A stretch of 64,000 bases of DNA, taken from a virus. Under the pieces are notes generated by a model. That model ran no database searches. It saw nothing but the letters and a program-made list of their open reading frames with translations, and was not told the origin of the DNA. This document shows, piece by piece, positions 1-64,000 of the stretch (positions within the stretch are counted from its first letter, which is position 1; the number at the start of each line of letters is the position of its first letter). A program made the position numbers and the translations under genes. The stretch lies in the UHGV virus genome UHGV-0028991; one strand, 5' to 3'.

Positions 1-130
1 CTTCGTGCTCCGGGCAATCTTTGCATCAGGATTTTGCTCATTATATGCCCGAATCAAAGCGGCAACAATATGGCTTTGCCGCTCAGTCTCGACCTTCAAT
101 CTCTCATACTTGGCAATTTCATTATACACT

Positions 131-379
131 TTATTCAGCTTTACCATTTCCTGCGTTCCTCCATGCAAAATTGTTCTTATAGTTCGTCCGCTTTTCAGTT
201 GAATATTTATCACAGTTGTCCTTGCCCACACCGCTTGACCGCTTCATGCCAGTTCGATACATGAATGCGCAGTATTCAAATTCGCCACCCGAATTTAATC
301 GCTCAAGATATTTGCACCCCTTGCAATTTACGGTCAACGGGTTCGGCTTAAACAACTCAATATGCACTCGTCTGTCCAT
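131..379 (-). CDS. hypothetical protein (82 aa)
   Basis: ORF in a run of co-oriented minus-strand genes; no recognisable motif. Confidence 0.3.
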   Translation of the reverse strand: MDRRVHIELFKPNPLTVNCKGCKYLERLNSGGEFEYCAFMYRTGMKRSSGVGKDNCDKYSTEKRTNYKNNFAWRNAGNGKAE

Positions 380-384
380 ACGAA

Positions 385-630
385 TTAAAACTCATACAGG
401 AAAGAGTACAGAAGAGAATGAGCGCGCGGGTCGGTCGGATATTTTTCTCTGAACTCGCTCATGAGCCGCAGATATTTGTCCCGGCATTTCTTGATCTCTT
501 CCCACTTATCGTTGCGCGTCTGCTCTCTTGCCGCTCTATCCGCTTGCTCTTTGTCATATGCTCGTTCGGCTTCAAACAGCTTTGTTTCATCATCGAATAG
601 CTTGCACAGTTTGTCGCTATAATATCTCAT
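385..630 (-). CDS. hypothetical charged coiled-coil protein (81 aa)
   Basis: ORF begins MRYYSDK, the same heptapeptide that opens the small acidic ORF at 15140; otherwise uncharacterised. Confidence 0.35.
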   Translation of the reverse strand: MRYYSDKLCKLFDDETKLFEAERAYDKEQADRAAREQTRNDKWEEIKKCRDKYLRLMSEFREKYPTDPRAHSLLYSFLYEF

Positions 631-896
631 AACATGTCCTCCTCAAAATTAAATCTATCACAGCTTGGACAGAACGCCCCAATATGTGATTCAAATGGAG
701 CGCCGTCCAATTCATAGTGATATTCTTTGTGCTCTTGGTATTCAAGCTCTTGCCCGCACTTTTGACATCGGTCATTATCCGATAGCCACCTGTGGCAATC
801 TGCATCAATTTCGTCCTTTGATTCCGACAAAATCTCGATCAGCAATGCCGCAATTTCATCATACGGTAAATCAAGCTCGTTGATTACGTCCCACAT
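627..896 (-). CDS. Cys-rich zinc-ribbon protein (89 aa)
   Basis: AGGAGG RBS upstream of the ATG; CxxC...CxxC pairs (CQKCG, CPSCD) suggest a zinc ribbon. Confidence 0.45.
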   Translation of the reverse strand: MWDVINELDLPYDEIAALLIEILSESKDEIDADCHRWLSDNDRCQKCGQELEYQEHKEYHYELDGAPFESHIGAFCPSCDRFNFEEDML

Positions 897-912
897 ATTG
901 CCTCCTATATCA

Positions 913-1749
913 TTAGAATGTCATTGCCGAAACGGCTGCGTTGACCGCTTTCTCGTTGGTCTTGATATATCTGCTCGTAGTAGAAATAGACGAATGATGC
1001 AGTACATCACGAATAACCGCAACAGGTACACCGTTCTCGGACATAATGGATGCACACGCCGCTCTCAGCGAATGCGCAGAAATCTCAAATGGCAACCCCG
1101 CTTTTCGCCCAACAACCTTCAGCGTCTTGTCGAAATTGGCGTTATTGATTTTGCCGCCCCATGTGGAAGTAAACAAATATTCACCGCCGTCTTTTCTCTT
1201 CGGCAGATATTGTTCAATTGCCACAATATTTGCATCGCTGAAGAACGCAAAGAATTCCTTGCCGCCCTTACCTGTCATAGCAATCTTGTTCGCACCGTCT
1301 TTGCGCATTTGTTCGTATTGCTTAAGAGTGATGCTTGTGAGCTCGTTGAATCGAAGCCCAGTAGTTGCATAGCAGGAAATCAGCGCCTTATCGCGGGCAT
1401 TTGTCGCGGCTTTAATAAGCGCAGACACCATATCTGCACTCATAAATTCCTTCGGCTTAGAATGAATGCTCGGGCGCTTAACATTCGCCATTGGATTCTT
1501 TTCAATCGTCCCGCATTCGCACAGAAACTTGAAATAAGAATTGAGCGCGTTAAGCTTAATATTGATTGTCGCAGAAGAAGCATCGGACATGCTTTCCATC
1601 CATGCGAGAATATCATATTTCTCAACGCGCTCTGCGTCCTTATTTGCAAAAGCAAAGAAATTTGCAATTGCCTCGGCATATCTTGCGATTGTGTTTGCGG
1701 CTTTCTTTTCTGCTCTCAGGCTGATAAGATACTCATTAAACTTCGTCAT
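913..1749 (-). CDS. tyrosine site-specific recombinase (Xer/phage-integrase family), 278 aa
   Basis: C-terminal catalytic region with AHSLRAA (H-x-x-R) and LHHSSISTTSRY (catalytic Tyr); size and layout are XerC/D-like. Confidence 0.8.
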   Translation of the reverse strand: MTKFNEYLISLRAEKKAANTIARYAEAIANFFAFANKDAERVEKYDILAWMESMSDASSATINIKLNALNSYFKFLCECGTIEKNPMANVKRPSIHSKPKEFMSADMVSALIKAATNARDKALISCYATTGLRFNELTSITLKQYEQMRKDGANKIAMTGKGGKEFFAFFSDANIVAIEQYLPKRKDGGEYLFTSTWGGKINNANFDKTLKVVGRKAGLPFEISAHSLRAACASIMSENGVPVAVIRDVLHHSSISTTSRYIKTNEKAVNAAVSAMTF

Positions 1750-1823
1750 TTTATTTGTCCTCCGTCATTTGTTAAGTACATTATACAGCACGTCGAGCGG
1801 TTTGTCAATAGCTTTTTGAAAAT

Positions 1824-2105
1824 TTATTTCAACTTTTTTGCAGCATCTTTGATATTCTTAGAAAGATTGAATACAATCTTCACACGAGCTGGGGCTACAA
1901 GCTGTTCGCCAGTCCGAGGATTCCTTGATTTTCGCGGCTCCATGTTGCGATATTCTGTCTGCCCCAAGCCATAAATATTCACGCCTTCGCCCGTCTCACA
2001 GGCCGTAATCATCAGCCCGAGCACCGTATCAACTGCGGTCTGCGCTTCATTCCATGTGCAGCTTGTTTCTTCTCTATATCTTTTTGTCAGTTCTTTTCTG
2101 TCCAT
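1824..2105 (-). CDS. HU/IHF-family DNA-binding protein (93 aa)
   Basis: GLGQTEYRNMEPRKSRNPRTGEQLVAPARVKIVF matches the HU arm motif (R-NP-TGE...I). Confidence 0.8.
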   Translation of the reverse strand: MDRKELTKRYREETSCTWNEAQTAVDTVLGLMITACETGEGVNIYGLGQTEYRNMEPRKSRNPRTGEQLVAPARVKIVFNLSKNIKDAAKKLK

Positions 2106-2122
2106 GTTTATTTGTTTACTCC

Positions 2123-2731
2123 TTACTCTGCGGTCTGAACATCTGCTGTGTTGCTAAACTGAGACCACAGTACAACACCGTTATCCCAAATGCAAATAAA
2201 ATAAAATTGGTCCTCAGCTGCATTTCTGTATTCAATGATAAAAGACTGGTGGTTGTCTGTTGTTCTGTTGCGGTGCGTTGCAGTATAAGCAAACGGGGCA
2301 AAGTCCGCGCCATATGTGTCAACCATATATGCATGTGCAACATCGAGCAGTGCATCTGCATCCATTGCAGCATCGTCGCTCCATGCGCCTGGCTTGCTCA
2401 TTGTACGAATAAGTCGACCTTCTTCATTCACGGTGAATTCATTGTCGTCTTTGTCTTTGTATACTTTCACCTTGTCGCCAACGCCGTTCGTGCTTTCTTC
2501 CACAAATGTTAGGTCGGCTGTATCAAATGTGGTATCTGTCGGAATTTCCACAAGCCCAGAAGATTCTTCCTCGGTCGGCTCTTCGGTCGTTACAATATCG
2601 GATACCCGCTCCTTCAGCGCGTCACGCTCGTTGATAAGGTCGCAAATCTTAACCCCGACAAAAATCGTCAGAGCACATAACAGTACAGCAATCAAAGTAA
2701 CGATAACGGCATACCTTCTTTCTTCTTTCAT
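2123..2731 (-). CDS. membrane-anchored protein with an acidic extracytoplasmic domain (202 aa)
   Basis: N-terminal transmembrane helix (AVIVTLIAVLLCALTIFVGV) followed by a D/E/T-rich region. Confidence 0.4.
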   Translation of the reverse strand: MKEERRYAVIVTLIAVLLCALTIFVGVKICDLINERDALKERVSDIVTTEEPTEEESSGLVEIPTDTTFDTADLTFVEESTNGVGDKVKVYKDKDDNEFTVNEEGRLIRTMSKPGAWSDDAAMDADALLDVAHAYMVDTYGADFAPFAYTATHRNRTTDNHQSFIIEYRNAAEDQFYFICIWDNGVVLWSQFSNTADVQTAE

Positions 2732-2747
2732 TTTTTTTGTTCCTTTC

Positions 2748-3113
2748 TTATTTTACTACAATTTCAATAATTTTGTCTCCGCCAAAGTTTTCTGAATCTC
2801 TAATGCCAACCCTATGACCGTCACATGTTTGTCTGAAATCTTCCTCCGTAATGCCAAGCCTTGTCAGCCCGCTCTTCTTGCACAGATAGCCAACAAGCAA
2901 TTGTAGCCTTTGAATGTCTGCATGGCTTTTGTTAAGCTGCCTCTGCAAACCGACCAAATTGCCGTTGATTGCTTCTCTGTATTCCATTGATTTTTTCAGA
3001 CATTGATTTTCTCGCTCGAGGCTTTCATTAAGCTGCGCCTGTGCAATGGCAAATGCAATAAGCTCTTGAGCGGGCAGGCTTGCAATTTTTGCTTTATCTT
3101 CTGTTTTAATCAT
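2748..3113 (-). CDS. hypothetical coiled-coil protein (121 aa)
   Basis: ORF with RBS; no motif. Confidence 0.35.
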   Translation of the reverse strand: MIKTEDKAKIASLPAQELIAFAIAQAQLNESLERENQCLKKSMEYREAINGNLVGLQRQLNKSHADIQRLQLLVGYLCKKSGLTRLGITEEDFRQTCDGHRVGIRDSENFGGDKIIEIVVK

Positions 3114-3118
3114 CTTCT

Positions 3119-3349
3119 TTAATCCTCCTTTCTAACAAGAATATATTTGCCATTGATTACGGCGGGTTTGTCATAACATTTTGTACAATTTTTTATGTAA
3201 CAATCTATGAAAGATACATTAAAATCTGAAAATGGATAAGCATTTGGACAGTTAAGCACACCACCAGGCGCTTTCTCTTTAATGCAATATGGATGGTGCT
3301 TTGCCACCCATTCCCGCCGCGTCATAAATCGCATTCGTTTAATTTTCAT
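3119..3349 (-). CDS. small Cys-rich protein (76 aa)
   Basis: Many Cys and His residues (HHPYC, CPNAY, CYIKNCTKC); possible zinc-binding. Confidence 0.35.
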   Translation of the reverse strand: MKIKRMRFMTRREWVAKHHPYCIKEKAPGGVLNCPNAYPFSDFNVSFIDCYIKNCTKCYDKPAVINGKYILVRKED

Positions 3350-3355
3350 TTTATT

Positions 3356-3541
3356 TCACTTCCTTGGAAACACATATGTGATTCGGTTATATGACATTGC
3401 ATCTTCGCCTCTCTTCGTTTTGTGGAATCTCGCGCACACAGATTTGCCCCACTCTTTTATACTCTCTACCTCATTGGTCGTTGTTCTGCGCTCCGTGATT
3501 TCTACACGGTTCGGGTAGAAGTATTTCGTAATGATTTTCAT
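3356..3541 (-). CDS. small hypothetical protein (about 61 aa, start MKIITKYF)
   Basis: GGAGG RBS directly upstream of this ATG; the longer ORF in the track has no RBS. Confidence 0.35.
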   Translation of the reverse strand: MKIITKYFYPNRVEITERRTTTNEVESIKEWGKSVCARFHKTKRGEDAMSYNRITYVFPRK

Positions 3542-3610
3542 AAAACCCTCCTCTCTTTCATTACATTTTGTTTTTTTGTTGAAAACCATTGCTTCCTTTA
3601 CTGTGATTTC

Positions 3611-3639
3611 ATTATATCATATACAATTCCACTTGTCAA
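3611..3639 (-). promoter_or_regulatory. consensus sigma-70 promoter (TTGACA, 17 nt, TATAAT) on the minus strand
   Basis: Minus-strand reading is TTGACAagtggaattgtatatgaTATAAT, an exact match to both hexamers with a 17-nt spacer. Confidence 0.6.
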
Positions 3640-3640
3640 T

Positions 3641-3704
3641 ACCTTTTTCAAAAAAATATAAAAAAAATAACTGCTCTGAAATTTCGTCAAATAACAGAGC
3701 AGTT
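3641..3704 (-). terminator. rho-independent terminator
   Basis: Perfect 10-bp stem (AACTGCTCTG/CAGAGCAGTT) with a 16-nt loop, followed on the minus strand by a long U-tract. Confidence 0.65.
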
Positions 3705-4440
3705 AATGTGGACTATGCATCTGTTCACAAATCACGCTATCTGCAAACTTCTTAATATCGCATAGTCTATCCGAGTGAACACTGAAAGACTCGAACTTTC
3801 ATCCTCCCGTCAGCCTCGTCGCTGAATTTCTATCGGCGCTCTCCCTTTGAGCTAAGCGTTCATTTCAAAATGTTTACGCCTGTCCATAAGCGATTGAATT
3901 TTATCACAAAGAATTTTGCGTTGTTTGTGAGCACATTTGATATTTGCAACTCTCTCAAAGTTCATGACGTAAAATCGCGCCGCTTCGGACAACGAGTAAA
4001 ATGTCTTTGTGTAAAATCCGCATCCATACAAATATGTGCTTCGATACATTGCAAATACTACCATGCCCGCACCTCTTTTTTTAATATTTACATAAGATTC
4101 CCTACACAGTAGACAGAGGTCGTTACTTCTACTCCTTAGCACATCCTATTTGTAGTAAGACTGTGTTGCTCTGCTACATAATAACTTGTACCACATTAGA
4201 ATAATTACTATAAACGAAGGAAAGTAATTACTCGCTTCGTGGGTGTCCCATACAAGGCAGGTCCTTTTAATCTTACTACGTGCCCCTCCAACCCTCGGGT
4301 TGTCTTATGTGATTGTGCCTGCTTAGAATCAATCAGCATTACTTCGCCATCACAATCTGCATATCCGACATGCACTACGCATTATCTATACCGGGCACGC
4401 AGCTGATTTGCGCTGAAGCAAATGCTTCAAAATGCCCGTC

Positions 4441-4514
4441 TGGTACTGTAAGATAGTGTCGAACTATCGTCTATCGGTTATAAGCCGATTGCTCTTCCGT
4501 TGAGCTATTACAGC
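4441..4514 (-). tRNA. tRNA with anticodon UAU (Ile-like), CCA encoded
   Basis: Hand-folded cloverleaf: acceptor GCUGUAA/UUACAGU, D-arm GCUC-AACGGAA-GAGC, anticodon arm AUCGG-CUUAUAA-CCGAU, T-arm GAUAG-UUCGACA-CUAUC, discriminator A plus CCA. Confidence 0.7.
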
Positions 4515-4626
4515 ATATCCTGCGGTTTTACCCGCAGAATAATATATCGAAAAAGGAGGAGAAAAATGAATTCTTGTCAAGCCAGCCACTTGACATTATT
4601 TATTATAGCATGGCCAATTTCATTTG

Positions 4627-4962
4627 TCAAGGGTTTTTTGAAAATTTCTTTATATCTTTTTGAGTACAAAATCCATCTGGCGCATCAATGCCAATACTTG
4701 CGCCTGCCATAGAACATCCAAGCAGTGCAGAAATGCATTCATCAATTTTATACACATAAACATTACTTGGATTGTCAATCTGTATATTACCATCTGTGAC
4801 AGAATAAACAGGAATTTGCTTATCTGTGACGCCTTTAATCCTTGCAAGAATAGTTTTAATATGCATGTAGCTTGGGCATATAATTGCGCCATTATTCTTG
4901 ACCGCCTCTTGAATAAGGTTGTCTAAAATATCATCGCAGTAATGTCCTATAAAAAGTCTCAT
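4627..4962 (-). CDS. hypothetical protein (111 aa)
   Basis: ORF in the minus-strand operon upstream of the tRNA. Confidence 0.35.
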   Translation of the reverse strand: MRLFIGHYCDDILDNLIQEAVKNNGAIICPSYMHIKTILARIKGVTDKQIPVYSVTDGNIQIDNPSNVYVYKIDECISALLGCSMAGASIGIDAPDGFCTQKDIKKFSKNP

Positions 4963-5318
4963 TTGACATGCTCTCCATTTCTTGTTTCCTCAAAATATTT
5001 TTCAAATGAAAACCATTGGTCTTTGAATAAATTACCAATAGCAATAACTTTTCCAAACGGACTATCAAATTTAGCCCTGATGCATTTGCCTTTTAGTTCT
5101 TCCCATGATTCAACGCCGACCGTTTTCATGAGTTCGATAATTGCACCATAGCCATCGCTCGATTCATACCTGCCTGGCTCTGCACACCATCTGTCAAGAA
5201 CATATCCGCCATAACCACAACCCCACCCATTGCCTTCCATGATAACATAGGCGGTTAAGCATCCGTGATCTTCGCCAAGTTTTGTACTGGTGATTTTGGC
5301 ATTTAATATCTCATTCAT
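4959..5318 (-). CDS. hypothetical Gly/Trp/Cys-rich protein (about 119 aa)
   Basis: ORF with GGAG RBS upstream of MNEILNAK. Confidence 0.35.
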   Translation of the reverse strand: MNEILNAKITSTKLGEDHGCLTAYVIMEGNGWGCGYGGYVLDRWCAEPGRYESSDGYGAIIELMKTVGVESWEELKGKCIRAKFDSPFGKVIAIGNLFKDQWFSFEKYFEETRNGEHVK

Positions 5319-5664
5319 TCTTACCACTCCTCAATTCATTTACGGCTTCCACAAGCTCATTGATTTTATCTATAATGGTTGCATGCAATCCGTTAGAGCA
5401 ATGCGGCAACTCTTCAATTTCTTCTAGTTGTTGTTCTTTTGTAAAATCATATTTACCAATACGGTTAAATAAAGCTTTTAATGGTTCGATAGTCCCATTA
5501 AAGTTCATCTCGGGATTGCGCGTCGTTTTTACTTTTATTTGATAAAAAATATCGCCATCGTCATTAAGGCTCTGTCTTTTAATGCTTGTTATGTAACCAA
5601 CTCTTCCAGATGCTGTTTCTACATAATCACCGACTCGAAAATTATATTCTTTGTTTGCTTTCAT
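5311..5664 (-). CDS. hypothetical protein (117 aa)
   Basis: ORF; an N-terminal VGDYV...GRVGYI stretch looks like an SH3/KOW-type beta motif. Confidence 0.35.
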   Translation of the reverse strand: MKANKEYNFRVGDYVETASGRVGYITSIKRQSLNDDGDIFYQIKVKTTRNPEMNFNGTIEPLKALFNRIGKYDFTKEQQLEEIEELPHCSNGLHATIIDKINELVEAVNELRSGKNE

Positions 5665-5683
5665 TGTTGCTTAAGCCTCCTTG

Positions 5684-6014
5684 TTAAATACGAAATGAGA
5701 CTGGTGCGGTGCGCGAAATCACACTATCAATGCTCCATAAATCACAACACGCCTTTTCGTATGCTTCATCAAAGATGTCCTCTTCGATAAAAATCATGAA
5801 ATACTTACGCGAACGCAATGTCTTAAATGTGCTATATTCATATATCCATGCCATTTGTCCGCTTGATGATTGCATTCGCCATTCTCCCTTGCCCTGCCAC
5901 ATTGGACAGAAGCTATATCTGAATTCGAGATATTTCACAATGTCATGGACCGACTCTGTGTTTTTACAAACAAATGCAACACAGCTTATAAGTGGTCGTT
6001 TGTTGTTATTCTTC
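5684..6014 (-). CDS. hypothetical protein (about 110 aa, start MKNNNKRP)
   Basis: Internal ATG chosen so the overlap with the upstream gene is minimal. Confidence 0.3.
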
Positions 6015-6326
6015 ATGCGCATTCTCCATGTCCGCAAAATATCTATTGACCATTTCGCAAAACACCGTGTTGTGTGAATCGTTCGCAAGTTCTTTTAGTC
6101 TACAATAGGCACTCTGCTCTTCTTCTTCCGTGTATGGCAGGAGAATAAAATCCCCGTCGGATGATATTTTTACCTTTGGAACTACCGTTCTAAGACTGCC
6201 AATTTCATTACCCTCATTGTCTAAGAGCGGGCGCTTGCCAACAACAATAGCAGTTCCGTCGCTGTTATACACATAAAATGCGCCCTGAAAAAGTTCAAGA
6301 ATAGAATCAAACGCATCTCTTATCAT
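6006..6326 (-). CDS. hypothetical protein (106 aa)
   Basis: ORF in operon. Confidence 0.35.
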   Translation of the reverse strand: MIRDAFDSILELFQGAFYVYNSDGTAIVVGKRPLLDNEGNEIGSLRTVVPKVKISSDGDFILLPYTEEEEQSAYCRLKELANDSHNTVFCEMVNRYFADMENAHEE

Positions 6327-6332
6327 TGTTCG

Positions 6333-6644
6333 TCATCTCCCCCCACTTCTACAAGCATCCATAAATTCGCACCACTTTAGAATATACTTATCAAGCCCGT
6401 CTTCCCAATCTTCCATCAATCGCATGCCGACAGACTCAATTTCCCAACACGGCTCTTTCTCATTATATCGCAATGTAGCCACGGAATAACACGACCGCGT
6501 TGTTACGATTTCTTTCTGCTGAGTAATGCTCAATACTTTCATTGGTTTATGGTCATACCACTTAATCAAATCAAAGCTGTTTGGGTCAGTATGTCCATCT
6601 AAGAATTGTGTTGGTTTAATTTCAAATTTATCTCTGAACAGCAT
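6333..6644 (-). CDS. hypothetical protein (103 aa)
   Basis: ORF in operon. Confidence 0.35.
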   Translation of the reverse strand: MLFRDKFEIKPTQFLDGHTDPNSFDLIKWYDHKPMKVLSITQQKEIVTTRSCYSVATLRYNEKEPCWEIESVGMRLMEDWEDGLDKYILKWCEFMDACRSGGR

Positions 6645-6941
6645 TCAAACCTCCTCTGGCAAGCCACCATAGACATCAACCGATTGAATATCTTGAATGC
6701 CAAGAATACGAACATAATCCTCGCCGTCAAGAACATCGTTCAGCCAACCGACACGCACATCGCCATTTGCTTCAATAAGCGGAAACGCAATCGCATTAAA
6801 ATTCGACCACAGTTTACCATCGTGTGATGTCTCGAGCATAACAATTACTTGGCATGACCCGTGTTTATCCCAAAACAAACGAACATACGAATCAATGCTT
6901 GCCTGCATAGACATGCCCCTATGCTGTTTCAATTCAATCAT
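6645..6941 (-). CDS. hypothetical protein (98 aa)
   Basis: ORF in operon. Confidence 0.35.
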   Translation of the reverse strand: MIELKQHRGMSMQASIDSYVRLFWDKHGSCQVIVMLETSHDGKLWSNFNAIAFPLIEANGDVRVGWLNDVLDGEDYVRILGIQDIQSVDVYGGLPEEV

Positions 6942-6953
6942 TTCGTCGCCTCC

Positions 6954-8594
6954 TCACTTGAAAATATCGTCCCAGTCAACATTGCCGATATCTGCCTTAT
7001 GTGAAATTTCAAACTTCCTAACAATCGCCTGAATTTTCTTTTTGCTCATGTATTCGTTAATGCTCAATTCAAATAGGCACTCAACTTGGCATGAGCCATA
7101 AGCATGTGTTTCGGCTTGTTCTGCTATATCATTTGATGCCATGAAGTACAGAAAATCAAAACCTTCTGATTCAAACTTAATTGTGTTTGTTCTCTTGCGG
7201 TAGACGGTCACTTTTGGGCTGTCAAGCACAACATGAAACACGGGCGCAGGCACATCATTACACATACACTTGGTCTGCTCTAACAAATTTTCGACCAATG
7301 CAATATCAATATCTTTAAGTGCCAAATCACAATCACAAAGTTCCAAAGTATCAGCCAAAAGCTCATTTTGATACTTTGCCCATTCAATGAATTTGTCATA
7401 GTCCTGCTTCTTAATTGTGATGCCCGCAGCTGCATCATGCCCTTGCACCCTACACAACTTGGAAGAATTAAGCAAATCCATGATTTCATTGGGCGCACGC
7501 ATTGAGCCTGAATATGATTTGTCTGACTGCTCTCGCAAGACTAATGTGGGCTTGTGGTAATTGCTCAAAATGCTGTTTGCATACAGCCCGGTGTATGGTG
7601 CCCATTGTTTGTCAACAAAGCTAACCATAAACGGTCCCGCTTCTTCAGGTGGCGAATCTTCAGACATTGCTTTTGTTGCATTTGCCTGTACTGTTTTAGC
7701 CGTCCGCCCTGCATGGATTGCATCTGAGAAATCAATCTCGCCAAGGAACGCCCTGACAAACAACTCAATATCTGAATCTTCAACTCTTGTCAACGCATTA
7801 GCAATTGGGGCAATGCTCCATCCGATTGACTTTGCGCTTCGGTCTCCTTTTGCAAGACGGTCGTATAGAAATTGCAAAAATTCATTTTCAACTCTGTTAA
7901 GCCCTGTGCGCAAAATTGCAATATTTTCAATCCCACGAATCGAACACATATCCGAAACAATACTTGCTGCGCCCATATCCCAATAATACGGCGGGATAAT
8001 ATTATTTGCATTGCAATATGCTATAATGAATTTTATTGTTACACATGTGCCAGACAAATCACGATTGACTAAATCGTCTTTTTGCAAAAACGGATTTACA
8101 ATTGTCGCATATGGATTTTTCTTTGTCGGCTTGTGATGGTCGAGGACTAAAATTGTGCAACCGCTATTGCACAAAATTTCAGCATTCTTGCTCGGGTCTG
8201 TTCCTGCGTCGGGCACAATCAGCAATTCGGTTTTGTAATCCCAAATTTGCTTTGCGGCTTCTTTTGTAATTCCATGCTTTTTGCCTTTGTGTGTGACAAG
8301 ATTAAATTTTACATTTTGCCTTTTCAGAAAATCGCACATGACCGCAGAGGACAGAATGCCGTCAAAGTCTGCATCGGCTAAAACCGAAATTGTTTTTTGA
8401 TTTTCAATTGCTGATTTCAAGATTGCAATTCCCTGCTTGGTCGGCTCATCTAAAATCGGATTTTGAATATCAGACTCGCCCGCTGAAATCCATTTCTCAG
8501 GCTCGGCAACTCCACAGGCAATCAAATGTTCAAAAACCAAATTTCCAAAATCAATTTCAGATTCTAACTTCTTAATTCGCTTTTCAATTTTCAC
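6954..8594 (-). CDS. DHH-family phosphoesterase (RecJ-like exonuclease or nanoRNase-like), 546 aa
   Basis: ADADFDGILSSAV (DHH motif I and II region), LVLDHHKP (the DHH motif itself) and VQGHDAAAG (DHHA1 GGGH-type motif). Confidence 0.7.
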   Translation of the reverse strand: MKIEKRIKKLESEIDFGNLVFEHLIACGVAEPEKWISAGESDIQNPILDEPTKQGIAILKSAIENQKTISVLADADFDGILSSAVMCDFLKRQNVKFNLVTHKGKKHGITKEAAKQIWDYKTELLIVPDAGTDPSKNAEILCNSGCTILVLDHHKPTKKNPYATIVNPFLQKDDLVNRDLSGTCVTIKFIIAYCNANNIIPPYYWDMGAASIVSDMCSIRGIENIAILRTGLNRVENEFLQFLYDRLAKGDRSAKSIGWSIAPIANALTRVEDSDIELFVRAFLGEIDFSDAIHAGRTAKTVQANATKAMSEDSPPEEAGPFMVSFVDKQWAPYTGLYANSILSNYHKPTLVLREQSDKSYSGSMRAPNEIMDLLNSSKLCRVQGHDAAAGITIKKQDYDKFIEWAKYQNELLADTLELCDCDLALKDIDIALVENLLEQTKCMCNDVPAPVFHVVLDSPKVTVYRKRTNTIKFESEGFDFLYFMASNDIAEQAETHAYGSCQVECLFELSINEYMSKKKIQAIVRKFEISHKADIGNVDWDDIFK

Positions 8595-8599
8595 TTTCT

Positions 8600-9180
8600 A
8601 ATTTCCATTTCCGAATTTCAATTTTGATTTTTCATTTTGTATTATAGCATTTTAATTTTGCTTTGTCAATACTATTTTCAAATTTCCAAAAATAATTTTT
8701 GATTTTCTGTTTTCAAAACTCAAATTCTATTTTCTATTTTGTATTTCGGTATTTATATATTATTATTCTGCTATTTGATATTTGATATTAGATAGTTGAT
8801 ATTATATATATTATATTTTAATTATAATATTATAATTATATAATTTAATTTATTATAATAATTATTATATACAATAATAAATAATAAAACTAAATTTATA
8901 ATTTCTTTTCTTTGGTTCTTTCTTTTCTTTTTTTTGTTTTCTCATTTGTAAAATCAAAATCAAAAATCAATTTTCTAATTTTGATGTTGGATACATGCAA
9001 TTAAAATCGTAATAAACCGTATTATTTTTCACTGTATGCATGTTTTATATCAATAGGGTAGTATCTATGTACCTATATTGTTTCATGCGCTTATAGCTTA
9101 AAATAATAGTGTTTATGCATATGCCATATTGTATGTGTATACATATATATGTATTATATGGGGATATTCGTGCGCACGCA
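8600..9180. repeat. AT-rich repeat region with TGATATT-like direct repeats
   Basis: GC is well below 20% here. Repeated elements include tttgatatttgatattagatagttgatatt, ataat/tataat runs and the motif TTCTTTGGTTCTTTCTTT near 8907-8926. Confidence 0.6.
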
Positions 9181-9275
9181 AAAAAAATAGAGTTCCAGAA
9201 TTGGCACAAACAGGGTCTGGAGAAAAAGAAAACGCCCTGCTCGGTATTTGATAACTGGTCGGTCATTCACTGATT

Positions 9276-9316
9276 GAAGAAAAAAAAGAAAAGCCCCTGC
9301 ATCACTGCAAGGGCTT
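9276..9316 (-). terminator. rho-independent terminator after gene 9330-9560
   Basis: Hairpin AAGCCCCTGCA/TGCAAGGGCTT followed on the minus strand by UUCUUUUUUUUCUUC. Confidence 0.55.
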
Positions 9317-9329
9317 AAGCATCCGCGGA

Positions 9330-9560
9330 TTATATGCAATAGCGGCGCGCGGTTGTGTCGGTGTAAAAAGGCGTGAGCAGCGCTATAATTTGCGCGGGGT
9401 CCTGCTCCCGTGTCTCGGCTATAATGTCGCCTGTATCAGTGCGGACAGCTACAAGACGGGAGCCTTCCGGCATTTTTGATAGCATCGGAAACGAGCCGGG
9501 CCAACGTGCGGACCCGTAGCGCCGGGCATCCTCTCCGGCTTTACGGTTTAGTATGATCAT
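9330..9560 (-). CDS. small GC-rich protein (76 aa)
   Basis: ORF with roughly 55% GC, clearly above the window average. Confidence 0.4.
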   Translation of the reverse strand: MIILNRKAGEDARRYGSARWPGSFPMLSKMPEGSRLVAVRTDTGDIIAETREQDPAQIIALLTPFYTDTTARRYCI

Positions 9561-9563
9561 TTT

Positions 9564-10241
9564 TTAATCCTCCATTCTATATTTTTCTGTTTTTGTCCAG
9601 CCGTCAAACCAGTATAAAACAATATCCGCAGTATTTACGCCGAGCGCCTTCGATATTTCATTCTTTTCCTGCCCGTATTCGTGCACATAAATATATACTT
9701 CCTCGCCGCTTTCGTCTTGTATGCTCCACTCCGTGCCCTCGTTAAAGTATTCAGCTTCAAAATATTTGAGCTCCTTTACTGTCCATTCGTCCGACGGATA
9801 ATAAATATAATTCCAGTCAGATTGGCCATAACCATGGATAATTTTGCAATTCCATTTTTGCCCGGTAACGACCGTAAGAATGGCGCATAAAATAGGATAT
9901 TCCTCGTGGCTTTTGCACCATGCATATTGCAAAACTAACTTTTTTAATGCTCCTATGTCTTGAGTGCTATACTTTACTTTTCCCGGCATTTCTGGGGGCA
10001 AATATTCCACAATTGCTTCTGTGATATTTTTATACCATTGTTTCCATTCGTTGCGATTTTCCAACACTTCCGCCAATTCTCCGACGGAAAGAACGTTATA
10101 GACTCGTTCGAATACTTCCGGGCAATGCTCTATATAATCACGATTGCCGCATACGGCTATATTGTCTGGGAAAAATTCATCGCTTGAAAACAACGGGCTT
10201 TCTTGATATTCGGGCGCTACCTGATAAGCTTTGTATTTCAT
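9564..10241 (-). CDS. hypothetical Trp/Tyr/Glu-rich protein (about 225 aa, start MKYKAYQVAPEY)
   Basis: AAGGAG RBS sits 8 nt upstream of this ATG. The longer ORF in the track begins at TTG with no RBS. Confidence 0.45.
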   Translation of the reverse strand: MKYKAYQVAPEYQESPLFSSDEFFPDNIAVCGNRDYIEHCPEVFERVYNVLSVGELAEVLENRNEWKQWYKNITEAIVEYLPPEMPGKVKYSTQDIGALKKLVLQYAWCKSHEEYPILCAILTVVTGQKWNCKIIHGYGQSDWNYIYYPSDEWTVKELKYFEAEYFNEGTEWSIQDESGEEVYIYVHEYGQEKNEISKALGVNTADIVLYWFDGWTKTEKYRMED

Positions 10242-10278
10242 TTTTGCAATCTCCTTTTTGATTTTTGATTTTTCAATT

Positions 10279-10398
10279 TCAATTTTCAGCGTTGCGGTTG
10301 CGGGCTTGTTTGTCGCTCTTGCGTAGTTCGTGCAGGATGCCAAAAAACAGGCAACCAGGCACAAAGCCGCCAATTAAACAAAGCGCGAAAAATTCCAT
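10279..10398 (-). CDS. 39-aa hydrophobic peptide (MEFFALCLIGGFVPGCLFFGILHELRKSDKQARNRNAEN)
   Basis: AAGGAGG RBS 6 nt upstream of the ATG; one predicted transmembrane helix and a basic tail; absent from the ORF track because it is under 60 aa. Confidence 0.45.
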   Translation of the reverse strand: MEFFALCLIGGFVPGCLFFGILHELRKSDKQARNRNAEN

Positions 10399-10451
10399 TT
10401 TGAAAACCTCCTTGAATTCTGAAAACTGATTTTTCAATCTGCATTTTCGAG

Positions 10452-10886
10452 CTAGTCGAACAGTTCGGAAAGCTCGGGCGTGTCGTCGATGGTGTCAATA
10501 TAATTTCGATTTTCTAGCATGCTTTCGATGATATAATGATCGAGTAGCCCGGGATAATCTTTGTAGTCAGCGGATACAAGATTACCGTATCCGTTATATC
10601 TGAAATATTCGCGGTTTGGATTGAAAGCGCCGTATTCCCTGTTGCCGCTTGCGTCTGTTGTCCAGGTCTTTTCATCGTAGCCATAAAAAGCGCGGGAAAG
10701 AATTTCGCTCGGCTCTGTACCGTTATAAAGCTCGTCGAGCTCGTCCATATTATAATAACGATCGTCTTCAAGATATCCGTTGTATGCGTCGAGCTCCTCC
10801 GCTGCGGCGTTGTAGGTGTCTTCGTGCTCCTTAAAATATGCAATAATTTCATCTATGATTTTTTTGGCTGTACGTGTGTTTTTCAT
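10452..10886 (-). CDS. highly acidic protein (144 aa; many D, E and Y)
   Basis: ORF with AGGAG RBS; composition resembles DNA-mimic or immunity-type proteins, but no motif was identified. Confidence 0.45.
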   Translation of the reverse strand: MKNTRTAKKIIDEIIAYFKEHEDTYNAAAEELDAYNGYLEDDRYYNMDELDELYNGTEPSEILSRAFYGYDEKTWTTDASGNREYGAFNPNREYFRYNGYGNLVSADYKDYPGLLDHYIIESMLENRNYIDTIDDTPELSELFD

Positions 10887-10976
10887 TTTCTTGTTTCTCC
10901 TCTATCTGTTTTTTTGTTTTTTTGGTGCAGGGGCTCGGGGCGGATGCTGTGTCCGCCCCTGCTGTCCTGCTTTGGT

Positions 10977-11078
10977 TTACTGCTTTTTGATTGTCTCGGC
11001 AATCTCGGACAGTATCGCGGCAATCATTGCTAGCGTTTCGCGGATTGCTGCAAGCTCGCGTTCTGTTTTGGTGCTCAT
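10977..11078 (-). CDS. 33-aa peptide (MSTKTERELAAIRETLAMIAAILSEIAETIKKQ)
   Basis: AAGGAGG RBS immediately upstream of the ATG; amphipathic helix; below the track threshold. Confidence 0.35.
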   Translation of the reverse strand: MSTKTERELAAIRETLAMIAAILSEIAETIKKQ

Positions 11079-11199
11079 GTTTTCGCCTCCTTTCGTTTCT
11101 TTCTGGCTTTATTGTATCACCCGCGGCGGGCTGATTCAATGTATTTTTTATAAACCTTTTGTAAACAGATTCTGAACGAAATGCATAAAATTTTGTATA

Positions 11200-12350
11200 A
11201 TTGCATAAAACCACAAGCGTTTTGTGTGTTGATGGGAGGCTGTAGAAACTATACTATAATATAATTGCATGCATACGCGCGCGAGAATTATAATAGTATA
11301 GTCATATATATGATATTATTATTATTGTAACTATACTGTTATAGTTGATATAGTGCAGTTATAACGGTGCTTTGATATAATGATATAATTATTAAAATTT
11401 TTATAGTTTATTTTAATAATTATAGGATCGTGAAAAATGGGCTTGAGGTTTTTATAACCGGAATAGCGCATTTCCGCGTAATGCGTAAACGTTGTTCACT
11501 AAAAACCGCCCACTTTTGATAATATCATTCTTTATCATTTTACCAGTCAACGGAAATAATGAACGCTCGCTCAGTGTTTCAGCAGTACTGCATCGGATGC
11601 AAAGTGGCCGATGTTGCCATAATTGCATCATTGCCAAGAATTGACAGTAAATTATACTATATAATACTCATTTTATAGTAAATTTTTCAATTGCTATATG
11701 TTCATTCATTCATACAGCCGGGGCTATGTTTCAAATGGCAAGAAATGGAAATTTGCTGAAATGCCGGGTAGTATAAGAATATCGCAAACTCAAACTTAAA
11801 ACTTATAAATAATATATTACTATCAATACAAGCAAACAATAATATATAGCATATATAATTATCATAATAAATTTATAGCTATTATGATCATATAGCTGTA
11901 TATTATATTATAATACAATATAATAAACATATATAATACAATCTATCAAGACAGCATAATAATATAATATTATTAAAATAATATAGTTATAATTTAATAA
12001 TCATAGTCCGTGATGTCAATAATGATAATGTCCGCTATTATAAACAATATAGTCCAATGAGTATATAATAATAAACATCAATACAAAATGACCGAGTTGC
12101 AAGGGCGAAGCCCGCAGCAACAAAGCCTTATTATTCGGGCGCAAGCACGAATAATGGGGCTTAGGGGTTGGGGTGTGGGGAGGGGCTTGCCCCTATCCCC
12201 ACTATATAATTATTAAATAATTATGAACGGTTAAATTATATATATAGTATAATTTAATATAAATATAGAAAAGCTCAAATGTGAACAAATTGTAAAAAAC
12301 TTGTCCCAAAATTGGTCAAGTATATATATTCTTTCTTTGGTGCTTTCTTT
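11200..12350. repeat. second AT-rich repeat region between divergent genes
   Basis: About 1.2 kb of AT-rich repeats (ataatata and tatataat families), a G-run block at 12155-12184 and the motif TTCTTTGGTGCTTTCTTT at 12329-12352. Confidence 0.55.
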
Positions 12351-12360
12351 CTTAAAACAC

Positions 12361-12389
12361 TTGACATTGCAGAATTAACTTGATATACT
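12361..12389 (+). promoter_or_regulatory. near-consensus sigma-70 promoter (TTGACA, 17 nt, TATACT)
   Basis: cacTTGACAttgcagaattaacttgaTATACTcat lies about 40 nt upstream of the 12429 start. Confidence 0.55.
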
Positions 12390-12428
12390 CATGCTTGTCG
12401 GAGCACTTCTGACAGAAAGGACGATTTA

Positions 12429-13454
12429 ATGAAATTTACAAAAGACCAAATTGTCAAGCTTAAAGACCTTGAGGGAAATACCGCGTCATATGCCAATCTA
12501 TGCAAGACATTGGGCATCAAGCAATCTGGTGGAAATCAAAAGAAAACATTTTTCAAAGACCTTGAAGCATACTGTGATTTTGAAAAGGTCGAAGGCGCAG
12601 ACAGATATAACATTGTCAAAGTTTATGACGAAGCCGCATCTGCCTTGGTCCAATCTAAAATTACAGGCGTGCCAAAACAGCAGCTTTTGTTTGACGCTGT
12701 TTTGTATTCTGCTCTTCTGCCCTACCCCAAAGAATCCCTTTATGTCAGCAACTTGGAACTGCTTCAATTGTTCGGCGAGGTCAATGATAATTTTAAGTAT
12801 TGTGTCAATATCGACCGCCTAAAAGAAGTGTCTGATGGTGAGGACATTTTATACATGAACGATATGAGCAAGACTGTTTACCACATTTTGTCAAGATGGA
12901 CTAAGCGTCGAATTCAAAACATGAACGAGCGGCATGTTATTATGCACCGTTATGGCTTTAGGCTATACACAATCATTAAATCGAAAGAGGACGGCATTGA
13001 ATACAAGATTGCCAAGAATGTTCCAATTGGCTCAAATCTTGAAAAACGATGCCAGGCTGTTTGGGGCAGAGCATTAAGAAGCGTCGAGGGCGAAGATTTT
13101 CTTATGTCTGACGGCTCACTTGGTTGGATGCCAGAAGAAAAGTGGCATTTGTTTGAAATCAATCTGCGCAACATGGTTAGAGCCGAGTTTGAAGCTGAGG
13201 ACTATTCCGACATGCGTGTTGTCAATGTTATCTGGGGCGCAGAAGAATCTTTCTTGCGCGAAGAAATTAAGCGACTTTATCAGCGCATTATTGCATTAGA
13301 TAATATTCAAGAGCGGGCGCAAGGTAAAGTCCGCGAGACGAAGCAACTCGATGCAGAATTTGAAAAACAAGACCGAGAAGAATTTATTGATTATAACATG
13401 ACCGATGAGCCGCCAAGATGGTTCGATAAGAAGAAGAACAAGAAACGGTCATAA
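12429..13454 (+). CDS. hypothetical protein (341 aa), first gene of the rightward block
   Basis: ORF downstream of a strong promoter; basic C-terminal tail (KKKNKKRS); no recognised motif. Confidence 0.4.
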   Translation: MKFTKDQIVKLKDLEGNTASYANLCKTLGIKQSGGNQKKTFFKDLEAYCDFEKVEGADRYNIVKVYDEAASALVQSKITGVPKQQLLFDAVLYSALLPYPKESLYVSNLELLQLFGEVNDNFKYCVNIDRLKEVSDGEDILYMNDMSKTVYHILSRWTKRRIQNMNERHVIMHRYGFRLYTIIKSKEDGIEYKIAKNVPIGSNLEKRCQAVWGRALRSVEGEDFLMSDGSLGWMPEEKWHLFEINLRNMVRAEFEAEDYSDMRVVNVIWGAEESFLREEIKRLYQRIIALDNIQERAQGKVRETKQLDAEFEKQDREEFIDYNMTDEPPRWFDKKKNKKRS

Positions 13455-13562
13455 ATACCAAAAATTTTAACCGTATGACGATTAAACAGTATAGGGATAG
13501 TAAGTATATACCTAACAAACAAATGCGCTTAAATCGAAAAATAATAGCATTTATGGCAATAT

Positions 13563-13612
13563 AAAAAAAATAGGCCGTCAGACCAGTTAAGTCCAACGGC
13601 TTTAATTTCGAT
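13563..13612. terminator. bidirectional rho-independent terminator between convergent genes
   Basis: Hairpin AGGCCGU...ACGGCUU flanked by an A-tract upstream and a T-tract downstream on the plus strand. Confidence 0.5.
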
Positions 13613-13613
13613 T

Positions 13614-13874
13614 TTATTTATGTCCGGTTCGGTCTGCCACCTCTTTTCTGAGGTATTTTAGATAGAACAGCGCTTTATCAATGTCTTGTAGCCCGTTTTT
13701 CTTTTTAAAGCGCCATGTATATTTTATTACATTGGCAACACAGACGGCTTCAATTCCTTGTTTGTCTACGGTTGCAGCTTTTATTGCGTCAAGACATTCA
13801 ATTCCGCCTTGCGTGTAATGAGATGGATGCTGCACCATATCGTCCTTGGGTTTGGTTGTTTCAGATTTTTTCAT
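13614..13874 (-). CDS. DUF3310-like small phage protein (about 86 aa, start MKKSETTK)
   Basis: Contains the HPSHY motif characteristic of the DUF3310 family; GGAGGAAAG RBS upstream of the internal ATG. Confidence 0.5.
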   Translation of the reverse strand: MKKSETTKPKDDMVQHPSHYTQGGIECLDAIKAATVDKQGIEAVCVANVIKYTWRFKKKNGLQDIDKALFYLKYLRKEVADRTGHK

Positions 13875-15003
13875 TGCTTTCCTCCAATTCTTCAAGGTCT
13901 TTATTTCCATATCGGACTTCTTGTCCGTATATGTTCTTTAATGCGTCAACTGCCTCTTCAACAGTGATATAGAAGAATTCTCTGTTTGGCGATACGCGCT
14001 TAGAGTCGAAATGTGCATGCATCTTAGATTCAATGTCAAATGCATCATCACAGAAGCAATAAGCATTAAGCGCAAACGGCTCAGGAAGTGAGGACGAGCT
14101 GAGCTCTCGCACGCGCGTATAAGGAGACAATCTCCTTGTAACGCCAATTTTCTGAATTCTGGGCAAGGACGGTGAAGAAATAACATACACAAATCCCGCT
14201 TTTTTATTTCTTGCTCTGTACTGCAAGCTTGCAATTCTGCGGTCAATGTTGGTTATGTTTTGCTTTAAGACTCTTGCCTCTTCGTCGTTGAGCGTGCGAC
14301 CATATGCAAGTTCCATTGATAGGCGTTCTTCTTTGAGCTTTCTTGTTTCGGCTTCAATTTCAAGTAGCAGTTGTTCCTGTTCTTTTAACAGGCGTTTTTC
14401 TTCTCTGAGTTTAATCCGTTCTGCTTTTGCCCGTTCTTTGATAAGGACATTAAGGCGCATAAGTTCAATGCGTAGGCTTGCATATTTTGAGTTTAATGAA
14501 ACGCCTACCATTTTTGTTTTGCGTTGTAGAGTATTAAAGCGGTCGGTTGCATGTTTCATCGCAAGCGCAAGAGGACTTACAGAGCAAGTCTTTTCTTTCT
14601 GTTCCACGTAAGCGTTGAATGCATACAGGCACCCAGTCGCAACAGCCTTTTGCAAATCATTTCCTTTTGCTCTTGAGCCTTCGATAGTATATTGCTCGTC
14701 AACTCTCCACAGACCATCTGCTGAAAGTAACTTTCTTGTTGAGTAATCACTGCCCGCCAGTTCTTGTATTTGCATTAAGACGGTCGCTTTCTTGCTTTCA
14801 AGTTCAGAGCAAGATAAATTACTGGGTATGATAGTCCTAATTCCAAAGTCTGACAGAACTTCTTGTGTTTCTATTGAATCACGCAGAAGTTTCAGGCGCT
14901 CATTGAGCTCGTTGGTTTCGGCGTTTAATCTTGCTTTCGTTGATTCAAGCGAAGCGACTTGGCGCTCAAGCGTTTTCTTTTCTGTTTTTAATTTATCAAA
15001 CAT
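13861..15003 (-). CDS. DUF4041 plus T5orf172 (GIY-YIG-like nuclease) domain protein, about 380 aa
   Basis: N-terminal coiled-coil (DUF4041-like). C-terminal GFVYVISSPSLPRIQKIGVTRRLSPYTRVRELSSSSLPEPFALNAYCFCDDAFDIESKMHAHF matches the T5orf172 (MUG113-type) domain. AGGAG RBS before MFDKLKTEKK. Confidence 0.65.
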   Translation of the reverse strand: MFDKLKTEKKTLERQVASLESTKARLNAETNELNERLKLLRDSIETQEVLSDFGIRTIIPSNLSCSELESKKATVLMQIQELAGSDYSTRKLLSADGLWRVDEQYTIEGSRAKGNDLQKAVATGCLYAFNAYVEQKEKTCSVSPLALAMKHATDRFNTLQRKTKMVGVSLNSKYASLRIELMRLNVLIKERAKAERIKLREEKRLLKEQEQLLLEIEAETRKLKEERLSMELAYGRTLNDEEARVLKQNITNIDRRIASLQYRARNKKAGFVYVISSPSLPRIQKIGVTRRLSPYTRVRELSSSSLPEPFALNAYCFCDDAFDIESKMHAHFDSKRVSPNREFFYITVEEAVDALKNIYGQEVRYGNKDLEELEESNEKI

Positions 15004-15033
15004 TTTATTTCTCCTAACCATTCTTTGAAAATG

Positions 15034-15062
15034 ATTATATCACAAATATGCAAACTTGTCAA
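15034..15062 (-). promoter_or_regulatory. consensus sigma-70 promoter (TTGACA, 17 nt, TATAAT) driving the T5orf172 and DUF3310 genes
   Basis: Minus-strand reading TTGACAagtttgcatatttgtgaTATAAT is an exact consensus. Confidence 0.6.
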
Positions 15063-15081
15063 TAGAAAATTTGAAAAATTA

Positions 15082-15110
15082 TTGACTTTTTATAATTACA
15101 TCTATATACT
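15082..15110 (+). promoter_or_regulatory. sigma-70 promoter (TTGACT, 17 nt, TATACT) for the rightward acidic-ORF/RNAP operon
   Basis: aTTGACTttttataattacatctaTATACTtag lies about 30 nt upstream of the GAGGAGG RBS of the 15140 ORF; it is divergent from the 15034 promoter. Confidence 0.55.
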
Positions 15111-15139
15111 TAGAATATAAAGCAAGAGAGGAGGATATT

Positions 15140-15301
15140 ATGCGGTTTTATTCCGATAAGTCGCTTGAATTTGAAGAAGAATGGCTCAAAGCAAGAAGGT
15201 CGCGGCTTGAAACAACACCAGAAGAAATTGATTTTGACCTTGATTACTTTGACATTATAGATGATTTGGGCGATGATATGTATGACGCAGAGGAGGGCTG
15301 A
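15140..15301 (+). CDS. 53-aa highly acidic protein (MRFYSDKSLEFEEEWLKARRSRLETTPEEIDFDLDYFDIIDDLGDDMYDAEEG)
   Basis: GAGGAGG RBS; not in the ORF track (under 60 aa); sits directly upstream of the RNAP-like gene and is translationally coupled to it. Confidence 0.5.
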   Translation: MRFYSDKSLEFEEEWLKARRSRLETTPEEIDFDLDYFDIIDDLGDDMYDAEEG

Positions 15302-15303
15302 TA

Positions 15304-17871
15304 GTGCCTCTTGAAAAATTTCATTACATCTATTCAATCGGCACAGACGCATTATATACGCCCGAAGAAAAAGAAGTTCATAAAAAGCTCGTTAAGCTAT
15401 ACAAAATAAGAAAAAGGTGGAATTCCGACACGCAGAAATGGCGAAAAGCGTGTGTAAACCGCGTTATAAAGAAGTACAAGGCAAAATTGACCGAGCTTTT
15501 AGACAGGTCTTTGGAGCAGGACATTCACAGGACGGTTGACCCAAATTGTCTGAAAGACAAATTTGTTATCAATCTATTCGATTCTGAATTGACTCGTGCA
15601 TTGAATATGCCTGATTATCAGCTTAGCGATGAGTTGATAATGGTGAACGTGTATTTCTTCCAAGTGCTGAAGAGCATAATTTTTAATGGCTTTATATTGA
15701 ATGGTGAGAAATATGTATTTTATACGGCGTCGGCAGGGCAGATTCGCACAAAGCGGATGATTGCAATAAAAGAATCCTCTTATAAGAGAATTCAGGGGCG
15801 ATTGTTTTGTGGGCTGACGGTTGACAAGATAAATGTGCTGGGTGGCATCAATTCAAATAAATTTGCTGCTTATGCAGCTCTCACAAATTCTGCCACGGAC
15901 CAATGGGACGGCTTTGATATTCGTCGGGCAATAGTTGTCGATGATTTTGAAACAAAATTTTCAGCGCTTGTTGATTACATCAATTATGAGACATATGAGG
16001 TCAATCGCAAAACAATGGATGTTGACATCCCGTGTACAGATGGTTGGGGTATTGTTGATGGCGAGATGACGAGAATGTGCCGGGCACCATGGATTAAGGG
16101 CTTGCTTACACAGTTTCCTTTGCAACAGTGGCTAAGAGAAGAATGCCCGCATGATAAACGGACTGTCAAAGATGCTTGGGGCAAAGAGCACAATCTTGTC
16201 GAAGAAAACATTAAGGTTATTTTCTGCTTGAGCCAAATGAAGCTGAAAAAGTTCTATTCAAGTTGGGACGAATATTGCGGCGAATTTGAGAAGAACGGAT
16301 GCACAGTCAATTACTGCAACATGGAAGAGGAAAACATAAAGTCCTCTCGAATCAATTATCAGATGCTTCAGCAATTGTCCTCTATTACGCAAACCGAAAT
16401 CGACAGGCTTGTGAGACGGTCAAACGAGGACATTGAGAAAATCGGCGTTGATTATCGCACAACAATGAGGCTGCTTGGTGCAGACGATTGGAACAAGGAC
16501 AAGAGTAGCTTACAGGAAGCGTTGAATATTTATCCAGAATTGTTCAGAGACGAGTATTCAAAAGAAATTCTTCGGCAAACAAAGAAAAGCTTGGTTAAGC
16601 AGGCAAAGGCGGGCAAGGTTAGAGTAAATGGCAAATATTTGTTTGTTGCGCCGAATCCACTTCCGTTCTTGCGTTGGATGACGACGGGCGAGAAAAGCCC
16701 ATATGATGAGTTGGCGGATGGGGATGTGTATACAAATCAATTTTCCACCGATAGCGAATTGATGTTATTGCGGTCGCCGTCTCTTGGAAAAGAATGGGCA
16801 ATTAAGAAAAACAGGCGAAACGAATATTTAGATAAGTGGTTGGGTCAATCAAAATGCATTTACACAAGTAGCTATGACACTGTAAGTAAAATGCTGGCGT
16901 TCGATTGCGACGGTGACAAATTATTAGTAATTAAAGATTCCAACCTACTTAAAGTTGCAAAAAGAACAATGGATGGCGTTGTTCCGCTTTACTACGAAAT
17001 GAAAAAGGCGCAAGGTGGAGAATTAACGCCCGAAACAATATACCGTGGAATGTCGCTTGCTTACACATCGGGCAATATAGGTCCGATAAGCAATTTAATT
17101 ACAATTGTCCATAATAACGATGAGGAAAACAGAGAAGAAGCCGACCTTGCTATCAAATGGCTAACAATGGAAACAAACTTCCGAATTGATGGCAGCAAGA
17201 CACTATTCTTTTTAACACGACCGAATTTTGCCGACAAAATAATCAAGAAACACACAAAATCAAAGTTGCCAAACTTTTTCATTTATGCCAAAGATAAAAT
17301 GTATGACCCGAAACATCCTGAGAAATCACAGGTCGAGCCGCCCAATCAATCTGCAATGAACAGAATTGCGGCGGCTATTGTTCCGAGCAGATTAAAGTAT
17401 AATAAAAATTTAGGGCAACTTGATTATCGTATGCTTATGAATGTCGATGCGGGATTTATGATAAGTGATAATTGCCAAGCAATTAAATCCTACGATTATT
17501 GGCAGATGCGGGTTGGAACAATTGAAGTGCCCGAGAATGTATCTGCGGACGAGGATTTGTATATTTACAGAAAAATTCGCACACAGATACTCAATGAGTG
17601 TAGGTGGGATTTAGATTTCGTTGTAAATTCGCTTGTTGCATACTTATACACTGTTCGTCCGAACAGTCATAAAAAAATGTTGTGGGCATGCTTTGGCGAT
17701 GTGATTGTAAGAAATTTGAAAAATAATACAAAAGACCTTGGGCAGATTTGTCCGATTTGCGGGCGGCGATTCAAAGCAAAAGGCAACAACAAAGACAAGC
17801 AAATTGTGTGTTGTGCCGAGTGTAAAAACAAGTGGGATTCGGCAAGACGACACGACAGGACAGACGAATAA
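15304..17871 (+). CDS. putative YonO-like (RdRP-fold) single-subunit RNA polymerase, 855 aa
   Basis: AFDCDGDKLLVIKD matches the DxDGD catalytic motif of cellular RdRP/QDE-1-fold polymerases and of phage YonO. The protein is large and has a C-terminal Zn-ribbon (CPICG...CAECK). It sits at the head of the late-gene block. Confidence 0.45.
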   Translation: MPLEKFHYIYSIGTDALYTPEEKEVHKKLVKLYKIRKRWNSDTQKWRKACVNRVIKKYKAKLTELLDRSLEQDIHRTVDPNCLKDKFVINLFDSELTRALNMPDYQLSDELIMVNVYFFQVLKSIIFNGFILNGEKYVFYTASAGQIRTKRMIAIKESSYKRIQGRLFCGLTVDKINVLGGINSNKFAAYAALTNSATDQWDGFDIRRAIVVDDFETKFSALVDYINYETYEVNRKTMDVDIPCTDGWGIVDGEMTRMCRAPWIKGLLTQFPLQQWLREECPHDKRTVKDAWGKEHNLVEENIKVIFCLSQMKLKKFYSSWDEYCGEFEKNGCTVNYCNMEEENIKSSRINYQMLQQLSSITQTEIDRLVRRSNEDIEKIGVDYRTTMRLLGADDWNKDKSSLQEALNIYPELFRDEYSKEILRQTKKSLVKQAKAGKVRVNGKYLFVAPNPLPFLRWMTTGEKSPYDELADGDVYTNQFSTDSELMLLRSPSLGKEWAIKKNRRNEYLDKWLGQSKCIYTSSYDTVSKMLAFDCDGDKLLVIKDSNLLKVAKRTMDGVVPLYYEMKKAQGGELTPETIYRGMSLAYTSGNIGPISNLITIVHNNDEENREEADLAIKWLTMETNFRIDGSKTLFFLTRPNFADKIIKKHTKSKLPNFFIYAKDKMYDPKHPEKSQVEPPNQSAMNRIAAAIVPSRLKYNKNLGQLDYRMLMNVDAGFMISDNCQAIKSYDYWQMRVGTIEVPENVSADEDLYIYRKIRTQILNECRWDLDFVVNSLVAYLYTVRPNSHKKMLWACFGDVIVRNLKNNTKDLGQICPICGRRFKAKGNNKDKQIVCCAECKNKWDSARRHDRTDE

Positions 17872-18034
17872 AAATTCTATTTTTGTCGCGGCTGAAATTA
17901 GCCCGTAAATCAATTATTATATGAATGTTCAAACATCGGGCGTTCAAAACAAGACTATTCACTATGGGAAGAAGCCCATTTTGGACGATAAAAATTATGC
18001 CATTTGTGGCATTTAAGAAAGGGGTTCAATACAA

Positions 18035-18289
18035 ATGAAAATTAACTGGAAGGTCAGACTGAAGAACAAGTATTTTTGGTTGACGATTATTCCTGCCCTG
18101 TTCCTTTTGGTCGGTCAGGTGCTTAGAGCGCTTGGCATTGATTATGATACGGACGCGGCGAGTGCGGCTGTGGTTGATGTTATCAATGCTATCTTTGCTC
18201 TTCTGTCCGCATTTGGTGTTGTGGTCGATATGACTACGCAGGGCATTAGCGACAGCGACAGAGCGCTGACTTACGACGAGCCTAACTAA
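18035..18289 (+). CDS. holin-like two-TM membrane protein (84 aa)
   Basis: MKINWKVRLKNKYFWLTIIPALFLL: the N-terminus and the two hydrophobic helices resemble phiLC3/Phage_holin_1-type holins. Confidence 0.45.
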   Translation: MKINWKVRLKNKYFWLTIIPALFLLVGQVLRALGIDYDTDAASAAVVDVINAIFALLSAFGVVVDMTTQGISDSDRALTYDEPN

Positions 18290-18300
18290 CGAGGTGTTGA

Positions 18301-19494
18301 ATGAAACGGAAAAACGGAGAATCGTTAATCCAGTATGCGGGGAGAGCTACTGATGCTCTCTCCGAAGGATTGATTGATTATAATGAATGGGCAGGGGCAG
18401 TCGTTGGAGACGGCGACATGTATGCCCGTGAAAATTTAAGAAGATGCAGTGTGTTCTTCAATCAATTTGTTCAAAATGTTAGAAATGATGTAATTGAAGG
18501 ATCTGATGAAGATGTTGACGAGCTGAGAGATGCCACAGACGCGCTTATTAAAGAGCGCAAGAAAATCGAGACGGCAAATCTTGAGCACCAAGAATATTTC
18601 AGAAAGGTTGCAAGGCAAGAGCTTCTGACGGAACAGATTGAAGAAGCAATTGGCAAGTTGCCGAAGATTCAGCCCGTTCACATGGATTATACCTATCCTG
18701 CTGAAACAACAGGGCTGTTGATTATTTCTGACGAGCATTTTGATTCGACCTTTGAAATTAAGGGGCTTTACGGCGAGACCGTCAATAAGTATGACAAAGA
18801 TGTGTTCAAGACACGAATGTGGCATTTGCTTGCAATGATGGAAAACGACCGCTTTGATTACGACCAGTTGTTTGTGGTCAGTGCGGGCGATGCCGTTGAG
18901 AACATTCTGCGCATGAGTTCGCTTCAGAAGTTGCGGCATGGAGTTATTGATTCTACTATTGAGTTTGCTGAATTTATGAGCCAGTGGCTCGTAGAAGCGA
19001 ATAAGCGGCTTGGCGTTCCGATTCGGTTCGCCATCATTTCCGGCAACCACGATGTGTCAAGAGTATTGACACAGACACCTGAATTTCCAGAAGAATCGCT
19101 TGCAAAGATTATTCATGCTTTTATGGATTTGAGGCTTGCTGATGTTTATGGCGTGAATGTCGAGCCTTACGGTGATGTATTCTTTACAAATCTTTACGGG
19201 TCTAATTTGTTGTTTGCTCATGGCGAGACGGGCGACCTTGTAAGCCTGATAAACTACTATGAAAACCTGTATAATATTGAGATTGATTGTCTGTATGCGG
19301 GACATTTGCACAGAAGCGAAACAAAGGCGGCTGGTGTCGGAGCGGTTGGAGACCGCGAAGTTATTCGTGTGCCGTCAATTTGTGGAACGGACACATACGC
19401 TAAGAAGATTCTAAAGAATTCTCGTGCGGGCGCTTACTTTGCATTGTACAGCGAGCTTGGACGAGAATTGAACAAGATATATTATTTGAATTAA
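18301..19494 (+). CDS. calcineurin-like metallophosphoesterase (397 aa)
   Basis: Phosphoesterase signature motifs ISDEHFD, AGDAVEN, ISGNHD, AHGE and GHLH; the N-terminal 120 aa form a coiled-coil extension. Confidence 0.6.
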   Translation: MKRKNGESLIQYAGRATDALSEGLIDYNEWAGAVVGDGDMYARENLRRCSVFFNQFVQNVRNDVIEGSDEDVDELRDATDALIKERKKIETANLEHQEYFRKVARQELLTEQIEEAIGKLPKIQPVHMDYTYPAETTGLLIISDEHFDSTFEIKGLYGETVNKYDKDVFKTRMWHLLAMMENDRFDYDQLFVVSAGDAVENILRMSSLQKLRHGVIDSTIEFAEFMSQWLVEANKRLGVPIRFAIISGNHDVSRVLTQTPEFPEESLAKIIHAFMDLRLADVYGVNVEPYGDVFFTNLYGSNLLFAHGETGDLVSLINYYENLYNIEIDCLYAGHLHRSETKAAGVGAVGDREVIRVPSICGTDTYAKKILKNSRAGAYFALYSELGRELNKIYYLN

Positions 19495-19498
19495 GTTT

Positions 19499-19531
19499 GA
19501 AGAGCGGGCTTTCTCGCTCTTCTTTCTTTTG
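19499..19531 (+). terminator. rho-independent terminator
   Basis: GAAGAGCG-ggctttct-CGCTCTTC stem followed by TTTCTTTTG. Confidence 0.6.
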
Positions 19532-19556
19532 CAATTGAATAAATGGAGGTGGGGCG

Positions 19557-20447
19557 GTGCCGACAGCAAAAAAGAAAGCTCCGACCAAAAGCATTAGGAC
19601 GGATAGCAGGAATGTGCGGCTGTGCATTGCCTGTGGGTCAAGAAAGCCAATAAGCGATTTTTACTCAACGACATCCGTTCCCAACATGCAATTTTTTGTG
19701 TGCCGCAGGTGTGGCAAAAGATTACTTAAAGACCACACAGATAAGGTAGAAAAGCCGATGGCAGCACTGTGGCTTGTTTTGGCGCAAATGGGCGTACCGT
19801 TCATTTTAGAGGCGTGGTACGCCGCTTCGGAAATGTATGAAAACGACAAAACGGGTGATTTAATTACATTCTACTTGATTTCGCTTGCTAACTTAAATCG
19901 CGTATATGAGGGCTTTTGGCAATCAGATGCCATGTTGTCCGACATGATAAAGACGGGCGTTGGTGGCGAAGTTAAGGATATTGACCGCCATCTCGCAGAC
20001 GCAAACAAGTATAGAGCGCGTTGGGGCGATTATACAGCCGATGATTGGGATTGGCTTGAAAGAGAATATTTAGACTATACGCGCGACCTCGAAGCCATAT
20101 CTGTTTCGGCGGAAAAGGCATATAGGTCTTTATGCAAATGCAATTTGCGCTTTAAGAAAGAAAGCGAGGCAGGCGAAGAAACAAAATCTACAACTGATGA
20201 AATCCTGAAATGGATGAAATTGTTGCGCATAGATGATTTCAGAGACAATACAAAATCGGACGAAGATAGATACATAGACCACTTGGCATGGAAATTTGAG
20301 AATACTGAGCCTGCTGAATTGACGGATGAGGAGCGGTATAAGGATGTTAAGGGCTATGAGAAAATATATAATGATTGGATGCGGTCAATGCAGAATATGA
20401 TTGCGGGGACGAAGAGCTACCCCAATATTCCTAAGGAGCAGTTGTAA
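19557..20447 (+). CDS. putative terminase small subunit or DNA-binding packaging protein (296 aa)
   Basis: GTG start after GGAGGTG RBS. N-terminal Zn-ribbon (CIACG...CRRCG). Its stop overlaps the start of the large terminase exon 1, which is the usual small-terminase position. Confidence 0.4.
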   Translation: MPTAKKKAPTKSIRTDSRNVRLCIACGSRKPISDFYSTTSVPNMQFFVCRRCGKRLLKDHTDKVEKPMAALWLVLAQMGVPFILEAWYAASEMYENDKTGDLITFYLISLANLNRVYEGFWQSDAMLSDMIKTGVGGEVKDIDRHLADANKYRARWGDYTADDWDWLEREYLDYTRDLEAISVSAEKAYRSLCKCNLRFKKESEAGEETKSTTDEILKWMKLLRIDDFRDNTKSDEDRYIDHLAWKFENTEPAELTDEERYKDVKGYEKIYNDWMRSMQNMIAGTKSYPNIPKEQL

Positions 20448-21331
20448 TGCCGACCGCAAGAGAAAACGAACAATTCCGCAAGTCCGAAAATGTCAAAAAG
20501 TGGATAACTTATTATCGCAGGAATTGGGACTTATTTGCTGAAGAAGTTCTTGGCATTAAGCTATATCCTGTGCAGAAGCTGAAATTGCACATGATAGGTG
20601 TTGCCGACGAATATTGGGACTTTTCGTCTCGTTCAACGGCGAAGTCTTTTATTGTTGGTGTTGCCGCATTTTGTGCAATGAGTTTATATCCGCATTCAGA
20701 AATTGTTGTTACATCATCTTCTATCCCGCAGTCTGCAAGACTTGTAAGAGATAAGATGATAAAAGAAATCATTAAGAAATATTCGCCATATTTGAAGTAT
20801 TTGTATGAGAAGGGCTATTTGACAGTTAAAATGCTTGATGAGGGCGTTTTCGTCTTAACGAACACATTAAATGAATCAACGACAACGGTCGCTGTGTGTT
20901 CTGAAAATGCTCGTGGTATGCGTTCCACATTTACGATATATGAAGAGACGCGATTGCTGAAGAAGTCAATTCTCGACTCTGTATTTGAGCCGATGGGGCA
21001 CGAGCGTCCTGCGCCGTTTACACTTGACCCTAAGTATAAAACAGACAGGTGGATAAAGGCGGCAAAATCTTGCTATATTTCATCTACTCGGTATGAGTGG
21101 GAATGGTTTATCAGAGAATACAGAAAATGCGTTGAGGGCTATTATACATCAAAGCACGAGAAGTACATTCCTATGGCAGAGGACATTTATACTGCAATTC
21201 AAGAAGGAAGCCGAACATGGGCGGACTATCGAAAGGCAAAGAAGAAAATGTCCAAAGCGGATTTGAAAAGGTTCGCATTAAACATATTGAATTGCTGGAA
21301 TACCCTTAGAGTTTTATCAGCTACAACATAA
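20447..21331 (+). CDS. terminase large subunit, exon 1 (ATPase domain, 294 aa)
   Basis: Deviant Walker A FSSRSTAKSF (PBSX-type GRGSGKS analogue), Walker B TFTIYEE. The ORF ends with an in-frame stop exactly where intron-like sequence begins. Confidence 0.6.
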   Translation: MPTARENEQFRKSENVKKWITYYRRNWDLFAEEVLGIKLYPVQKLKLHMIGVADEYWDFSSRSTAKSFIVGVAAFCAMSLYPHSEIVVTSSSIPQSARLVRDKMIKEIIKKYSPYLKYLYEKGYLTVKMLDEGVFVLTNTLNESTTTVAVCSENARGMRSTFTIYEETRLLKKSILDSVFEPMGHERPAPFTLDPKYKTDRWIKAAKSCYISSTRYEWEWFIREYRKCVEGYYTSKHEKYIPMAEDIYTAIQEGSRTWADYRKAKKKMSKADLKRFALNILNCWNTLRVLSATT

Positions 21332-22547
21332 GCATGAAATAAGGCTAAGTGTGATATGCGAGAAAATGATAGAAATTGGGCAATCAGCAGCGAAGCCTCG
21401 AATAGAGGAACGTTCAACGACTATCCCGCAAGGGAGTACACAACAAGCGATTGGTTGTGGAAGTGGTATGCCTTTGCACAAAAGCAAAGTGAAGATATAG
21501 TCTTATCTGCGCGGAAACGCGCAGTCTTTCAAAAAAATGAGAGAAACGAGGAGTAGCGACCTATGCTTAAAAGAGTAAATGGGGGACAGCAAGTTGCAAA
21601 TTGTTTTTGTTTGTCTGCAAACAAACAAATTACCCCATTTGTTCTTGAATAATAATCTTTGTTGCAGGAAGGATTTTATAGCATGAATATTTTTGAGGTT
21701 AATGATAAAAATAAATTCTCTTTTAGTTGTATTTATTTATGGCAAAATCTAATAAATGGGAAGGTTTATGTTGGGCAGACGGTGGATTTTTATGCCCGCA
21801 TGAAACAATATTTACGCGAAGACACAAGTAGGCGTATCTGCATGGCTATTAAAAAGTATGGATTTGATAACTTTAGTGTTGAAGTGTTGGAAAGAGACGT
21901 GTCGCACCAAAATTTAACACAACGCGAGCAGTATTGGATAGATTTTTATGATAGTGCCAACGAAGACGTCGGATACAACATATGTCCGGTAGCGGAAAGC
22001 ACAAGAGGATATCACCACAGAGAAGAAGACAAGAAGAGAATGAGCGAAATAGCCAAAAAACGTTTCAAAGAACACCCAGAACAAATAAAACGCGGGAAAG
22101 AGAATCACATGTTCGGCAAAAAACATTCCGAAGAGACAAAAAAGAAAATAAGCCAAAGTATAATGGGCAACCAAAATGTAAAAGGCAAAACATGGAAGCT
22201 TTCGGAAGAAATATGTCGTCGTAGGTCGGAGAGGATGAAAGGTAAGAGGAATGGAGTGGGGCACAAATGTCCAGAAAGCGTAAAAGAGCATCTTAGAAGA
22301 TATAATAAAAATCGAATCTGGACAGAGGAGATGCGAGAGCAATCGCGGATTGCACATCTTAACATTGGCGGGAAGAAACTGATGTGTGTCGAAACGGGAG
22401 TCACTTATGAATCCGTGGCTGAAGCGGGTCGTGCCTTGAACAAGGACCCGTCCTCAATTTCTAAGTGTTGTCGCGGGCAACAACGAATCGCATATGGATT
22501 TCACTGGCAATATATATAATTAACCTCAAAAAAAATAGTTTAAAAAA
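21332..22547 (+). mobile_element. group I intron in the large terminase gene carrying a GIY-YIG homing endonuclease gene
   Basis: R-like element GTTCAACGACTATCC at about 21412-21426 and S-like element GAAGATATAGTCTTA at about 21491-21505 (the two strands of P7). P/Q-like AAATTGGGCAATCAGCAGCG at about 21381-21400. The homing endonuclease ORF lies downstream of S; boundaries are approximate. Confidence 0.6.
21683..22519 (+). CDS. GIY-YIG homing endonuclease (intron-encoded)
   Basis: CIYLWQNLINGKVYVGQTVDFYARMKQY is a GIY-YIG motif. NUMOD3-like repeats GKKHSEETKKKIS and HKCPESVKEHL. C-terminal NUMOD1/HTH-like VAEAGRALNKDPSSISKCC. Confidence 0.75.
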   Translation: MNIFEVNDKNKFSFSCIYLWQNLINGKVYVGQTVDFYARMKQYLREDTSRRICMAIKKYGFDNFSVEVLERDVSHQNLTQREQYWIDFYDSANEDVGYNICPVAESTRGYHHREEDKKRMSEIAKKRFKEHPEQIKRGKENHMFGKKHSEETKKKISQSIMGNQNVKGKTWKLSEEICRRRSERMKGKRNGVGHKCPESVKEHLRRYNKNRIWTEEMREQSRIAHLNIGGKKLMCVETGVTYESVAEAGRALNKDPSSISKCCRGQQRIAYGFHWQYI

Positions 22548-23528
22548 ATGTTTTCAATGGAGATGGAAAATGAAACACAGGGTAGTCCCGAAGGTGCATT
22601 CTTTAGCCTAAAGAATTTTAAGGACAATCAAGAAATTCCAGAGGCATATGTTCCGCCTACCGATACACAAGTGTTGGCGAACACAAAGCCGCCGTTCAGA
22701 GAAAAACAAGCGGACGAAATACGGCTTGTCGGCGTTGACTACGCATTTGCGAACACAACATTTAAGACGGGATACGGCAACGATAATACAATTATTGAGT
22801 GCTGGTCGGCTGTCTGGAAAAACGGTCGGTTCATTCGTAGTCTTGAATATATGGAACAATGGCCCGCATCGGACAGTACAGGCGCACAATGGCGCGTTCG
22901 TGAGCTGTTTTGGGACTATAATGCGGACTTCATTGTAAACGACCTTAGAGCAGGCGGAGAAACACTATATAACCTTATGACCGAAAAAAGGACGCATCCA
23001 AGGCGCGGCTATATGTGGGATTCACGAGGATTGACAGTCGCTCAGAATTTTAACTATCACCTCGTAACAGAATCAAAGCTTGCCGACTTGCGTATGCGGA
23101 CGGTCGATAAGGATGCTGTTCCGTGTATTATTCCTGCTCAGGGCTCGGCACAAAAGAATGGTGTTTGGTGGCTTGCACTTAGAAAGCATCTTGAATGCAA
23201 TGACATAAAGATGCTTATATCTATGGCAGACAAGCAGCAAGAGCTTGAAGATTCGGGCGAGTATTTCAAATTGACCTCAGAAGAATTGGCAGATAAGCTT
23301 GCCCCTTATGGCGAGACAGACCTGCTTATTCAGGAGGCAATCAAACTTAACACAGAAATAAAGGGCGATAACTTATATCTTAAAGAAGACAACAAGGCGA
23401 CTAAAGACCGTGTTGTTGTTATGTCTTATGTCAACATTGTAATTGATAAAATCGAAATGGAATGGAATAAACGCCTGACCAATGACGATGAAGATTATGA
23501 TATTGACGATTTACAACTTGTATATTAA
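22548..23528 (+). CDS. terminase large subunit, exon 2 (RNase H-like nuclease domain)
   Basis: IRLVGVDYAF is the typical nuclease-domain motif with a catalytic Asp. The reading frame is open from 22539. Together with exon 1 it gives a large terminase of roughly 620 aa. Confidence 0.6.
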   Translation: MFSMEMENETQGSPEGAFFSLKNFKDNQEIPEAYVPPTDTQVLANTKPPFREKQADEIRLVGVDYAFANTTFKTGYGNDNTIIECWSAVWKNGRFIRSLEYMEQWPASDSTGAQWRVRELFWDYNADFIVNDLRAGGETLYNLMTEKRTHPRRGYMWDSRGLTVAQNFNYHLVTESKLADLRMRTVDKDAVPCIIPAQGSAQKNGVWWLALRKHLECNDIKMLISMADKQQELEDSGEYFKLTSEELADKLAPYGETDLLIQEAIKLNTEIKGDNLYLKEDNKATKDRVVVMSYVNIVIDKIEMEWNKRLTNDDEDYDIDDLQLVY

Positions 23529-23549
23529 CGGACAGAAAGGAGGTGCGGT

Positions 23550-25118
23550 GTGAACGGAAAAGAAAGGCTTGAAAGAGAAGAGCTTGAGGACATTATAAAG
23601 TTTTCTGAGGGGCTTGCCTTTATGGATTCTAATTACTATTCGCCATTTTTATCAAATGAGCTTTTGCAGAATTTGAACACAATTAAGGGCGTGCCGTCTT
23701 ATGATGCCATTCAAAAGGCATTGGTTGATTTTAATTCGTGTCCTGAAAATCTGCAAATGTATAATGAGTTCGCGGCTCAATTCAACATGATATTCAGGCG
23801 CACCCTGTATTCTTATGTAAATTCTTTGGCGCTTGATCTGTCTTATGTGTGTACAAATGCATATACAAAGGCGGACTATGAAAGCGCTGAATATGTAAAA
23901 GATAAAGCGCGGGTCGAGGACTTTCTTCTTAACTTTGATTACAAGAAAGAATTCCATAATGTCTTGATGAATGTCATGCGGCGCGAAACATATTTTACAT
24001 GGTTTCGCAAATCAAAGCCTGGTAATGGCAACAAGAAAATGCGGTATGCATTGCAGATGATGCCACAAGACAGATGTATGATTACGGGCTATTGGGAAAA
24101 GGGTTTGCTTTACTCAATGGACATGACATACTTCATGCAGCCGGGCGTTGATATTGGTGAATTTGACCCCGCTATACGCAAGATGTATGAGCGGGTTATG
24201 GAATCTCCAGGCATTGATTATAAACCGTCTGCGCCATTAAATAAGCGAACTGGCACATATGCATTGTGGGCAGATGCGTCACCTGTTCTCGGAGCCTATG
24301 CTTTCAAAATGGACCCATCAACATTTTCGCCCGTGCCGTTCTTGGCATCTTTTGTTAAGAATATTATTCGGGACGAAGAAGTTGAGCGCTTGCAATACAA
24401 TAAAGACCTGATTTCGGCATATGCAATTCTTGTCGGAACAATTCGGCTTTATGATGGTGCAAAATCCGGTGAACAAAAAGACCAGTTTGCAATTAACCTT
24501 AAACTGCTTGGGCAGCTTATGGCAAAGGCAAAGGCGGGATTCGGTTCTCTTGTTAAATTGGGGGCAATGCCTACCGAAGACAATAAACTGTTCCAGTTTG
24601 AGGATAAAAACGGCAACATGTATAAAGACCAAGTTGCGACCACTGCTGCAAGTGGCACTGGCATTAGCCGCGTCATTTATTCTACTGATAGAGTAAGCGC
24701 GGCGGAGCTTGAGGCTCAGCAGAACGAAGTTTATCAAACCATGCGCCCGATGTATGCGCAGTTTAATAACTTTATGGATTTCTTTGTTAATCAAATGACA
24801 AAGAAGTATAAGTTCAAGTTTACATTTGACGGCGCGACATATAGATATGATCGCACTCAAAGATTTGACCAAATTAACAAATTGGCAGACAGGGGCATTG
24901 TTTTGCCGCCATCTGCTTGGGCATCTGTTTTAGGGCAGAACCCCGCATTGTTTGAGGCGGCTTTGAGAGAGAGCAAGAACACTGGATGGCTTGAGCAATA
25001 TAGCCAACTTATGGTAAACATCAATACAACTTCGCAGGAATCAGAAGGTGGCAGACCGCGCGAAGAAGGAGCGGTAGATGCTGCGACCGAGGCAAGCCGC
25101 GAATTGTATGCCGATTAA
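23550..25118 (+). CDS. portal protein (522 aa)
   Basis: Size, position immediately after the large terminase, and an acidic C-terminus; GTG start after GGAGGTG. Confidence 0.55.
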   Translation: MNGKERLEREELEDIIKFSEGLAFMDSNYYSPFLSNELLQNLNTIKGVPSYDAIQKALVDFNSCPENLQMYNEFAAQFNMIFRRTLYSYVNSLALDLSYVCTNAYTKADYESAEYVKDKARVEDFLLNFDYKKEFHNVLMNVMRRETYFTWFRKSKPGNGNKKMRYALQMMPQDRCMITGYWEKGLLYSMDMTYFMQPGVDIGEFDPAIRKMYERVMESPGIDYKPSAPLNKRTGTYALWADASPVLGAYAFKMDPSTFSPVPFLASFVKNIIRDEEVERLQYNKDLISAYAILVGTIRLYDGAKSGEQKDQFAINLKLLGQLMAKAKAGFGSLVKLGAMPTEDNKLFQFEDKNGNMYKDQVATTAASGTGISRVIYSTDRVSAAELEAQQNEVYQTMRPMYAQFNNFMDFFVNQMTKKYKFKFTFDGATYRYDRTQRFDQINKLADRGIVLPPSAWASVLGQNPALFEAALRESKNTGWLEQYSQLMVNINTTSQESEGGRPREEGAVDAATEASRELYAD

Positions 25119-25134
25119 GAAGCAGGGGTAAGAT

Positions 25135-25320
25135 ATGATTATTCTTGGAAGTCCAAAAGACGATGAACTTGACCAGTATATCTGTCTCGACGGACCTATT
25201 GCGAATGGTGCACATGCCGCAGGAATCCCGCCTAAGTATAAAGACGCTGACGGCTTTCTGTGGTTTAAGCGCACTAAAAAGTTATTGAGGTTTTTAGCGG
25301 ATATTAGTTATGAGCCTTGA
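25135..25320 (+). CDS. small protein, paralogue A (61 aa)
   Basis: YICLDGPIANGAHAAGIPPKYKDADGFLWFKRTKKLLRFLADI is homologous to the product of 25917-26105. Confidence 0.5.
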   Translation: MIILGSPKDDELDQYICLDGPIANGAHAAGIPPKYKDADGFLWFKRTKKLLRFLADISYEP

Positions 25321-25402
25321 TATATTAAGGAAAGCGAAAAACATCAAAAGGTTTTATTTGGGAATATGCAAGCCGTGAGATGCTTGAATGAGGATGAATA
25401 AT

Positions 25403-25915
25403 ATGATTGTATCTAAGAATACGCAAGATGCGCTGATGGAGCTTATTAAGCAGTGTTTTGTCGAGAACCGCAAATTCGACCGCATGGTGTCTGTGCTCGG
25501 CGTCAAGTTTGCCATGAACCAAACTGCCGACCGCATTCATCATGGTATTGCACATTGGTTTCCTGCACTGAGTGACCTAATTGGCGAGCGCACGTTGGAG
25601 CGTTATAATATCGCCGTCATCTATGGCGAGACGCCAAGTGGCGCTGAGGATTATGACAGAGCCGGCGACATTATTGCTGAGGTTGAACGACGTGTCATTG
25701 ATTTCCAGATGATGTTTATGGGCGTATGCAAAATTGCGCTTGATAACAACGACATCCATGTTTATGCCGATTTGCTGGATATGTTGGAGGATGTAAATGA
25801 AATCGTCGAGCAGGTAATTTTGCTCAATGATAAGATGGTCATTTATGGCGATGAAAGAATCGGCGCTTATGACCACGATGTTCCTGACTTTTGGATTCTC
25901 AAGGAGTCCAACTAA
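25403..25915 (+). CDS. hypothetical protein (about 170 aa) inserted between the two paralogues
   Basis: GAGGA RBS upstream of MIVSKNTQDAL; no motif. Confidence 0.4.
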   Translation: MIVSKNTQDALMELIKQCFVENRKFDRMVSVLGVKFAMNQTADRIHHGIAHWFPALSDLIGERTLERYNIAVIYGETPSGAEDYDRAGDIIAEVERRVIDFQMMFMGVCKIALDNNDIHVYADLLDMLEDVNEIVEQVILLNDKMVIYGDERIGAYDHDVPDFWILKESN

Positions 25916-25916
25916 C

Positions 25917-26105
25917 ATGATTCGACTTGGCACACCTGCAGATGTGAGTAAATATGTATGCCTTGATGGCAATTTGGCGTTTATGGCGCATCATGCAGGT
26001 AACATTCCTGGGTGGAAAGATGATGATGATAGCTTGTGGTTCAAGCGCACTAAAAAGATTAAAAAGATGTTGAAGTTCTGTGCTGATAACGGCATTGAGC
26101 TTTAA
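25917..26105 (+). CDS. small protein, paralogue B (62 aa)
   Basis: YVCLDGNLAFMAHHAGNIPGWKDDDDSLWFKRTKKIKKMLKFCADN, paralogous to 25135-25320; GGAG RBS. Confidence 0.5.
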   Translation: MIRLGTPADVSKYVCLDGNLAFMAHHAGNIPGWKDDDDSLWFKRTKKIKKMLKFCADNGIEL

Positions 26106-26140
26106 TATATTTGCTATCCTTGAGGAAAGGAGGTAAGGAA

Positions 26141-27802
26141 TTGCAGAGAGAATATAACTTTGCAGTAGAGGAAATCAAGCGGATTGAATTTTCCGATTAT
26201 GACGAGCAGGAGTTCAGCATTGCCAGATTGGGCTTTATTTCTACTCGCCCTAACAGCCATGGTATTGGCATTGATGAGGATTGCTTGCGGGCATCTGCGC
26301 CGTCTGCGCTTGGTATGTGGATTGTGGCTAAGATGTTTATGGGTGATGCGACCACGCATGAAGCCGATGAGCATATTGTGGGCATGATTCCCAAAGACCA
26401 AGACATTGAGTTCGTTGAAGATAACAACGGTTATCTGCGGGCATATTGCGACGCTATCATTAGTAAGCGATATGCGGCTGATTTCTGTGAGATTTTTGAG
26501 AAAGACAATGAACGCGCAGTTAGCATCGAGGCGAAATTCACTATGAAGCCAGATGATGAAAATGAGGCCGAGTCGTTTAGTATCAAGGGTGTGACTGTGT
26601 TGGGTAAACGTGTTAAACCCAGCTGTCCTGAGAGCGATATTGCATTTGTGCGGTTCAGTGAAAGCGACGCCGAGGATTATTATCGTGCGCGTCATGGCGA
26701 TGCCGTATCTAATCTAACCAAATTTGTTGAAACGAGGAAACAATCTATGGCTGAAAAGAAATATGTATCTCATCCCATCAACACTTCTAAAGACGCCGTT
26801 TATACTGGTGAGTGGGATGGAAACAAGGCCAAGCAAGATTTGATTAAAGAGAAGAATTATAAATCTCTCGCACCAAAGGTCTGTCTCAATCTTGAGGAAG
26901 GCTGGGAGGACAGAGAGGTGACTAAGCTTGGCTACCCCGTAATGGGGTTGTTCGACGGCGAATGGCGTTATTCAACTCGTGCTCTTGCTTCTGCTTTGGC
27001 TTATGCTAAACAGAATGACGAGCAGGAGGTTTTGAATAAATTAAAAGAAATCTATGATGAATTAGATTTGAATGAAAAGGGAAAGGAGGACGATGAAAAA
27101 ATGAGCAAAGAAGTTGCATTTGCGGCTGTTGACCTCAATCTTATGTGGACGAAAATCAATGATGAGCTTCGTGCAAGAAATTATGATTGGCGTTGGTACA
27201 TTGACGGCATTTTTGAACAGGACAATAAAAAGTTCGTGATTATCAGAAATGATGACGGCGACAGATTCCGTATTAATTTTAGCTATACGGAAGATGGGCT
27301 GTTCATGGACGATGAAATGGTCAAAGTTGACATTGAGTTTGTCGAAACCGATGATATTAAGCGGTTCTCTTGCCCTGAAGAGTTCAAACATCTCATGGGT
27401 GAAGAGGGCAAGTCTGAAGATGAGCCCGACGAAAAAGACGCAATTATTATGCAGAAAGATGCCGAAATCGACGAGTTGAGAAAAGAGCTTGACGAACTGA
27501 AAGCATACAAGGCGGCGATTGAAGAAAAAGAGATTGCTAAGCGCGTTGAAGATATTTTGGATGAAGTCAAGGATTATCTTGATACCGACAAATATCAGGA
27601 ACTGCGTGCCGAGGGACTTGCTTGTGGCAAGGACGAGATTGATGCTTTTGGTAATAAGGTTAAGGCACAGTGCTTTAATGCGTTCAAAAAGGCGGCAAAG
27701 AAAGACGCAGATAAAATCTTCGCTTTCTCTAAACCGATTGAAATTCAAAAGAAAGATATGTCTACCATGAATGTATGGGACAGAATCAAAGAAAATTATT
27801 AA
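26141..27802 (+). CDS. putative prohead protease/scaffolding fusion protein (about 553 aa)
   Basis: TTG start 7 nt after AGGAGG. N-terminal globular domain, then a long acidic coiled-coil C-terminus typical of scaffolds. Lies between portal and capsid. Confidence 0.4.
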   Translation: MQREYNFAVEEIKRIEFSDYDEQEFSIARLGFISTRPNSHGIGIDEDCLRASAPSALGMWIVAKMFMGDATTHEADEHIVGMIPKDQDIEFVEDNNGYLRAYCDAIISKRYAADFCEIFEKDNERAVSIEAKFTMKPDDENEAESFSIKGVTVLGKRVKPSCPESDIAFVRFSESDAEDYYRARHGDAVSNLTKFVETRKQSMAEKKYVSHPINTSKDAVYTGEWDGNKAKQDLIKEKNYKSLAPKVCLNLEEGWEDREVTKLGYPVMGLFDGEWRYSTRALASALAYAKQNDEQEVLNKLKEIYDELDLNEKGKEDDEKMSKEVAFAAVDLNLMWTKINDELRARNYDWRWYIDGIFEQDNKKFVIIRNDDGDRFRINFSYTEDGLFMDDEMVKVDIEFVETDDIKRFSCPEEFKHLMGEEGKSEDEPDEKDAIIMQKDAEIDELRKELDELKAYKAAIEEKEIAKRVEDILDEVKDYLDTDKYQELRAEGLACGKDEIDAFGNKVKAQCFNAFKKAAKKDADKIFAFSKPIEIQKKDMSTMNVWDRIKENY

Positions 27803-27820
27803 GATAGGAGATTAAATAAT

Positions 27821-28372
27821 ATGGCTAAGAATCATGGCATTCTGATTTCCTCGCACTTGATGGCGTGGGACAATGATGCGCTGACTATGTGCGGCGTATA
27901 TGCAGACGGCGACCTTGATAATGGTCAGCTTGTCACTCTTGATGGCATTCGCAAGAATGCAACTACTGGCGCAGTGCAGGGTTACGACTATGCGGTTAAG
28001 CCCGCAACGGCTGGCGCTGATAATGTTTGGCTCGTTGAGAGCCCCGAGCTCGGTTATACGCTCGAGACGCAGATTCACGACGACCCGCGCTACTTCTACA
28101 ATGAAGCTGGCAAGCCGATGAGCCTGCGGGCTGTCATGGGCGGTGTTGACTGCTTTGAAATCACTAAAGAACTGTTTGCCGCTGGCACTCTGCCCGCAGT
28201 TGGCGACATCGGCAAGTATGTTGCTCCTGCTGCTGACGGCAAGTATGCAGCGCCCGCAGCTGCTGCTCCTGAGTCTGGCGCTTACTTCCGCATTGAGGGT
28301 CTGACGACCATTAAGTGCGGTTTTGAGGAAGTTCCCGCTGTTCTCCTGCGCTGCATGGCGAACTATCACTAA
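27821..28372 (+). CDS. hypothetical head protein (183 aa), Ala/Pro-rich C-terminal linker
   Basis: Position between the scaffold and the capsid gene; possible decoration protein. Confidence 0.35.
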   Translation: MAKNHGILISSHLMAWDNDALTMCGVYADGDLDNGQLVTLDGIRKNATTGAVQGYDYAVKPATAGADNVWLVESPELGYTLETQIHDDPRYFYNEAGKPMSLRAVMGGVDCFEITKELFAAGTLPAVGDIGKYVAPAADGKYAAPAAAAPESGAYFRIEGLTTIKCGFEEVPAVLLRCMANYH

Positions 28373-28403
28373 TTAAGAGACTTTGAAAGGAGAATATTAT
28401 AAT

Positions 28404-29444
28404 ATGCTGACGAATCAAGAACTGATTAAGTTTGCTGCTGGAAACACTGATTTCTATGAAGCAGCAATGTCTTATGTTGTAGATAAAGAGCGTTCCTCTG
28501 AGAAGAAGGGTCTGCTTCAGACCGCTTTCATGTCCGAGGTTGAGCGCAAGTCCGGCGTTGCACGCGAAGGTCTTGAGCAGGATGCGTGGATTAACCATCC
28601 GTCTGTTCAGTGGGCTGCACTTTCGATTGCAAATGCGACCGTCCGTGCAATTATTCCGCAGACCATTCTGCCGCAGTTTAACCTGTTCGCTGATATGCGC
28701 ACTGAGAACGCTGGCGATGTAGTCAAGTTCCGCGTGCCTGCAAGAGGTTACTATCTTGTGAGCAAGGGCGGTCGTTCTGAAAGAACTTCCTTTAGACAGC
28801 ACGGTTATTCCACCGATGTGACTGTTGCTCCCGAGGAACGCATTGTTACCGTTTTTGCTAAGATGTACAATGTTCTCGCAGGCAAGGAAGATATCGGCGA
28901 GATGCTGATGTGGGTTGTGGCATCTATCAACGCCGCAATGTATGGCGACGCGCTGAATATTCTGACCGCTGGTCTGGCTACCATTCCTGCAGGTGCTCTG
29001 AGCGTTACTGGCGCATTCGACATCAAGACGCTTGTCAAGATGGGCGAAACTGTGCAGTATCGTAATGGCGGCGTGCGTCCTGTATTTGCAGGTTCTGCTA
29101 CTGCTCTTATGAATGTTGTCCCGGACAGCACTTCTGGATATCGTCTGAATGTTGATGGCGAAGGCGACGGCAAGGTTGAGCTTATGAGAAGCATTATGGG
29201 CTTTGATGTGCTGAAGCTTGACAACGCTGTTGGCGCTGATGGTCAGCTCGTTCTGCCCGACAATAAGATTTATGTTGTTTCTCCGTCTCAGGACAAACTG
29301 CTGAAAGGCGTTCTGTCCACGAAACTGACGAACAGCAATGATTTCTATATGAATGCCGACATCACCAGCAACTTCACGCAGAGAATCAGCTATGCATTTG
29401 CATATGCTTCTTCTGCTTACGCTGGCGTTTACACCATTCAGTAA
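28404..29444 (+). CDS. major capsid protein (HK97-like), about 346 aa
   Basis: Position after protease/scaffold, size, and a terminator immediately after, which usually marks high expression. Confidence 0.55.
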   Translation: MLTNQELIKFAAGNTDFYEAAMSYVVDKERSSEKKGLLQTAFMSEVERKSGVAREGLEQDAWINHPSVQWAALSIANATVRAIIPQTILPQFNLFADMRTENAGDVVKFRVPARGYYLVSKGGRSERTSFRQHGYSTDVTVAPEERIVTVFAKMYNVLAGKEDIGEMLMWVVASINAAMYGDALNILTAGLATIPAGALSVTGAFDIKTLVKMGETVQYRNGGVRPVFAGSATALMNVVPDSTSGYRLNVDGEGDGKVELMRSIMGFDVLKLDNAVGADGQLVLPDNKIYVVSPSQDKLLKGVLSTKLTNSNDFYMNADITSNFTQRISYAFAYASSAYAGVYTIQ

Positions 29445-29456
29445 GTAATGCATTGT

Positions 29457-29490
29457 AGGGGCGGGCTTAATAGTCCGCTCCTATATATTT
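29457..29490 (+). terminator. probable rho-independent terminator after the capsid gene
   Basis: GGGGCGGGC...GTCCGCTCC stem with two G-U pairs, then TATATATTT. Confidence 0.45.
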
Positions 29491-29519
29491 AAGAATAAAT
29501 GGAATAAAAGGAGATAAAC

Positions 29520-30158
29520 ATGGCAGGAAAAACCAATGGGTCTAACAAGCCCAAGACTACGAACAAAACCGCCAATGACACATCTGCCCTGCTTGAAAAA
29601 CAGGTAAAGGAATTACAGTCTCAAATTGCCGCAATGCAAGAAGCGCTTAGGGCTCAGTCTGTGCCAGTTGCTTGCGAATCGCAAATAACCAAGGTGGCAC
29701 ATAAGCCGAAAGCTAAGACCATTCGATTTGTTAATCTTGTGCCCGGAACGCTTGTTCTGCGCGGCACGATGATTTGGAAAATCGAAGGACAGTTCAACTA
29801 TCGAGACTTTCTTGAGACCGAGGCAGCAATCATTGTAAACAATATGAGCGAATGTATTAGAAGCGGTAGTGTTTATATTGCTGACGCAGAATTTGTTGAA
29901 GAGCACAATCTGACCGAAGTATATAGATATTTGCTTTCTGACGAGCAGTTGTCTCATCTGTTTGAATTGGACGCAAAAAGTGTGATTGAAACATACAAGA
30001 ATTGCTCGGACTCTCAGAAGAACATCATTGAAAATATGATTCTTGAAAAAGTCTCGAATGGCGAAGAAATTGACGCGAATATTACGCAGCAAATCGGTAG
30101 GCTGTGTAAAATTGATTTCTTGGCAGATGTTGGAGCGGACGAGAACGAGGTGAAATAA
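29520..30158 (+). CDS. hypothetical head-tail joining protein (212 aa)
   Basis: ORF with AAGGAG RBS; position only. Confidence 0.35.
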   Translation: MAGKTNGSNKPKTTNKTANDTSALLEKQVKELQSQIAAMQEALRAQSVPVACESQITKVAHKPKAKTIRFVNLVPGTLVLRGTMIWKIEGQFNYRDFLETEAAIIVNNMSECIRSGSVYIADAEFVEEHNLTEVYRYLLSDEQLSHLFELDAKSVIETYKNCSDSQKNIIENMILEKVSNGEEIDANITQQIGRLCKIDFLADVGADENEVK

Positions 30159-30590
30159 TTGACCTCATTTGACACGATTGAGACCCGCGCGCTTGCAGTC
30201 ATTGAAGATTATAAGCTAAAAAAGCTATTTGATTCAAGCATTGACGGGTTTGAAAAATATTGCGATGGATTGCTTATGGTTGCGGTCCCGCAGTTCTATG
30301 AATGCTTAAAGTCTTTGCAATATAACGAGGAAGCTCGGATATTTATTGCGGACCTGGATGAGCAGGAAGTTTCTATTCTTGCCAACTTCTTTGTCATTAC
30401 TTGGTGGCAGAGAGAAAATAATAATGCTGCGCAGATTGCCTTGAAATTGAAAACTTCGCAGGCATTCCAATTTAACAGTGAAGCCCAAAACTTCAAAGAG
30501 AAGCAGAATGTTATTGATAAGCTGCGTGAAGAAAACGCAAGACAAATTAACGCATATCTTGCAGCAAATTTAGACAGCATAGATTTATGA
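30159..30590 (+). CDS. hypothetical head-tail connector protein (143 aa)
   Basis: Position only. Confidence 0.35.
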   Translation: MTSFDTIETRALAVIEDYKLKKLFDSSIDGFEKYCDGLLMVAVPQFYECLKSLQYNEEARIFIADLDEQEVSILANFFVITWWQRENNNAAQIALKLKTSQAFQFNSEAQNFKEKQNVIDKLREENARQINAYLAANLDSIDL

Positions 30591-30599
30591 GGAGGCGTT

Positions 30600-30842
30600 A
30601 TGAGCAAAGATAAAAGAGCAGACGCTTTCTATAAAATTTTGGGGCTGTTTGAAGACGCTGACACAGATGAAAAATTTGTGGCATATTTGAAGTATTTGTC
30701 GCGCCTGTGTGTAAAGTTGCGCGGGCAAGGTGATTTAGAGTCTTATGCGACCGTTCGTGGGTTACATGAAATGGGGCACGATGTTTCGCATGATACTGTG
30801 AGGGCAGTAGTCTTTCATTTGATTGGCGATAGGGAGGTGTAA
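30600..30842 (+). CDS. hypothetical small protein (80 aa)
   Basis: GGAGG RBS; position only. Confidence 0.35.
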   Translation: MSKDKRADAFYKILGLFEDADTDEKFVAYLKYLSRLCVKLRGQGDLESYATVRGLHEMGHDVSHDTVRAVVFHLIGDREV

Positions 30843-30845
30843 TGC

Positions 30846-32123
30846 ATGGCATTGCAGTATTACACAGCCACGCCGAACAATCAATATAGGGACTTAATGC
30901 AGGCTTTTATTGACGACCAGTGGGATAATACATCTGCTTTATCGCCCGCAAATGGCGGAGCTTTGCTTGAACAGTGGGACATTGGTTCGGAAGATTTCTG
31001 TCCTATTGAGGCGTGGATTGACACTACGGTTGACGATGTAACAAGTGGTGCAAGAGACGCTCGTGATTTCTTGAAGCTCATTTTTAAGGATATTTATCAC
31101 AGAGTACCACGCGGATTGCAATACAAGTTTGACGGAAATACATGGCTTGCTACAAGCTCTAATCCATTTGGTGGGTTGCCTAAAGCGGTGAATATTCGCA
31201 GATGCAATAACGCGCTTAGAATTATTGACCCGCTGAACGGCGCTGTGGTTAGCATGCCTTGTATTGTTGAATATGATGCTGGCTCTCCAATGAATCAGGT
31301 CGGCAGATATGTTATTACGCCGAACAATCACTTAACTGTTATGGTGCAGGGCTCTGAAGAAACTTGGCGGCTGTTAAGGCTGAATACAAGATATATTATC
31401 GGTGCTCGTGTATTTAAGCTTAATGCGTATCAAAATGCACTGAATAATGCAGATGAGGGTATTCCTTCGCTGCTTTATTTAGACCTTTATCTCGATGAGT
31501 TGCATGATGGAGATAATATTGACACGCAGATTGCAGACAATGGTAAGTTTGATTACAGTATTTCTATCAATTCTGATGATATTTCGGTCGTGACTGGTGC
31601 AGGCGCAAAATTGACCGCGACAGTCGTGCTGAATGGAGAAGAAGTTGAGCGCAACATCAAATGGTCGTCCAGCAACACAAGCGTTGTTACAATTGACGAG
31701 AACGGGCAATATGCTGCCGTTGGCGCAGTGGGCGACTCTGCCACTATTACGGCGCAGCTCAGTGGCAATGAAAATGTGTCGGCATCTATCACTGTGATGA
31801 TAGCCGATATTGAAAAACAATCGGCAAACATTGTTATAAACCCGCTGTTTGAAAAGATTCGGCAGAATGATAATATTTCGTTTAACATTGCTGTTGAATA
31901 TGCTGGCGTGACAAGAACGGACTTAGAAGATGTGGTCGTTGCAATTGCTGATGCAGATAGAGAATTTGTTGCTATTGATAAAATCGATGATTTGAAATAT
32001 CTTATGGTCTGCAAAAAGATTGCAAAGCAACCTATCGAAATGACCGTATCGGCAAAAATCACGGGAACGGACATTTCCGCCGAGAAAGTTTTTGCCGTTA
32101 AGACCGTAGGAATGTTTGGATAA
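30846..32123 (+). CDS. structural protein with two Ig-like (Big_2-type) domains (425 aa)
   Basis: ISVVTGAGAKLTATVVLNGEEV...SSSNTSVVTIDENGQY...GDSATITAQ is a Big_2-like repeat; a second copy follows. Confidence 0.45.
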   Translation: MALQYYTATPNNQYRDLMQAFIDDQWDNTSALSPANGGALLEQWDIGSEDFCPIEAWIDTTVDDVTSGARDARDFLKLIFKDIYHRVPRGLQYKFDGNTWLATSSNPFGGLPKAVNIRRCNNALRIIDPLNGAVVSMPCIVEYDAGSPMNQVGRYVITPNNHLTVMVQGSEETWRLLRLNTRYIIGARVFKLNAYQNALNNADEGIPSLLYLDLYLDELHDGDNIDTQIADNGKFDYSISINSDDISVVTGAGAKLTATVVLNGEEVERNIKWSSSNTSVVTIDENGQYAAVGAVGDSATITAQLSGNENVSASITVMIADIEKQSANIVINPLFEKIRQNDNISFNIAVEYAGVTRTDLEDVVVAIADADREFVAIDKIDDLKYLMVCKKIAKQPIEMTVSAKITGTDISAEKVFAVKTVGMFG

Positions 32124-32134
32124 GGAGGGGTTAA

Positions 32135-32713
32135 ATGTTTAATAGTTTAGCTGCATTGCCGCCTTCATTATACAACATTATCAATTATCTTGCAATAGAT
32201 AAATCGGTCGAAGCCGAAAATTTGTGGAAGATGCTAAAATACAACGATTATGATGCGCTGAACAAGCCAAATTTAACAACAAGTGAAAAGCTTGACATGC
32301 TTTGGCGAAGTGGTCCGCAAGAAAAGTATAGCATTTTTCTAACAAATTTGATTGAGGACGCATTACCTCAATCAAAATGTGTGTTCAAACTGTATGACTA
32401 TATGGTTCAGCCCGAGGGGGCGTATGTATCCTCTGTTATTTATGCCTTTGATTTCCTTTATGGCGGGCAAATGTCGTTGGTCGAATATAACGGCATTCCT
32501 GTTGCAAGGGGTGATGTTTTTATCAATTCCATCTTGTCCGTACTTAATGGCGTGACAATTGGCGGGGTTGGCAAACTTATGCTTGACGATGATTTATCTC
32601 GCTATTGCGGGGCAAAGTCTGTGGTCGGAAATCAAAAGACATTCACTGGCTATGTACTGTATTTGGCAACGAATATGGGCGATACAGGCATAGACGAGGG
32701 CTGCGATGATTGA
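32135..32713 (+). CDS. hypothetical tail-completion-type protein (192 aa)
   Basis: Position only. Confidence 0.3.
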   Translation: MFNSLAALPPSLYNIINYLAIDKSVEAENLWKMLKYNDYDALNKPNLTTSEKLDMLWRSGPQEKYSIFLTNLIEDALPQSKCVFKLYDYMVQPEGAYVSSVIYAFDFLYGGQMSLVEYNGIPVARGDVFINSILSVLNGVTIGGVGKLMLDDDLSRYCGAKSVVGNQKTFTGYVLYLATNMGDTGIDEGCDD

Positions 32714-33551
32714 CCGCGAAATATTGCGGGAACAATACTTTCAATTTGATGAGCCTGTTCCGTATGATTTGGGCGATGGCAAAGAAGTTCTTATTACGCC
32801 AGTCAAGATGAAGCACAGTGAATTATTTACAACTTGCGCGCAGATTCTTATGATTGATAAAAACTCAAGCCCGTCTGTTGAAATAATTCAGATGCCTTAT
32901 TTGAAATTTTTGACAGATATTTTATTCCCACAATCGAATGTCTATCCCCTTAATTTGGGGACAATTTGTGCGATTTGTTTAGGGATGAAAAATCCGCAGA
33001 TTATATTGGATAAAAGGGGCAAGCCCGCAATACGCGATAGTGATCTTGACATAACTATCAGTTGCCAACAGTTTGACGACATTTCAAAAATAATTTTATA
33101 TCAAAACTTCGTTGATTATGACGATAGATACATTGACCCAGATTTTAAGAAGGCTATGCGCGAGACTGACGAATTAAGGAATAAAAATCTTGAAATTCCG
33201 AACACTGAGCGCAAGATGGCGATTCTAACATCACACACAGGGATTAAACGCGCCGACATAAAAGAAATGACTATGCGGGAATTCTCGCTGGTTTTTGCCG
33301 AAGTTGTCGGTGAAGTGCAATATATCGCAACGACCTCCATAGCGGCTTTTGGTGGTGGAGATATTGACCACTGGGTCTATCGGAAGAAGCGCGGGGCATT
33401 TGATTCATATATTACCGATGTGGATGCTTACACACGGTCTATGGGTGGCAGTTCGGCAATACGAACCGTTACCAACGATGCATCTTATGGAAATGAGATG
33501 CAAAGCAAATTTGACAATTTCCTAAATAAAAATAATATAGGAGGAATATAA
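32706..33551 (+). CDS. hypothetical protein (281 aa)
   Basis: Position only. Confidence 0.3.
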   Translation: MIDREILREQYFQFDEPVPYDLGDGKEVLITPVKMKHSELFTTCAQILMIDKNSSPSVEIIQMPYLKFLTDILFPQSNVYPLNLGTICAICLGMKNPQIILDKRGKPAIRDSDLDITISCQQFDDISKIILYQNFVDYDDRYIDPDFKKAMRETDELRNKNLEIPNTERKMAILTSHTGIKRADIKEMTMREFSLVFAEVVGEVQYIATTSIAAFGGGDIDHWVYRKKRGAFDSYITDVDAYTRSMGGSSAIRTVTNDASYGNEMQSKFDNFLNKNNIGGI

Positions 33552-34609
33552 TGGCTAAGAAATTTCTTGCTGGGGTTGCAAGAGCATTGCTGTTTGCAAA
33601 CAATGAGCTGATTGCAGTATGCAAGACGCTTACCGAAAGCACATTCAATTTCGCCATTGAGAATGAGGAAGTTAGAGCAGGAGCTGCCAATGGGCTTTGG
33701 GGCAAATACTTCCATGACAGCGCTCTGAATCTGACGATTACTGACGCTATGTTCTCGCTTGAATACATGGCGCTTAACCTCGGTGTTGATATCAACCAAG
33801 GCGGCATTACTCTTTATGAGTCTGCTGCTACTGGCGAAACTGTTGCTGCAGGCGGAACGATTACTCTTGCAAATGCGCCCGTTGCTTTTGACGGCTCTGT
33901 TATCGCATGGTATAAAAAGCCTGCTGATGCCAACTGGACCATTGGTACTGTTACAGGTAGCACTCTGACCATTGGTGGCGCGCAAGCTGGCGACAAGTAT
34001 TGTGTTAAGTATTTCTATCAGAATGCAAACGCGCGTTCTCTTAAAATCAAGACACAGTATGTGCCGAAGGTTGTGCACATTGTGCTTCTGAACGACCTGT
34101 TTAGCGGCGAGACTGCTGACGTTGGTTCCGCCACAAAATATGGCAGACTGATTGTTGACATTCCGAGCTTCCAGTTGGATGGCTCGAACGAGATTTCTCT
34201 CACGTCTTCTTCTGTGGGTAACATTTCTCTGTCCGGCTCCGCGCTTGCAGTTGACGAAGGCGACAGCTGCGAGGAAGACCCGTACTATGGCACTATGACT
34301 GAGGAAATCTTCGGCGCAGACTGGAAAGCGAATGTTCGCGCACTTGCGCCCGTTCCGTCTGATGTTACCATGAAAGTCAGCACGAGCACGACCATTGATG
34401 TTTATGGCGTGTTTGGTGGCATGACCGCATCTAAGAAATTGAATAACGCAGACCTGACCTTTACGGTCGATTCTGGCTCTGCTGTTACTGTTGGGGCAAA
34501 CACTGGCGTTATCACCGCTAAAGCAACTGCGGGCGATGCAGTTGTCAGTGTTAAGCTTACTGGCACGGAAGTTGACCCCGCATTTGTGCATATTACTGTT
34601 GAGCAGTAA
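33551..34609 (+). CDS. major tail (tube) protein with C-terminal Ig-like domain (352 aa)
   Basis: Position upstream of the tape-measure gene. C-terminal Big_2-like TFTVDSGSAVTVGANTGVITAKATAGDAVVSVKLTG, as in lambda V-type tube proteins. Confidence 0.5.
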   Translation: MAKKFLAGVARALLFANNELIAVCKTLTESTFNFAIENEEVRAGAANGLWGKYFHDSALNLTITDAMFSLEYMALNLGVDINQGGITLYESAATGETVAAGGTITLANAPVAFDGSVIAWYKKPADANWTIGTVTGSTLTIGGAQAGDKYCVKYFYQNANARSLKIKTQYVPKVVHIVLLNDLFSGETADVGSATKYGRLIVDIPSFQLDGSNEISLTSSSVGNISLSGSALAVDEGDSCEEDPYYGTMTEEIFGADWKANVRALAPVPSDVTMKVSTSTTIDVYGVFGGMTASKKLNNADLTFTVDSGSAVTVGANTGVITAKATAGDAVVSVKLTGTEVDPAFVHITVEQ

Positions 34610-34659
34610 ATAAAATAAGGGAGGGGTTATTATAAATAATTCCTCCCTATTTTTTAATT

Positions 34660-34959
34660 ATGTGCGAATTTAATAAAAAAGATATGTGTTTAGCCCGAAA
34701 TGACAAATGCCCATTTGTTTATTTTTGTGATAAAATACAGGATTATAAGCCCATGAAATCAATGCCAAAAGATTGCAAGGTCAAGATGAACGCAACTGCG
34801 CCAATTGGCTATAACAAGGTGGCATATGAGCGCAAGGGTTATTTGTATGTTTATCTTGACGCGGACACTGTTATTAAGGTTAAAAACACATTAGATAAAA
34901 TTCCGCCATATGTAAAGCTCAGAAAAACAAGTGGTGGGGAATACAAAATAGGAAAGTGA
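34660..34959 (+). CDS. small Cys-rich protein (99 aa)
   Basis: CEFNKKDMC...CPFVYFC...C; position in the tail module. Confidence 0.3.
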   Translation: MCEFNKKDMCLARNDKCPFVYFCDKIQDYKPMKSMPKDCKVKMNATAPIGYNKVAYERKGYLYVYLDADTVIKVKNTLDKIPPYVKLRKTSGGEYKIGK

Positions 34960-35321
34960 CGGTTGCCAACATGGAAGATTTGGAACGGCGGCTCGGGAAA
35001 GTAGAAAATCGGGTCACGGCTCTTGAAACGGCACAACCGTATTTGGGGCAGTTGCTCGATAAAAATATTCAGGTCTGCGACGACTTGAATAAGGCGGTAT
35101 CTTCTTTGCAGATTACAATGACAAAAATCAGCGACTCTTTGGCAACACAAGGACAACAAATCAGCGACATTAAGGGCGATGTTGATACATTGACAAAAGC
35201 TATTAGGCGTGTTGATGATAAAGGCAAGCTCGACGCGGTGTTGTGGATAAAAGAGCATTGGATTCAGATTGCGTCACTTGTAGCTGCGACAGGAGCGATT
35301 ATTACCGCCTTAGTTAAATGA
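34956..35321 (+). CDS. XhlA-like coiled-coil membrane protein (121 aa)
   Basis: MEDLERRLGKVENRVTALE coiled coil plus a C-terminal transmembrane helix (IASLVAATGAIITALV) resemble the PBSX XhlA family. Confidence 0.35.
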   Translation: MTVANMEDLERRLGKVENRVTALETAQPYLGQLLDKNIQVCDDLNKAVSSLQITMTKISDSLATQGQQISDIKGDVDTLTKAIRRVDDKGKLDAVLWIKEHWIQIASLVAATGAIITALVK

Positions 35322-35343
35322 ATTAAACGGGAGAATGGAATAA

Positions 35344-35706
35344 ATGGAATATAATATTACAAAAGAATACTTGACATATGCGGAGATTCAGAACATTGTG
35401 GACCAAGTGGTTAAAAGCAATGTGTGGAGCGACAGACAACAGATTATTGATATGCTTATGCTTTTCTATTGCACCGATATTGGGCAAGATAAGATTGCTG
35501 AGGTCGGGCATGAGCGGCTGTTGATTGATGGCGTGATTGATGATGTGCGCGGACAGGTAAAGAATTATTACCAGATTCGTCAGGCATTGCAATACACCGA
35601 ATCGACTGCACGGGCAATTATGCAGTTGTCTACCGAATTTCTGCCGAAATTGCAGAAGGCTCTGAAAGCTCCCAACGATACCAAAAAGAAGGTTAAAAAG
35701 GGTTGA
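35344..35706 (+). CDS. hypothetical protein (120 aa)
   Basis: Position only. Confidence 0.3.
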   Translation: MEYNITKEYLTYAEIQNIVDQVVKSNVWSDRQQIIDMLMLFYCTDIGQDKIAEVGHERLLIDGVIDDVRGQVKNYYQIRQALQYTESTARAIMQLSTEFLPKLQKALKAPNDTKKKVKKG

Positions 35707-36215
35707 GCCAAACCGTAAACACATTTGGTGCATTGCGCGCCGAGATGAAAGAGCGCCTAAAGCCCGTGCTTGAATATGTAATAGAAAAAATTGCGGACTA
35801 TAACAAAAATGCAATAAGCTTCTCTGTATATGCTAAGGGAAATCCAGATGTATACGAGCGGACATTTGAATTTCTTGATGCATGGTCAACTGAAGAAAAA
35901 TTTGAGTCCGACGCATTATATAGCACGCATTTTTATGATTCAAGCAAAATTAGGACAAGAGGCCGTGGGCAACATACATCTGCCATAGACGGTACAGATA
36001 TTGCCTATGCGCTTGCCGACATTATCTTTGAAGGCAAGGCGGGCAGAATATTTGGTCGCGGATTTTGGACTAAACGCAGAAATGCATGGGGCATGCTTGA
36101 CAAATATGTAAGCAAGCGGCGCCTAAAACAATGGGTTGAGGAAGGAATGAGACAAGCGGGGCTTGCCTATAAATTCACGGGCAAATACCCCGAGCAATCT
36201 CACTATGAAGTATGA
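35703..36215 (+). CDS. hypothetical protein (170 aa)
   Basis: Translationally coupled to the neighbouring genes. Confidence 0.3.
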   Translation: MSQTVNTFGALRAEMKERLKPVLEYVIEKIADYNKNAISFSVYAKGNPDVYERTFEFLDAWSTEEKFESDALYSTHFYDSSKIRTRGRGQHTSAIDGTDIAYALADIIFEGKAGRIFGRGFWTKRRNAWGMLDKYVSKRRLKQWVEEGMRQAGLAYKFTGKYPEQSHYEV

Positions 36216-36709
36216 TCACATTATCACTGGATTGCAGCACATCTTGCACGGGATATGCGGTTTTCAATGAAGATAAGCTCATTCATTATGGCTGTATTAA
36301 GCCCGAGGGAGATAGTTGGCGAGAAAGGCTGACACATGAAGGTGCGCCATTGTCTGAATTGATTAAGACCTATCGACCCGATAGGTTAATCGTAGAGGAA
36401 GTGCCGTTGAAGGCGGCAAATGTTAAAGTGTTGATGATTCTTGGGGCTGTTCAAGGATATGTTCTTGGGATAGCCGCATCTCATCATGTACCGATTCAAT
36501 TTGTACTTCCTCAGAAATGGCGTAGCGATATAGGAATTTTTGACGGCACAAGAGATGGCACGAAGCGAGATGTTCTTAAAAGGAAGTCCGTGGAGAAAGC
36601 CAACGAATTGTTCGGACTGGACTTGAATTGGGTGTCTCCGTCAAGCAGTAAGAACGATGATGATATAAGCGATGCCATTCTTTTGGGTTGGAGCCAAATT
36701 CATAAATAA
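36212..36709 (+). CDS. RuvC-like Holliday-junction resolvase (165 aa)
   Basis: LSLDCSTSCTGYAVF (the RuvC N-terminal catalytic Asp motif), an acidic residue in LIVEEVP, and C-terminal DDISDAILLG. Confidence 0.65.
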   Translation: MITLSLDCSTSCTGYAVFNEDKLIHYGCIKPEGDSWRERLTHEGAPLSELIKTYRPDRLIVEEVPLKAANVKVLMILGAVQGYVLGIAASHHVPIQFVLPQKWRSDIGIFDGTRDGTKRDVLKRKSVEKANELFGLDLNWVSPSSSKNDDDISDAILLGWSQIHK

Positions 36710-36723
36710 AAGGATGGTGAATT

Positions 36724-37152
36724 ATGGCGAATAAAAACACGAGCTGGAATATTGGCGTAGGTATTGAGATAAAGACAAGCACAAGCGAAATTCAAAAGAA
36801 ATTGAATGAAGCGGCGAAAAATGTCAATATCAATATCAAGGCAAAAGGGGCTAAGGAAGCATCTGACGGAATAAGCAATCTGTCAAAGAACATGAACGAA
36901 GCCTCGTCCAGCGCGAAGAATTTTGAATTAACATATCAAGCGGCAAACATGATTATGGAGAAGAGCATAGAAATTATTAGGTCTATGGTCTCTGAAGTCT
37001 ATACTATGAATGCCGCGCAGGTCGAATTAGCAAAGGTCACAGATTTGTCCGGCGAATCAATGGACGAATATGTGAGCAAGTTGACCGACATGGGAGCAGA
37101 AGTTGCTAAGACGGGTAAACTATGGACGGGAGCCCGTGTGATGGGATGGTAA
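36724..37152 (+). CDS. tail tape-measure protein, exon 1
   Basis: Sequence typical of the N-terminus of TP901-type tape-measure proteins (LAKVTDLSGESMDEYVSKLTDMGAEVAKTG). An in-frame stop is followed by intron-like sequence. Confidence 0.6.
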   Translation: MANKNTSWNIGVGIEIKTSTSEIQKKLNEAAKNVNINIKAKGAKEASDGISNLSKNMNEASSSAKNFELTYQAANMIMEKSIEIIRSMVSEVYTMNAAQVELAKVTDLSGESMDEYVSKLTDMGAEVAKTGKLWTGARVMGW

Positions 37153-37443
37153 ACCAGCACAGAGAATTGTTCAAAACCCAGTAAAACCTAAAGCCTGTTT
37201 AACTACAACATGGGGATGAAATAAGCCCAAGTGTGAATGTGGGAAACTGTTAAAAATAAGCAGGATGGCATATGGTCGAAAGACCTAAGTGCAATTTATC
37301 CCGAATATTATACATTATTTGGGACAAACAATGGTAGATTGGGCGCGAAGTCCCGAACAGGGATGTGTCAAGAGACTCTATAAGTTCGACCCCTCCAAAT
37401 TAAACAGGGTGAAGAAATAGTCCAGAATATTTTGAAAAAGGTA

Positions 37444-37472
37444 TTGACAATCTAAAAGTTATGTGTTATAAT
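37444..37472 (+). promoter_or_regulatory. perfect consensus sigma-70 promoter inside intron 1 (TTGACA, 17 nt, TATAAT)
   Basis: TTGACAatctaaaagttatgtgtTATAAT lies about 30 nt upstream of the RBS and ATG of the intron ORF. Confidence 0.6.
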
Positions 37473-37501
37473 GGCATCAACAAAGAAAGGTGGGCTTGAT
37501 T

Positions 37502-37735
37502 ATGTTGTTAATTGCAGTTCCTTTGATGATGCTTTATTGCGTCTGTTATGGCATTGCTTGTTTCTTCAGGCATGTTGTTTTGGGCATCCCTTTTGATAAG
37601 GACGTTGCCAAGAAAAACAATCCCGAGCAATATAAAAAATGGGAAGAAGAAGATAGGCAGGCTGCAGAGCAGTACAGAAAAGAAGAAAAAGAGCATAACG
37701 ATTGGGGATTTATTGATTACTCCAAGAAAGATTGA
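37502..37735 (+). CDS. intron-encoded small membrane protein (77 aa), not a homing endonuclease
   Basis: AAGGTGGG RBS 8 nt upstream of the ATG. MLLIAVPLMMLYCVCYGIACFF transmembrane helix followed by a K/E-rich cytoplasmic tail. No nuclease motif. Confidence 0.5.
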   Translation: MLLIAVPLMMLYCVCYGIACFFRHVVLGIPFDKDVAKKNNPEQYKKWEEEDRQAAEQYRKEEKEHNDWGFIDYSKKD

Positions 37736-37748
37736 ATAAAAGTCCCAG

Positions 37749-37955
37749 ATGGTGGAAAGCGCTGCCCAATTTGCGAAAGCTGGATTTAATGAAACCGATG
37801 CTGCGCAATTAGCGAAAGTTTCCTCCATGTACCAAAACATTGCCGATGAGCAACTTTCGGCGGGCGAAGCATCTGAGTTTATTATTTCTCAGATGAAAGC
37901 ATTTAATATTACTGCTGAGGAAAGCTTACATATTGCTGATGCGGTTTACTTTTAA
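37749..37955 (+). CDS. tail tape-measure protein, exon 2
   Basis: MVESAAQFAKAGFNETDAAQLAKVSSMYQNIADEQLSAGEASEFIISQMKAFNITAEESLHIADAVYF resembles the tape-measure core domain; stop codon at the exon/intron junction. Confidence 0.55.
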   Translation: MVESAAQFAKAGFNETDAAQLAKVSSMYQNIADEQLSAGEASEFIISQMKAFNITAEESLHIADAVYF

Positions 37956-38322
37956 TTGGCCGCTACGAGGTGAATTGTCGGGGACGAGGGTTCAGCGCCC
38001 TATCTGCGCAATTTTATGCGTGGATGCCTAAAGATTTGAACACCAACCTATCATGGTGACATAGATGGGGGCTTAGAGTAATTAACTAAGGCATGGTAAA
38101 AGGTTCAAATATATATGGTCAATCCGCAACTAAGCGTCTGCATTGCAGATGAAAGCTCACAGACTATCCCATAGGTCTTAACAGACAATAGGAGTACGGC
38201 CCAAGCCAAGGGTGGGTGAGAACCCCTTAAATGGAAGCGCCTCGCTTTGGTATTTTACCAAGGAAGATATAGTCGGGTCTTATAAGAAATTTATAAGCGT
38301 TTGAATATTCAAACGGTCGTAG
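37956..38322 (+). mobile_element. group I intron 2 in the tape-measure gene (no ORF)
   Basis: All four conserved elements are present: P GAATTGTCGGGGACGAGGGTTCA (about 37972-37995), Q AATCCGCAAC (38121-38130), R GCTCACAGACTATCC (about 38155-38170), S AAGATATAGTCGGG (about 38264-38277). Confidence 0.65.
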
Positions 38323-38466
38323 TTGGCGGCTACGGCAAACTTATATCGCAATAACGTATCAAATAATATGTCTGTTTCTTCAGCAGATTTAGCTCGAAAC
38401 CTCGGAAATATGTCCGCCGCAATGTCTGTCGGCGGGAACACGATGGAAGAGAGCATTGGCTTAGGT
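38323..38466 (+). CDS. tail tape-measure protein, exon 3
   Basis: Frame open from 38323. Encodes ...NMSVSSADLARNLGNMSAAMSVGGNTMEESIGLG (tape-measure-like), then a stop at the junction. Confidence 0.5.
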
Positions 38467-38760
38467 TAATAGGTCAATTAAAAACCTATAAATTGACGGG
38501 AAGTTCCTTAGAGCTCTATATACTAAACCGTATTAGTAATAATGCGGCGGAGCAAGTAATGACTGCTGTATAGTAACAAATATAGAGATTGGATAATCCG
38601 CAGCAAGTTATCAATAGGTCATTGATAACTGTTCAACGACCAGTAAGCCCTACTAATTCAGTAGGCATACTCGCAAGCGCGGGGAAACATAGGTGAAAAA
38701 GATATGGTCTAATCTCTGTCGAAAGGCAGAGGGCTAATAAAGCCGTTTAGAGAGTAGCGT
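38467..38760 (+). mobile_element. group I intron 3 in the tape-measure gene (no ORF)
   Basis: P AATAATGCGGCGGAGCAAG (about 38541-38560), Q AATCCGCAGC (38595-38604, exact consensus), R CTGTTCAACGACCAGTA (about 38631-38647), S AAAGATATGGTCTAA (about 38707-38721). The 3-prime boundary is approximate. Confidence 0.6.
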
Positions 38761-41731
38761 CTCTAAGCAAATAAATTATGTATTAACTGGCATTACCGAG
38801 ATTACTCGTTCAGCGGCATCCGCATCTCGTGCATTAGTCACAATCCAAAGCAGATTTAATCAGATTGTAGATGAATCTTCAAGCACTGGTCAGAATCTGT
38901 TAAAATGGTACACAAAGCACGGAATTGCAGTTAAGGATGATGCTGGGCAGTTAAGGTCGCTGTATGATGTTATGTCCGACCTTGCGCCTAAGTGGAACTC
39001 ACTTACCAAGAATGAGCAATCTTATTTCATGCAACAGGCGGCGGGTGCCCGGCAATCTCAAAATCTCGCCGCATTGCTTTCTAACTTTAAGGGCGTTCAA
39101 GAAGCAACTGCCCTTGCATATGATTCTTCAGGTTCGGCAGCAGCAGAAAATGCAAAAGTCCTTGAATCTCTTGATGCAAAAACAACCGCATTAAAAGCAA
39201 CATGGCAAGATTTTGCAAACAAAACCATTGACAGCGAATTAGTTAAGTCTTTGCTTAACTTGGCTAATGGCGCGTTAAAAGTATTGAACACCGAAGCAGG
39301 CAGAACTTTAACACAATTTGTTTTGCTGAGCGGCGTTTTCACTGGGCTCGGCGGAATTATTGCGCAGGTCATTCCGGTCGCAATAAAATCGATAAAAGCA
39401 TTTACATCTGTTTTGGCTGGCGCGACAACTGGCGTAAAAGCATTGCAGGCGTCTGTGCCTGTCATTGGCATTGCAATGGCGGCGCTAACGGTTATGATAG
39501 GGCTTGTTAAAGATGCTTATGATGCGCAGTATGGCACAATCAACAAGATAAACAAGTCCATAGAAACAATTAACGCCACCTATACCGATGCCACAAATGT
39601 TGCTAAGGCAAATGCCGAACAGGCAAAATATTTGGTTGGGGTAATTTCAGACCTTAACAAGGTTGAGAATATGTCTACGAGTGAGGCGTATAAGTACAAA
39701 AGCGCTGTAGACCAACTTAATAAAATTTACCCCGACTTGAATCTCAGCATTGGCGAACACACTGGCAAAATCCAAGAAGATACTGGTGCAATTTATAAAC
39801 GCATCGAAGCGATGAAGCAAGAGGCGCTTCAAGCGGCGTTGCAAGAAAAGCAAGCGGCTTATTATGGGCAAATAATAGAGTCAAAAGCATCTCGCGAATC
39901 TGCAGGCGATGAACTACGCGCTGAGATACAAGAGCTCCAAGAAAAGCTAAAACAACTCAGAGACGCGTTCGGATTCGATATAACGGGACTCGGAGAAAAC
40001 CTTGATGTCGATGTCTCTTTAATGGATACGGATAGTCTGATTCGCTTTTACGAGAATTTCCTTCGATATGGAACATTCCCGAGCTATATGTCAAAAGAGA
40101 TTAGCGCTACCATTGAAGAAATAAGGCAGTATGACGAGGCGATTGAAAACGCGGAAGGAAAATTAGAAGGAGCTAATGATGCGGCTCAATCGCTCGGGGA
40201 AACTGTTGTAAACCTTAACACCCAAGCAGGCAAAAATGCAGGAGCAACAAAAACTCAGCGAGATAATGTTGACAATCTCGTAAAAGCACAAAATGCATTA
40301 AACAAGGCAATTCAGGACTACAATGCTTATGGCGGTTTGCAATCTGAAACGCAAGAAGCATTAGACGAAGCGTTGCCTGGTCTAAACGAACTGCTTTATG
40401 ACGAAACAGGCGCGTTGACGTCTGCTGGTAAAGCCGCGTTGCGCGGAAGCAAGGAATTGGCGCAATTCGTTCTGTTGCAAAAACAAGAGGAATTACAGGC
40501 TCAGAAAACGGCATTGTCGCACGCCGAAGCCGCAAAAGCAGAGGCGCTAAGATTCAGGACAAGGCAGAGTTTAATGGGGCAAACACAGCTTTTGTCAATA
40601 GCTGAAGAAGCCGAAGCTGAAGCAGCCCGACAGGATGCATTAGCAACCGCTGCAGAACAGAACATAAAAAATATCGAAGATGAGATTGCGTGGCTGGAAC
40701 AACTGCTCGCAACATACAGCTCTGGTTCGAGTGCCGCATCTTCCGCCGCCGACGCTTACAAAAAAGCATTTACAGACTGGCTTGCATATAAAGACCATCA
40801 ACTTGCAATGGACGAAATCACAGAAGAGCAGTATTATGCTGAGCTTACTGAAATGGTCGATAAATTCTTTAAGGGCAGAGCTGAATATCAAGAAGAATAT
40901 TGGCAATACTCTGAAAAGATTTATGCGTATGAAAAGAAGCGCATGCAAGAGCTGGTCGAAGAATCGACTAAGGCGGTCGAGGACGCAGTTGATAAAATCA
41001 ACGAAAAGTACGATTCTGAGTTGTCGCGGCTTGAAGAAGTCAACGATGCCCTGTCCGACCAAATTGAATACGAGAAACTGCTCGATGAAATGGCTAAGGC
41101 AAGGGAGCAGAAAAAGCTTGTATACAAAGACGGTCGATTCCAGTATGTGCAAGATGTGGATGCAATATCTGCCGCGCAGGCTAAGCTTGATGAATATAAT
41201 CGCAACAAGGGCTTAGAAGCAAGTAAAGCTGATATTGAAGCCCGCAGAAAAGCAGAGGTCAGACAGACCATTCTCGACAAGATGCAGGCTAATAGCGCAG
41301 CATGGGCAACATCAAGTAGTCCCGCTGAGCGTGAGGCATTGCATAATGCAAATGTTGAGCTGGCGAAACTGCTTGAAGATAATTCGACCTATGATGCCGC
41401 AACGGGCAAATGGTCAAGCTATGCGGGCGGCACACTTGGTGCGGCTGGCGGAATGAGCCTTGTCGGAGAGAATGGTCCCGAAATGCGTATTCTTAATCGC
41501 GGCGACGGCATACTCACAAGTGGCGTTACTAAGAATTTGTTCGCATGGGGCAGCACGTCTCCGAGCGATTTTGTATCTGCACTCAAGGGCTTAATGGGCT
41601 TTAAGCTTGGCAATTCCAGCAACACTACTGTGAATGTCAGCAACCTTGAATTGCCCAATGTAACAAATGCAAGAGAGTTTGTAACCGGGCTGAAAAATCT
41701 TGCACTTCAATATGCTTACGAGAGGGGATAA
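38741..41731 (+). CDS. tail tape-measure protein, exon 4 (main body)
   Basis: Frame open from 38741; first ATG at 38972. Long Ala/Gln-rich coiled-coil, a transmembrane-like segment (LLSGVFTGLGGIIAQVIPVAI), and a C-terminal region typical of tape-measure proteins. About 990 codons. Confidence 0.7.
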   Translation, partial: SRLESSVSKQINYVLTGITEITRSAASASRALVTIQSRFNQIVDESSSTGQNLLKWYTKHGIAVKDDAGQLRSLYDVMSDLAPKWNSLTKNEQSYFMQQAAGARQSQNLAALLSNFKGVQEATALAYDSSGSAAAENAKVLESLDAKTTALKATWQDFANKTIDSELVKSLLNLANGALKVLNTEAGRTLTQFVLLSGVFTGLGGIIAQVIPVAIKSIKAFTSVLAGATTGVKALQASVPVIGIAMAALTVMIGLVKDAYDAQYGTINKINKSIETINATYTDATNVAKANAEQAKYLVGVISDLNKVENMSTSEAYKYKSAVDQLNKIYPDLNLSIGEHTGKIQEDTGAIYKRIEAMKQEALQAALQEKQAAYYGQIIESKASRESAGDELRAEIQELQEKLKQLRDAFGFDITGLGENLDVDVSLMDTDSLIRFYENFLRYGTFPSYMSKEISATIEEIRQYDEAIENAEGKLEGANDAAQSLGETVVNLNTQAGKNAGATKTQRDNVDNLVKAQNALNKAIQDYNAYGGLQSETQEALDEALPGLNELLYDETGALTSAGKAALRGSKELAQFVLLQKQEELQAQKTALSHAEAAKAEALRFRTRQSLMGQTQLLSIAEEAEAEAARQDALATAAEQNIKNIEDEIAWLEQLLATYSSGSSAASSAADAYKKAFTDWLAYKDHQLAMDEITEEQYYAELTEMVDKFFKGRAEYQEEYWQYSEKIYAYEKKRMQELVEESTKAVEDAVDKINEKYDSELSRLEEVNDALSDQIEYEKLLDEMAKAREQKKLVYKDGRFQYVQDVDAISAAQAKLDEYNRNKGLEASKADIEARRKAEVRQTILDKMQANSAAWATSSSPAEREALHNANVELAKLLEDNSTYDAATGKWSSYAGGTLGAAGGMSLVGENGPEMRILNRGDGILTSGVTKNLFAWGSTSPSDFVSALKGLMGFKLGNSSNTTVNVSNLELPNVTNAREFVTGLKNLALQYAYERG

Positions 41732-41980
41732 TTGGGTATAATGGACGAGCATAAAGAATTATTCGATGCAATTACAATTCTGATTGACAAGAAAATGCAG
41801 AAATGCACACAAGTATTCAATGGAATTGTGACCCTCTCTTTAAATACAAATGTCACTGTCAATGGCAAGGCATATAAATTGCCCGTGTATGGCGGGAACG
41901 TATCTGCCCTTGTCGATAGCACCGTTGTTAAAGTAATCGTCCCACAGGGCGATTTTTCGCAAGCATTCATACTTATTTAA
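41732..41980 (+). CDS. hypothetical small protein (82 aa)
   Basis: Translationally coupled to the tape-measure gene. Confidence 0.3.
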   Translation: MGIMDEHKELFDAITILIDKKMQKCTQVFNGIVTLSLNTNVTVNGKAYKLPVYGGNVSALVDSTVVKVIVPQGDFSQAFILI

Positions 41981-42001
41981 GAATAAACGGAGGTAATAGT
42001 T

Positions 42002-42883
42002 ATGGCAAACATGAACGCAATTGATGTTTCGTTGTATCAGACTATTTATGACGCGAACGCACTGAAGCAGGACGGCATTAAGCTGTGCATGATTAAGGCT
42101 TCGCAGGGCAGATATTTGAACGGCTATGGTAGCTTCTTCAAAGACAGAAAAATGGACGAGCACGCACAGAAATGCATTAACGCCCATTTGCCAATTGGCT
42201 TCTATCATTTTCTTTGCGCATTTAATGTACAGGAAGCCAAGCAGGAAGCCAAGAAGTTTTTGAAAGCAATTAAGCCGTATGCGCAGTATGTGTCTTATGT
42301 GGCTCTCGACTGCGAGAATTATAACAACACGGCGTTGTTGTGTCAGAATAGAACGCAGTTGACCGAGTCTTGTAACGCATTTATGAAAATTTGCGAAGAC
42401 GAGGGCTATCTGCCCATGCTGTATACAAACCCCGACCATCTGAGAAACAAGCTTTATGCCGAGCGCATTAAGTACCCGCTGTGGGTAGCACTGTACGGTG
42501 AGGCTAAGCCGCAGTATGACGCAATGATTATGTGGCAGAAGGGTCCTGTTAGTCCGAACGGTGTGACGGCTAATACTGACGGAAACATCTGCTATATTGC
42601 GGATGCCGCACTCGCTGTTGTAGAACTTGCAGAAAAGGGATTTATTGCATCTCCGACATATTGGATTAACCAACTTGATAATGTTAAGTGGTTGCCTGAA
42701 TTGTTTGTTCAGGTAAACGGCGTGTTTAATTATCGCATTGGTCGTTCTAAGACGGTCGATGAAGCATGCAACTATATGAAAGAGCAGGGCGCAATGAACA
42801 GCCCTGAATACTGGATTGCACAGTCCAAAAAGGTCAAGCACCTTGCCGATTTGCTGAAGAACTTTGGTGGCGGCAGAAAATAA
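42002..42883 (+). CDS. GH25 muramidase (lysin) with two C-terminal cell-wall-binding-type repeats (293 aa)
   Basis: IDVSLYQ...KASQG...GFYHF is the GH25 (Cpl-1-type) catalytic signature. C-terminal approximate repeats ASPTYWINQLDNVKWLPELF and MNSPEYWIAQSKKVKHLADLL. Confidence 0.7.
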   Translation: MANMNAIDVSLYQTIYDANALKQDGIKLCMIKASQGRYLNGYGSFFKDRKMDEHAQKCINAHLPIGFYHFLCAFNVQEAKQEAKKFLKAIKPYAQYVSYVALDCENYNNTALLCQNRTQLTESCNAFMKICEDEGYLPMLYTNPDHLRNKLYAERIKYPLWVALYGEAKPQYDAMIMWQKGPVSPNGVTANTDGNICYIADAALAVVELAEKGFIASPTYWINQLDNVKWLPELFVQVNGVFNYRIGRSKTVDEACNYMKEQGAMNSPEYWIAQSKKVKHLADLLKNFGGGRK

Positions 42884-42901
42884 TATATATAATGTCCAAC
42901 G

Positions 42902-42930
42902 AGGGCGGGCATAGTCTCGCCCTTTGTTCG
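42902..42930 (+). terminator. rho-independent terminator
   Basis: AGGGCG-ggcatagtct-CGCCCT followed by TTGTT. Confidence 0.45.
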
Positions 42931-42952
42931 GGCTTATGAAAGGAGCAATTAA

Positions 42953-43864
42953 ATGATTTCTTTTTTGGGGTATAATTTTTGCTCCGATGGGAATAGCATA
43001 GACCCTATTCCGACAGATGTAAATAATGTTATAAAGACGCAAATTCAAGCAGGCACATTTTCGCATCTGCATGTGTCTAAGAACATAGACAAAGAGCCAA
43101 TATTTGATATTCCGCTCGAATGGGATGTTGATACAATCATGGACTGTGATTTCGATAATAATATTTCGGCGGGCAGCGTTACTAGGATTATTTCTGATAT
43201 TGACAAGATGATTATTCGTCGCGCCCCTGTCGGAACATATGATTGGATTACAATTAAAGTCATTGATATTAAGAACGACCCGTCCTCACTTGGCGGGGCA
43301 TTCATTGATGCATTGACCGCAAATGGCATTGAGTATGAGTACCAATTCATTCCTGTGTCGGGAAGTACAGAAGGAACGCCAATTACAGAGACAATTCTTT
43401 CTAATTTCAAAGGTGTATTTTTGTGTGATTCCAATACTGCCTTTCGCATGTATTACGGCGTATCTTTTGGTGAAACAACCACAAATCAGCAGATAGGCAC
43501 ATTTACACCTTATGGCAGAAGATACCCTGTGGTTGTGTCTAATGCATTGACCAATTATCAGACGGGCTCAGTATCTACAAGAGTTGTGCCCGCCGATTTT
43601 GAAGAGACCAGATATATGGACGGTCGTAAGGTGGCACAGGCAGAAAAAGTGCTACAGGCATTCTTAACCAACAAGAAGCCGAAAGTGCTAAAAGATGATA
43701 ATGGCAGAGAATGGCTGTGCATTATCACGACCCCGCCGACAATTTCATACGACAACAACTATGGCAGAGGGGCAATTACGGTTGATGCAGGATGGACTGA
43801 AATTGGCGATGCTAATTCAGAGGACGACTTGCAGGGTGCGGGGCTGATTGCAAAGGAGGGTTGA
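42953..43864 (+). CDS. distal tail protein candidate (303 aa)
   Basis: Position after the tape-measure/lysin genes and before the large tail-associated protein; predicted beta-rich. Confidence 0.4.
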   Translation: MISFLGYNFCSDGNSIDPIPTDVNNVIKTQIQAGTFSHLHVSKNIDKEPIFDIPLEWDVDTIMDCDFDNNISAGSVTRIISDIDKMIIRRAPVGTYDWITIKVIDIKNDPSSLGGAFIDALTANGIEYEYQFIPVSGSTEGTPITETILSNFKGVFLCDSNTAFRMYYGVSFGETTTNQQIGTFTPYGRRYPVVVSNALTNYQTGSVSTRVVPADFEETRYMDGRKVAQAEKVLQAFLTNKKPKVLKDDNGREWLCIITTPPTISYDNNYGRGAITVDAGWTEIGDANSEDDLQGAGLIAKEG

Positions 43865-43867
43865 TAT

Positions 43868-45331
43868 ATGGCGATTGATATTAAGAGCGAAGATTATGAT
43901 ATCTTAAAGCAACCATATATCAACAAATACCTGAGAGTTGACCTGCTTGATTTTGATTACAATGTTATCAGAGATATTACAGGGCATTTGACCAAATGTT
44001 CTGTTTCGGTCGATGCTGATAGTGATTTAAGGCGCAACTGTGATGTGTCTATGGTTATAACCGACGATACGGTAGATATTTCGCCTGAGGGCGGCATTTG
44101 GCTTAATAGGTATATACAACCATATGTTGGCTACGAAAACGCATACACGGGCAAAATACAGTGGTATAATCAAGGCATATACTTAATCAACGAGCCGACA
44201 TGGCAGTATGATGCATCGACAAACGAATTATCGTTTAAGGGCGTTGACCTTATGGCAAAAATGACGGGGATTAGAAACGGCAATCTTGAGGGTGTTCCTA
44301 CAGTTGTGCCGCAAGGCTTTGATGTTCGTGGGGCAATCATACAATTGCTTGAAATGAGCGGCTTTACAAGCTATATTGTAGATGAATGTGTAAATGACCT
44401 CGGTGGCGTACAAGAAGTGCCGTATGATATACAGGTCGAACAGGGCGGAACAGTATACGACATGCTTTCAAAGTTGCGGGATATTGTTCCTAATTATCAA
44501 ATGTATTTTGATGTAAACGGAACGTTCCATTACAACAGAATTCCAAGTGGAGCAAATGAAGCAATCTCCGTTACTGATGATTTGTGGGACGATATATTGA
44601 TTTCCGAATCAAACGATGTTTCGTTTGAAGAGGTCAAGAATACAATTGAGGTGTATGGCAAGACGCATTCGACCGATAACTATCCGACTGAAATAACCGC
44701 AACAGAATCAGAGGGGACTATCGCTCTAACGATACCATCATTGTCTGATTCTACATTGCCCGAATATACATTGATTGCATTTAATCTTGAGTCCGCATTT
44801 GAGCCGCCCAATGTTTGGGGTGGTATTAGGGTTAGCGTCACTAACTCTAAAGACCCAAGAGAGTTCTATATAGTCAATGGCGCGGACGAGAATATTTTGC
44901 GACTTGAAGCGGGCTATCATGTGATGCATATTCATAAATTTGCGGGCAACTGGTATTGGCTGTATTTAGGCGGACTTCAGGCTCATGCCGTAGTGCGGGA
45001 AACCAACAGACAAAGTCCGTTTAATATATATGACAATGGTATTATTCGAGTTGTGTTGTCGGGTGGCGATTATGACAATATTACTTCGGACGAATTGGCA
45101 AAAGAGCGGGCGCAACTTGAACTATACTGGAAATGTAGACTTAAAGATTCGGTCGCATTATCTGTAATCCCTATTCCTTGGCTTGATGTGAATATTCTTG
45201 TTTCTCACGCATTAAGAGATGAAACAGAAGAAAAGCAATGGATGATTAAATCGTTTTCGGTCGATTATGGCGAGATTTCAGAGATGAAAATTGAAATGAT
45301 TGCATATTATCCGTATTATGAGGAGGTGTAA
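43868..45331 (+). CDS. tail-associated lysin/baseplate hub candidate (487 aa)
   Basis: Position and size. Confidence 0.4.
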   Translation: MAIDIKSEDYDILKQPYINKYLRVDLLDFDYNVIRDITGHLTKCSVSVDADSDLRRNCDVSMVITDDTVDISPEGGIWLNRYIQPYVGYENAYTGKIQWYNQGIYLINEPTWQYDASTNELSFKGVDLMAKMTGIRNGNLEGVPTVVPQGFDVRGAIIQLLEMSGFTSYIVDECVNDLGGVQEVPYDIQVEQGGTVYDMLSKLRDIVPNYQMYFDVNGTFHYNRIPSGANEAISVTDDLWDDILISESNDVSFEEVKNTIEVYGKTHSTDNYPTEITATESEGTIALTIPSLSDSTLPEYTLIAFNLESAFEPPNVWGGIRVSVTNSKDPREFYIVNGADENILRLEAGYHVMHIHKFAGNWYWLYLGGLQAHAVVRETNRQSPFNIYDNGIIRVVLSGGDYDNITSDELAKERAQLELYWKCRLKDSVALSVIPIPWLDVNILVSHALRDETEEKQWMIKSFSVDYGEISEMKIEMIAYYPYYEEV

Positions 45332-45334
45332 TAT

Positions 45335-45655
45335 ATGGCTACAAAATTTCCTAACGACATTGATACATTCCCGACAATGCAAGACATTACGGCGGCGGAC
45401 GCAAGCAAGCTAAGCCAATTTCAAGCGCTTATGCAGACGGGCAATTTTGCAGAAGCAAGAAACATTCTCCTGCAAATTACGGACTATGACAAAAAGATTG
45501 TTACGGCAAGTTTGTTGAATGATATGCTTGATGCGCTTACCGCGCTTGAAAAATATTATGCAGACAGATGGTCGCCCGCAATTATTTGTTCTGAAACAAA
45601 GCCTCTTGGGCAAGAAGATGGTGATTATTGGTTCCAGATTGTAGGTGAGGCTTGA
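45335..45655 (+). CDS. hypothetical tail protein (106 aa)
   Basis: Position. Confidence 0.3.
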   Translation: MATKFPNDIDTFPTMQDITAADASKLSQFQALMQTGNFAEARNILLQITDYDKKIVTASLLNDMLDALTALEKYYADRWSPAIICSETKPLGQEDGDYWFQIVGEA

Positions 45656-46392
45656 TGGTAAAATATCAAGACATAAGTTTCACGAATAAACAGGCGCGAG
45701 ACAAATTTAAGAACAAGTGGATTGCCGCCGATTATGCTACGGCAATTGCTATGCTGTCTGATACTGCATTAGATGACAAGGTTGTTAATGCAAGTGTATT
45801 TAATGACCTTGCCACAAAGATAGTTGAAGCCGAAGAGCGAGAGGACATTAACTTTCCAGAGTATAGACTTGATGAGCCGTCGTTTCAAGTACCGACATCC
45901 GGGAAAAAAGGTAGCTTGCAATTTGTTTATACCAATTGGCAGAGCGGCGATTTTCAGTCTGTGCAGCTATATGAGTATGATGGCACACAATGGAACCCGT
46001 GCTACTTCAAGATTTCGCCCAAAGTTCAAGCAAAGATTGATGCACAAACCGCTGACATTGCCGAGCTTACTAATTTAACGCCGTCTATGCAGACAAATGT
46101 GTTGCTCAAAGATGGGCTTAACACAGATATTGGCAGTGCTGTAATTGACAATATTAGCGCTTACAGCCTGATTGTTTTAAGAACATCGGCTGGCGATGCG
46201 GTTATTTACTTAGACGAAAGTAGCAATAGCGGATGCGCATATATTTATAATTATGCAAGCCAAGAGGGACAAAGGGGATATTATGCATATGCTAAGCGCA
46301 CATCTACTGGCGTTGATTTCAGAACAACAAGAGTTAGCCAAAGCACAGGCGTTTCATATGCAATTGTATATTCAATCTATGGAATTATTTGA
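45652..46392 (+). CDS. hypothetical tail protein (246 aa)
   Basis: Position. Confidence 0.3.
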   Translation: MMVKYQDISFTNKQARDKFKNKWIAADYATAIAMLSDTALDDKVVNASVFNDLATKIVEAEEREDINFPEYRLDEPSFQVPTSGKKGSLQFVYTNWQSGDFQSVQLYEYDGTQWNPCYFKISPKVQAKIDAQTADIAELTNLTPSMQTNVLLKDGLNTDIGSAVIDNISAYSLIVLRTSAGDAVIYLDESSNSGCAYIYNYASQEGQRGYYAYAKRTSTGVDFRTTRVSQSTGVSYAIVYSIYGII

Positions 46393-46406
46393 GAGGGGGC
46401 GGACAT

Positions 46407-46874
46407 ATGGCAAATTATGAAGTACAAATTAAGCTGAGAACAGATGGAGCGTATAGCAATTTATATCCAACCGTGCCGCCTGCTGTTTCGGAACAAATAA
46501 CAAAGAATGCGCAGGATATTAGTACACTCAAAAACAAGGCGTTGCCAGCTAAGCCGAATCAACGGTTATATTATAATGCTGCTGGCGGTGGAAGTGTCGT
46601 GGTTCTTACGGCGCCCGATTTATTAAAATATAGTTGCGTTGTTGCAACAGTCAAAACGACCGACGGAACAATCATAAACACTGCTCCGATGTATTTTAAC
46701 GGGAATACAGCCAGCGGCTTTGCTTCTGAATGGGGCGCAGCATCTGTAAAGTGTGTCGTAAATGTTGCTCGACATCAGCCAAATACATTGGGCGAAACTG
46801 GCGAGATTAGCGTTTTTAATGCAACGGCGAGTGGCGCAGGCGGCAGCCTAATTGCTTTGATTGGGGTGATTTAA
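46407..46874 (+). CDS. hypothetical tail protein (about 155 aa)
   Basis: GAGGGGG RBS before MANYEVQIKL. Confidence 0.3.
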   Translation: MANYEVQIKLRTDGAYSNLYPTVPPAVSEQITKNAQDISTLKNKALPAKPNQRLYYNAAGGGSVVVLTAPDLLKYSCVVATVKTTDGTIINTAPMYFNGNTASGFASEWGAASVKCVVNVARHQPNTLGETGEISVFNATASGAGGSLIALIGVI

Positions 46875-48949
46875 TGGCATTGCAAACGCCATATTTAATT
46901 GCCCCTGTTGCATTTGATGCAAGCAATGCGCAAGAGATTGAATTCACTGTTCCAGCAGGCGGAGACCAAGTACAGGCTAATAAATTGACGATTCTGAAGC
47001 AATCGGATTTGTCAGAAGTTTATGCCCAAAAGGTCACAACACAGGATTATTCCCATACAATTCCCGCAGGAACATTGACCAATGGAACTGTTTATGTTGC
47101 GTCTGTCAAGACATATAATCTTGCGGGCGAAGAATCAGCCGAATCAAATAAGGTCTTGCTTAGATGCTATTCAACACCGTCATTTAATTTGTCTGTTGAT
47201 TCGACTATTTCAACAAGCCAAGTTAATTTGGTCGTTGAATATGCACAAGACCAAAATGAGCCGTTGACAACTTATCTGTTTAACCTATATGACAGTACGG
47301 GCGTGTTAATTGCTACAAGCAAGACACAATATGCTACATCTGATACAAGCAGAATAACCTATCAATTTACGGGGTTAAGAAGCGGGCAATCTTATTCTGT
47401 TGAATGCTTGGGTGTGACAAAGTATGGAACACAGATTAGCACTGGTAGTCAAACATTCTTTGTGCAATTTATTGAGCCGACTGCATACAAATATTTCTCT
47501 TTGGAAAATGTATGTAAGGGTGGCTATGTTCGCATTCAAAGCAATTTGTCGAGCATTCCGGGCGAAACAAATAAAATTCCGCTTGAATTTGGAGATGGCG
47601 AGTTGACGCTATATCCGAATCAATGGGTCAAATGGAATAAAGGATATGTGTTGCCCGAAGATTGGACATTGCAGATTTGGGGGCATTCATTTGTTTCAAG
47701 CGATACAACACCGATTATTACATGCGCTAATGTCAATGGTGATAAGGTTGAGGTCTATTGGCAAGAGCAAGTTGTGAAGCAACCGCCTTTGCAATGGACT
47801 TGGAATGCAACGCCAACATTTCCTGCACAAGGGACTAATCTTAATTGGGATATAAAATTTCAAGTAAACGGTGTTGAATATACTAAGCTTAATATTCAGC
47901 ACGATGCAGATGGACATAAATATATCGGATATATTAACTCGGCTGGCTCGACATTGGCATATGATACTGGCACATGGAGTGTTACAAGCCGCGATATTTT
48001 ATTTGAAGAAAATCCAAGCGATGATTTGCTTGCTGTTCTAAAAACAATGGCGACAACAACGCAGTCAGAAACAGAAAAGGCTTATAGTTATGCTGTCCTG
48101 AAAGCATGGTCCGCAAAAGCGGTATATCCATATATTATTAAGTCAGAGACAATTGAGAGCGCGTCCGCTGATACAGCCCATTCTATTTGGGTTAAAAAGG
48201 TCGGCGCGTTGTATGATATAAAAATTTTTAACAACCAACAATCAGACACAATATTTGCGTTTCCAGAGATAAATACGCTACAAATAGATGGCGTTTCCAA
48301 TGTAAAAAAAACACAGGCAGAAAATGCGTCGGCTGAGTCAATATTAGAAATAAAAACAGAAACAATGGCGAAGCCGACGCAAGCCATTAAATCAAATGCA
48401 ACATCGACAATCAATATTGATAGCGAGGCGAAAGGAAAATACGCATTAGCGAACAAAACAAATGCCGACGCAGATGTAAATATCGACACAAATGCGCATT
48501 TTATTTCCGTGAAATATTCGCTACCGCAAATGGATTTGTTACTTGATATTAGCACAGAGCAAAAAGCAGTCACTGCGCCGAATATTCACGGTGTTGCCAC
48601 GGCGAAAATTGATGTTGAATCAGAAGCAACGGCGAAGCAAGCCGATGTCAAGAAAGCAAATGCTGTCGGAATTGTTGCAATCGAGTCAGAAGCAACGGCA
48701 AAATTGACAGATTATATGCACGGGGCGGCATCTGCCCTGCTTGATATTAGCAGCAGTTGCAAAGCGTCTGCGGCTGAACCTCACAAAATTTCGCCTGTTG
48801 CATCCCTCAACATTTCTGTAGTTGCTAATGGCGAACAACAAGACCCGAATCCGTGGTATATACAAGACGGCACGAACTTAAAAATCTTGCGCGTATGGAA
48901 TGCGGAGAAAAACGGCAACAATCTAATAATAAGGAACAGCGAGGCATAA
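46874..48949 (+). CDS. large tail fibre/baseplate protein with internal repeats (691 aa)
   Basis: Repeated (I/V)D(S/V)E(A/S)(K/T)AK units. C-terminal motif QDGTNLKILRVWNAEKNGNNLII is shared with the gene at 56703. Confidence 0.45.
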   Translation: MALQTPYLIAPVAFDASNAQEIEFTVPAGGDQVQANKLTILKQSDLSEVYAQKVTTQDYSHTIPAGTLTNGTVYVASVKTYNLAGEESAESNKVLLRCYSTPSFNLSVDSTISTSQVNLVVEYAQDQNEPLTTYLFNLYDSTGVLIATSKTQYATSDTSRITYQFTGLRSGQSYSVECLGVTKYGTQISTGSQTFFVQFIEPTAYKYFSLENVCKGGYVRIQSNLSSIPGETNKIPLEFGDGELTLYPNQWVKWNKGYVLPEDWTLQIWGHSFVSSDTTPIITCANVNGDKVEVYWQEQVVKQPPLQWTWNATPTFPAQGTNLNWDIKFQVNGVEYTKLNIQHDADGHKYIGYINSAGSTLAYDTGTWSVTSRDILFEENPSDDLLAVLKTMATTTQSETEKAYSYAVLKAWSAKAVYPYIIKSETIESASADTAHSIWVKKVGALYDIKIFNNQQSDTIFAFPEINTLQIDGVSNVKKTQAENASAESILEIKTETMAKPTQAIKSNATSTINIDSEAKGKYALANKTNADADVNIDTNAHFISVKYSLPQMDLLLDISTEQKAVTAPNIHGVATAKIDVESEATAKQADVKKANAVGIVAIESEATAKLTDYMHGAASALLDISSSCKASAAEPHKISPVASLNISVVANGEQQDPNPWYIQDGTNLKILRVWNAEKNGNNLIIRNSEA

Positions 48950-48951
48950 TA

Positions 48952-50244
48952 ATGGCAAACATAAAGCTTAAAGACAAGAACGGAACAGACATTGTTTATA
49001 GTGATATTTCAACATTGTCTGTTCCAACAGAAGACGACCTTATTGCAACATTTTATGAAACCGCGCCGCAAAACTTGCAAGAAAGAAGCGTGGACATTGC
49101 GGCAAACGGTTCTTTAACCATTTTGCCCGATGAAGGATATGATGGAATATCCAAAGTAAATGTTACAACATATGTGCCACCGACATTCACAACTTATAAG
49201 TTTCTGTCGCCGATAACAATGCCCGTAAAAGGGACTGAAACTCAGGAACAGTTGCTTACTGCTGGCGGAACAGTAAAAGACGATGCAGTATATGGTGATA
49301 TACGGTTTAAGGACGGCTCTAATGTTCCATTGGTTGCGTTCTTATATGTTGGCGGACATAGCGCGTTTCAAATTACACCAGAGCCAGCAGAAAATTATGG
49401 CATTGTTTTTTACTCATGGCAAGAACTTTCAGCAGAGCAAGCCACAGGATATGGCATACAAGTGGATGCAGGAGTCACCATCCCTGGCGGTTGGAGCGTT
49501 GGAACGATGGGCGAAACAAACATCACAGGATGCACAGCATTTACAGCAAGCGCATCTACAGTACAAATCGCAGATAACGCAAACATATTAAACGACTTTT
49601 TTTCAAAACTGTTTTTGATTAACGCCGCAAGCGACACCACCGTTGATTTACAAATGAGCAATGGGAACCAAGTCATTTCACCCGCATCGGGCGAATACTT
49701 TTCAAAGGTAACTGTCAAAAAGCCGACAACGCTTTCGCCAGAGAACATAAAGAAAGATGTTAATATAGGTGGTGTTGTTGGAACGCTTGCTGGGGGCGGC
49801 GGTGGCGGAAACGCAAATTATACGGAATATGTTTCCGAAAATGGAATTGTTACAGTGCCGTATGATTTATTTGCATCGGTTGTGGGTGGCACAGGTAGCT
49901 CATATCCCAGCTTATTGGCTTCAGGACAGGCTTGTATTTTGGCTGGTGTCCAGCTCGGCGCAAACACAATATGGTTTGCAACAGAGACGTGGAACGTAGA
50001 GGGGGGCGCGTCAACGGGTGCGCCAACGGGTGCAGAATTAGTATATGTATCTGCGCAATTTTCAAGCGATGGGACAATTGTTTTCAATAATAACTCGGTG
50101 TCGTATTTTGTATTGCGCGCGGATGCTGACACAAATAAAACTGTTTTTAGCGTTTCCATTTTGAAGGCAGTTTCACAAGGGAGCGATATAACAGCGGCTG
50201 TATCTGCGGCGCAAACAACACTCAGAATTTATAAAGTAATATAA
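48952..50244 (+). CDS. tail fibre-like protein (about 430 aa)
   Basis: Start MANIKLKDKNG; contains a GYDGISKVNV-type motif common in Firmicutes phage fibre proteins and a poly-Gly stretch. Confidence 0.4.
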   Translation: MANIKLKDKNGTDIVYSDISTLSVPTEDDLIATFYETAPQNLQERSVDIAANGSLTILPDEGYDGISKVNVTTYVPPTFTTYKFLSPITMPVKGTETQEQLLTAGGTVKDDAVYGDIRFKDGSNVPLVAFLYVGGHSAFQITPEPAENYGIVFYSWQELSAEQATGYGIQVDAGVTIPGGWSVGTMGETNITGCTAFTASASTVQIADNANILNDFFSKLFLINAASDTTVDLQMSNGNQVISPASGEYFSKVTVKKPTTLSPENIKKDVNIGGVVGTLAGGGGGGNANYTEYVSENGIVTVPYDLFASVVGGTGSSYPSLLASGQACILAGVQLGANTIWFATETWNVEGGASTGAPTGAELVYVSAQFSSDGTIVFNNNSVSYFVLRADADTNKTVFSVSILKAVSQGSDITAAVSAAQTTLRIYKVI

Positions 50245-50261
50245 CATAAAGGAGAAAAAAC

Positions 50262-50747
50262 ATGGCCACATTTGTAACGGCAACAAATCTTCGTAACATT
50301 CTGTTAAATGCAATCGGCGGCAGAATTGCACTAAACGGGACAAACGGAATCGCCGAGCTGAACGGATATGCATATCTTGCATTGTCAAGCACTGCGCCGT
50401 CATATAGTGCAACAGGCGACATTACGGGAATTACAGAGCCTCCTACAGCGCAGGGATACGAAAGAAAGCTCATTGGGCATAGCACAGAAGCGTCTACTCT
50501 GCTTATGGGGTCAGCGACTAACGGTCAAATGACAAACGCCGAAGAAATTCATTTCAACCAAGCAAAAGAAGCTGCAGATGGCGGAACTGGATGGGGCGCA
50601 GAACTTAAATATTTCGCGATTTACAATGTGAAAACTGGCGGCTCACCGATTCTTGCAGGAGAACTAACGACAGGAATAACTGTCGCTGCTGGATATGTCG
50701 TGATTATCAAAGAGGGGCAGCTTGTTCTTAAAATGAATCCAGTATAA
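50262..50747 (+). CDS. hypothetical tail protein (161 aa)
   Basis: AAGGAG RBS. Confidence 0.3.
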   Translation: MATFVTATNLRNILLNAIGGRIALNGTNGIAELNGYAYLALSSTAPSYSATGDITGITEPPTAQGYERKLIGHSTEASTLLMGSATNGQMTNAEEIHFNQAKEAADGGTGWGAELKYFAIYNVKTGGSPILAGELTTGITVAAGYVVIIKEGQLVLKMNPV

Positions 50748-50802
50748 TAATAAAGTGTCGTAATAATGTTTGCGACGTTTTGTTTAATACTCAAGAAAGG
50801 AG

Positions 50803-51186
50803 TTGGTTGATGTGAATATTACGCTTGATGGCACAAAGGTAACGCAAGACACGCGCAACATTGGCTTTGAAGCAAATAATGGCGTTGATATGATTACTGT
50901 GGCGGTTGATACGGACGAATCATGGAATTACAAGCTCGACATTGATTATGCAAATGAGCAGTGTTGCTGTGGAGACGAGCATTTTAATATTATCAATTTG
51001 CGGCGCAGTGGAAATATTTGTTCGGCATTGCTTACATCTGATATGTTGCCATACAGCGGAAGATATGCCATGCAACTTCGAGGAATCAATAATGACGGTC
51101 GAGTTTATCACAGCGAAATATTCAATGGGTGGGTCAACAACAGCCTCATTGGCGTGTGTAACTGCCAAGAGGAGGCTCGGAGTTAA
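50803..51186 (+). CDS. hypothetical small protein (about 127 aa); start uncertain
   Basis: AAGGAG RBS upstream; Cys-containing. Confidence 0.3.
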   Translation: MVDVNITLDGTKVTQDTRNIGFEANNGVDMITVAVDTDESWNYKLDIDYANEQCCCGDEHFNIINLRRSGNICSALLTSDMLPYSGRYAMQLRGINNDGRVYHSEIFNGWVNNSLIGVCNCQEEARS

Positions 51187-53588
51187 TGGCAAACAACAGC
51201 AAAGCAAGCAACAAAAAGAATTGCAAGAAACCCACTCAAAAGCACTGCGATTGTAACAACGCCCTGCCAAGTGAGTTCTATCAGATAGAGCGGACAATTA
51301 CAGACATCAATAATCATCCGCCTACGCCTGGGACAAACGGCTATTGGATGATATGGAATCCGACAACACGCAAGTATGAAGAAAGCACTGTTCCGTTGCC
51401 TGATGGGACATTGCCTGAAATCAGCGAAGATACCAAGGGTTGGTATTTGACAAATGATGGCAAGAATATCTATTGGGCTGAAGTCCAAGGCGGTGGCGAT
51501 GGTGCAATTACGGCAATCAAAATTAACGGCATTGAGCAACCAATTGTTGATAAAATTGCCGAATTATCCATTGATAAAAACACTGTTGGACTTGGGAATC
51601 TTGACAATGTAAAGCAATATAGTGCAGACAATCCTCCACCATATCCTGTGACAAGCGTAGACGGGCTTACGGGAGATATTGAGACGCAAGCTGTCAAATA
51701 TGCTACGCAAGCATTGACCGACGAGCAGAAACAACAGGCGCGTGAAAATATTGGAGCAGGAACGAGCGATTTTGACGGCAACTATAACAGCCTTATCAAT
51801 CGACCAACGATTCCGACAAAGACATCTGAGCTTGAAAATGACAACGGGTTCATCACAGAAGATGCATTGGCGGATTATGTAAAAACGTCTGACATCCCTG
51901 TAAGTGTTAGTCAACTGACTAATGACGCGGGATATGTGAATAAAGAGCAAGCCGCAAGTGCTGCACCCGTACAGTCTGTCAATAGCAAAACGGGCGTTAT
52001 CGAATTATCTAAGGCGGATATTGGTCTTGGCAATGTAGACAATACATCTGATGAAGATAAGCCCGTGTCTACGGCACAGGCAAACGCTATTGCGCAAGTG
52101 CAAGAAAATCTCGACCAATTATCGAGCAATCTTGCCGATGGCACAACTGTAGTGGCTCGTGCAACTGGCGATGCGGATGGAAACAATATTGCAAACACAT
52201 ATGCTACAAAAGCCGAGCTTGCAGATATTACCGCAGTCCAAATTCGCAACAAAGATGAAGTAATCAACGCCACAAAAGATACTGTTCAGACAGTGGCAAC
52301 GCAATATATTGTTGACAACTATGATCGTCAGCCTAAGAATTGGGATGGATTGATTTTAACCATTACCGACATGGATAATGATAAAATCCTGTATATCTAT
52401 TCTGAGGCAAGTCAGTTGTGGATTAACGCTGGCATTAACGGCGTTGATTTGTCGCAATATGTGGGCGTGTTTAGCCAGTCTTTTACTGACGAAGAAAAGG
52501 CGCAGGCAAGAGCAAACATTGGCGCTGGCACAAGCAATTTCAGCGGCTCTTATGACGATTTAACGGACAAGCCGACAATTCCAGAACAATACGAGTTGCC
52601 TGTCGCGACAGCCGATACGCTGGGCGGGGTTAAAGCCGAGCCAAAGACTGATGATATGACATCTGCCGTTGGCGTCGATGCTGACGGCAATTTGTGGGTT
52701 AAGCCGGGTTCTTCTATCGATACCATTTCTGCCGACAAGGTTATGTTCAGTGGCGACCTTGTATTTACTTACCAGTTTGGCAAGTATGTACCCACTGGTG
52801 GCAAAGTTACAGTTCCAGCGGACAATAAGTCTTGGCTTGATATACTGAACGATGCATACAGCGAAGATAAGAATCCGACCATTACACAACCCACCGTAAC
52901 TGTATCAAGCGCCACTGCTAAGGCATATGAGGTCGGCACAAGTGTCACGCCTGCTTATAGCGCGACATTTAATGCGGGCAAATATGAATATGGTCCGACT
53001 CCGACAGGCGCGGCTATTACCACATGGTCTGTAAGCAACAATGTTACGGCAGAAACAAAAGATGCGCAATCGGGCACATTTGCGGCATATATTGTGCCTG
53101 ATGGTTCGGCATATCGAATTACCGTCAGTGGTACATACAGCGATGGGCAAATTCCTGTCACGGCGCTTAATAAACCGTATACAGCGGGACAGATTAAGGG
53201 CGCAACTAAAACTGCTCAGACGGGCATTATTAGTGGTTATCGCAATAGTTTCTATGGGACATTTGCCGACAAGTCCACAGCAATTAGTAGCGCGTCTATT
53301 CGCGGCTTGGCTCAGAAATCTGGCAAAGCATTGGCAAATGGCAACACATTTACTGTTAATGTGCCTGTTGGTGCAGAGTCTGTTGTAATTGCATATCCAG
53401 CCACATTGCGCAATGTTACATCCATCAAAGATGTAAACGGGCTTAATGCAGACATAACCTCTGCATTTACTGCGTCTACTGTAAATGTTGAAGGCGCGGC
53501 GGGCTACACTGCAATTAACTATAAAGTGTATCGTATTGACTTTGCAAAAGCCAACGATACTGCAAATAAATACACTGTCACTATTTAA
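51186..53588 (+). CDS. tail fibre protein with a duplicated fibre-repeat motif (800 aa)
   Basis: Two copies of AR(E/A)NIGAGTS(D/N)F(D/S)G(N/S)Y(N/D)(S/D)L(I/T)(N/D)(R/K)PTIP, which is the phage tail-fibre repeat. Confidence 0.55.
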   Translation: MANNSKASNKKNCKKPTQKHCDCNNALPSEFYQIERTITDINNHPPTPGTNGYWMIWNPTTRKYEESTVPLPDGTLPEISEDTKGWYLTNDGKNIYWAEVQGGGDGAITAIKINGIEQPIVDKIAELSIDKNTVGLGNLDNVKQYSADNPPPYPVTSVDGLTGDIETQAVKYATQALTDEQKQQARENIGAGTSDFDGNYNSLINRPTIPTKTSELENDNGFITEDALADYVKTSDIPVSVSQLTNDAGYVNKEQAASAAPVQSVNSKTGVIELSKADIGLGNVDNTSDEDKPVSTAQANAIAQVQENLDQLSSNLADGTTVVARATGDADGNNIANTYATKAELADITAVQIRNKDEVINATKDTVQTVATQYIVDNYDRQPKNWDGLILTITDMDNDKILYIYSEASQLWINAGINGVDLSQYVGVFSQSFTDEEKAQARANIGAGTSNFSGSYDDLTDKPTIPEQYELPVATADTLGGVKAEPKTDDMTSAVGVDADGNLWVKPGSSIDTISADKVMFSGDLVFTYQFGKYVPTGGKVTVPADNKSWLDILNDAYSEDKNPTITQPTVTVSSATAKAYEVGTSVTPAYSATFNAGKYEYGPTPTGAAITTWSVSNNVTAETKDAQSGTFAAYIVPDGSAYRITVSGTYSDGQIPVTALNKPYTAGQIKGATKTAQTGIISGYRNSFYGTFADKSTAISSASIRGLAQKSGKALANGNTFTVNVPVGAESVVIAYPATLRNVTSIKDVNGLNADITSAFTASTVNVEGAAGYTAINYKVYRIDFAKANDTANKYTVTI

Positions 53589-53602
53589 GAAAGGAGGTCA
53601 AT

Positions 53603-54055
53603 ATGGCAATTGCAAATCTTCCAAAGCTAAACTTTTCAGTGCCGTTGGCTATGACTGCGGCATTACCTGTTGAATACAATGCGTATTTTAATAGTTATGA
53701 TGAAGCTGTTGCGGCTGCGGCTACGGCTGAAGCGCCTGGCTCGTCCAATACTGTCTATTACTACGGTCAAAAAATTGTAGTTGTAGGCGAAGCATCTGCC
53801 GACCTCTATATCATTCAGCCTGACGGGACATTAAAGCCCACGGGTGGAAGCGGTGACGGCGACAAGACATTTGTGTTTACACAAGCATCCGCTGAGTCTG
53901 TGTGGGAAATTCAGCACAATCTTGACAAATATCCGTCTGTGACTACAGTAGACAGCGCTGACACAGTTGTTGTTGGCGGTGTTGAATATATAGACCTTAA
54001 CAATCTCATTATTACTTTTTCAGCCGCATTTAGCGGTAAAGCATATTTGAACTAA
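53603..54055 (+). CDS. hypothetical tail protein (150 aa)
   Basis: GGAGG RBS. Confidence 0.3.
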   Translation: MAIANLPKLNFSVPLAMTAALPVEYNAYFNSYDEAVAAAATAEAPGSSNTVYYYGQKIVVVGEASADLYIIQPDGTLKPTGGSGDGDKTFVFTQASAESVWEIQHNLDKYPSVTTVDSADTVVVGGVEYIDLNNLIITFSAAFSGKAYLN

Positions 54056-54075
54056 TTTGGAGGGACATATAATTT

Positions 54076-55824
54076 ATGGCTGTTAAATATCTTACTTCCA
54101 TCAATCTTTTGTCAAACGAACTTCAGAACGCTGTAATCCAGCCCCTGAGCACAGCCCCTACTTCCCCGAAGGCGGGTCAGATTTACTACAATAGCGCCGA
54201 CAAGTTTATTTATCGCTATGACGGCGCTACTTGGGGTCCTGTCGGCGTTGTTTACAATCAGGGCAGCTCTACTGGCGCTGTTATTACTGGATTGGATAAC
54301 ACGGGCAAAGTAACTACTACGAATGTTATCGGGCTGACCCTTGCTGGGTACACCCCTGTTGAGGACGGCTATGTATCTGCCGACATGACTGTTGAAGCGG
54401 CGCTGAAGGCTCTTGATCAGGCTGTTAAGAATGCTGTTGCTGGTGGTGGAGAAGTCAACCAGAACGCATTTAGCAATGTGACCGTTAAGAAACAGAGCGA
54501 AGCTGTTACCGCAGTTGCTGGACAGGCGGCTGACGCTACTATTACCGCAACTGCTAAAACCGACACGATTACCATGTCGACTGGCAACAAGTGGGTTGAT
54601 GTGAACGGCACGGGCAAGACCATTACTGTTGGGCATGCTCTGTCTGGCGTGACTGCTGGTGCTACTGGCGATGCAAGCCATGTGGCAAAAGTTACGGTCG
54701 ATGCCGCAGGGCATGTGACCGCCGTTGAGGCTGTGGCCATCACCCCTGCTGCTATTGGTGCTGCGGAACTGGGGCGGACTACGGATGATAAAGATACGCT
54801 GTCTCTGTATGGCGTAAAGGCTCTTGCTACTCAGGCGTCTGCTGATGCTGCTGCTGCCGAGACTCTGGCTGAAGAGAAGGTCGCATCTGTGACAGCTACT
54901 ACCAATGGCGGCATCACTGTCGGCGGCACTACCACCGCTCCCACTGTCGGCATTAAGCTTGACCCCGCAGAGGGCAACATCGCCACGCTGAGCGACGCTG
55001 GTCTGAAGGTTACTGCTCCCACAGTCAATGTGCCCGTATACAGCCTGACGAAAGATGCAACCAGTACTGATTATGCCGCGGTTTACCACCTGACCAAGGA
55101 TGGCGCCAATGTTGGCGAGGCTATCAACATCCCAAAAGACCTGTTTGTTGAAAGCGGCGAGATTGTTGAGAATCCCGCTGGTCAGCCCGAGGGCAAATAC
55201 CTGAAGCTGGTGTTGCAGAACCAGACTGCGCCTGTATATATCAATGTTGCTGACCTTGTTGATGCGTATACGGCTGGCAATGGTATCACCATTAGCGACA
55301 CAAATGAAGTGTCTGCCAAGGTTGTTGCTGGCAATGGCCTGAGCGTCGGTACTGATGGCATTAAGATGGGCGCTGCTTCTGGTACTGCGGACGGTGCTAT
55401 GTCCAGCGCTGATTTCACTAAGCTGGCTGGTATTGATGCTGGCGCTACTGCCAACACTATCACTCTGAATGGCACTGCCACCAAGGCGCCCAGTTTCTAT
55501 GCTCCTACTGCCGCCGGCACCAATGGCCAGTATCTGGCGTCTTCTGGCACTGGTGCGCCTACTTGGCAAGCTCTGCCCGCTGGTCTGAAGAAATACGCCG
55601 CTCAGAATACGGCTCTGACCGCATCTGGTGGCGCTTTCACTTGGACTATCGCTCAAGACACTCATGGCGTTACCACCCCTGTTACCGTTCAGGTGTATGA
55701 GGTCGCCAGTGGCGCTATGGTCATGACCGATGTTACTGTTGCTTCTAATGGCAATGTTACCATTACTATTAACGGCACTGGCACTTTGACAGCTAACACC
55801 TACCGCGTTGTTATTATCGGCTAA
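54076..55824 (+). CDS. tail fibre protein, Ala/Gly/Thr-rich (582 aa)
   Basis: N-terminal KAGQIYYNSADKFIYRYDGATW fibre-type motif; GC-rich low-complexity body; terminator directly after. Confidence 0.5.
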   Translation: MAVKYLTSINLLSNELQNAVIQPLSTAPTSPKAGQIYYNSADKFIYRYDGATWGPVGVVYNQGSSTGAVITGLDNTGKVTTTNVIGLTLAGYTPVEDGYVSADMTVEAALKALDQAVKNAVAGGGEVNQNAFSNVTVKKQSEAVTAVAGQAADATITATAKTDTITMSTGNKWVDVNGTGKTITVGHALSGVTAGATGDASHVAKVTVDAAGHVTAVEAVAITPAAIGAAELGRTTDDKDTLSLYGVKALATQASADAAAAETLAEEKVASVTATTNGGITVGGTTTAPTVGIKLDPAEGNIATLSDAGLKVTAPTVNVPVYSLTKDATSTDYAAVYHLTKDGANVGEAINIPKDLFVESGEIVENPAGQPEGKYLKLVLQNQTAPVYINVADLVDAYTAGNGITISDTNEVSAKVVAGNGLSVGTDGIKMGAASGTADGAMSSADFTKLAGIDAGATANTITLNGTATKAPSFYAPTAAGTNGQYLASSGTGAPTWQALPAGLKKYAAQNTALTASGGAFTWTIAQDTHGVTTPVTVQVYEVASGAMVMTDVTVASNGNVTITINGTGTLTANTYRVVIIG

Positions 55825-55843
55825 TTTAACAAACGATGTTATT

Positions 55844-55881
55844 GCATCCCGTCTCTACAACGGGGCGGGATGCATTTTCTT
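55844..55881 (+). terminator. rho-independent terminator
   Basis: GCATCCCG-loop-CGGGATGC stem followed by ATTTTCTT. Confidence 0.55.
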
Positions 55882-55895
55882 AAACAAGCAAGGAG

Positions 55896-56234
55896 ATGAT
55901 GATTTTGAAAAACTTATCTTTATATGTTGATGCTCTATCAATTCCACGAAAGCAAGATGTTGATGCAAAGCAGGACAAAGTTGTTGTCTCTGGCTTGCTT
56001 AAAGGGGACGGCAATGGAAACATTTCTGCCGCTGTTGCTGGGACAGACTATTTAACAAGCGCCCCCGTTGCAAGTGTAAATAATAAGACAGGCGCTGTTA
56101 CATTATCGGCGTCGGATGTATCTGCTATGTCTGCTGTTGCTGTGACAGCTGCAGACAACGGCAAGTTCTTGCGCGTAGTAGACGGCGTTTGGTCTGCGGC
56201 TACTGTGCCAAATGCAAATGGGGTGAGTTTCTAA
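55896..56234 (+). CDS. hypothetical tail protein (112 aa)
   Basis: AAGGAG RBS. Confidence 0.3.
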   Translation: MMILKNLSLYVDALSIPRKQDVDAKQDKVVVSGLLKGDGNGNISAAVAGTDYLTSAPVASVNNKTGAVTLSASDVSAMSAVAVTAADNGKFLRVVDGVWSAATVPNANGVSF

Positions 56235-56689
56235 TGGCAGAATATTTAGTCAATAGCGTTGACCTTTCGGATGTCGCCTCTGCTATTCGCCAAAAAACTG
56301 GCGGCGTAACTCTCATTTCGTTTCCTGACGAATATATTTCTGGGATTGAGTCTCTCACAAATACCAATGACGCAACCGCAACGGACCTTGATATTCTCGT
56401 GAACAAGACCGCATATTCAAAGGGGCGGAAATTATATGGCTCTTTGCCGAACAACGGCGAGGCAAACATTGAAATATCCGACCTGTCTGCAAAATCGGTC
56501 GCCGAGGGATATTATTCAGGTGGCACCGCAAAAATTGCAGATACTGAATCTGCCAAGATTATCCCAGCAAATATTAGGCAGGGCGTTACTGTACTTGGAG
56601 TTGCAGGAACATTAGAATCTGGCTCTTCCGCATCGTACACAGAATCTATAAATGATGGTGGCGGACTAACCGCTATAATCACTATGTGA
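56235..56689 (+). CDS. hypothetical tail protein (about 151 aa)
   Basis: Start MAEYLVNSVDLSD. Confidence 0.3.
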
Positions 56690-56702
56690 GAGGGGCGATT
56701 AA

Positions 56703-57485
56703 ATGTTATCTTGGACTTGGAAAGACACATTGACATTTACAAACGAGAGCCTAAGCTTTGAAATCGGGTTCACATCGAACGGGCAACATTTCGACAAGCT
56801 GCTTGTTCAGAAGGAAGATGCCGCAAGATATCTCGGATATTGCAATGGCTCCACATGCACTCTCGCATATGATAGTGGGACATGGAACAATACGGCGTTT
56901 AAGAAATTGACATTCGACACTTTGCCGACTAAGGAACTTTGGGCACTCATGGTTTTTCAGGCAACGGCAGACGCCGCGGTCTCTAAGGTTGAAATAAATG
57001 GTGTAACATTGCTCGACATCTCCAAAGACACTGTAACAGCAGACGTTTTAGCAAAAGGATATTCGGCACATGATGCCTCTGGCAAGCGCATAATTGGCAA
57101 ATTAACAGGTAGCAGTGGAGGAGAACGCCCAAAGCTCTACGCGCCAGAAATCAAAATAACTGGCGACACATTAACCATCATTCCTAATACCGACAACGGC
57201 GCTTTTGTAACCGGATATAATTGCTACAAGAGCGTTGATGATGGAGATTTTGAATTGTATAGGGCTATGCCGTCCAACCAGTTAGAGCTCAATTTGACCG
57301 CGGTTGGATTGCCTGAGGGAATTTTTCAATTTAAGGCAACAGCTACCGGAACAAATTTTCAAGACAGTGACGCATCGAATATAGTGAATTATACAAACAT
57401 CTGGTATGCACAAGATGGGACGAACCTAAAAATCTGCCGCGTTCATGGAGCAGAAAAAGTTGGGGACAACCTTATAATAAAGTAG
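56703..57485 (+). CDS. tail fibre-like protein sharing a C-terminal motif with 46874-48949 (260 aa)
   Basis: C-terminus IWYAQDGTNLKICRVHGAEKVGDNLIIK. Confidence 0.4.
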   Translation: MLSWTWKDTLTFTNESLSFEIGFTSNGQHFDKLLVQKEDAARYLGYCNGSTCTLAYDSGTWNNTAFKKLTFDTLPTKELWALMVFQATADAAVSKVEINGVTLLDISKDTVTADVLAKGYSAHDASGKRIIGKLTGSSGGERPKLYAPEIKITGDTLTIIPNTDNGAFVTGYNCYKSVDDGDFELYRAMPSNQLELNLTAVGLPEGIFQFKATATGTNFQDSDASNIVNYTNIWYAQDGTNLKICRVHGAEKVGDNLIIK

Positions 57486-57486
57486 G

Positions 57487-57969
57487 GTGAAACGCAATAA
57501 AATGAAAAGGGTCGTTTTTATAACATGTGTTGTCGTGCTTTTTGCTCTTCTTTTCGGACATATGTATGTCAAATTTTTTCCGCCAACAACAGAACATCCG
57601 AAAACACTTGAAAGATTCCAGCAACTTGTCGGTAAAGAGGAATATACAGAGCTGACAACAGAATACAAGATAAAGTTTATTCCGCATTATCGCGAAGATG
57701 GAGAGATTATACAAAAGCGCAAAGAAATCCGCATCAGAGAATCGACCGAAAAGCGAATGCTTATTGCTCTTTGTCATGAATATGGGCATTATATCGCATT
57801 GAAAAATAATCTTGCGAATGATGCGCAGTATTGGCAAATGTTCAAGGAGAAAGAGCCGATTTTCTACGGCAATTATGATATGACGGAATATGCATATTCG
57901 GATATAAACGAATTTTGCGCGTCATATGTTGGTATGTGGATTTTCAACAATCGAAAAGAGCCTGCTTAA
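57487..57969 (+). CDS. membrane-anchored putative zinc metallopeptidase (HExxH), 160 aa
   Basis: N-terminal transmembrane helix (VVFITCVVVLFALLF) and ALCHEYGHYIA (HExxH motif). Confidence 0.4.
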   Translation: MKRNKMKRVVFITCVVVLFALLFGHMYVKFFPPTTEHPKTLERFQQLVGKEEYTELTTEYKIKFIPHYREDGEIIQKRKEIRIRESTEKRMLIALCHEYGHYIALKNNLANDAQYWQMFKEKEPIFYGNYDMTEYAYSDINEFCASYVGMWIFNNRKEPA

Positions 57970-58013
57970 TTGCGAGCTCTTTAATTTTTTACAATTTACA
58001 AGGAGGCGATTTA

Positions 58014-58208
58014 TTGATTACTTTAATTCGCCCTGCTTATTATGAGCCGCCCAGATGCGCAAGATTTAGCGGGCTATCTACAGACGAGAAGCCGCAGAAT
58101 GTTGATAATGGAACGGCATTCAAAGAAATTGATACAAGCAAATATTTTCTTTATGATGCTGATTCTAAGCAATGGGTAGAACAACAAAATGCATTGGAGG
58201 TGATTTAA
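58014..58208 (+). CDS. small protein paralogous to the N-terminal domain of the next gene (about 65 aa, TTG start)
   Basis: AAGGAGG RBS then TTG. LITLIRPAYYEPPRCARFSGLSTDEKPQNV... is homologous to MAITLERPAFYENKRYAEYCGLSTDNKADI... at 58208. Confidence 0.4.
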   Translation: MITLIRPAYYEPPRCARFSGLSTDEKPQNVDNGTAFKEIDTSKYFLYDADSKQWVEQQNALEVI

Positions 58209-59119
58209 TGGCGATTACATTAGAGCGTCCTGCATTTTATGAAAATAAAAGATATGCTGAATATTGCGGGCTTAGTACGGATAACAAAGCAGACATTAAA
58301 GCAAACAATGCCGACGAGTTCTATGAGATAGACACGGGCAATGTTTACAAGTATGCTGAAGGTAGCGGATGGATTAAGCAAGCAAGTCAAGGCGGTGACG
58401 GGAGCAGCGGTGATTTCAAGGCGGACGGCACAGTTCCCATGACGGGCAATCTTAACATGAATGGAAAGTCTATCATCGGCGTGCATTCAATTAGCAATAC
58501 TAATACAGGTCTTGCTATTGAGTCCGAGACAAGCTTAAATAACCACAAGATTACAGACCTGCTTGACCCGACAGCAGACCAAGACGCAACCACAAAGAAA
58601 TATGTAGACGACCACAGTTTGCTTGGTAGTGACGGGCTAGTTGATACAGACCTTAACATGAACGAGCATGCAATTATCAACGCTCATAAAATCAGCACCG
58701 ATGGTCCTGCGCCTTTATATATCGGCGCAACAATTGAGGCGACGGGCACGAATGCACCAAGATTGACTGGTGCAACAGACGGTACTGCCGCATTTGTTAA
58801 AGCCGATACACAGTCTGAGTATGTAGCAATTAGTGTTGGTGCGCCAACTGCGTCTAACCATGCTGTAACCAAAGAATACTCTGACGGAAAGACAAATGCA
58901 CTTCAAGCATCTGCATTGCTTAAATCAGGCGGAACGATGGTCGGCAAACTGAAGTTGACAGCAGAGCCGACCGACGATAACGATGCTGTTGATATCGGAT
59001 ATCTCAAAACAAACAATTATGTTGCACTTCCTACATGGACGATAGAAGATGTAGGCAAAGTATTAACTGTTGGAGCAGATGGAGCATTGACTTGGGCAAC
59101 GCCCTCCGCTTCAACTTAA
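58208..59119 (+). CDS. tail fibre/receptor-binding-like protein with internal repeats (304 aa)
   Basis: GGAGGTG RBS; repeats TGNLNMNGKSIIGVHSISNT and TDLNMNEHAIINAHKISTDG. Confidence 0.4.
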   Translation: MAITLERPAFYENKRYAEYCGLSTDNKADIKANNADEFYEIDTGNVYKYAEGSGWIKQASQGGDGSSGDFKADGTVPMTGNLNMNGKSIIGVHSISNTNTGLAIESETSLNNHKITDLLDPTADQDATTKKYVDDHSLLGSDGLVDTDLNMNEHAIINAHKISTDGPAPLYIGATIEATGTNAPRLTGATDGTAAFVKADTQSEYVAISVGAPTASNHAVTKEYSDGKTNALQASALLKSGGTMVGKLKLTAEPTDDNDAVDIGYLKTNNYVALPTWTIEDVGKVLTVGADGALTWATPSAST

Positions 59120-59178
59120 TATAATTATGGGGAACACGAGATAGCAATTAAGCTATTAAATGTTCCCCATTTTTTTAT

Positions 59179-59691
59179 TTAGTTCCGACCGCCATTGTAT
59201 CCACATGGATAAAATTCATCACACTTGCCGTTCTTGTATACACATTGCGGAACAAGCACTTCTTTGAACTCAGGATTTGTCTGCAATACAAGCTTGACAA
59301 TTTCTCTCATGACGGCGCGAGTTTCGTTTGCCGCTGCACCACACAGCCGTTTATGCGCCATATTGATTAGCGCCTGAGCATTAACAACCATGATATGGCT
59401 TACTTCTGCGTCCTGTGGGGCTTTATTGCGGTCATAATTGGACTGTCTGTCATTTCGCTGTGATTGCACAAAATGAGAGCAGCCGACATTATGCCGGACA
59501 TAATGCACGCTCACCCACGATGGAATATGCATTTCAAATGCAAACCAAAGAGTCCGAATTGGGCTGTGCTCAGCCCGTAAAATCTTTTTCTTCCATTCGT
59601 CTGTAGGCAATGTAGCGGCTTTCTTGCCAATTGTGTTTAACGCACAAGTCTTAACAAAAGCCCAATCCTCATCAGTTGGGTGCTTTAGCAT
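59179..59691 (-). CDS. ThyX-like protein (possible flavin-dependent thymidylate synthase, short), 170 aa
   Basis: FAFEMHIPSWVSVHYVRHNVGCSHFVQSQR parallels the ThyX signature FTFEI.GVSR..THQLVRHR.ASYSQQSQRY (the RHR...S...SQR motif). Confidence 0.4.
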   Translation of the reverse strand: MLKHPTDEDWAFVKTCALNTIGKKAATLPTDEWKKKILRAEHSPIRTLWFAFEMHIPSWVSVHYVRHNVGCSHFVQSQRNDRQSNYDRNKAPQDAEVSHIMVVNAQALINMAHKRLCGAAANETRAVMREIVKLVLQTNPEFKEVLVPQCVYKNGKCDEFYPCGYNGGRN

Positions 59692-59708
59692 CTTGATTTC
59701 CAGTTATC

Positions 59709-59915
59709 TCACTCCTCATATCTATCAACAAAAATATCTGTTTCCTCAAGGTCATAATCATGCAGGACGAACTTAACGACATATAATTCGCCATCAATCT
59801 GCAAAATTTCGCCCTTTTGAGGGATTAGGTTATTGCTTTTTTCATCTGACGAAAACATGATAAGAAAGTCATTCTTTTTGAAATCACCTAAATAAATTCT
59901 GTAATACATATTCAT
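59709..59915 (-). CDS. hypothetical small protein (68 aa)
   Basis: ORF in the minus-strand operon. Confidence 0.3.
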   Translation of the reverse strand: MNMYYRIYLGDFKKNDFLIMFSSDEKSNNLIPQKGEILQIDGELYVVKFVLHDYDLEETDIFVDRYEE

Positions 59916-60226
59916 AACAATTTCTTAACTCGCTCCTTGTACATGTTGTAATCAATATGACTGATTTGGCATAATGTTCGGCACCAGCCACTTTCTTTGC
60001 CCATTGCAAAATCACGGACGTCCGCTTTAAGCCGAAGGCTATTGTCTTGCACATCTACAATAGCACTTTTAAGGATAGCCTCAGCAAGATTACGCATGCC
60101 CAATTCATGTGCCACATAACGCTCTCTTACAATGCGATCTTTCCTTGATTTGTTTTCTCCCCTGTTTGTTGTTCGCTCGTACTTGTAATATTTTGCTTTG
60201 TCAAACGCTTTGTCGGCATAGTTCAT
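59912..60226 (-). CDS. hypothetical basic protein (104 aa)
   Basis: ORF. Confidence 0.3.
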   Translation of the reverse strand: MNYADKAFDKAKYYKYERTTNRGENKSRKDRIVRERYVAHELGMRNLAEAILKSAIVDVQDNSLRLKADVRDFAMGKESGWCRTLCQISHIDYNMYKERVKKLL

Positions 60227-60241
60227 AACTGCGCCCCCCTT

Positions 60242-62428
60242 TCATGTTGACAACATAATATCATATTCTTGCGGATTTGTCAACATGTTTTTCAAAAAAG
60301 TTTTTCTTTCAAGATTTTCTTGCTTTGAAATGCCACAAACAATAGTGTCATAATCTCCGATTACACATAATTGTTCTTGCGCCCGGGACATTGCTACATA
60401 GAGCAAATTGCGAGTTATAAGCGTCTGATGCATGCGGTCAAATATACAAATGACCGCTTTTGCCTGACAGCCCTGTGATGAATGACAAGATATGCAGTAC
60501 GCCAATTGCAGATTCAATATATCAGACGGCTCAAATCTTGCGTATCTGTCGCCAAATCGAATAATTAAATACTGCTCATTGTCGTTATTTTGATACTGTA
60601 CTACCTCGCCTATGTCACCATTGGCGACAAACATTTGCCCGCCGTCCACATATTCTTGTTCTTCCTCAGACCACGAACAGGCAATTACATGATAATTGTT
60701 TTTCTTGTTGATTACACGGTCATGCATTCTAATGCCATTTTTTTGCGCTCTGAAGCCCGTTTCTTCATGGGGGTTATACTTGTCCTGCATATATGCGTTA
60801 ATCGCCGTAGAGCCAATTTTAGACTTATTGTAGGGGCATAAGAGCAATATATCGTCCTTTGTATATCCCATAGACAAGAATTTATCATAAGCCGCAGAAA
60901 TTTGTTTCATTGGCTCATCCGCAATCTGAATAAATGAATAGTCCGCATAGTCATTGGTTAAATTACCATACTCGCCATTCCGAACGTCTGTTACTTCTGT
61001 GATAATACCGCTTGTCTTGTATCTAAAAATTTTGGACAATGATACACGGGGCATTAACCCGCTATCAATAACATCTTGCACAAAATTTCCACAGGAAATT
61101 GATAGCAACTGTGCATTATCACAGACAAAGATTAAGTTGGTATCTTTGTTTAATTGTGGTGACTGCAACAATGTGGCGATTAAATCAACGGCGCACATGC
61201 TCGCTTCGTCAAGCAATACATAATCTCCCGCGTCATTATTTGTTGCAAGGAACATGTGTATTGTTTGAGCCTTGCGCCCAGTTGCCTTAGACAGCACGCG
61301 GGATGCAATTCCTGTGGGAGCAAGCATTGTATATGTCTTATTGCAATCCTCAAGCATGCGAATAATTGCTTTTGTGCTTGTTGATTTGCCCGATCCACTA
61401 TAACCATTCAACATACACACACTGTTATTTGCGACCATATCAACAGCACTTAACTGCTCATCTGTCAATGTAATCCCGTCAATTTCTCTGTATTTATCGA
61501 GTTCAATATAGAGTTTTGACGGTTTTTTTATTTTTTCAAGCAATATCTGTGCAATAGCCCGTTCGCTCTGATATGTTGACTCACGAGCAACAGATTTGCA
61601 CACATCGTCATAATGAATCTTGCTAGACCGCTTAACAACATCAACCAATTTATCATAACAAGCATTATATTTGTCAAAAATAATGTGTGCAAGTTCGGCG
61701 GTTGACATGATTGTGCTGCCATTCAATTCGTTTTGTTTTAGCTCATGTAGGCAGGCATATAAACACCGCTCTTCAGACGACCGCAATTCTCTGTTATTTT
61801 TAAGAATTGTTTTGTCCGCCTCAATAAAGCTGCATTCACATTTATCAATCAGCGTGGCGTATGGAGCAGAATTAACCGCAGACTCAAATTCTTGCGGGCT
61901 TCCAAATCTGCCCGAAACAAGCCTTATATCTTTAATGTTCCACTTATAACAAATCGGGGCATATGCAATTTCCTTGCAGTGTTCTTTGATTTTTCTTTGA
62001 TAAAGAGCCAACCGATGTTTGCCGACACCATAGATTTTTTTTATATCAATTTCATCGGTTTTATCATCGAGAATCAATCGAATAAAGTCGGGATATGCAT
62101 CAATAATGCTGATTGCCTGAGATTCTGTCATAAAGTTGCACATTATTTGTTTAGCTGTTTCTGGCGAAATGTCCGCGCCTATTTGGTTGTAATAGGATAC
62201 AAACTTATATGAGCCGGGATATTTTGAAAGCTCGTCCTTTTCAACACAAACATGAATTGTGTTTCCAATGGCAAATGTGGTCTGATTGATAGAAAGTGTA
62301 AAGTCGCCGTATTTATTCAGTTCAAGCTCGTCGGTCTTTTCTGCTTCGACAGGTTGGCACGAATAGACCCGATAGCCATCGCCGCTATCATATACTTTTC
62401 TCGTTATAATACATTTTACATCAATCAT
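60242..62428 (-). CDS. superfamily 1B (Dda/RecD-like) DNA helicase, 728 aa
   Basis: Walker A GYSGSGKST, Walker B VLLDEASM, motif VI-like YVAMSRAQ. Confidence 0.7.
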   Translation of the reverse strand: MIDVKCIITRKVYDSGDGYRVYSCQPVEAEKTDELELNKYGDFTLSINQTTFAIGNTIHVCVEKDELSKYPGSYKFVSYYNQIGADISPETAKQIMCNFMTESQAISIIDAYPDFIRLILDDKTDEIDIKKIYGVGKHRLALYQRKIKEHCKEIAYAPICYKWNIKDIRLVSGRFGSPQEFESAVNSAPYATLIDKCECSFIEADKTILKNNRELRSSEERCLYACLHELKQNELNGSTIMSTAELAHIIFDKYNACYDKLVDVVKRSSKIHYDDVCKSVARESTYQSERAIAQILLEKIKKPSKLYIELDKYREIDGITLTDEQLSAVDMVANNSVCMLNGYSGSGKSTSTKAIIRMLEDCNKTYTMLAPTGIASRVLSKATGRKAQTIHMFLATNNDAGDYVLLDEASMCAVDLIATLLQSPQLNKDTNLIFVCDNAQLLSISCGNFVQDVIDSGLMPRVSLSKIFRYKTSGIITEVTDVRNGEYGNLTNDYADYSFIQIADEPMKQISAAYDKFLSMGYTKDDILLLCPYNKSKIGSTAINAYMQDKYNPHEETGFRAQKNGIRMHDRVINKKNNYHVIACSWSEEEQEYVDGGQMFVANGDIGEVVQYQNNDNEQYLIIRFGDRYARFEPSDILNLQLAYCISCHSSQGCQAKAVICIFDRMHQTLITRNLLYVAMSRAQEQLCVIGDYDTIVCGISKQENLERKTFLKNMLTNPQEYDIMLST

Positions 62429-62429
62429 A

Positions 62430-63488
62430 TCAATTTACCTTTACCATATGTTTGCACAATTCATTAAATTGCCCTCTTGTATAATCTGTTGGGGAAAACT
62501 TGTGCGCATTAAAACCCAAACAGTTATAAAAGACCTCGACCGAAAAGAACGGCTTTAACTTAGCAATTGTCCGCTTGGTCTTTTCAATGAATAGCTTATA
62601 GTCATCATCGCCAATTTGTTTGTAGTCCGAATCAAACCCAAGTATCACATTGTTTACGCCCAACTCAATAAGCATTTGAATCTGTCTTTTTGATACATTT
62701 GAGCCGAACACCGCAACGGCATTATTTATGCCCCATGTATCAAATTTTAAGACGGTCTTTTCTGCTTCGACAAGCCACACCGTTTTAGACCGCTGTATTT
62801 GCCATTTATTTTCGTTGTAACCGTACAGAACGGCATTGGTAGGGTATTTATATACCCGTCCGCTTAAATCGCCTACAGGGCGATATTTGCCCCTTTCTGC
62901 GTCTTGCGGTCTCATATATCTTCCGCGTATACCAACGAGCTTATCTCCCCGCCATACAGGAATTGTTATGCAAGCCTTCCGACCATACCACCCTATGCCG
63001 AACTTGTCCATCGTGTCCGCAGAAATTCCATATTGCAACCAGTCTTGCGGATATAATCGGTCAAACAGCCCAATCGTGCTTTTATCATATGTTGGAATTT
63101 CAACTGTTTCAGATTCATCACCGCCCTTTATCCACCTACTAAGGTCTGACTGCCAATTATCGACATTTTCTTTCTGCACATTTTCTGTGGGATTTATATG
63201 CAGAATTTCACATATATATGCAATAGAAGATTGAAAATCACATTTTCTTACTTTTTGAACAATGCCAAATATATCAAAGGATTCGCCGCATGAATAGCAG
63301 TGTAGCATTTTCGTATCATTGTACGCATAGAGCTTTGCTTTATGATTTTGCCAATCTGTGTGGTGGCAGCAACTTGGGTACAGTTGATATTGATTATTTG
63401 CGGATACCAACGGTATGCCCATGCTATCCATAACAGCAATAATATCATCGCTTGTGATGCGTGATTTGATAGATTGAATGTCAATCAT
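62430..63488 (-). CDS. DnaG-like DNA primase (CHC2 zinc finger plus TOPRIM), 352 aa
   Basis: CCHHTDWQNHKAKLYAYNDTKMLHCYSCG (CHC2 zinc finger), TOPRIM motifs VWLVEAEKTV and ILGFDSD. Confidence 0.7.
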   Translation of the reverse strand: MIDIQSIKSRITSDDIIAVMDSMGIPLVSANNQYQLYPSCCHHTDWQNHKAKLYAYNDTKMLHCYSCGESFDIFGIVQKVRKCDFQSSIAYICEILHINPTENVQKENVDNWQSDLSRWIKGGDESETVEIPTYDKSTIGLFDRLYPQDWLQYGISADTMDKFGIGWYGRKACITIPVWRGDKLVGIRGRYMRPQDAERGKYRPVGDLSGRVYKYPTNAVLYGYNENKWQIQRSKTVWLVEAEKTVLKFDTWGINNAVAVFGSNVSKRQIQMLIELGVNNVILGFDSDYKQIGDDDYKLFIEKTKRTIAKLKPFFSVEVFYNCLGFNAHKFSPTDYTRGQFNELCKHMVKVN

Positions 63489-63873
63489 CTAAATCATCTA
63501 TGCTTACTAAATCATAAGGGCGATAATATTCTTTACATATATCAATTACACACTGAATTTGTTGCTCAAACAACTCTTTCTTTCGTTCGCGCGAGGGCTT
63601 TTCGCCAAAATAAACTTCCTCGAAATTATAGAGGTCTTCAATATAATCAAGCTGAATTTCTATGGGTTCGCGCTTCTTTATTCGCGGTTTAACAACCTTA
63701 ACATCGTCTAAAATTTTGAGCACGGTTTCGAGCGCGTCCATATATCCGCGTCCCCATTCAGTGTTTAATGTGGAATTTGACCGTCCTCGAAATTGCTTTG
63801 TTGCAAGGTCTGCGTTTTCGCACATATCTTTATAAAGAGTTTCTATCGCGCTTTTGTATTCTTTAATATTCAT
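63481..63873 (-). CDS. hypothetical protein (130 aa), probably a replication accessory protein
   Basis: Overlaps the start of the primase gene; translationally coupled. Confidence 0.3.
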   Translation of the reverse strand: MNIKEYKSAIETLYKDMCENADLATKQFRGRSNSTLNTEWGRGYMDALETVLKILDDVKVVKPRIKKREPIEIQLDYIEDLYNFEEVYFGEKPSRERKKELFEQQIQCVIDICKEYYRPYDLVSIDDLDD

Positions 63874-64000
63874 TACATACGTCCTCCTTTATACTTAAAT
63901 AATTTTTCAATCTTCTTTGGTTGATTAGATTTATTCCTATCAATCCAGCGCGTTAATTCTTGTTGCCATATGCATTCAAAATCACCGGGCGCTTGTTCTT

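Follow-up and report, generated by a model that had tools for sequence, protein, structure and literature searches.

Identification of a YonO-type polymerase gene

The 64,000-nucleotide stretch of DNA analysed here (the window), which stems from an uncultured gut-metagenome phage, encodes an 855-aa protein on its plus strand ahead of lysis, packaging and structural genes. This arrangement raises the question of whether the protein is a phage-encoded polymerase for late transcription and, if so, which template it reads and where it would start. The initial annotation had read it as a single-subunit polymerase of the YonO/RdRP fold. The underlying open reading frame is present as described there, starts with GTG, is uninterrupted over its full length and is preceded, 6 nt 5' of the start codon, by the ribosome-binding site GAGGAGGG (Table 1).

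Table 1. Positions of features in the window
Feature	Position	Strand	Basis or remark
HU homologue	1842-2105	-	
Perfect TTGACA-17-TATAAT, TG-extended	15062-15034	-	consensus scan; faces divergent T5orf172/SNIPE gene
Candidate host sigma-A-type promoter, TTGACT-17 nt-TATACT (10/12)	15082-15110	+	consensus match only
53-aa strongly acidic ORF, net charge -13	15140-15301	+	ORF map; own GGAGGA ribosome-binding site
YonO-family single-subunit two-barrel RNA polymerase gene, 855 aa	15304-17871	+	GTG start
First (beta-like) barrel active site	15943-16098	+	D214 15943-15945, R260 16081-16083, K265 16096-16098
Second (beta-prime-like) barrel active site, overall	16771-16938	+	R490, P492 (16771-16779), then metal-binding loop
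Metal-binding loop AFDCDGDKLLVIKD (residues 532-545)	16897-16938	+	second (beta-prime-like) barrel; D534, D536, D538
C-terminal Cys4 zinc ribbon	17749-17823	+	C816, C819, C836, C840
Candidate element CTATTCACTATGGGAAGAAG	17955-17974	+	GGG 17966-17968; position and clade relatives
Late block: holin, YonJ-like exonuclease, YonG-like, terminase, portal, head and tail genes, tape-measure	18035-59119	+	ORF map, Pfam, PHROG, tblastn, Rfam

Scans of the 855-aa protein against Pfam, NCBIfam and the sequences of the PDB return nothing past weak zinc-finger matches, the protein staying below every Pfam and NCBIfam threshold. At the nucleotide level the locus has no match in the phage collection. The identification came, after these direct family scans, from tblastn searches of phage records and from fold searches. 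By tblastn the protein matches yonO of the SPbeta record NC_001884.1 in the phage collection (E 5e-164), and a BLASTP alignment with SPbeta YonO covers residues 3-828 with 40% identity (333/833 positions, E = 0). The two proteins are collinear (839 aa in SPbeta; Forrest et al. 2017, PMC5467207) and have in common the DxDGD triad, the R-x-P and R...K motifs and the C-terminal cysteines. More than 2,000 homologues of this polymerase family are found in the protein database, and a 98%-identical copy of the polymerase in public data stands for 357 member sequences. A scan of genome contigs with the single protein missed all relatives, the peptide patterns used being too specific; an alignment-based scan did find them.

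The AlphaFold2 model of the protein (pLDDT 86) matches two-barrel RNA polymerases only, RDR2 and QDE-1 foremost and phage two-barrel enzymes next, and is predicted to contain both double-psi beta-barrels. In the Foldseek search against the PDB, which the initial annotation had proposed as a check against the QDE-1 fold, the 19 significant matches consist of RDR2 and QDE-1 structures only (E 2.6e-19 to 1.5e-12). A strong match to an unrelated family, which would have spoken against the proposed reading, did not turn up: neither in sequence nor in fold does the protein match T7-like single-subunit RNA polymerases, primase-polymerases or the beta and beta-prime subunits of multi-subunit RNA polymerases, and no structural-protein family is matched. 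A profile built from 43 homologues finds no family match among the sequences of solved structures. For the Pfam family PF05183 (RdRP) the protein itself gives no hit at E ≤ 1 and does not reach the curated threshold, whereas 41 of the 43 homologues (51-61% identity) match it, with a best E of 4e-19. The link to PF05183 is therefore transitive and structural.

With QDE-1 and RDR2, both members of PF05183, the window protein shares the single-chain two-barrel architecture and the D...R....K / R.P...DxDGD signature. It differs from them in being smaller, in its low identity to them (12-15%), in falling below the Pfam threshold and in its phage late-transcription context, where, as for YonO, the template is expected to be DNA. 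Further two-barrel single-chain RNA polymerases of phages are gp66 of crAss-like phi14:2 (6vr4), gp96 of the Thermus phage P23-45 (8h2n) and gp62 of P74 (8f5m), to none of which sequence similarity is detectable. We take the last of these to be an RNA polymerase, although its depositor labelled it 'envelope glycoprotein gp62'. While gp66 and gp96 are packaged into the virion and serve early genes, YonO-type enzymes are made after infection and serve late genes. T7-type RNA polymerases, in which one phage protein likewise reads the late genes processively, are functional analogues only, since their right-hand, Pol I-like fold is unrelated.

Active-site residues and zinc ribbon

The DxDGD catalytic loop postulated in the initial annotation is found in the second barrel. 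D534, D536, G537 and D538 are invariant both among the 43 homologues (alignment A1) and in a wider set which includes SPbeta YonO (alignment A2). The motif is therefore no chance loop, and the objection that DCDGD might lie in a non-conserved segment falls away. In the BLASTP alignment FDCDGDK of the window protein pairs with FDNDGDK of YonO, whose triad mutant with all three aspartates replaced by asparagine (3D>3N) is inactive (PMC5467207). Eight residues are invariant in all two-barrel RNA polymerases, namely, in Qde1 numbering, D709, R738, K743, R962, P964, D1007, D1009 and D1011 (PMC2919709). All eight are present here as D214, R260, K265, R490, P492, D534, D536 and D538, the first five being, like the triad, invariant in A1 and A2. 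This mapping onto Qde1 was made by motif and spacing rather than by structural superposition; on this basis D214, R260 and K265 are the likely counterparts of D709, R738 and K743. The distance from R-x-P to DxDxD amounts to 42 residues, compared with 43 in Qde1.

The C-terminal zinc ribbon, likewise part of the initial reading, is recognisable as a Cys4 motif whose four cysteines are invariant in A1; three of the four stay invariant once SPbeta YonO is included (A2). Pfam zinc-finger and ribbon families match this segment weakly (E 0.03-0.1).

Genomic context of the polymerase gene

The initial annotation credited the polymerase gene with its own promoter. A sigma-A-like consensus match does exist upstream, but it is not exclusive to the polymerase: it precedes the 53-aa acidic ORF, the stop codon of which lies 2 nt ahead of the polymerase GTG, and the polymerase is therefore second in a probable two-gene unit. 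The 14 promoter-like sites of the region are not clearly above the shuffled expectation of 9.6 ± 3.1. The 53-aa ORF occupies the place held by yonP in SPbeta, and many related loci have a small ORF, for the most part acidic, that adjoins the polymerase gene or overlaps with it. The ORFs of the gut clade form one family, to which, as to YonP, the product of the window's ORF shows no significant match; Pfam, PHROG and NCBIfam gave no hit for it either. The small acidic protein may be a functional partner of the polymerase or an inhibitor of the host RNA polymerase.

Downstream, the polymerase gene heads a same-strand block in which all the holin, phosphoesterase, packaging and structural genes claimed earlier are found by Pfam, PHROG and tblastn. 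The holin gene comes first (PF04531, E 4e-28), and the YonJ-type product is an exonuclease/metallophosphoesterase. The terminase gene is interrupted by a group I intron that harbours a gene for a GIY-YIG endonuclease, and the tape-measure gene is intron-split as well; Rfam locates two group I introns in the window (21255-21524 and 38410-38731), in line with the multiple introns reported before. The HU homologue, the other SPbeta-like feature named there, is also present.

The proposed late-region layout is borne out by synteny. A tblastn search with SPbeta late proteins reveals the shared order yonO, yonJ, yonG, yonF ... yomI, and in SPbeta, too, the polymerase gene follows a small ORF, heads a same-strand late block with yonJ, yonG, yonF and portal genes, and has a related short element 3' of it. 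The order of the late block is unchanged over 14 kb in the relative with 98% identity and also in the 60% clade. Differences from SPbeta concern the gene next to the polymerase, which in the window encodes the holin, the HU gene being 13 kb off on the opposite strand, whereas in most relatives HU-like genes come first; and the spacer, which measures 163 nt in the window and 1.7 kb, with a non-coding RNA, in SPbeta. In several relatives the polymerase gene, continuous in the window, is interrupted by insertions of about 1 kb; no group I introns were detected in these interrupted yonO genes at Rfam gathering thresholds. In SPbeta, 37 late genes are transcribed by YonO as a single operon (PMC5467207), and by analogy the late block of the window is presumably transcribed by the 855-aa polymerase. 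No strong terminator was found between the polymerase gene and the late block, so that read-through by the host enzyme may occur as well.

A candidate late promoter 3' of the polymerase gene

Within the family an 18-nt element with the consensus TAATnGTCTnTAAGGGAA is located 34-201 nt 3' of the polymerase genes. A score of 14 bits or more is reached in 35 of 68 non-redundant loci compared with 0/68 control regions, a result which holds under cross-validation, and the heptamer TAAGGGA occurs in 21/68 downstream regions versus 1/68 upstream control regions. The core [A/T]A[A/T]GGG[A/G]A is universal; the bases 5' of it are clade-specific. In the window the candidate element sits in the polymerase-holin spacer (17872-18034), 67 nt 5' of the holin ATG. 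Its score is weak (9.9 bits, with 12 plus-strand sites in the window reaching at least 8 bits), and the assignment hence leans on its position and on the clade relatives AATAGGGAAG and ACTATTAGGGGAG rather than on score alone.

SPbeta harbours related copies of the element, one of them within the interval in which the YonO-dependent start was mapped. The best copy lies 5' of yonN (L001 11613-11634, GATAATCGTCATAAGGGAGA); the mapped interval is located about 800 nt past this copy and contains only a spacing variant (12403-12425, TAATAGTCATTTATGAGGG), the start site (genome position 2225998) being bracketed on the phage record between published primers only.

Other identities of the element were considered. 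A Shine-Dalgarno sequence is rejected: the median distance between the GGG of the element and the next start codon with a ribosome-binding site in front of it is 86 nt, and in only 1/37 cases does it fall within 15 nt; moreover, the upstream controls also contain ribosome-binding sites, yet TAAGGGA occurs in just one of the 68. An intrinsic terminator is rejected as well, since the element is not followed by a T-run and terminator prediction gives no plus-strand hit within the spacer. A conserved RNA leader hairpin is not general (mean z -0.64, 10/39 leaders below -1.5); the window's own leader folds with z -1.7. Rfam at permissive thresholds yields nothing between 10.8 and 18.3 kb of the window.

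In the literature searched, no promoter of YonO-type polymerases is described. We propose from the sequence comparison that the element is a late promoter of the YonO class. In style it resembles the T7 promoter class, a short AT-rich specificity region leading into an initiating GGGA (T7 promoter: TATAGGGAGA). In its full form, which we consider evenly poised between right and wrong, the proposal holds that TAATnGTCTnTAAGGGAA is the promoter class of YonO-type enzymes, recognised without a sigma factor and used for initiation at the G run, that the clade variants reflect co-evolution of polymerase and promoter as among T7, T3 and SP6, and that the small acidic upstream protein is a possible partner or inhibitor.

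Template, partners and mode of action

Homology over the full length, the alignment of the triad, the fold and the synteny, all established here, bear out the reading as a YonO-type polymerase. The original RdRP-type label should not be read as RNA dependence; the enzyme is better taken as DNA-dependent like YonO. Very probably, the 855-aa protein is a YonO orthologue in the broad sense, that is, a single-chain DNA-dependent RNA polymerase with two double-psi beta-barrels and a role in late-gene expression. Its DNA dependence, processivity and late-gene role would follow by analogy from the biochemistry and genetics of SPbeta YonO, and at 40% identity its template specificity could deviate. 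That it instead copies phage or host RNA, for instance in regulation or counter-defence, might be concluded from the PF05183 matches of its homologues, from the records of Perkons, TR-TP1 and PMBT24, which label homologues 'RNA-dependent RNA polymerase', and from RDR2 and QDE-1 being the nearest solved folds. This label, however, was taken over from the Pfam family name with no assay behind it, whereas YonO, the sole tested family member, strongly prefers DNA templates and is needed for late-gene transcription (PMC5467207). As the window gene also retains the place of yonO heading the late operon, we regard copying of RNA as very improbable. Even harder to credit is a YonO relative that has decayed or been put to another use, such as a structural or DNA-binding function, and is devoid of polymerase activity: the protein misses the Pfam threshold passed by its homologues, yet its catalytic and NTP-binding residues have all been retained and are invariant, its reading frame is full length, and the 98%-identical copy with its 357 member sequences argues for an actively maintained gene.

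A YonO-like polymerase might also depend on a partner for promoter choice, be it the small acidic protein, an HU-like protein or a host factor, with the element serving as the partner's site or as a leader or processing element at the RNA level. Whether YonO needs additional factors was left open by Forrest et al. (PMC5467207); the small, usually acidic ORFs adjoining or overlapping the polymerase gene are widespread, HU-like genes come after the element in SPbeta and most relatives, and in some clades an inverted repeat surrounds the GGG core. However, no single family is detectable among the small ORFs, those of the window and of SPbeta missing the gut-clade profile, the leaders do not in general fold more strongly than shuffled sequences, and the position of the element is kept whether the next gene encodes HU, a holin or another protein. 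Dependence on a partner thus appears possible but rather unlikely.

The following course of events is proposed. Starting from a promoter in the divergent intergenic region at about 15.1 kb, the host sigma-A RNA polymerase would transcribe the small acidic ORF together with the polymerase gene. In the new enzyme D534, D536 and D538 together with D214 would hold two catalytic Mg2+ ions, while R260, K265 and R490 would contact NTP and RNA. It would start in the spacer 3' of its own gene, with CACTATGGGAAGAAG (GGG 17966-17968) as candidate site, and then read the plus-strand late block of about 41 kb, comprising lysis, packaging, head and tail genes, processively as one long unit. The position-specific motif leads to a specific and inexpensive hypothesis on the way in which YonO-type enzymes find their start sites.

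For annotation, the gene should be named a late-gene DNA-dependent RNA polymerase rather than 'hypothetical' or 'RNA-dependent RNA polymerase'. It adds a divergent member from an uncultured phage to a family already characterised biochemically in SPbeta, which represents a minimal single-chain relative of the cellular multi-subunit RNA polymerases. As to the distribution of the 18-nt element, the loci bearing it span prophages of Bacilli and Clostridia as well as gut phages.

Identity and active site of the window polymerase

The reading frame proposed in the initial annotation was recovered exactly, with a GTG start, an 855-aa product and a ribosome-binding site (GAGGAGGG) 6 nt 5' of the start codon. 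In tblastn searches of annotated phage records the protein aligns over 97-99% of its length, at about 40% identity, with yonO of SPbeta (NC_001884.1) and of the SPbeta relatives phi3T, SPR and the Goe phages (SPBc2 yonO, E 5e-164); identity reaches 41% for the matches in Clostridium phage D-1873 and Psychrobacillus phage Perkons. These matches settle its identity as a relative of YonO, the single-chain RNA polymerase of Bacillus phage SPbeta. In pairwise BLASTP, residues 3-828 are collinear with YonO, and 333 of 833 positions agree. It is neither a T7-type polymerase nor a primase-polymerase nor a multi-subunit enzyme. Apart from weak Zn-finger matches, Pfam, NCBIfam and PDB sequences yielded nothing, the sole further match in curated libraries being the unannotated PHROG family 8308 (E 1e-213). 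The window protein falls below the threshold of the Pfam family RdRP (PF05183), though close relatives pass it, 41 of the 43 homologues in our alignment (51-61% identical to the window protein) being matched. The label “RNA-dependent”, which homologues bear in phage records, stems from the name of this Pfam family.

With a cut-off of E <= 1e-5, a search of a large protein database returned over 2,100 homologues. The nearest, 98% identical, represents a cluster of 357 member sequences and originates from a public sequencing-run assembly, followed by homologues of about 61% identity. Scanning a single genome for each species places the family among prophage genes of Paenibacillus, Bacillus, Brevibacillus, Lachnospiraceae and Oscillospiraceae and on many gut MAG contigs. 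Since the phage collection contains no nucleotide-level match to the window save an intron fragment, we are dealing with an uncultured phage that is no more than a distant relative of SPbeta.

The 43-sequence alignment gave a confident AlphaFold2 model (mean pLDDT 86.2, pTM 0.76). Foldseek, which had been suggested as a check, retrieved 19 PDB matches with E values from 2.6e-19 to 1.5e-12, all of them RDR2 or QDE-1, while the next match follows at E 0.68. Fold comparison scored 16.0 for maize RDR2, 15.6 for P74 gp62, 14.2 for QDE-1, 13.6 for gp66 of the crAss-like phage phi14:2 and 10.3 for the P23-45 gp96 RNA polymerase. The anticipated DxDGD-type motif is present as AFDCDGDKLLVIKD (residues 532-545), with D534, D536, G537 and D538 invariant in the 43-homologue alignment, as are the four cysteines (C816, C819, C836, C840) of the C-terminal Zn-ribbon. 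Eight residues are invariant in all two-barrel RNA polymerases (Ruprich-Robert and Thuriaux, PMC2919709), namely D709, R738, K743, R962, P964 and D1007/1009/1011 in Qde1 (PMC2919709). Their counterparts, mapped by motif and spacing, are D214, R260, K265, R490, P492 and D534/536/538. The spacings agree with those of Qde1 (five residues from R to K, R-x-P, and from there 42 residues to the triad where Qde1 has 43), and none of the eight varies among the window protein, SPbeta YonO and the homologues from the gut clade, Paenibacillus and Dorea.

YonO is a strictly DNA-dependent, highly processive RNA polymerase which is inactivated by exchange of its aspartate triad to asparagines, is required for plaque formation and reads 37 late genes of SPbeta as a single operon (Forrest et al. 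2017, PMC5467207). As far as sequence analysis can tell, the interpretation as a YonO-type polymerase is borne out by homology, by the aspartate triad and all eight invariant residues, and by the fold and the place in the operon. The gene adds a new and divergent member to a known family and, because that family has already been characterised experimentally, is of modest interest by itself.

Organisation of the late block

The polymerase gene is followed by a 163-nt spacer and an unbroken plus-strand block reaching to about 59.1 kb, which is syntenic with the yonJ-yonG-yonF...yomI late operon of SPbeta. In line with the initial annotation, the genes that come next on this strand encode a holin (Phage_holin_1, E 4e-28), a YonJ-type exonuclease/metallophosphoesterase, a YonG-like protein, a terminase, a portal protein and structural proteins, and an HU homologue and group I introns are present as well; Rfam recognises two such introns, one splitting the terminase gene and the other the tape-measure gene. 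Over a 94-nt piece the first intron resembles non-coding DNA of Enterocloster and Bacillus cereus phages at 87-92% identity. By analogy with SPbeta, the host polymerase would make the phage polymerase, which would then start in the 163-nt spacer and copy the late block into a single long RNA.

In the nearest clade (about 60% identity; loci L084, L086, L088-L092) the polymerase gene is succeeded by two HU-like genes, as by yonN in SPbeta. In contrast, in the window and its 98% relative the holin gene occupies this slot, and the only HU homologue found in the window lies 13 kb off on the opposite strand. A further difference concerns the 1.7-kb non-coding stretch of SPbeta, described as an unannotated non-coding RNA transcribed by YonO (Forrest et al. 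2017, PMC5467207), which contains a match to the Rfam family DUF3800-VIII sRNA (47.5 bits). The window has no counterpart since its spacer comprises only 163 nt.

Coordinates of features in the window, in SPbeta (L001) and in other loci carrying yonO homologues
Feature	Position	Strand	Remark
HU homologue	1842-2105	-	
AT-rich repeat zone	11176-12428		1.25 kb, ORF-poor, very AT-rich
Top matrix match in window	11223-11242	+	TTTTGTGTGTTGATGGGAGG, 13.6 bits
T5orf172/MUG113 gene	13861-15021	-	SNIPE-type
Divergent intergenic region	15022-15139		118 nt
Promoter-like site	15082-15110		TTGACT-17-TATACT, 10/12 match to sigma-A consensus
53-aa acidic ORF	15140-15301		stop 2 nt before polymerase GTG
Polymerase gene	15304-17871	+	
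Window copy of element	17955-17974	+	CTATTCACTATGGGAAGAAG
Holin gene	18035-18289	+	
Terminase large-subunit exons	about 20447-21265; 22548-23528	+	interrupted region 21255-22547
Group I introns	21255-21524; 38410-38731		
GIY-YIG/NUMOD homing-endonuclease ORF	21659-22519		inside terminase intron
First SPbeta copy	L001 11613-11634	sense	GATAATCGTCATAAGGGAGA
P_YonO mapping primers	L001 12283-12306; 12498-12524		
Second SPbeta copy	L001 12403-12425	sense	TAATAGTCATTTATGAGGG
DUF3800-VIII sRNA match	L001 13381-13446		between yonN and yonK
Polymerase-gene insertions	L039 2568-3594		
	L075 about 11594-12415; 12773-13061		
	L004 2296-3269		
	L046 3518-4809		

A conserved element downstream of yonO homologues

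Forrest et al. (2017, PMC5467207) left the promoter and possible cofactors of YonO undefined, and neither is reported in the literature searched. Reading the spacers 3' of yonO homologues, we noticed a recurring T-A-(A/T)-GGG-(A/G)-A. Within 68 non-redundant 300-nt downstream regions, compared with 68 matched upstream regions, TAAGGGA occurs in 21 versus 1 and TTTAAGGG in 14 versus 0. Expectation-maximisation yielded the consensus AttGTCTaTAAGGGAAaaAa (12.5 bits); at 14 bits or more the motif is present in 35/68 downstream regions and in none of the 68 upstream or 68 shuffled ones. Unseeded, the procedure recovered the same motif from either half of the loci, with 16/34 versus 0/34 and 17/34 versus 1/34 held-out regions matched at 12 bits or more. 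When 1.44 Mb of loci were scanned in both orientations, 79 matches of at least 13 bits came up; 45 of them are sense-strand matches in the first 300 nt past the polymerase stop, a zone that makes up 0.8% of the search space. The element (consensus TAATnGTCTnTAAGGGAA) is located 34-201 nt past the polymerase stop codon in about half of the 68 loci.

The element is no ribosome-binding site: from its GGG to the nearest following start codon that has such a site in front of it the median distance is 86 nt, with only 1 of 37 within 15 nt. No T-run follows 3' of the element. Unusually strong folding of the leader is not general (mean z -0.64), and the conserved feature is therefore the primary DNA sequence. 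Its 5' half is clade-specific, reading TTTTGTGyGTATAAGGGAA in Lachnospiraceae, TAATnGTCTyTAAGGGrA in Paenibacillus and Bacillus and GAAACAAATAGGGAAGCAT in the gut clade nearest the window, a pattern which co-evolution of polymerase and promoter would produce. Judged from sequence, we regard the element as a candidate YonO-class promoter, a motif which turns an open question on this polymerase class into a direct experiment.

Copies of the element in the window and in SPbeta

The window copy lies 67 nt before the holin start and has the same sequence in the 98% relative. Its score is only 9.9 bits, and on the plus strand of the window 12 sites reach at least 8 bits; the assignment of this copy rests on position and on the clade relatives rather than on score. 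The top-scoring match in the window is situated at the left edge of the AT-rich repeat zone.

A search of both strands of 20.4 kb of SPbeta for exact TAATNGTCAT found two copies, both sense-strand and within 0.9 kb after yonO. The first, between yonO and yonN, is homologous to the element of other Bacillus loci and owes its low matrix score to a 1-nt change in spacing. The second coincides with the centre of the interval in which P_YonO was mapped by primer extension (primers in the supplementary table of Forrest et al. 2017, PMC5467207); the extension primer has its 5' end about 105 nt away. This link to P_YonO is circumstantial; on the phage record the mapped start is bracketed by the two primers.

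Upstream region and split polymerase genes

The initial annotation had assigned the polymerase its own promoter. A promoter-like match is indeed present upstream, but it faces the 53-aa acidic ORF, and the polymerase gene is second in this compact unit. The other promoter-like site of the divergent intergenic region, a perfect extended sigma-A consensus, faces the minus-strand T5orf172/SNIPE gene. The latter encodes a GIY-YIG-like nuclease with a long coiled-coil N-terminus and is also found in the 98% and about 60% relatives.

In many loci (L005, L006, L039, L043, L046, L084, L086, L088-L091 and Paenibacillus loci) a small, usually strongly acidic ORF of 31-95 aa adjoins or overlaps the polymerase gene start. 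Those of the gut clade form one family (MIW[EY]EMSYN... and an acidic tail), and those of Paenibacillus have WQDxYYDGxID in common; the 53-aa ORF of the window and SPbeta YonP are positional analogues only. The small upstream protein could be a cofactor or an inhibitor of the host RNA polymerase.

The AT-rich repeat zone, packed with imperfect direct and inverted repeats and without a match to any Rfam family, marks the point where minus-strand genes give way to plus-strand genes and may serve as an origin or have a regulatory role.

The polymerase gene of the window is uninterrupted. In some relatives it is split by insertions of about 0.3-1.3 kb at highly conserved sites, at residues 531-534, exactly within the catalytic FD|CDGD loop, in L039 and L075, and at residues 185/186 in L004 and L046. 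No group I intron was detected in these insertions at Rfam gathering thresholds; they may be divergent introns or homing-endonuclease cassettes. Split genes also occur in SPbeta-like phages (yonO_1/yonO_2, GIY-YIG).

Follow-up and report, generated by a model that had tools for sequence, protein, structure and literature searches.

In the nrdD (sunY) intron of phage T4, with its endonuclease I-TevII, the ribozyme core is located at the 5' end and the endonuclease gene lies in a long 3' extension. In the td intron of the same phage, the ORF sits in the P6 loop. Terminases have been listed in a review among the usual targets of phage introns (PMC3984707). Among the Bastillevirinae, five of 52 terL genes carry group I introns, and RT-PCR/nanopore sequencing showed splicing for phage SIOphi (PMC11878797). 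Most genomes of the "Jug" jumbo phages of the gut have a split terL, and metatranscriptome reads support its splicing (PMC12880540). Group I introns in terminase genes are already documented, and there is no departure from the known mechanism in the locus described here.

This locus was found in the 64,000-nucleotide stretch of the virus genome UHGV-0028991 that was analysed as a whole (the window). In our interpretation, which we consider highly probable, its large terminase is a single gene whose two exons are separated by a mobile IA-type group I intron with a GIY-YIG endonuclease (Table 1). The T4 nrdD (sunY) intron and that of the window have in common an IA-type core on the 5' side and a remote 3' splice site set by P9.0 and P10. 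The host gene is a ribonucleotide reductase there and a terminase here, the endonuclease is different, and the intron of the window has no P2 and possesses a P5a/P5b extension. With T4 td and I-TevI the likeness concerns the enzyme, which belongs to the same GIY-YIG family and has the NUMOD3 linker and a putative helix-turn-helix-like domain at the C-terminus, as well as the IA-type ribozyme. Unlike in td, the ORF of the window follows P9, the match to the catalytic domain is distant (E 4e-4) and the target gene differs. The terL introns of the Bastillevirinae and of the "Jug" phages occupy the same class of host gene, some of them with endonuclease genes, whereas the terminase lineages and insertion sites are unrelated. 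Moreover, the endonucleases of the Bastillevirinae terL introns listed in PMC11878797 are of the VSR type, in contrast to the GIY-YIG enzyme observed here.

The Enterocloster phage CB457P2 and its relatives (OP172753-57) provide a further comparison. Their terminase shares about 40% identity with that of the window and belongs to its family, the ribozyme core shows about 79% DNA identity to that of the window (95.9 bits in Rfam), and the GIY-YIG/NUMOD3 endonuclease has the same architecture, with 38% identity. The intron of CB457P2, which has P2, is located elsewhere, between the equivalents of D403 and L404, in a nuclease active-site motif; a second, ORF-less interruption of the same terL falls between the equivalents of G157 and M158. 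With the site in the window, the number of intron insertion sites in this terminase family rises to three. The GenBank records OP172753-57 annotate the terL exons as separate hypothetical proteins. In the case of the window, gene callers will similarly report an endonuclease and two orphan "hypothetical" ORFs where there is a single terminase.

Table 1. Features of the terminase locus and group I matches in the tape-measure gene (positions are those of the window; ^ marks a splice junction, here and in the text).
Feature	Position	Strand	Description
Large terminase, exon 1	20447..21262	+	Codons 1-272; predicted ATPase domain
Group I intron	21263..22550	+	1,288 bases, phase 0, predicted between D272 (GAT) and F273 (TTT)
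P1 hairpin	21257..21276	+	GCGGAU^UU, GAAA loop, AGGUUCGC; pairs verified base by base
Ribozyme core overall	21283..21524	+	Includes the P3/P7 pseudoknot
P3	21283-88/21465-70	+	Every pair verified
P4	21293-98/21384-89	+	Every pair verified
P5	21303-05/21378-80	+	Every pair verified
P5a	21312-19/21367-74	+	Every pair verified
P5b	21326-33/21344-52	+	Every pair verified
P6	21390-92/21411-13	+	Every pair verified
P6a	21396-99/21405-08	+	Every pair verified
P7	21419-23/21498-502	+	Every pair verified
P7.1	21424-27/21432-35	+	GCAA loop; every pair verified
P7.2	21439-44/21454-59	+	Every pair verified; 6/6 pairs covary
P8	21472-77/21484-89	+	Every pair verified
P9	21507-13/21518-24	+	GAAA loop; every pair verified
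P9.1-like stem	21525-31/21538-44	+	Single-sequence fold; name positional, tentative
Long hairpin after P9	21571-21646	+	Single-sequence fold; the 3' periphery spans 21525..21646
Homing endonuclease gene	21683..22519	+	278 aa; I-TevI-like GIY-YIG, NUMOD3 and putative C-terminal helix-turn-helix-like domain
Intron 3' end	22548..22550	+	A22548-U22549 can pair with A21505-U21506 (P9.0, 2 pairs); G22550 is the terminal guanosine
Large terminase, exon 2	22551..23528	+	Codons 273-597; linker helix and predicted RNase H-like nuclease domain
Tape-measure group I match	38410-38731		51.5 bits in Rfam; reaches the threshold
Tape-measure group I match	37893-38296		34.6 bits in Rfam; below the threshold
Tape-measure group I match	37287-37444		22.5 bits in Rfam; below the threshold

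Two ORFs of the + strand, 20447-21331 (294 aa) and 22548-23528 (326 aa), are separated by 1,216 bases. The first-pass annotation had taken them for the ATPase and nuclease domains of a large terminase. The ORFs and the gap of approximately 1.2 kb were as it described, whereas neither ORF received a terminase name from Pfam or PHROGs. PDB sequence and profile searches with the terminase of the window yielded no match either, so that the identity of the gene had to come from homologues and from a fold search. Homologues of both halves are annotated as terminase. The "terminase large subunit" of Enterocloster phage PMBT24 is a single protein of 632 aa, the N-terminal half of which shows about 42% identity with exon 1 and the C-terminal half about 41-42% with exon 2. 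A more distant similarity to the SPbeta YonF-type terminases was also detected for the two halves. When positions 20447-21262 and 22551-23528 are joined, they encode a protein of 597 aa. An AlphaFold model of this spliced product (built with a 30-sequence alignment, mean pLDDT of 82.9) matched T4 gp17 in Foldseek (3cpe, E 9e-15), as well as the terminases of Sf6, D6E, HK97 and T7. It also matched isolated domain structures: the ATPase domains of P74-26 and T4 gp17 for exon 1, and the nuclease domains of Sf6 gp2 and RB49 gp17 for exon 2. Among 30 homologues R62/K66 and E167 are invariant in exon 1, and D335, D403 and D558 in exon 2; we read R62/K66 as Walker A-like and E167 as Walker B-like. 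The ORF directly downstream (23550-25118) matched PHROG 2739 "portal protein" (6.5e-29). By the modelled structure the gene belongs to the large terminases, with an N-terminal ASCE ATPase and a C-terminal RNase H-like nuclease, and neither half is a complete enzyme.

Uninterrupted versions of the gene exist. A database protein of 597 aa (P0001) is 97% identical to the predicted spliced terminase over 100% of its length and crosses the junction as ...KKMSLSD^FRMEIENETQG..., to be compared with ...KKMSKAD^FSMEMENETQG... in the window. At this place D272 and F273 are nearly invariant among the 30 homologues, and E276 and N279 are invariant. Three contigs (L003, L005 and L006) are devoid of the insert, with flanks 88-97% identical to the window, and their alignments with it break at 21253-21264 and 22551-22560. 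The intron-less site of L005 reads ...GTCGCGGAT^TTTCGCGCAGAG..., and the predicted spliced junction of the window is ...AAAGCGGAT followed by TTTTCAATGG.... In a fourth contig (L007, 96% identical) this site is occupied by the same intron, with its endonuclease gene. Between the intron-plus and intron-minus alleles the exon bases -9 to -7 and +4 to +9 differ, the remainder being identical over 45 bases on each side. These differences fit co-conversion, target-site immunity or the fitting of P1/P10. The pairs of alleles with and without intron found in the related contigs are suitable for tests of homing and of ribozyme re-targeting in gut phages.

The predicted 5' splice site is after U21262 and the 3' splice site after G22550. 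The interval 21332-22547, which the first-pass annotation had proposed as the intron, corresponds to the gap between the two ORFs; the intron extends from 21263 to 22550. In P1, GCGGAU (21257-21262) pairs with GUUCGC (21271-21276), and the wobble pair U21262.G21271 marks the 5' splice site. This hairpin was recovered by an unconstrained fold and is identical in L007. The P1 register of the Rfam alignment (AUUUGAA/UUCGCAU, with one mismatch) was replaced by GCGGAUUU/AGGUUCGC, which places the U.G pair at the junction. Alternatively to P1, A21267-G21270 can form a P10 of four pairs (UUUU/AAAG) with the UUUU of the 3' exon (22551-22554). On the 3' side, the alignment of exon 2 to the intron-less L003 begins at 22551. 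As the 3' extension of the intron houses the endonuclease gene, the 3' splice site is remote, at 1,026 bases past P9. Since P2 is absent and both P10 and P9.0 are short, the position of this site rests mainly on the comparison with the intron-less alleles. All in-frame U.../...G splice combinations were also scored against the PMBT24 TerL. The protein alignment did not separate the candidates (scores of 1093 versus 1091 and 1084), as the linker is poorly conserved, and it was the P1 register, together with the intron-less allele of 97% identity, that settled the junction. A site after G22538 (UAG^UUUAAAAAAAUG), which would add FKKM to the linker, was the third-best combination in this scoring; it also offers a terminal G, a frame open into exon 2 and a UUU capable of a P10 of three pairs. 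We consider this site most unlikely, given that P0001, L003, L005 and L006 are all without the extra codons and that similarity begins at 22551. The site after G22550 has the four-pair P10 and gives a linker equal in length to that of the PMBT24 TerL. The exact junction, 21262^22551, allows the annotation of a single terminase of 597 aa. A AAAAAAAUG repeat, present at 21531-21539 and 22542-22550, had been considered as a cryptic proximal 3' site or as a relic of the insertion of the endonuclease gene. This idea was dropped, as ACG is found there in L007 and the copy at 21531-21539 corresponds to the loop of P9.1.

The 5' part of the intron showed a full-length match to the Rfam group I model RF00028 (positions 21255-21524, model positions 1-253, 77 bits, E 8e-18), above the curated gathering score of 50 bits. 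The covariance search that the first-pass annotation had recommended thus recovered a ribozyme fold. The R-, S- and P/Q-like strings that it had pointed out are present as exact and unique matches, with about 0-0.1 expected by chance: GTTCAACGACTATCC at 21412-21426, GAAGATATAGTC at 21491-21502 and AAATTGGGCAATCAGCAGCG at 21373-21392. Its description of a compact P/Q region had to be abandoned. The string AAATTGGGCAATCAGCAGCG consists of P5', J5-4, P4' (Q) and the start of P6, with no P element; the P element, AATTGCTGG, is located upstream at 21290-21298, and the P5a/P5b extension of 72 bases separates P from Q, so the region is not compact. P7.1 and P7.2 are the extra helices of the phage IA type, located between P7 and P3', and the intron is assigned to this type at the level of subgroup IA.

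Covariation was evaluated in a set of 15 introns (the intron of the window, the copies of L007 and CB457P2, and 12 similarly organized introns from IMG/VR). An independent prediction by RNAalifold contained P3-P6, P7.1, P7.2 and P9, with compensatory changes in 34 of 55 pairs. For the named pseudoknotted structure, 94.7% of the cells pair and compensatory changes are found in 41 of 65 pairs. When the partners were slid by one to three columns only 35-42% of the cells paired, and none of 500 shuffles reached the observed pairing or compensatory values. P4, P7 and P7.1 are invariant in this set; as the pattern used in the search imposed P7 and P7.1, these two provide no covariation evidence for or against the fold. 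Between the introns of the window and of L007, nine core positions differ, all of them in loops or junctions or preserving the pairing. Among them are two double compensatory changes in P9 (21511/21520 and 21512/21519); in the P9.1-like stem U21528C turns a U.G pair into C-G in L007.

This ribozyme has to be weighed against another organization, in which a free-standing homing endonuclease gene lies between the domains and the ATPase and the nuclease are translated separately and assemble without splicing. Both terminase ORFs indeed possess their own start and stop codons, and in the predicted structure the insertion point is inside helix 270-277, the linker between the two domains. In addition, phage genes split by free-standing endonuclease genes are known (PMC10448857, PMC2677866). 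However, the endonuclease gene is flanked here by a complete ribozyme supported by covariation, and the limits of the insert show the U.G and terminal-G signatures of group I introns. The "ATPase ORF" ends with 69 bases (23 codons) of intron sequence, which are absent from all homologues and contain the 3' strand of P1, P3, P4, P5 and a portion of the P5 extension. Similarly, the ATG at 22548-22550 which opens the "nuclease ORF" is made of the final three bases of the intron, and the sequence upstream of it, UAGUUUAAAAAAAUG, has no Shine-Dalgarno motif. Separate translation appears exceedingly improbable in view of these features. The first proposal, a terminase interrupted by a group I intron that encodes a GIY-YIG endonuclease, is supported by the Rfam fold, the covariation, the intron-less alleles and the structure of the joined exons.

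We propose the following scheme for the interrupted gene, in which the splicing activity, the endonuclease activity and its target are deduced from sequence. Once transcribed, the first 260 bases of the intron would fold into the ribozyme. A free guanosine would attack after U21262, held in P1 by the U.G wobble pair, and P10 (UUUU/AAAG) together with P9.0 would align the 3' exon. The terminal G22550 would then enter the guanosine site and the exons would be ligated, which would restore ...SKAD^FSMEMENE... and the terminase of 597 aa. In a mixed infection, the I-TevI-like GIY-YIG enzyme would cut intron-less terminase alleles near D272^F273, and repair from the intron-bearing copy would spread the intron (homing). 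The support for such homing is indirect and consists of the presence/absence polymorphism at one site and the synonymous excess in the endonuclease gene.

The intron could be real and no longer splice, either because it is decaying in a defective phage or because it requires a host or phage protein cofactor. The lack of P2, the short P10 and P9.0 and the distance of 1 kb between the core and the 3' splice site would be compatible with such a state, and some introns of the Bastillevirinae are spliced solely in vivo (PMC11878797). Against it, the core helices and the conserved junction sequences are all intact, the substitutions relative to L007 preserve the structure, and the arrangement persists in two lineages that are about 4% diverged, both with an intact endonuclease ORF in which synonymous changes are in excess. 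We regard the loss of splicing as highly unlikely and retain the splicing intron, which may nevertheless depend on a protein cofactor.

The endonuclease ORF starts mechanically at TTG 21659. ATG 21683, preceded by GGAAGGA (21667-21673), is the likely start, and the CB457P2 intron endonuclease aligns over its full length, end to end, from this first methionine. The protein matched GIY-YIG (PF01541, E 6e-11) and NUMOD3 (E 1e-8) in Pfam, and PHROG 314 "homing endonuclease" (7e-41). A NUMOD1 domain, announced together with these two by the first-pass annotation, gave a weak match (E 0.008), as did I-HmuI_NUMOD-like (E 0.0016), both below the Pfam cut-offs. The N-terminal domain aligns to the catalytic domain of I-TevI (1ln0/1mk0), with conservation of the equivalents of R27, E75 and N90 and of the IY...YVG motifs, and the 49 C-terminal residues match PDB 8b6e (E 1.7e-4). 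Between the window and L007, 27 codons differ synonymously and 16 non-synonymously. The non-synonymous changes are all within the first 152 residues, and the C-terminal 126 residues, the presumed DNA-binding part, show 10 synonymous differences and no amino-acid change. The synonymous excess points to purifying selection on a working endonuclease, as judged from these two copies. No paralogue of the endonuclease was found elsewhere within the window. In the intron-less alleles a CNNNG motif (CAAAG) precedes the insertion site by 22-26 bases, close to the I-TevI cleavage distance. We did not retain it as an I-TevI-type cleavage motif, one such motif being easily present by chance; it is a lead only.

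The tape-measure gene of the window is also in pieces, four ORFs collinear with the uninterrupted tape-measure genes of related phages. The first-pass annotation had counted four group I introns in the structural module, had seen in them a sign of an actively spreading family, and had suggested a comparison of the terminase intron with those of the tape-measure gene. The three tape-measure matches were found, of which one alone reaches the Rfam threshold. Within the window, the terminase intron and the tape-measure introns share just a P5 module of 56 bases (80% identity) and are only distantly related; the near-identical cores are shared among related contigs. The idea of a spreading family receives partial support; the evidence for recent spread comes from these contigs and not from the window. 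In the sister phage (L007/L138, 96% identical), a second intron is present in the portal gene. In L138 it gave 79.2 bits in Rfam, and over the 226 bases of its core it is 100% identical to the terminase intron of the same genome. This portal intron has a different P1 (the guide sequence) and a different P9, and carries an unrelated DUF7487/DUF559 (Vsr-like) endonuclease. The tape-measure gene of another contig (L137) contains a 91%-identical core. Judged by these cores, one ribozyme lineage has members in the terminase, portal and tape-measure genes of related phages, in association with different endonucleases. It is possible, if still somewhat doubtful, that within this gut Clostridia phage lineage a single core moves, or is copied, from one structural gene to another without the endonuclease that accompanies it. 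Such a pattern would be a snapshot of a very recent duplication or gene conversion of the ribozyme within a genome, re-targeted by a swap of P1 and endonuclease. In the IMG/VR version of L007, the core of the portal insert is without 96 bases. A dead or trans-acting ribozyme was considered and discarded, as the independent L138, with identical flanks, possesses the complete core; the missing 96 bases probably reflect faulty assembly or a minor variant.

An extra intron interrupted the portal gene of a sister phage that shared 96% identity with the window and is represented by the IMG/VR contig L007 and the ENA contig L138. The insertion corresponded to a position between 24284 and 24306 of the window, whose own portal gene was uninterrupted. 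The core of this portal intron, 226 bases long, was 100% identical to the core of the terminase intron of the same genome. The elements P1 and P9 differed between the two introns, and the portal intron encoded a DUF7487/DUF559 (Vsr-like) endonuclease ORF. The two assemblies of the portal intron had 100% identical flanks, yet differed within the core. A segment of 96 bases, corresponding to P5', P4', P6, the 5' strand of P7 and P7.1, was present in L138 and missing from L007 (5883/5881 junction in L007). The gap in L007 reflects either misassembly at a within-genome repeat or a genuine deletion variant.

At the terminase site, the intron-plus and intron-minus alleles differed directly beside the insertion point, with AAAGCGGAT to the left and TTTTCAATG to the right in the former versus GTCGCGGAT and TTTCGCGCA in the latter (window positions 21254-21262 and 22554-22559). 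Beyond these differences the alleles matched across 45 bases on each side. The base differences could reflect co-conversion, immunity of the endonuclease site or the fitting of P1/P10. Inside the terminase intron, the ribosome-binding site of the endonuclease gene, GGAAGGA, was predicted by a single-sequence fold to be paired in a small hairpin (AAUCUUU/AAGGAUU, window 21647-21682). The predicted structure is reminiscent of the translational control of T4 intron endonucleases.

Coordinates of the features in the window and in related phages
Feature	Sequence	Position	Strand	Remark
Extra portal-gene intron	L138 (OCLD01000510.1)	3500-3791	-	
Extra portal-gene intron	L007	5771-6916		
Tape-measure gene	window	36724-41731		three apparent group I-like introns, roughly 37130-37750, 37940-38320 and 38440-38970
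Group I intron in first part of tape-measure gene	L137 (ERZ1034928 NODE-25, 96,950 bases)	159-444	-	Rfam 101.6 bits
Twice-interrupted terminase gene	L002 (CB457P2, OP172754.1)	3890-7332		
ORF directly upstream of terminase	window	19557-20447		overlaps terminase start by one base
Two tRNA genes	window	4444-4514 and 3776-3861 (- strand)		scores of 66.7 and 44.8 bits in Rfam

The tape-measure gene of the window appears to consist of four exons separated by ORF-less group I-like introns with approximate limits, which gave Rfam matches of 22.5, 34.6 and 51.5 bits. In alignments, the joined exon peptides were collinear with the uninterrupted tape-measure genes of the Enterocloster phage PMBT24 and of Bacillus phages. 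The tape-measure intron of the related contig L137 possessed a P2, and its core was 91% identical to that of the window terminase intron over 188 bases.

In the Enterocloster phage CB457P2, the first terminase interruption was an insert between G186 and E187 (PMBT24 numbering) that was about 278 bases long, contained no ORF and had no match in Rfam, and the second was a 1,272-base GIY-YIG intron between D437 and L438. The three exons are listed in GenBank as separate hypothetical proteins.

The ORF upstream of the window terminase matched PHROG 3314 (unknown function). A weak Pfam match to YonG_N was obtained for the homologue of this ORF in the closely related contig L003. The ORF possibly encodes the small terminase in a packaging module of the SPbeta-like kind.

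Follow-up and report, generated by a model that had tools for sequence, protein, structure and literature searches.

The tape-measure gene of the viral genome UHGV-0028991, located in the analysed stretch of 64,000 nucleotides (the window), very probably consists of four exons and three group I introns, and the ligated message is predicted to encode a protein of 1219 amino acids (aa). This structure had been proposed in a first-pass annotation made from the sequence alone, and for all three introns it is borne out by a P1 helix with a U.G pair, a terminal G, a P10 pairing and a core with P3, P4, P6 and P7. The anatomy of the gene, its junctions and its homology to other tape-measure genes are directly observed. 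That the introns are actually spliced, and how efficiently, we infer from the sequence.

Gene structure and predicted spliced reading frame

The positions of the reading-frame pieces, exons, introns and associated features are listed in Table 1. The first three pieces end in in-frame TAA stops, of which those at 37150-52 and 37953-55 agree with the first-pass annotation; the third is located at 38467-69, and the earlier position of 38464-66 was 3 nt too early. Aligning the concatenated exon translation to tape-measure homologs, as had been suggested, fixed the 5' splice sites after 37116, 37945 and 38461, so that they precede the stops by 33, 7 and 5 nt, and placed the start of exon 4 at 38781 instead of the ATG at 38972.

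Table 1. Coordinates of the tape-measure gene and its predicted parts in the window.
Feature	Coordinates	Strand	Description	Basis
Tape-measure gene, UHGV-0028991	36724-41731	+		
ORF piece 1	36724-37152	+		ORF list
ORF piece 2	37749-37955	+		ORF list
ORF piece 3	38323-38469	+		ORF list
ORF piece 4	open 38741-41731	+	first ATG 38972	ORF list
Exon 1	36724..37116	+	codons 1-131, end ...AKTG	uninterrupted homologs and P1 pairing
Exon 2	37743..37945	+	203 nt, SQMVESAA...HIADA and GT of Val199	
Exon 3	38349..38461	+	113 nt, C of Val199 to first base of Leu237	
Exon 4	38781..41731	+	through stop codon	
Intron 1	37117..37742	+	group I, 626 nt, phase 0	
Intron 1 ribozyme core	37117-37445	+		
Intron 1 cargo region	37446-37742	+		
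Sigma-70-type promoter	37444..37472	+	TTGACA, 17 nt, TATAAT, extended -10 TG	12/12 match
Intron 1 cargo gene	37502..37735	+	77 aa, one N-terminal hydrophobic helix, charged tail	
Intron 2	37946..38348	+	group I, IA-like, 403 nt, phase 2, no ORF	
Intron 3	38462..38780	+	group I, IA-like, 319 nt, phase 1, no ORF	

The earlier claim that tape-measure sequence resumes after each interruption proved correct, since removing the introns restores a single frame. The joined exons form a frame of 3660 nt without internal stops, and the predicted mass of the spliced product is about 134 kDa. Its alignment to uninterrupted homologs is free of gaps over each junction, and the extra residues encoded by the intron ends are missing in these homologs. 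At the three predicted junctions, GACGGGT is joined to TCCCAGATGG, GATGCGGT to CAATAACG, and CATTGGCT to TATTAACTGG; the corresponding spanning peptides are TGSQMVESAAQFAK, HIADAVNNVSNNMSVSSADLAR and EESIGLLTGITEITR.

The spliced frame is predicted to encode a full-length TP901-family tape-measure protein (PF10145 / TIGR01760). The profile PF10145 matches the product in a single stretch with 76.5 bits (positions 4-201 of 201; curated cut-off 33.2 bits), and TIGR01760 matches it, likewise in one stretch, with 96.8 bits (cut-off 28.8 bits). The unspliced pieces alone score at most 23 bits with the family profiles, which is under these cut-offs.

Ribozyme cores and the cargo gene of intron 1

In 3/3 introns, the 5' exon ends in a U that forms a U.G wobble with the guide sequence in P1, and the 5' splice sites defined by P1 agree with the junctions defined by homologs. 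The terminal (omega) G is found at 37742, 38348 and 38780. Base pairing between the guide sequence and the 3' exon gives P10 helices of 4, 4 and 7 bp, which adjoin the P1 strand on its 5' side. P3, P4, P6, P7 and P8 are all present in introns 1 and 2, whereas P8, a conserved core helix, is missing in intron 3. The helices P7.1 and P7.2, located between P7 and P3' and characteristic of the phage-type subgroup IA, are paired in intron 3, were read by eye from an insert in the Rfam alignment for intron 2, and do not occur in intron 1.

The scan with RF00028 that had been recommended for these stretches gave three matches, of which only that to intron 3 (51.5 bits) reaches the gathering score of 50 bits. 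Intron 2 (34.6 bits, E = 1.8e-6) and intron 1 (22.5 bits) are below it, and RF00028 is the sole Rfam family scoring in the three interrupting stretches. A custom covariance model, R1, was considered alongside it; it was built from four phage introns outside the lineage of the window, one of which, from Clostridium phage D-1873, is annotated as 'Group I catalytic intron'. Its match to intron 1 (37160-37381) has a score of 127.2 bits with E = 2.3e-20, and introns 3 and 2 are likewise detected by R1. Since RF00028 matches all three stretches and R1 matches intron 1, the three stand above chance.

Intron 1 belongs to a subtype that is poorly detected by RF00028. At E <= 0.01 this model recovered none of the introns present in L014-L017, and a negative Rfam result is therefore uninformative for this class. 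The R- and S-like elements described earlier for intron 1 are present (R 37367-81, S 37411-23), but its core is complete and extends beyond them. P1 is ACGGGU/GCCCGU with the U.G pair, P10 is GGGA/UCCC and P4 is CCCAGU/AUUGGG, and helices P2, P3, P4, P5, P6, P6a, P7, P8 and P9 pair. P3 comprises only 5 bp, and the 3' splice site lies 297 nt past P9. P7 is directly followed by P3' and P8, whereas the homologs in L015, L016 and L017 have P7.1/P7.2. Across nine intron 1 homologs, 90.7 % of the cells in P4-P6 are paired, with 19 compensated pairs, a result equalled by 0/500 shuffles. Two other assignments were rejected. The pairing of GUCGAA (37274-79) with UUCGAC as P3 seemed to be supported by a C-G / U.G / U-A series in L003-L005, but the homologs in L015-L017 show GGUC-GAAA-GACC to be a hairpin within the P5 domain that is local and varies in length. 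The 'P-like' sequence GAAUGUGGGAAAC at 37235 was dropped as P4 as it is part of the P5 extension.

For introns 2 and 3, the ribozyme motifs quoted in the first-pass annotation were recovered at the places given there. Intron 2 contains P (GAATTGTCGGGG, 37972-83), Q (AATCCGCAAC, 38121-30) and S (GAAGATATAGTCGG, 38263-76), with P1 as GCGGU/GCCGC including the U.G pair, P10 as AUUG/CAAU, a P3 of 7 bp, P7, a P8 of 6 bp and P9.2. Its DNA is similar to sequences found in many Staphylococcus phage genomes and also to Bacillus phage sequences. Intron 3 contains P (38490-502), Q (AATCCGCAGC, 38595-604) and S (AAGATATGGTCT, 38699-710), with P1 as UUGGCU/GGUCAA including the U.G pair and P10 as GUUAAUA/UAUUAAC; P3, P6, P7, P7.1 and P7.2 pair. 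All 59 of 59 P8 model positions are deleted in its Rfam alignment. The homolog at the same site in L011 possesses P8 and shows compensating changes in P3 and P7. The literature was searched for natural group I introns lacking P8, with only unrelated papers returned.

Late transcription would yield a precursor RNA from which the three ribozymes excise themselves. An external guanosine would attack after the U of the P1 U.G pair (37116, 37945, 38461), and the freed exon end would then attack after the terminal G (37742, 38348, 38780), with P10 aligning the next exon. Exon ligation would produce the message for the 1219-aa TP901-type tape-measure protein. The in-frame stops, 5-33 nt into the introns, may release ribosomes before they disturb ribozyme folding, a role that is established for such stops in phage group I introns.

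No intron-encoded homing endonuclease was found in the three introns of the window by the ORF list and a family search. Instead, intron 1 contains a 77-aa ORF after P9, the usual endonuclease position. The evidence supports a real protein gene that encodes a predicted membrane protein and not an endonuclease. It is preceded by a Shine-Dalgarno sequence (AAAGGTGG, 37486-93), and the variable sites in five copies are distributed 3/2/18 over the codon positions. The promoter upstream, which is of the host type, shares part of its sequence with the 3' strand of P9. Six perfect sigma-70 matches occur in the window; the promoter in intron 1 is the sole match on the plus strand, and the other five are located in the minus-strand region at 1.7-15 kb. 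The chance expectation for matches with at most one mismatch is 0.78. The protein has no family match, very large protein searches returned just its own clusters with at least 92 % identity, and it shows no relationship to the endonuclease-like ORFs in sister introns. One speculative and rather unlikely reading is that intron 1 carries a host-directed cargo in place of an endonuclease, with the membrane protein expressed early or in the lysogen from its own promoter. A role in superinfection exclusion or host takeover would be a guess. If true, a 'moron' would be carried by a self-splicing intron within an essential tail gene. The only lead to the function of the protein is HK97 gp15, a membrane protein encoded beside the HK97 tape-measure gene.

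Distribution among relatives and alternative explanations

The presence and absence of the introns vary among related phages, which cover all occupancy states of these sites, as is directly visible in their genomes. L001 has intron 1 alone, L003 and L004 have introns 1 and 3, L020 and L022, from two other samples, have the same three introns, and L006-L009 and L012 have none. Between genomes that share 86-95 % identity in the flanking exons, introns 2 and 3 reach 98-99.7 % identity. In a large protein collection, 106 of 120 homolog clusters are truncated reading frames beginning within exon 2, 3 or 4, and the intron 3 site is occupied in 59 of the 120. In this phage group, group I introns appear to insert preferentially in the conserved core of the tape-measure gene, with at least five sites. 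In one relative, six apparent introns were observed in this gene. No near-identical DNA turned up in the phage collection, and a scan of bacterial genomes found no prophage copy. The terminase gene of the window also has a group I intron, with a GIY-YIG endonuclease.

Several sister introns carry endonuclease-like genes. The L020 copy of intron 2 has a 330-aa ORF in the P9.1 loop, and the L021 copy of intron 3 also has an endonuclease-like ORF. Together with the ORF in L005 and gp28 of Thomasclavelia phage TR-TP1, they form one family. The L005 ORF has weak DUF2726/RAP matches, while those of L020 and L021 have no Pfam match of their own. Introns 2 and 3 of the window are probably endonuclease-free copies of elements that circulate with this gene in sister phages.

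It is improbable, though the best surviving alternative, that at least one insertion is a decayed intron that has lost self-splicing, leaving the phage defective or helper-dependent. The likeliest candidates would be intron 3, due to its missing P8, and intron 2, which scores under the Rfam threshold, and the absence of an endonuclease gene from the window introns would also fit. However, the exons are intact and conserved at the protein level, and the intron 3 site is filled in about half of the homolog clusters. The P8-less form of intron 3 is conserved at 98-99.7 % in seven genomes despite diverged exons, one copy carrying an endonuclease-like ORF, and so wide a spread is difficult to explain if an essential tail gene were lethally blocked.

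It is considerably less probable that the gene is truly fragmented, either as a pseudogene or as separate polypeptides of about 142, 68, 48 and 919 or more aa. Gene callers do report separate ORFs in the window and most relatives, but the breaks interrupt a single Pfam domain, the parts of which follow in collinear order over the pieces, and the ORF tails encoded by the intron ends are missing in uninterrupted homologs. Neither the piece from 38323 nor the frame from 38741 has a sensible start codon at the homology boundary, and every gap holds a ribozyme core with exact P1 and P10 pairing. The least probable explanation of all is another type of element (group II introns, inteins, insertion sequences) or an assembly chimera, for which no evidence was found and which the covariance-model matches and splice-site pairings already refute. 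Only RF00028 scores in these stretches, in-frame stop codons exclude inteins, and the identical arrangement was assembled independently in several samples.

Comparison with known intron systems

The reading as three self-splicing introns is well supported, and this kind of interruption is not new, having already been described for phage tail genes. The earlier remark that three introns in one structural gene are unusual was overstated in view of these published precedents and the large share of truncated homolog clusters.

The closest precedent by gene is found in prophages of the Bacillus cereus group, whose tape-measure genes contain the group I introns TMP-IVS1, IVS2 and IVS3 (Tourasse and Kolsto 2008, PMC2504315). 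Common to both are group I introns (phage type, IA1/IA2, in B. cereus) in the conserved portion of a tape-measure gene encoding more than 1200 aa, several insertion sites, a majority of copies lacking a complete endonuclease gene, related introns with guide sequences adapted to different sites, and variable presence among related phages. In contrast to the maximum of two introns per gene in B. cereus, e.g. IVS1 and IVS3a in E33L (PMC2504315), the window has three, with a non-endonuclease gene in intron 1 and no P8 in intron 3. It also derives from an uncultured metagenomic phage whose nearest annotated relatives infect Enterocloster.

Three group I introns are described for the tail tube gene orf142 of Staphylococcus phage Twort (Landthaler and Shub 1999, PMC22036, cited in PMC11878797). 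These Twort introns are of the phage IA type, and intron 2 of the window resembles Staphylococcus phage DNA. The host genes differ, being tube in Twort and tape measure in the window, and exon skipping was seen in Twort. In the window, loss of exon 2 (203 nt) or of exon 3 (113 nt) from the message would cause a frameshift, and exon skipping is therefore not expected to give a productive alternative product.

Group I introns also occur in Bastillevirinae, T4 (td, nrdB, nrdD) and SPO1-type phages, with up to three per gene in polymerase and terminase genes and with endonuclease genes in peripheral loops that have their own expression signals (PMC11878797, PMC3984707). Their ribozyme class is the same as in the window, but the genes that they interrupt mostly serve DNA metabolism or encode terminases, and PMC11878797 notes that its authors found introns solely in such genes.

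Gene callers report the tape-measure gene as three or four separate 'hypothetical proteins', so that tail-length predictions and protein clustering will be wrong unless the introns are removed. With at least five sites and up to six apparent introns per gene, and with both endonuclease-bearing and empty intron copies, the phage group is well suited to studies of how introns are gained and lost in nature. Split tape-measure genes are also present in TR-TP1 (gp27 / gp28 'HNH endonuclease' / gp29) and Enterocloster phage CB457P1 (CDS 33/34/35), neither of which is annotated as split. Their tape-measure proteins are about 29 % identical to that of the window, and each gene has a single, ORF-carrying interruption at another site than those in the window. 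The intervening sequence of TR-TP1 shows homology to the intron 1 core, and that of CB457P1 to intron 2 (79 % identity over 119 nt), which makes these two phages the nearest cultured systems in which splicing can be studied.

Reading frame, splice junctions and predicted spliced product

The three interruptions of the tape-measure gene are very probably group I introns and removed by splicing, as judged from the sequence. This reading, already put forward in the first-pass annotation, is supported by the ribozyme cores, the P1 and P10 pairings and the restored reading frame. The frame is cut three times into four pieces between 36724 and 41731 on the plus strand. The in-frame TAA codons at 37150-37152 and 37953-37955 had been placed correctly, while the third lies at 38467-38469 and had been placed 3 nt too early. 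The conserved sequence elements P, Q, R and S were found at the positions quoted for them.

A homolog search with the concatenated tape-measure pieces returned 120 homolog clusters. Homologs spanning the junctions lack precisely those amino acids that the intron ends would encode, and their sequences read AKTG-x-x-MV at site 1, HIADAV-NNVSNN at site 2 and ESIGL-LTGITE at site 3. At the nucleotide level, 5' splice sites after U37116, U37945 and U38461 and 3' splice sites after G37742, G38348 and G38780 are the sole solutions giving homolog-type products. Every splice site is also supported by a P1 with a terminal U.G pair and by a P10, whose strand in the guide sequence consists of the bases immediately 5' of the guide's P1 strand. 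The pairings are P1 ACGGGU/GCCCGU and P10 GGGA/UCCC for intron 1, P1 GCGGU/GCCGC and P10 AUUG/CAAU for intron 2, and P1 UUGGCU/GGUCAA and P10 GUUAAUA/UAUUAAC for intron 3. Since the homolog junctions and these pairings fix the splice sites, the intron limits are those listed in the table.

The joined exons comprise 3660 nt without internal stops and encode 1219 aa. The spliced product matches the TP901-family tape-measure profile PF10145 in a single stretch, with 76.5 bits over positions 4-201 of 201, and the corresponding TIGR01760 with 96.8 bits, whereas the unspliced pieces reach at most 23 bits each and match successive parts of the same profile. Close relatives have intron-free alleles that run continuously through sites 2 and 3, and site 1 is continuous in more distant uninterrupted relatives.

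Following established group I chemistry, guanosine would attack at the U.G pair of P1 in each intron, and the exons would be ligated at the terminal G, guided by P10. A folding ribozyme needs protection from ribosomes, and the in-frame stops, which fall 5-33 nt into the introns, fit this need for ribosome exclusion. Only complete splicing would yield the tape measure because loss of exon 2 (203 nt) or of exon 3 (113 nt) through skipping would shift the frame. Tape-measure proteins are required in just a few copies per virion; therefore, the gene may tolerate imperfect splicing and, through this tolerance, may be a permissive intron site.

Features of the tape-measure region and of the remaining window
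Feature	Position	Strand	Remarks
Tape-measure piece 1	36724-37152	+	ORF list
Tape-measure piece 2	37749-37955	+	ORF list
Tape-measure piece 3	38323-38469	+	ORF list
Tape-measure piece 4, open frame	38741-41731	+	ORF list
Intron 1	37117-37742	+	626 nt, phase 0
Intron 2	37946-38348	+	403 nt, phase 2
Intron 3	38462-38780	+	319 nt, phase 1
Promoter TTGACA-17-TATAAT, extended -10 TG	37444-37472	+	12/12 match, downstream of P9
77-codon ORF after Shine-Dalgarno sequence	37502-37735	+	inside intron 1
Five perfect promoters	1780-1808, 3611-3639, 4602-4630, 8641-8669, 15034-15062	-	
Terminase group I intron	21255 to ~22545	+	RF00028 77 bits at 21255-21524
Terminase large-subunit ORFs	20447-21331, 22548-23528	+	either side of intron
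GIY-YIG homing endonuclease	21659-22519	+	terminase intron ORF; PHROG 314, E = 7e-41
RuvC-like Holliday-junction resolvase	36212-36709	+	PHROG 159, E = 2e-16
Glycoside hydrolase family 25 endolysin-like gene	42002-42883	+	PHROG 291, E = 2.5e-44
Tyrosine recombinase	913-1749	-	Phage_integrase E = 7e-28
T5orf172/MUG113-domain protein	13861-15021	-	
tRNA genes	4444-4514, 3776-3861	-	

Ribozyme cores of the three introns

A scan with the Rfam group I intron model RF00028 (gathering score 50), as foreseen in the first-pass annotation, matched all three gaps: intron 3 with 51.5 bits, intron 2 with 34.6 bits (E = 1.8e-6, local scan) and intron 1 with 22.5 bits in a partial match covering the 3' part only. 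By BLASTN, positions 37174-37371 of intron 1 have homologs in other phages, among them an RNA of Clostridium phage D-1873 annotated as 'Group I catalytic intron', the sequence that separates the two tape-measure CDSs in Thomasclavelia phage TR-TP1, and stretches of the genomes of Vibrio phage ICP1 and a Staphylococcus phage. In an alignment of nine such homologous sequences, the P4-P6 domain as assigned (P4, P5, P5a, P5b, P6 and P6a) is 90.7% paired, with 19 pairs showing compensatory change; none of 500 shuffles reached this value, and slid controls gave 31-46%. RNAalifold recovered P4, P5, P6 and P6a from the four outside sequences only. A covariance model built from these four alone, R1, matched the window at 37160-37381 over its whole length (127.2 bits, E = 2.3e-20). 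Elsewhere in the 64 kb, R1 matched only the terminase intron, at 121.9 bits, intron 3, at 32.4 bits, and intron 2, at 20.8 bits. The 3' half of intron 1 contains P7 (GACU..AU/AUAGUC), a P3' AGUUC pairing with GAAUU, P8 (CCCU/AGGG) and an 8-bp P9 closed by GAAA; it lacks P7.1/P7.2, which are present in its relatives.

Intron 2 forms a 7-bp P3, P7, a 6-bp P8 and P9.2, and the stretch inserted after P7 is read as P7.1/P7.2. It is 79% identical over 119 nt to the sequence intervening in the tape-measure gene of phage CB457P1 and similar sequences occur in the genomes of many Staphylococcus and Bacillus phages. In intron 3, P3, P6, P7, P7.1 and P7.2 are present and P8 is absent (38689-38709): the interval between P3' and the 3' strand of P7 measures just ten bases, and all 59 model positions of P8 are deleted in the Rfam alignment. 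P8 is missing from intron 3 of the window and of six sister genomes, one copy of which carries an endonuclease-like ORF. A diverged homolog at the same tape-measure site in the relative L011 (5670-6070) has a normal P8 and shows compensating changes in P3 and P7 relative to the window. A literature search for a natural group I intron without P8 found no precedent.

Cargo gene of intron 1 and other genes of the window

The window holds six perfect TTGACA-17-TATAAT promoters, each with an extended -10 TG, where fewer than one is expected by chance. The one in intron 1 is the sole perfect promoter of the plus-strand structural-gene block; the other five lie in the minus-strand 1.7-15 kb, which is taken to be the early region. 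Variable sites of the 77-codon ORF are distributed 3/2/18 over the codon positions (five copies), and the ORF is therefore under protein-level selection. Its product combines a single hydrophobic helix at the N-terminus with a charged tail. A family search gave no match, two very large searches returned only its own near-identical clusters, and similarity to the endonuclease-like intron ORFs is absent. Judging from the promoter type, the product may be a membrane factor with early or lysogenic expression. A possible 6-bp long-range stem (37448-37453/37729-37734) could loop out the ORF, placing the 3' splice site of intron 1 beside P9.

Elsewhere in the window, the terminase large-subunit gene is likewise interrupted by a group I intron, the fourth of the window. 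The RuvC-like gene lies immediately upstream of the tape-measure gene within the tail module, a position kept in relatives. Just 3' of the tape-measure gene, amid tail genes, the endolysin-like gene may encode a virion-associated lysin. The tyrosine recombinase may indicate a temperate lifestyle.

Intron occupancy in relatives and comparison with known systems

The comparison covered twelve viral-contig loci and several metagenome contigs, and these relatives span the full range of occupancy states: no intron (L006-L009, L012), intron 1 by itself (L001), introns 1 and 3 together (L003, L004) and, in two other samples, the window's same three introns (L020, L022). L005 has an extra ORF-bearing intron at about codon 139 (model match 3916-4173), and L010 and L011 have further insertions near codons 319-334, where two intron-model matches fall within the 2-kb gap (L010 5993-6608; L011 6334-6949). 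Another match lies upstream of codon 104 in L013 (4661-4850). The conserved core of the tape-measure protein therefore seems to hold five or more insertion sites. ORFs beginning inside exon 2, 3 or 4 make up 106 of the 120 homolog clusters; in this phage group, an interrupted tape-measure gene is thus the norm.

A 330-aa ORF lies in the P9.1 loop of intron 2 in L020 and a 385-aa ORF 3' of P9 of intron 3 in L021. Together with the L005 ORF, which has weak DUF2726/RAP-type matches, and TR-TP1 gp28, they form one family, presumably of homing endonucleases. Between genomes, introns 2 and 3 share 98-99.7% identity, against 86-95% for the flanking exons, a pattern that would fit recent lateral spread of these two introns.

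In L014 (IMGVR_UViG_3300038318_000053, 3074-8800), apparently six group I introns interrupt the first ~370 tape-measure codons, with exons down to about 63-84 nt; R1 matches all gaps between the exon pieces (27.6-144.5 bits) and RF00028 none. To our knowledge, six introns, if borne out, would be more than any single phage gene has been reported to hold. In two phage isolates, tape-measure CDSs flank another reading frame: the 'HNH endonuclease' gp28 in TR-TP1 (PQ571309.1, 23364-28534) and a 157-aa ORF in Enterocloster phage CB457P1 (OP172753.1, 25265-30963). Both cases look like unannotated introns because the DNA between the CDSs shares homology with intron 1 of the window in TR-TP1 and with intron 2 in CB457P1.

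Group I introns at three tape-measure sites were described in 2008 for Bacillus cereus-group prophages, where they are of type IA1/IA2, mostly endonuclease-free and at most two per gene (PMC2504315). Phage Twort orf142, later recognised as a tail tube gene, has three group I introns (cited in PMC11878797), and in Bastillevirinae single polymerase and terminase genes hold up to three (PMC11878797). The nearest annotated relatives of the window infect Enterocloster, at 29% identity. The window is thus a fresh example, in an uncultured phage, of a known situation, varied by its count of three introns, by the cargo gene and by the absence of P8, and its novelty is modest.
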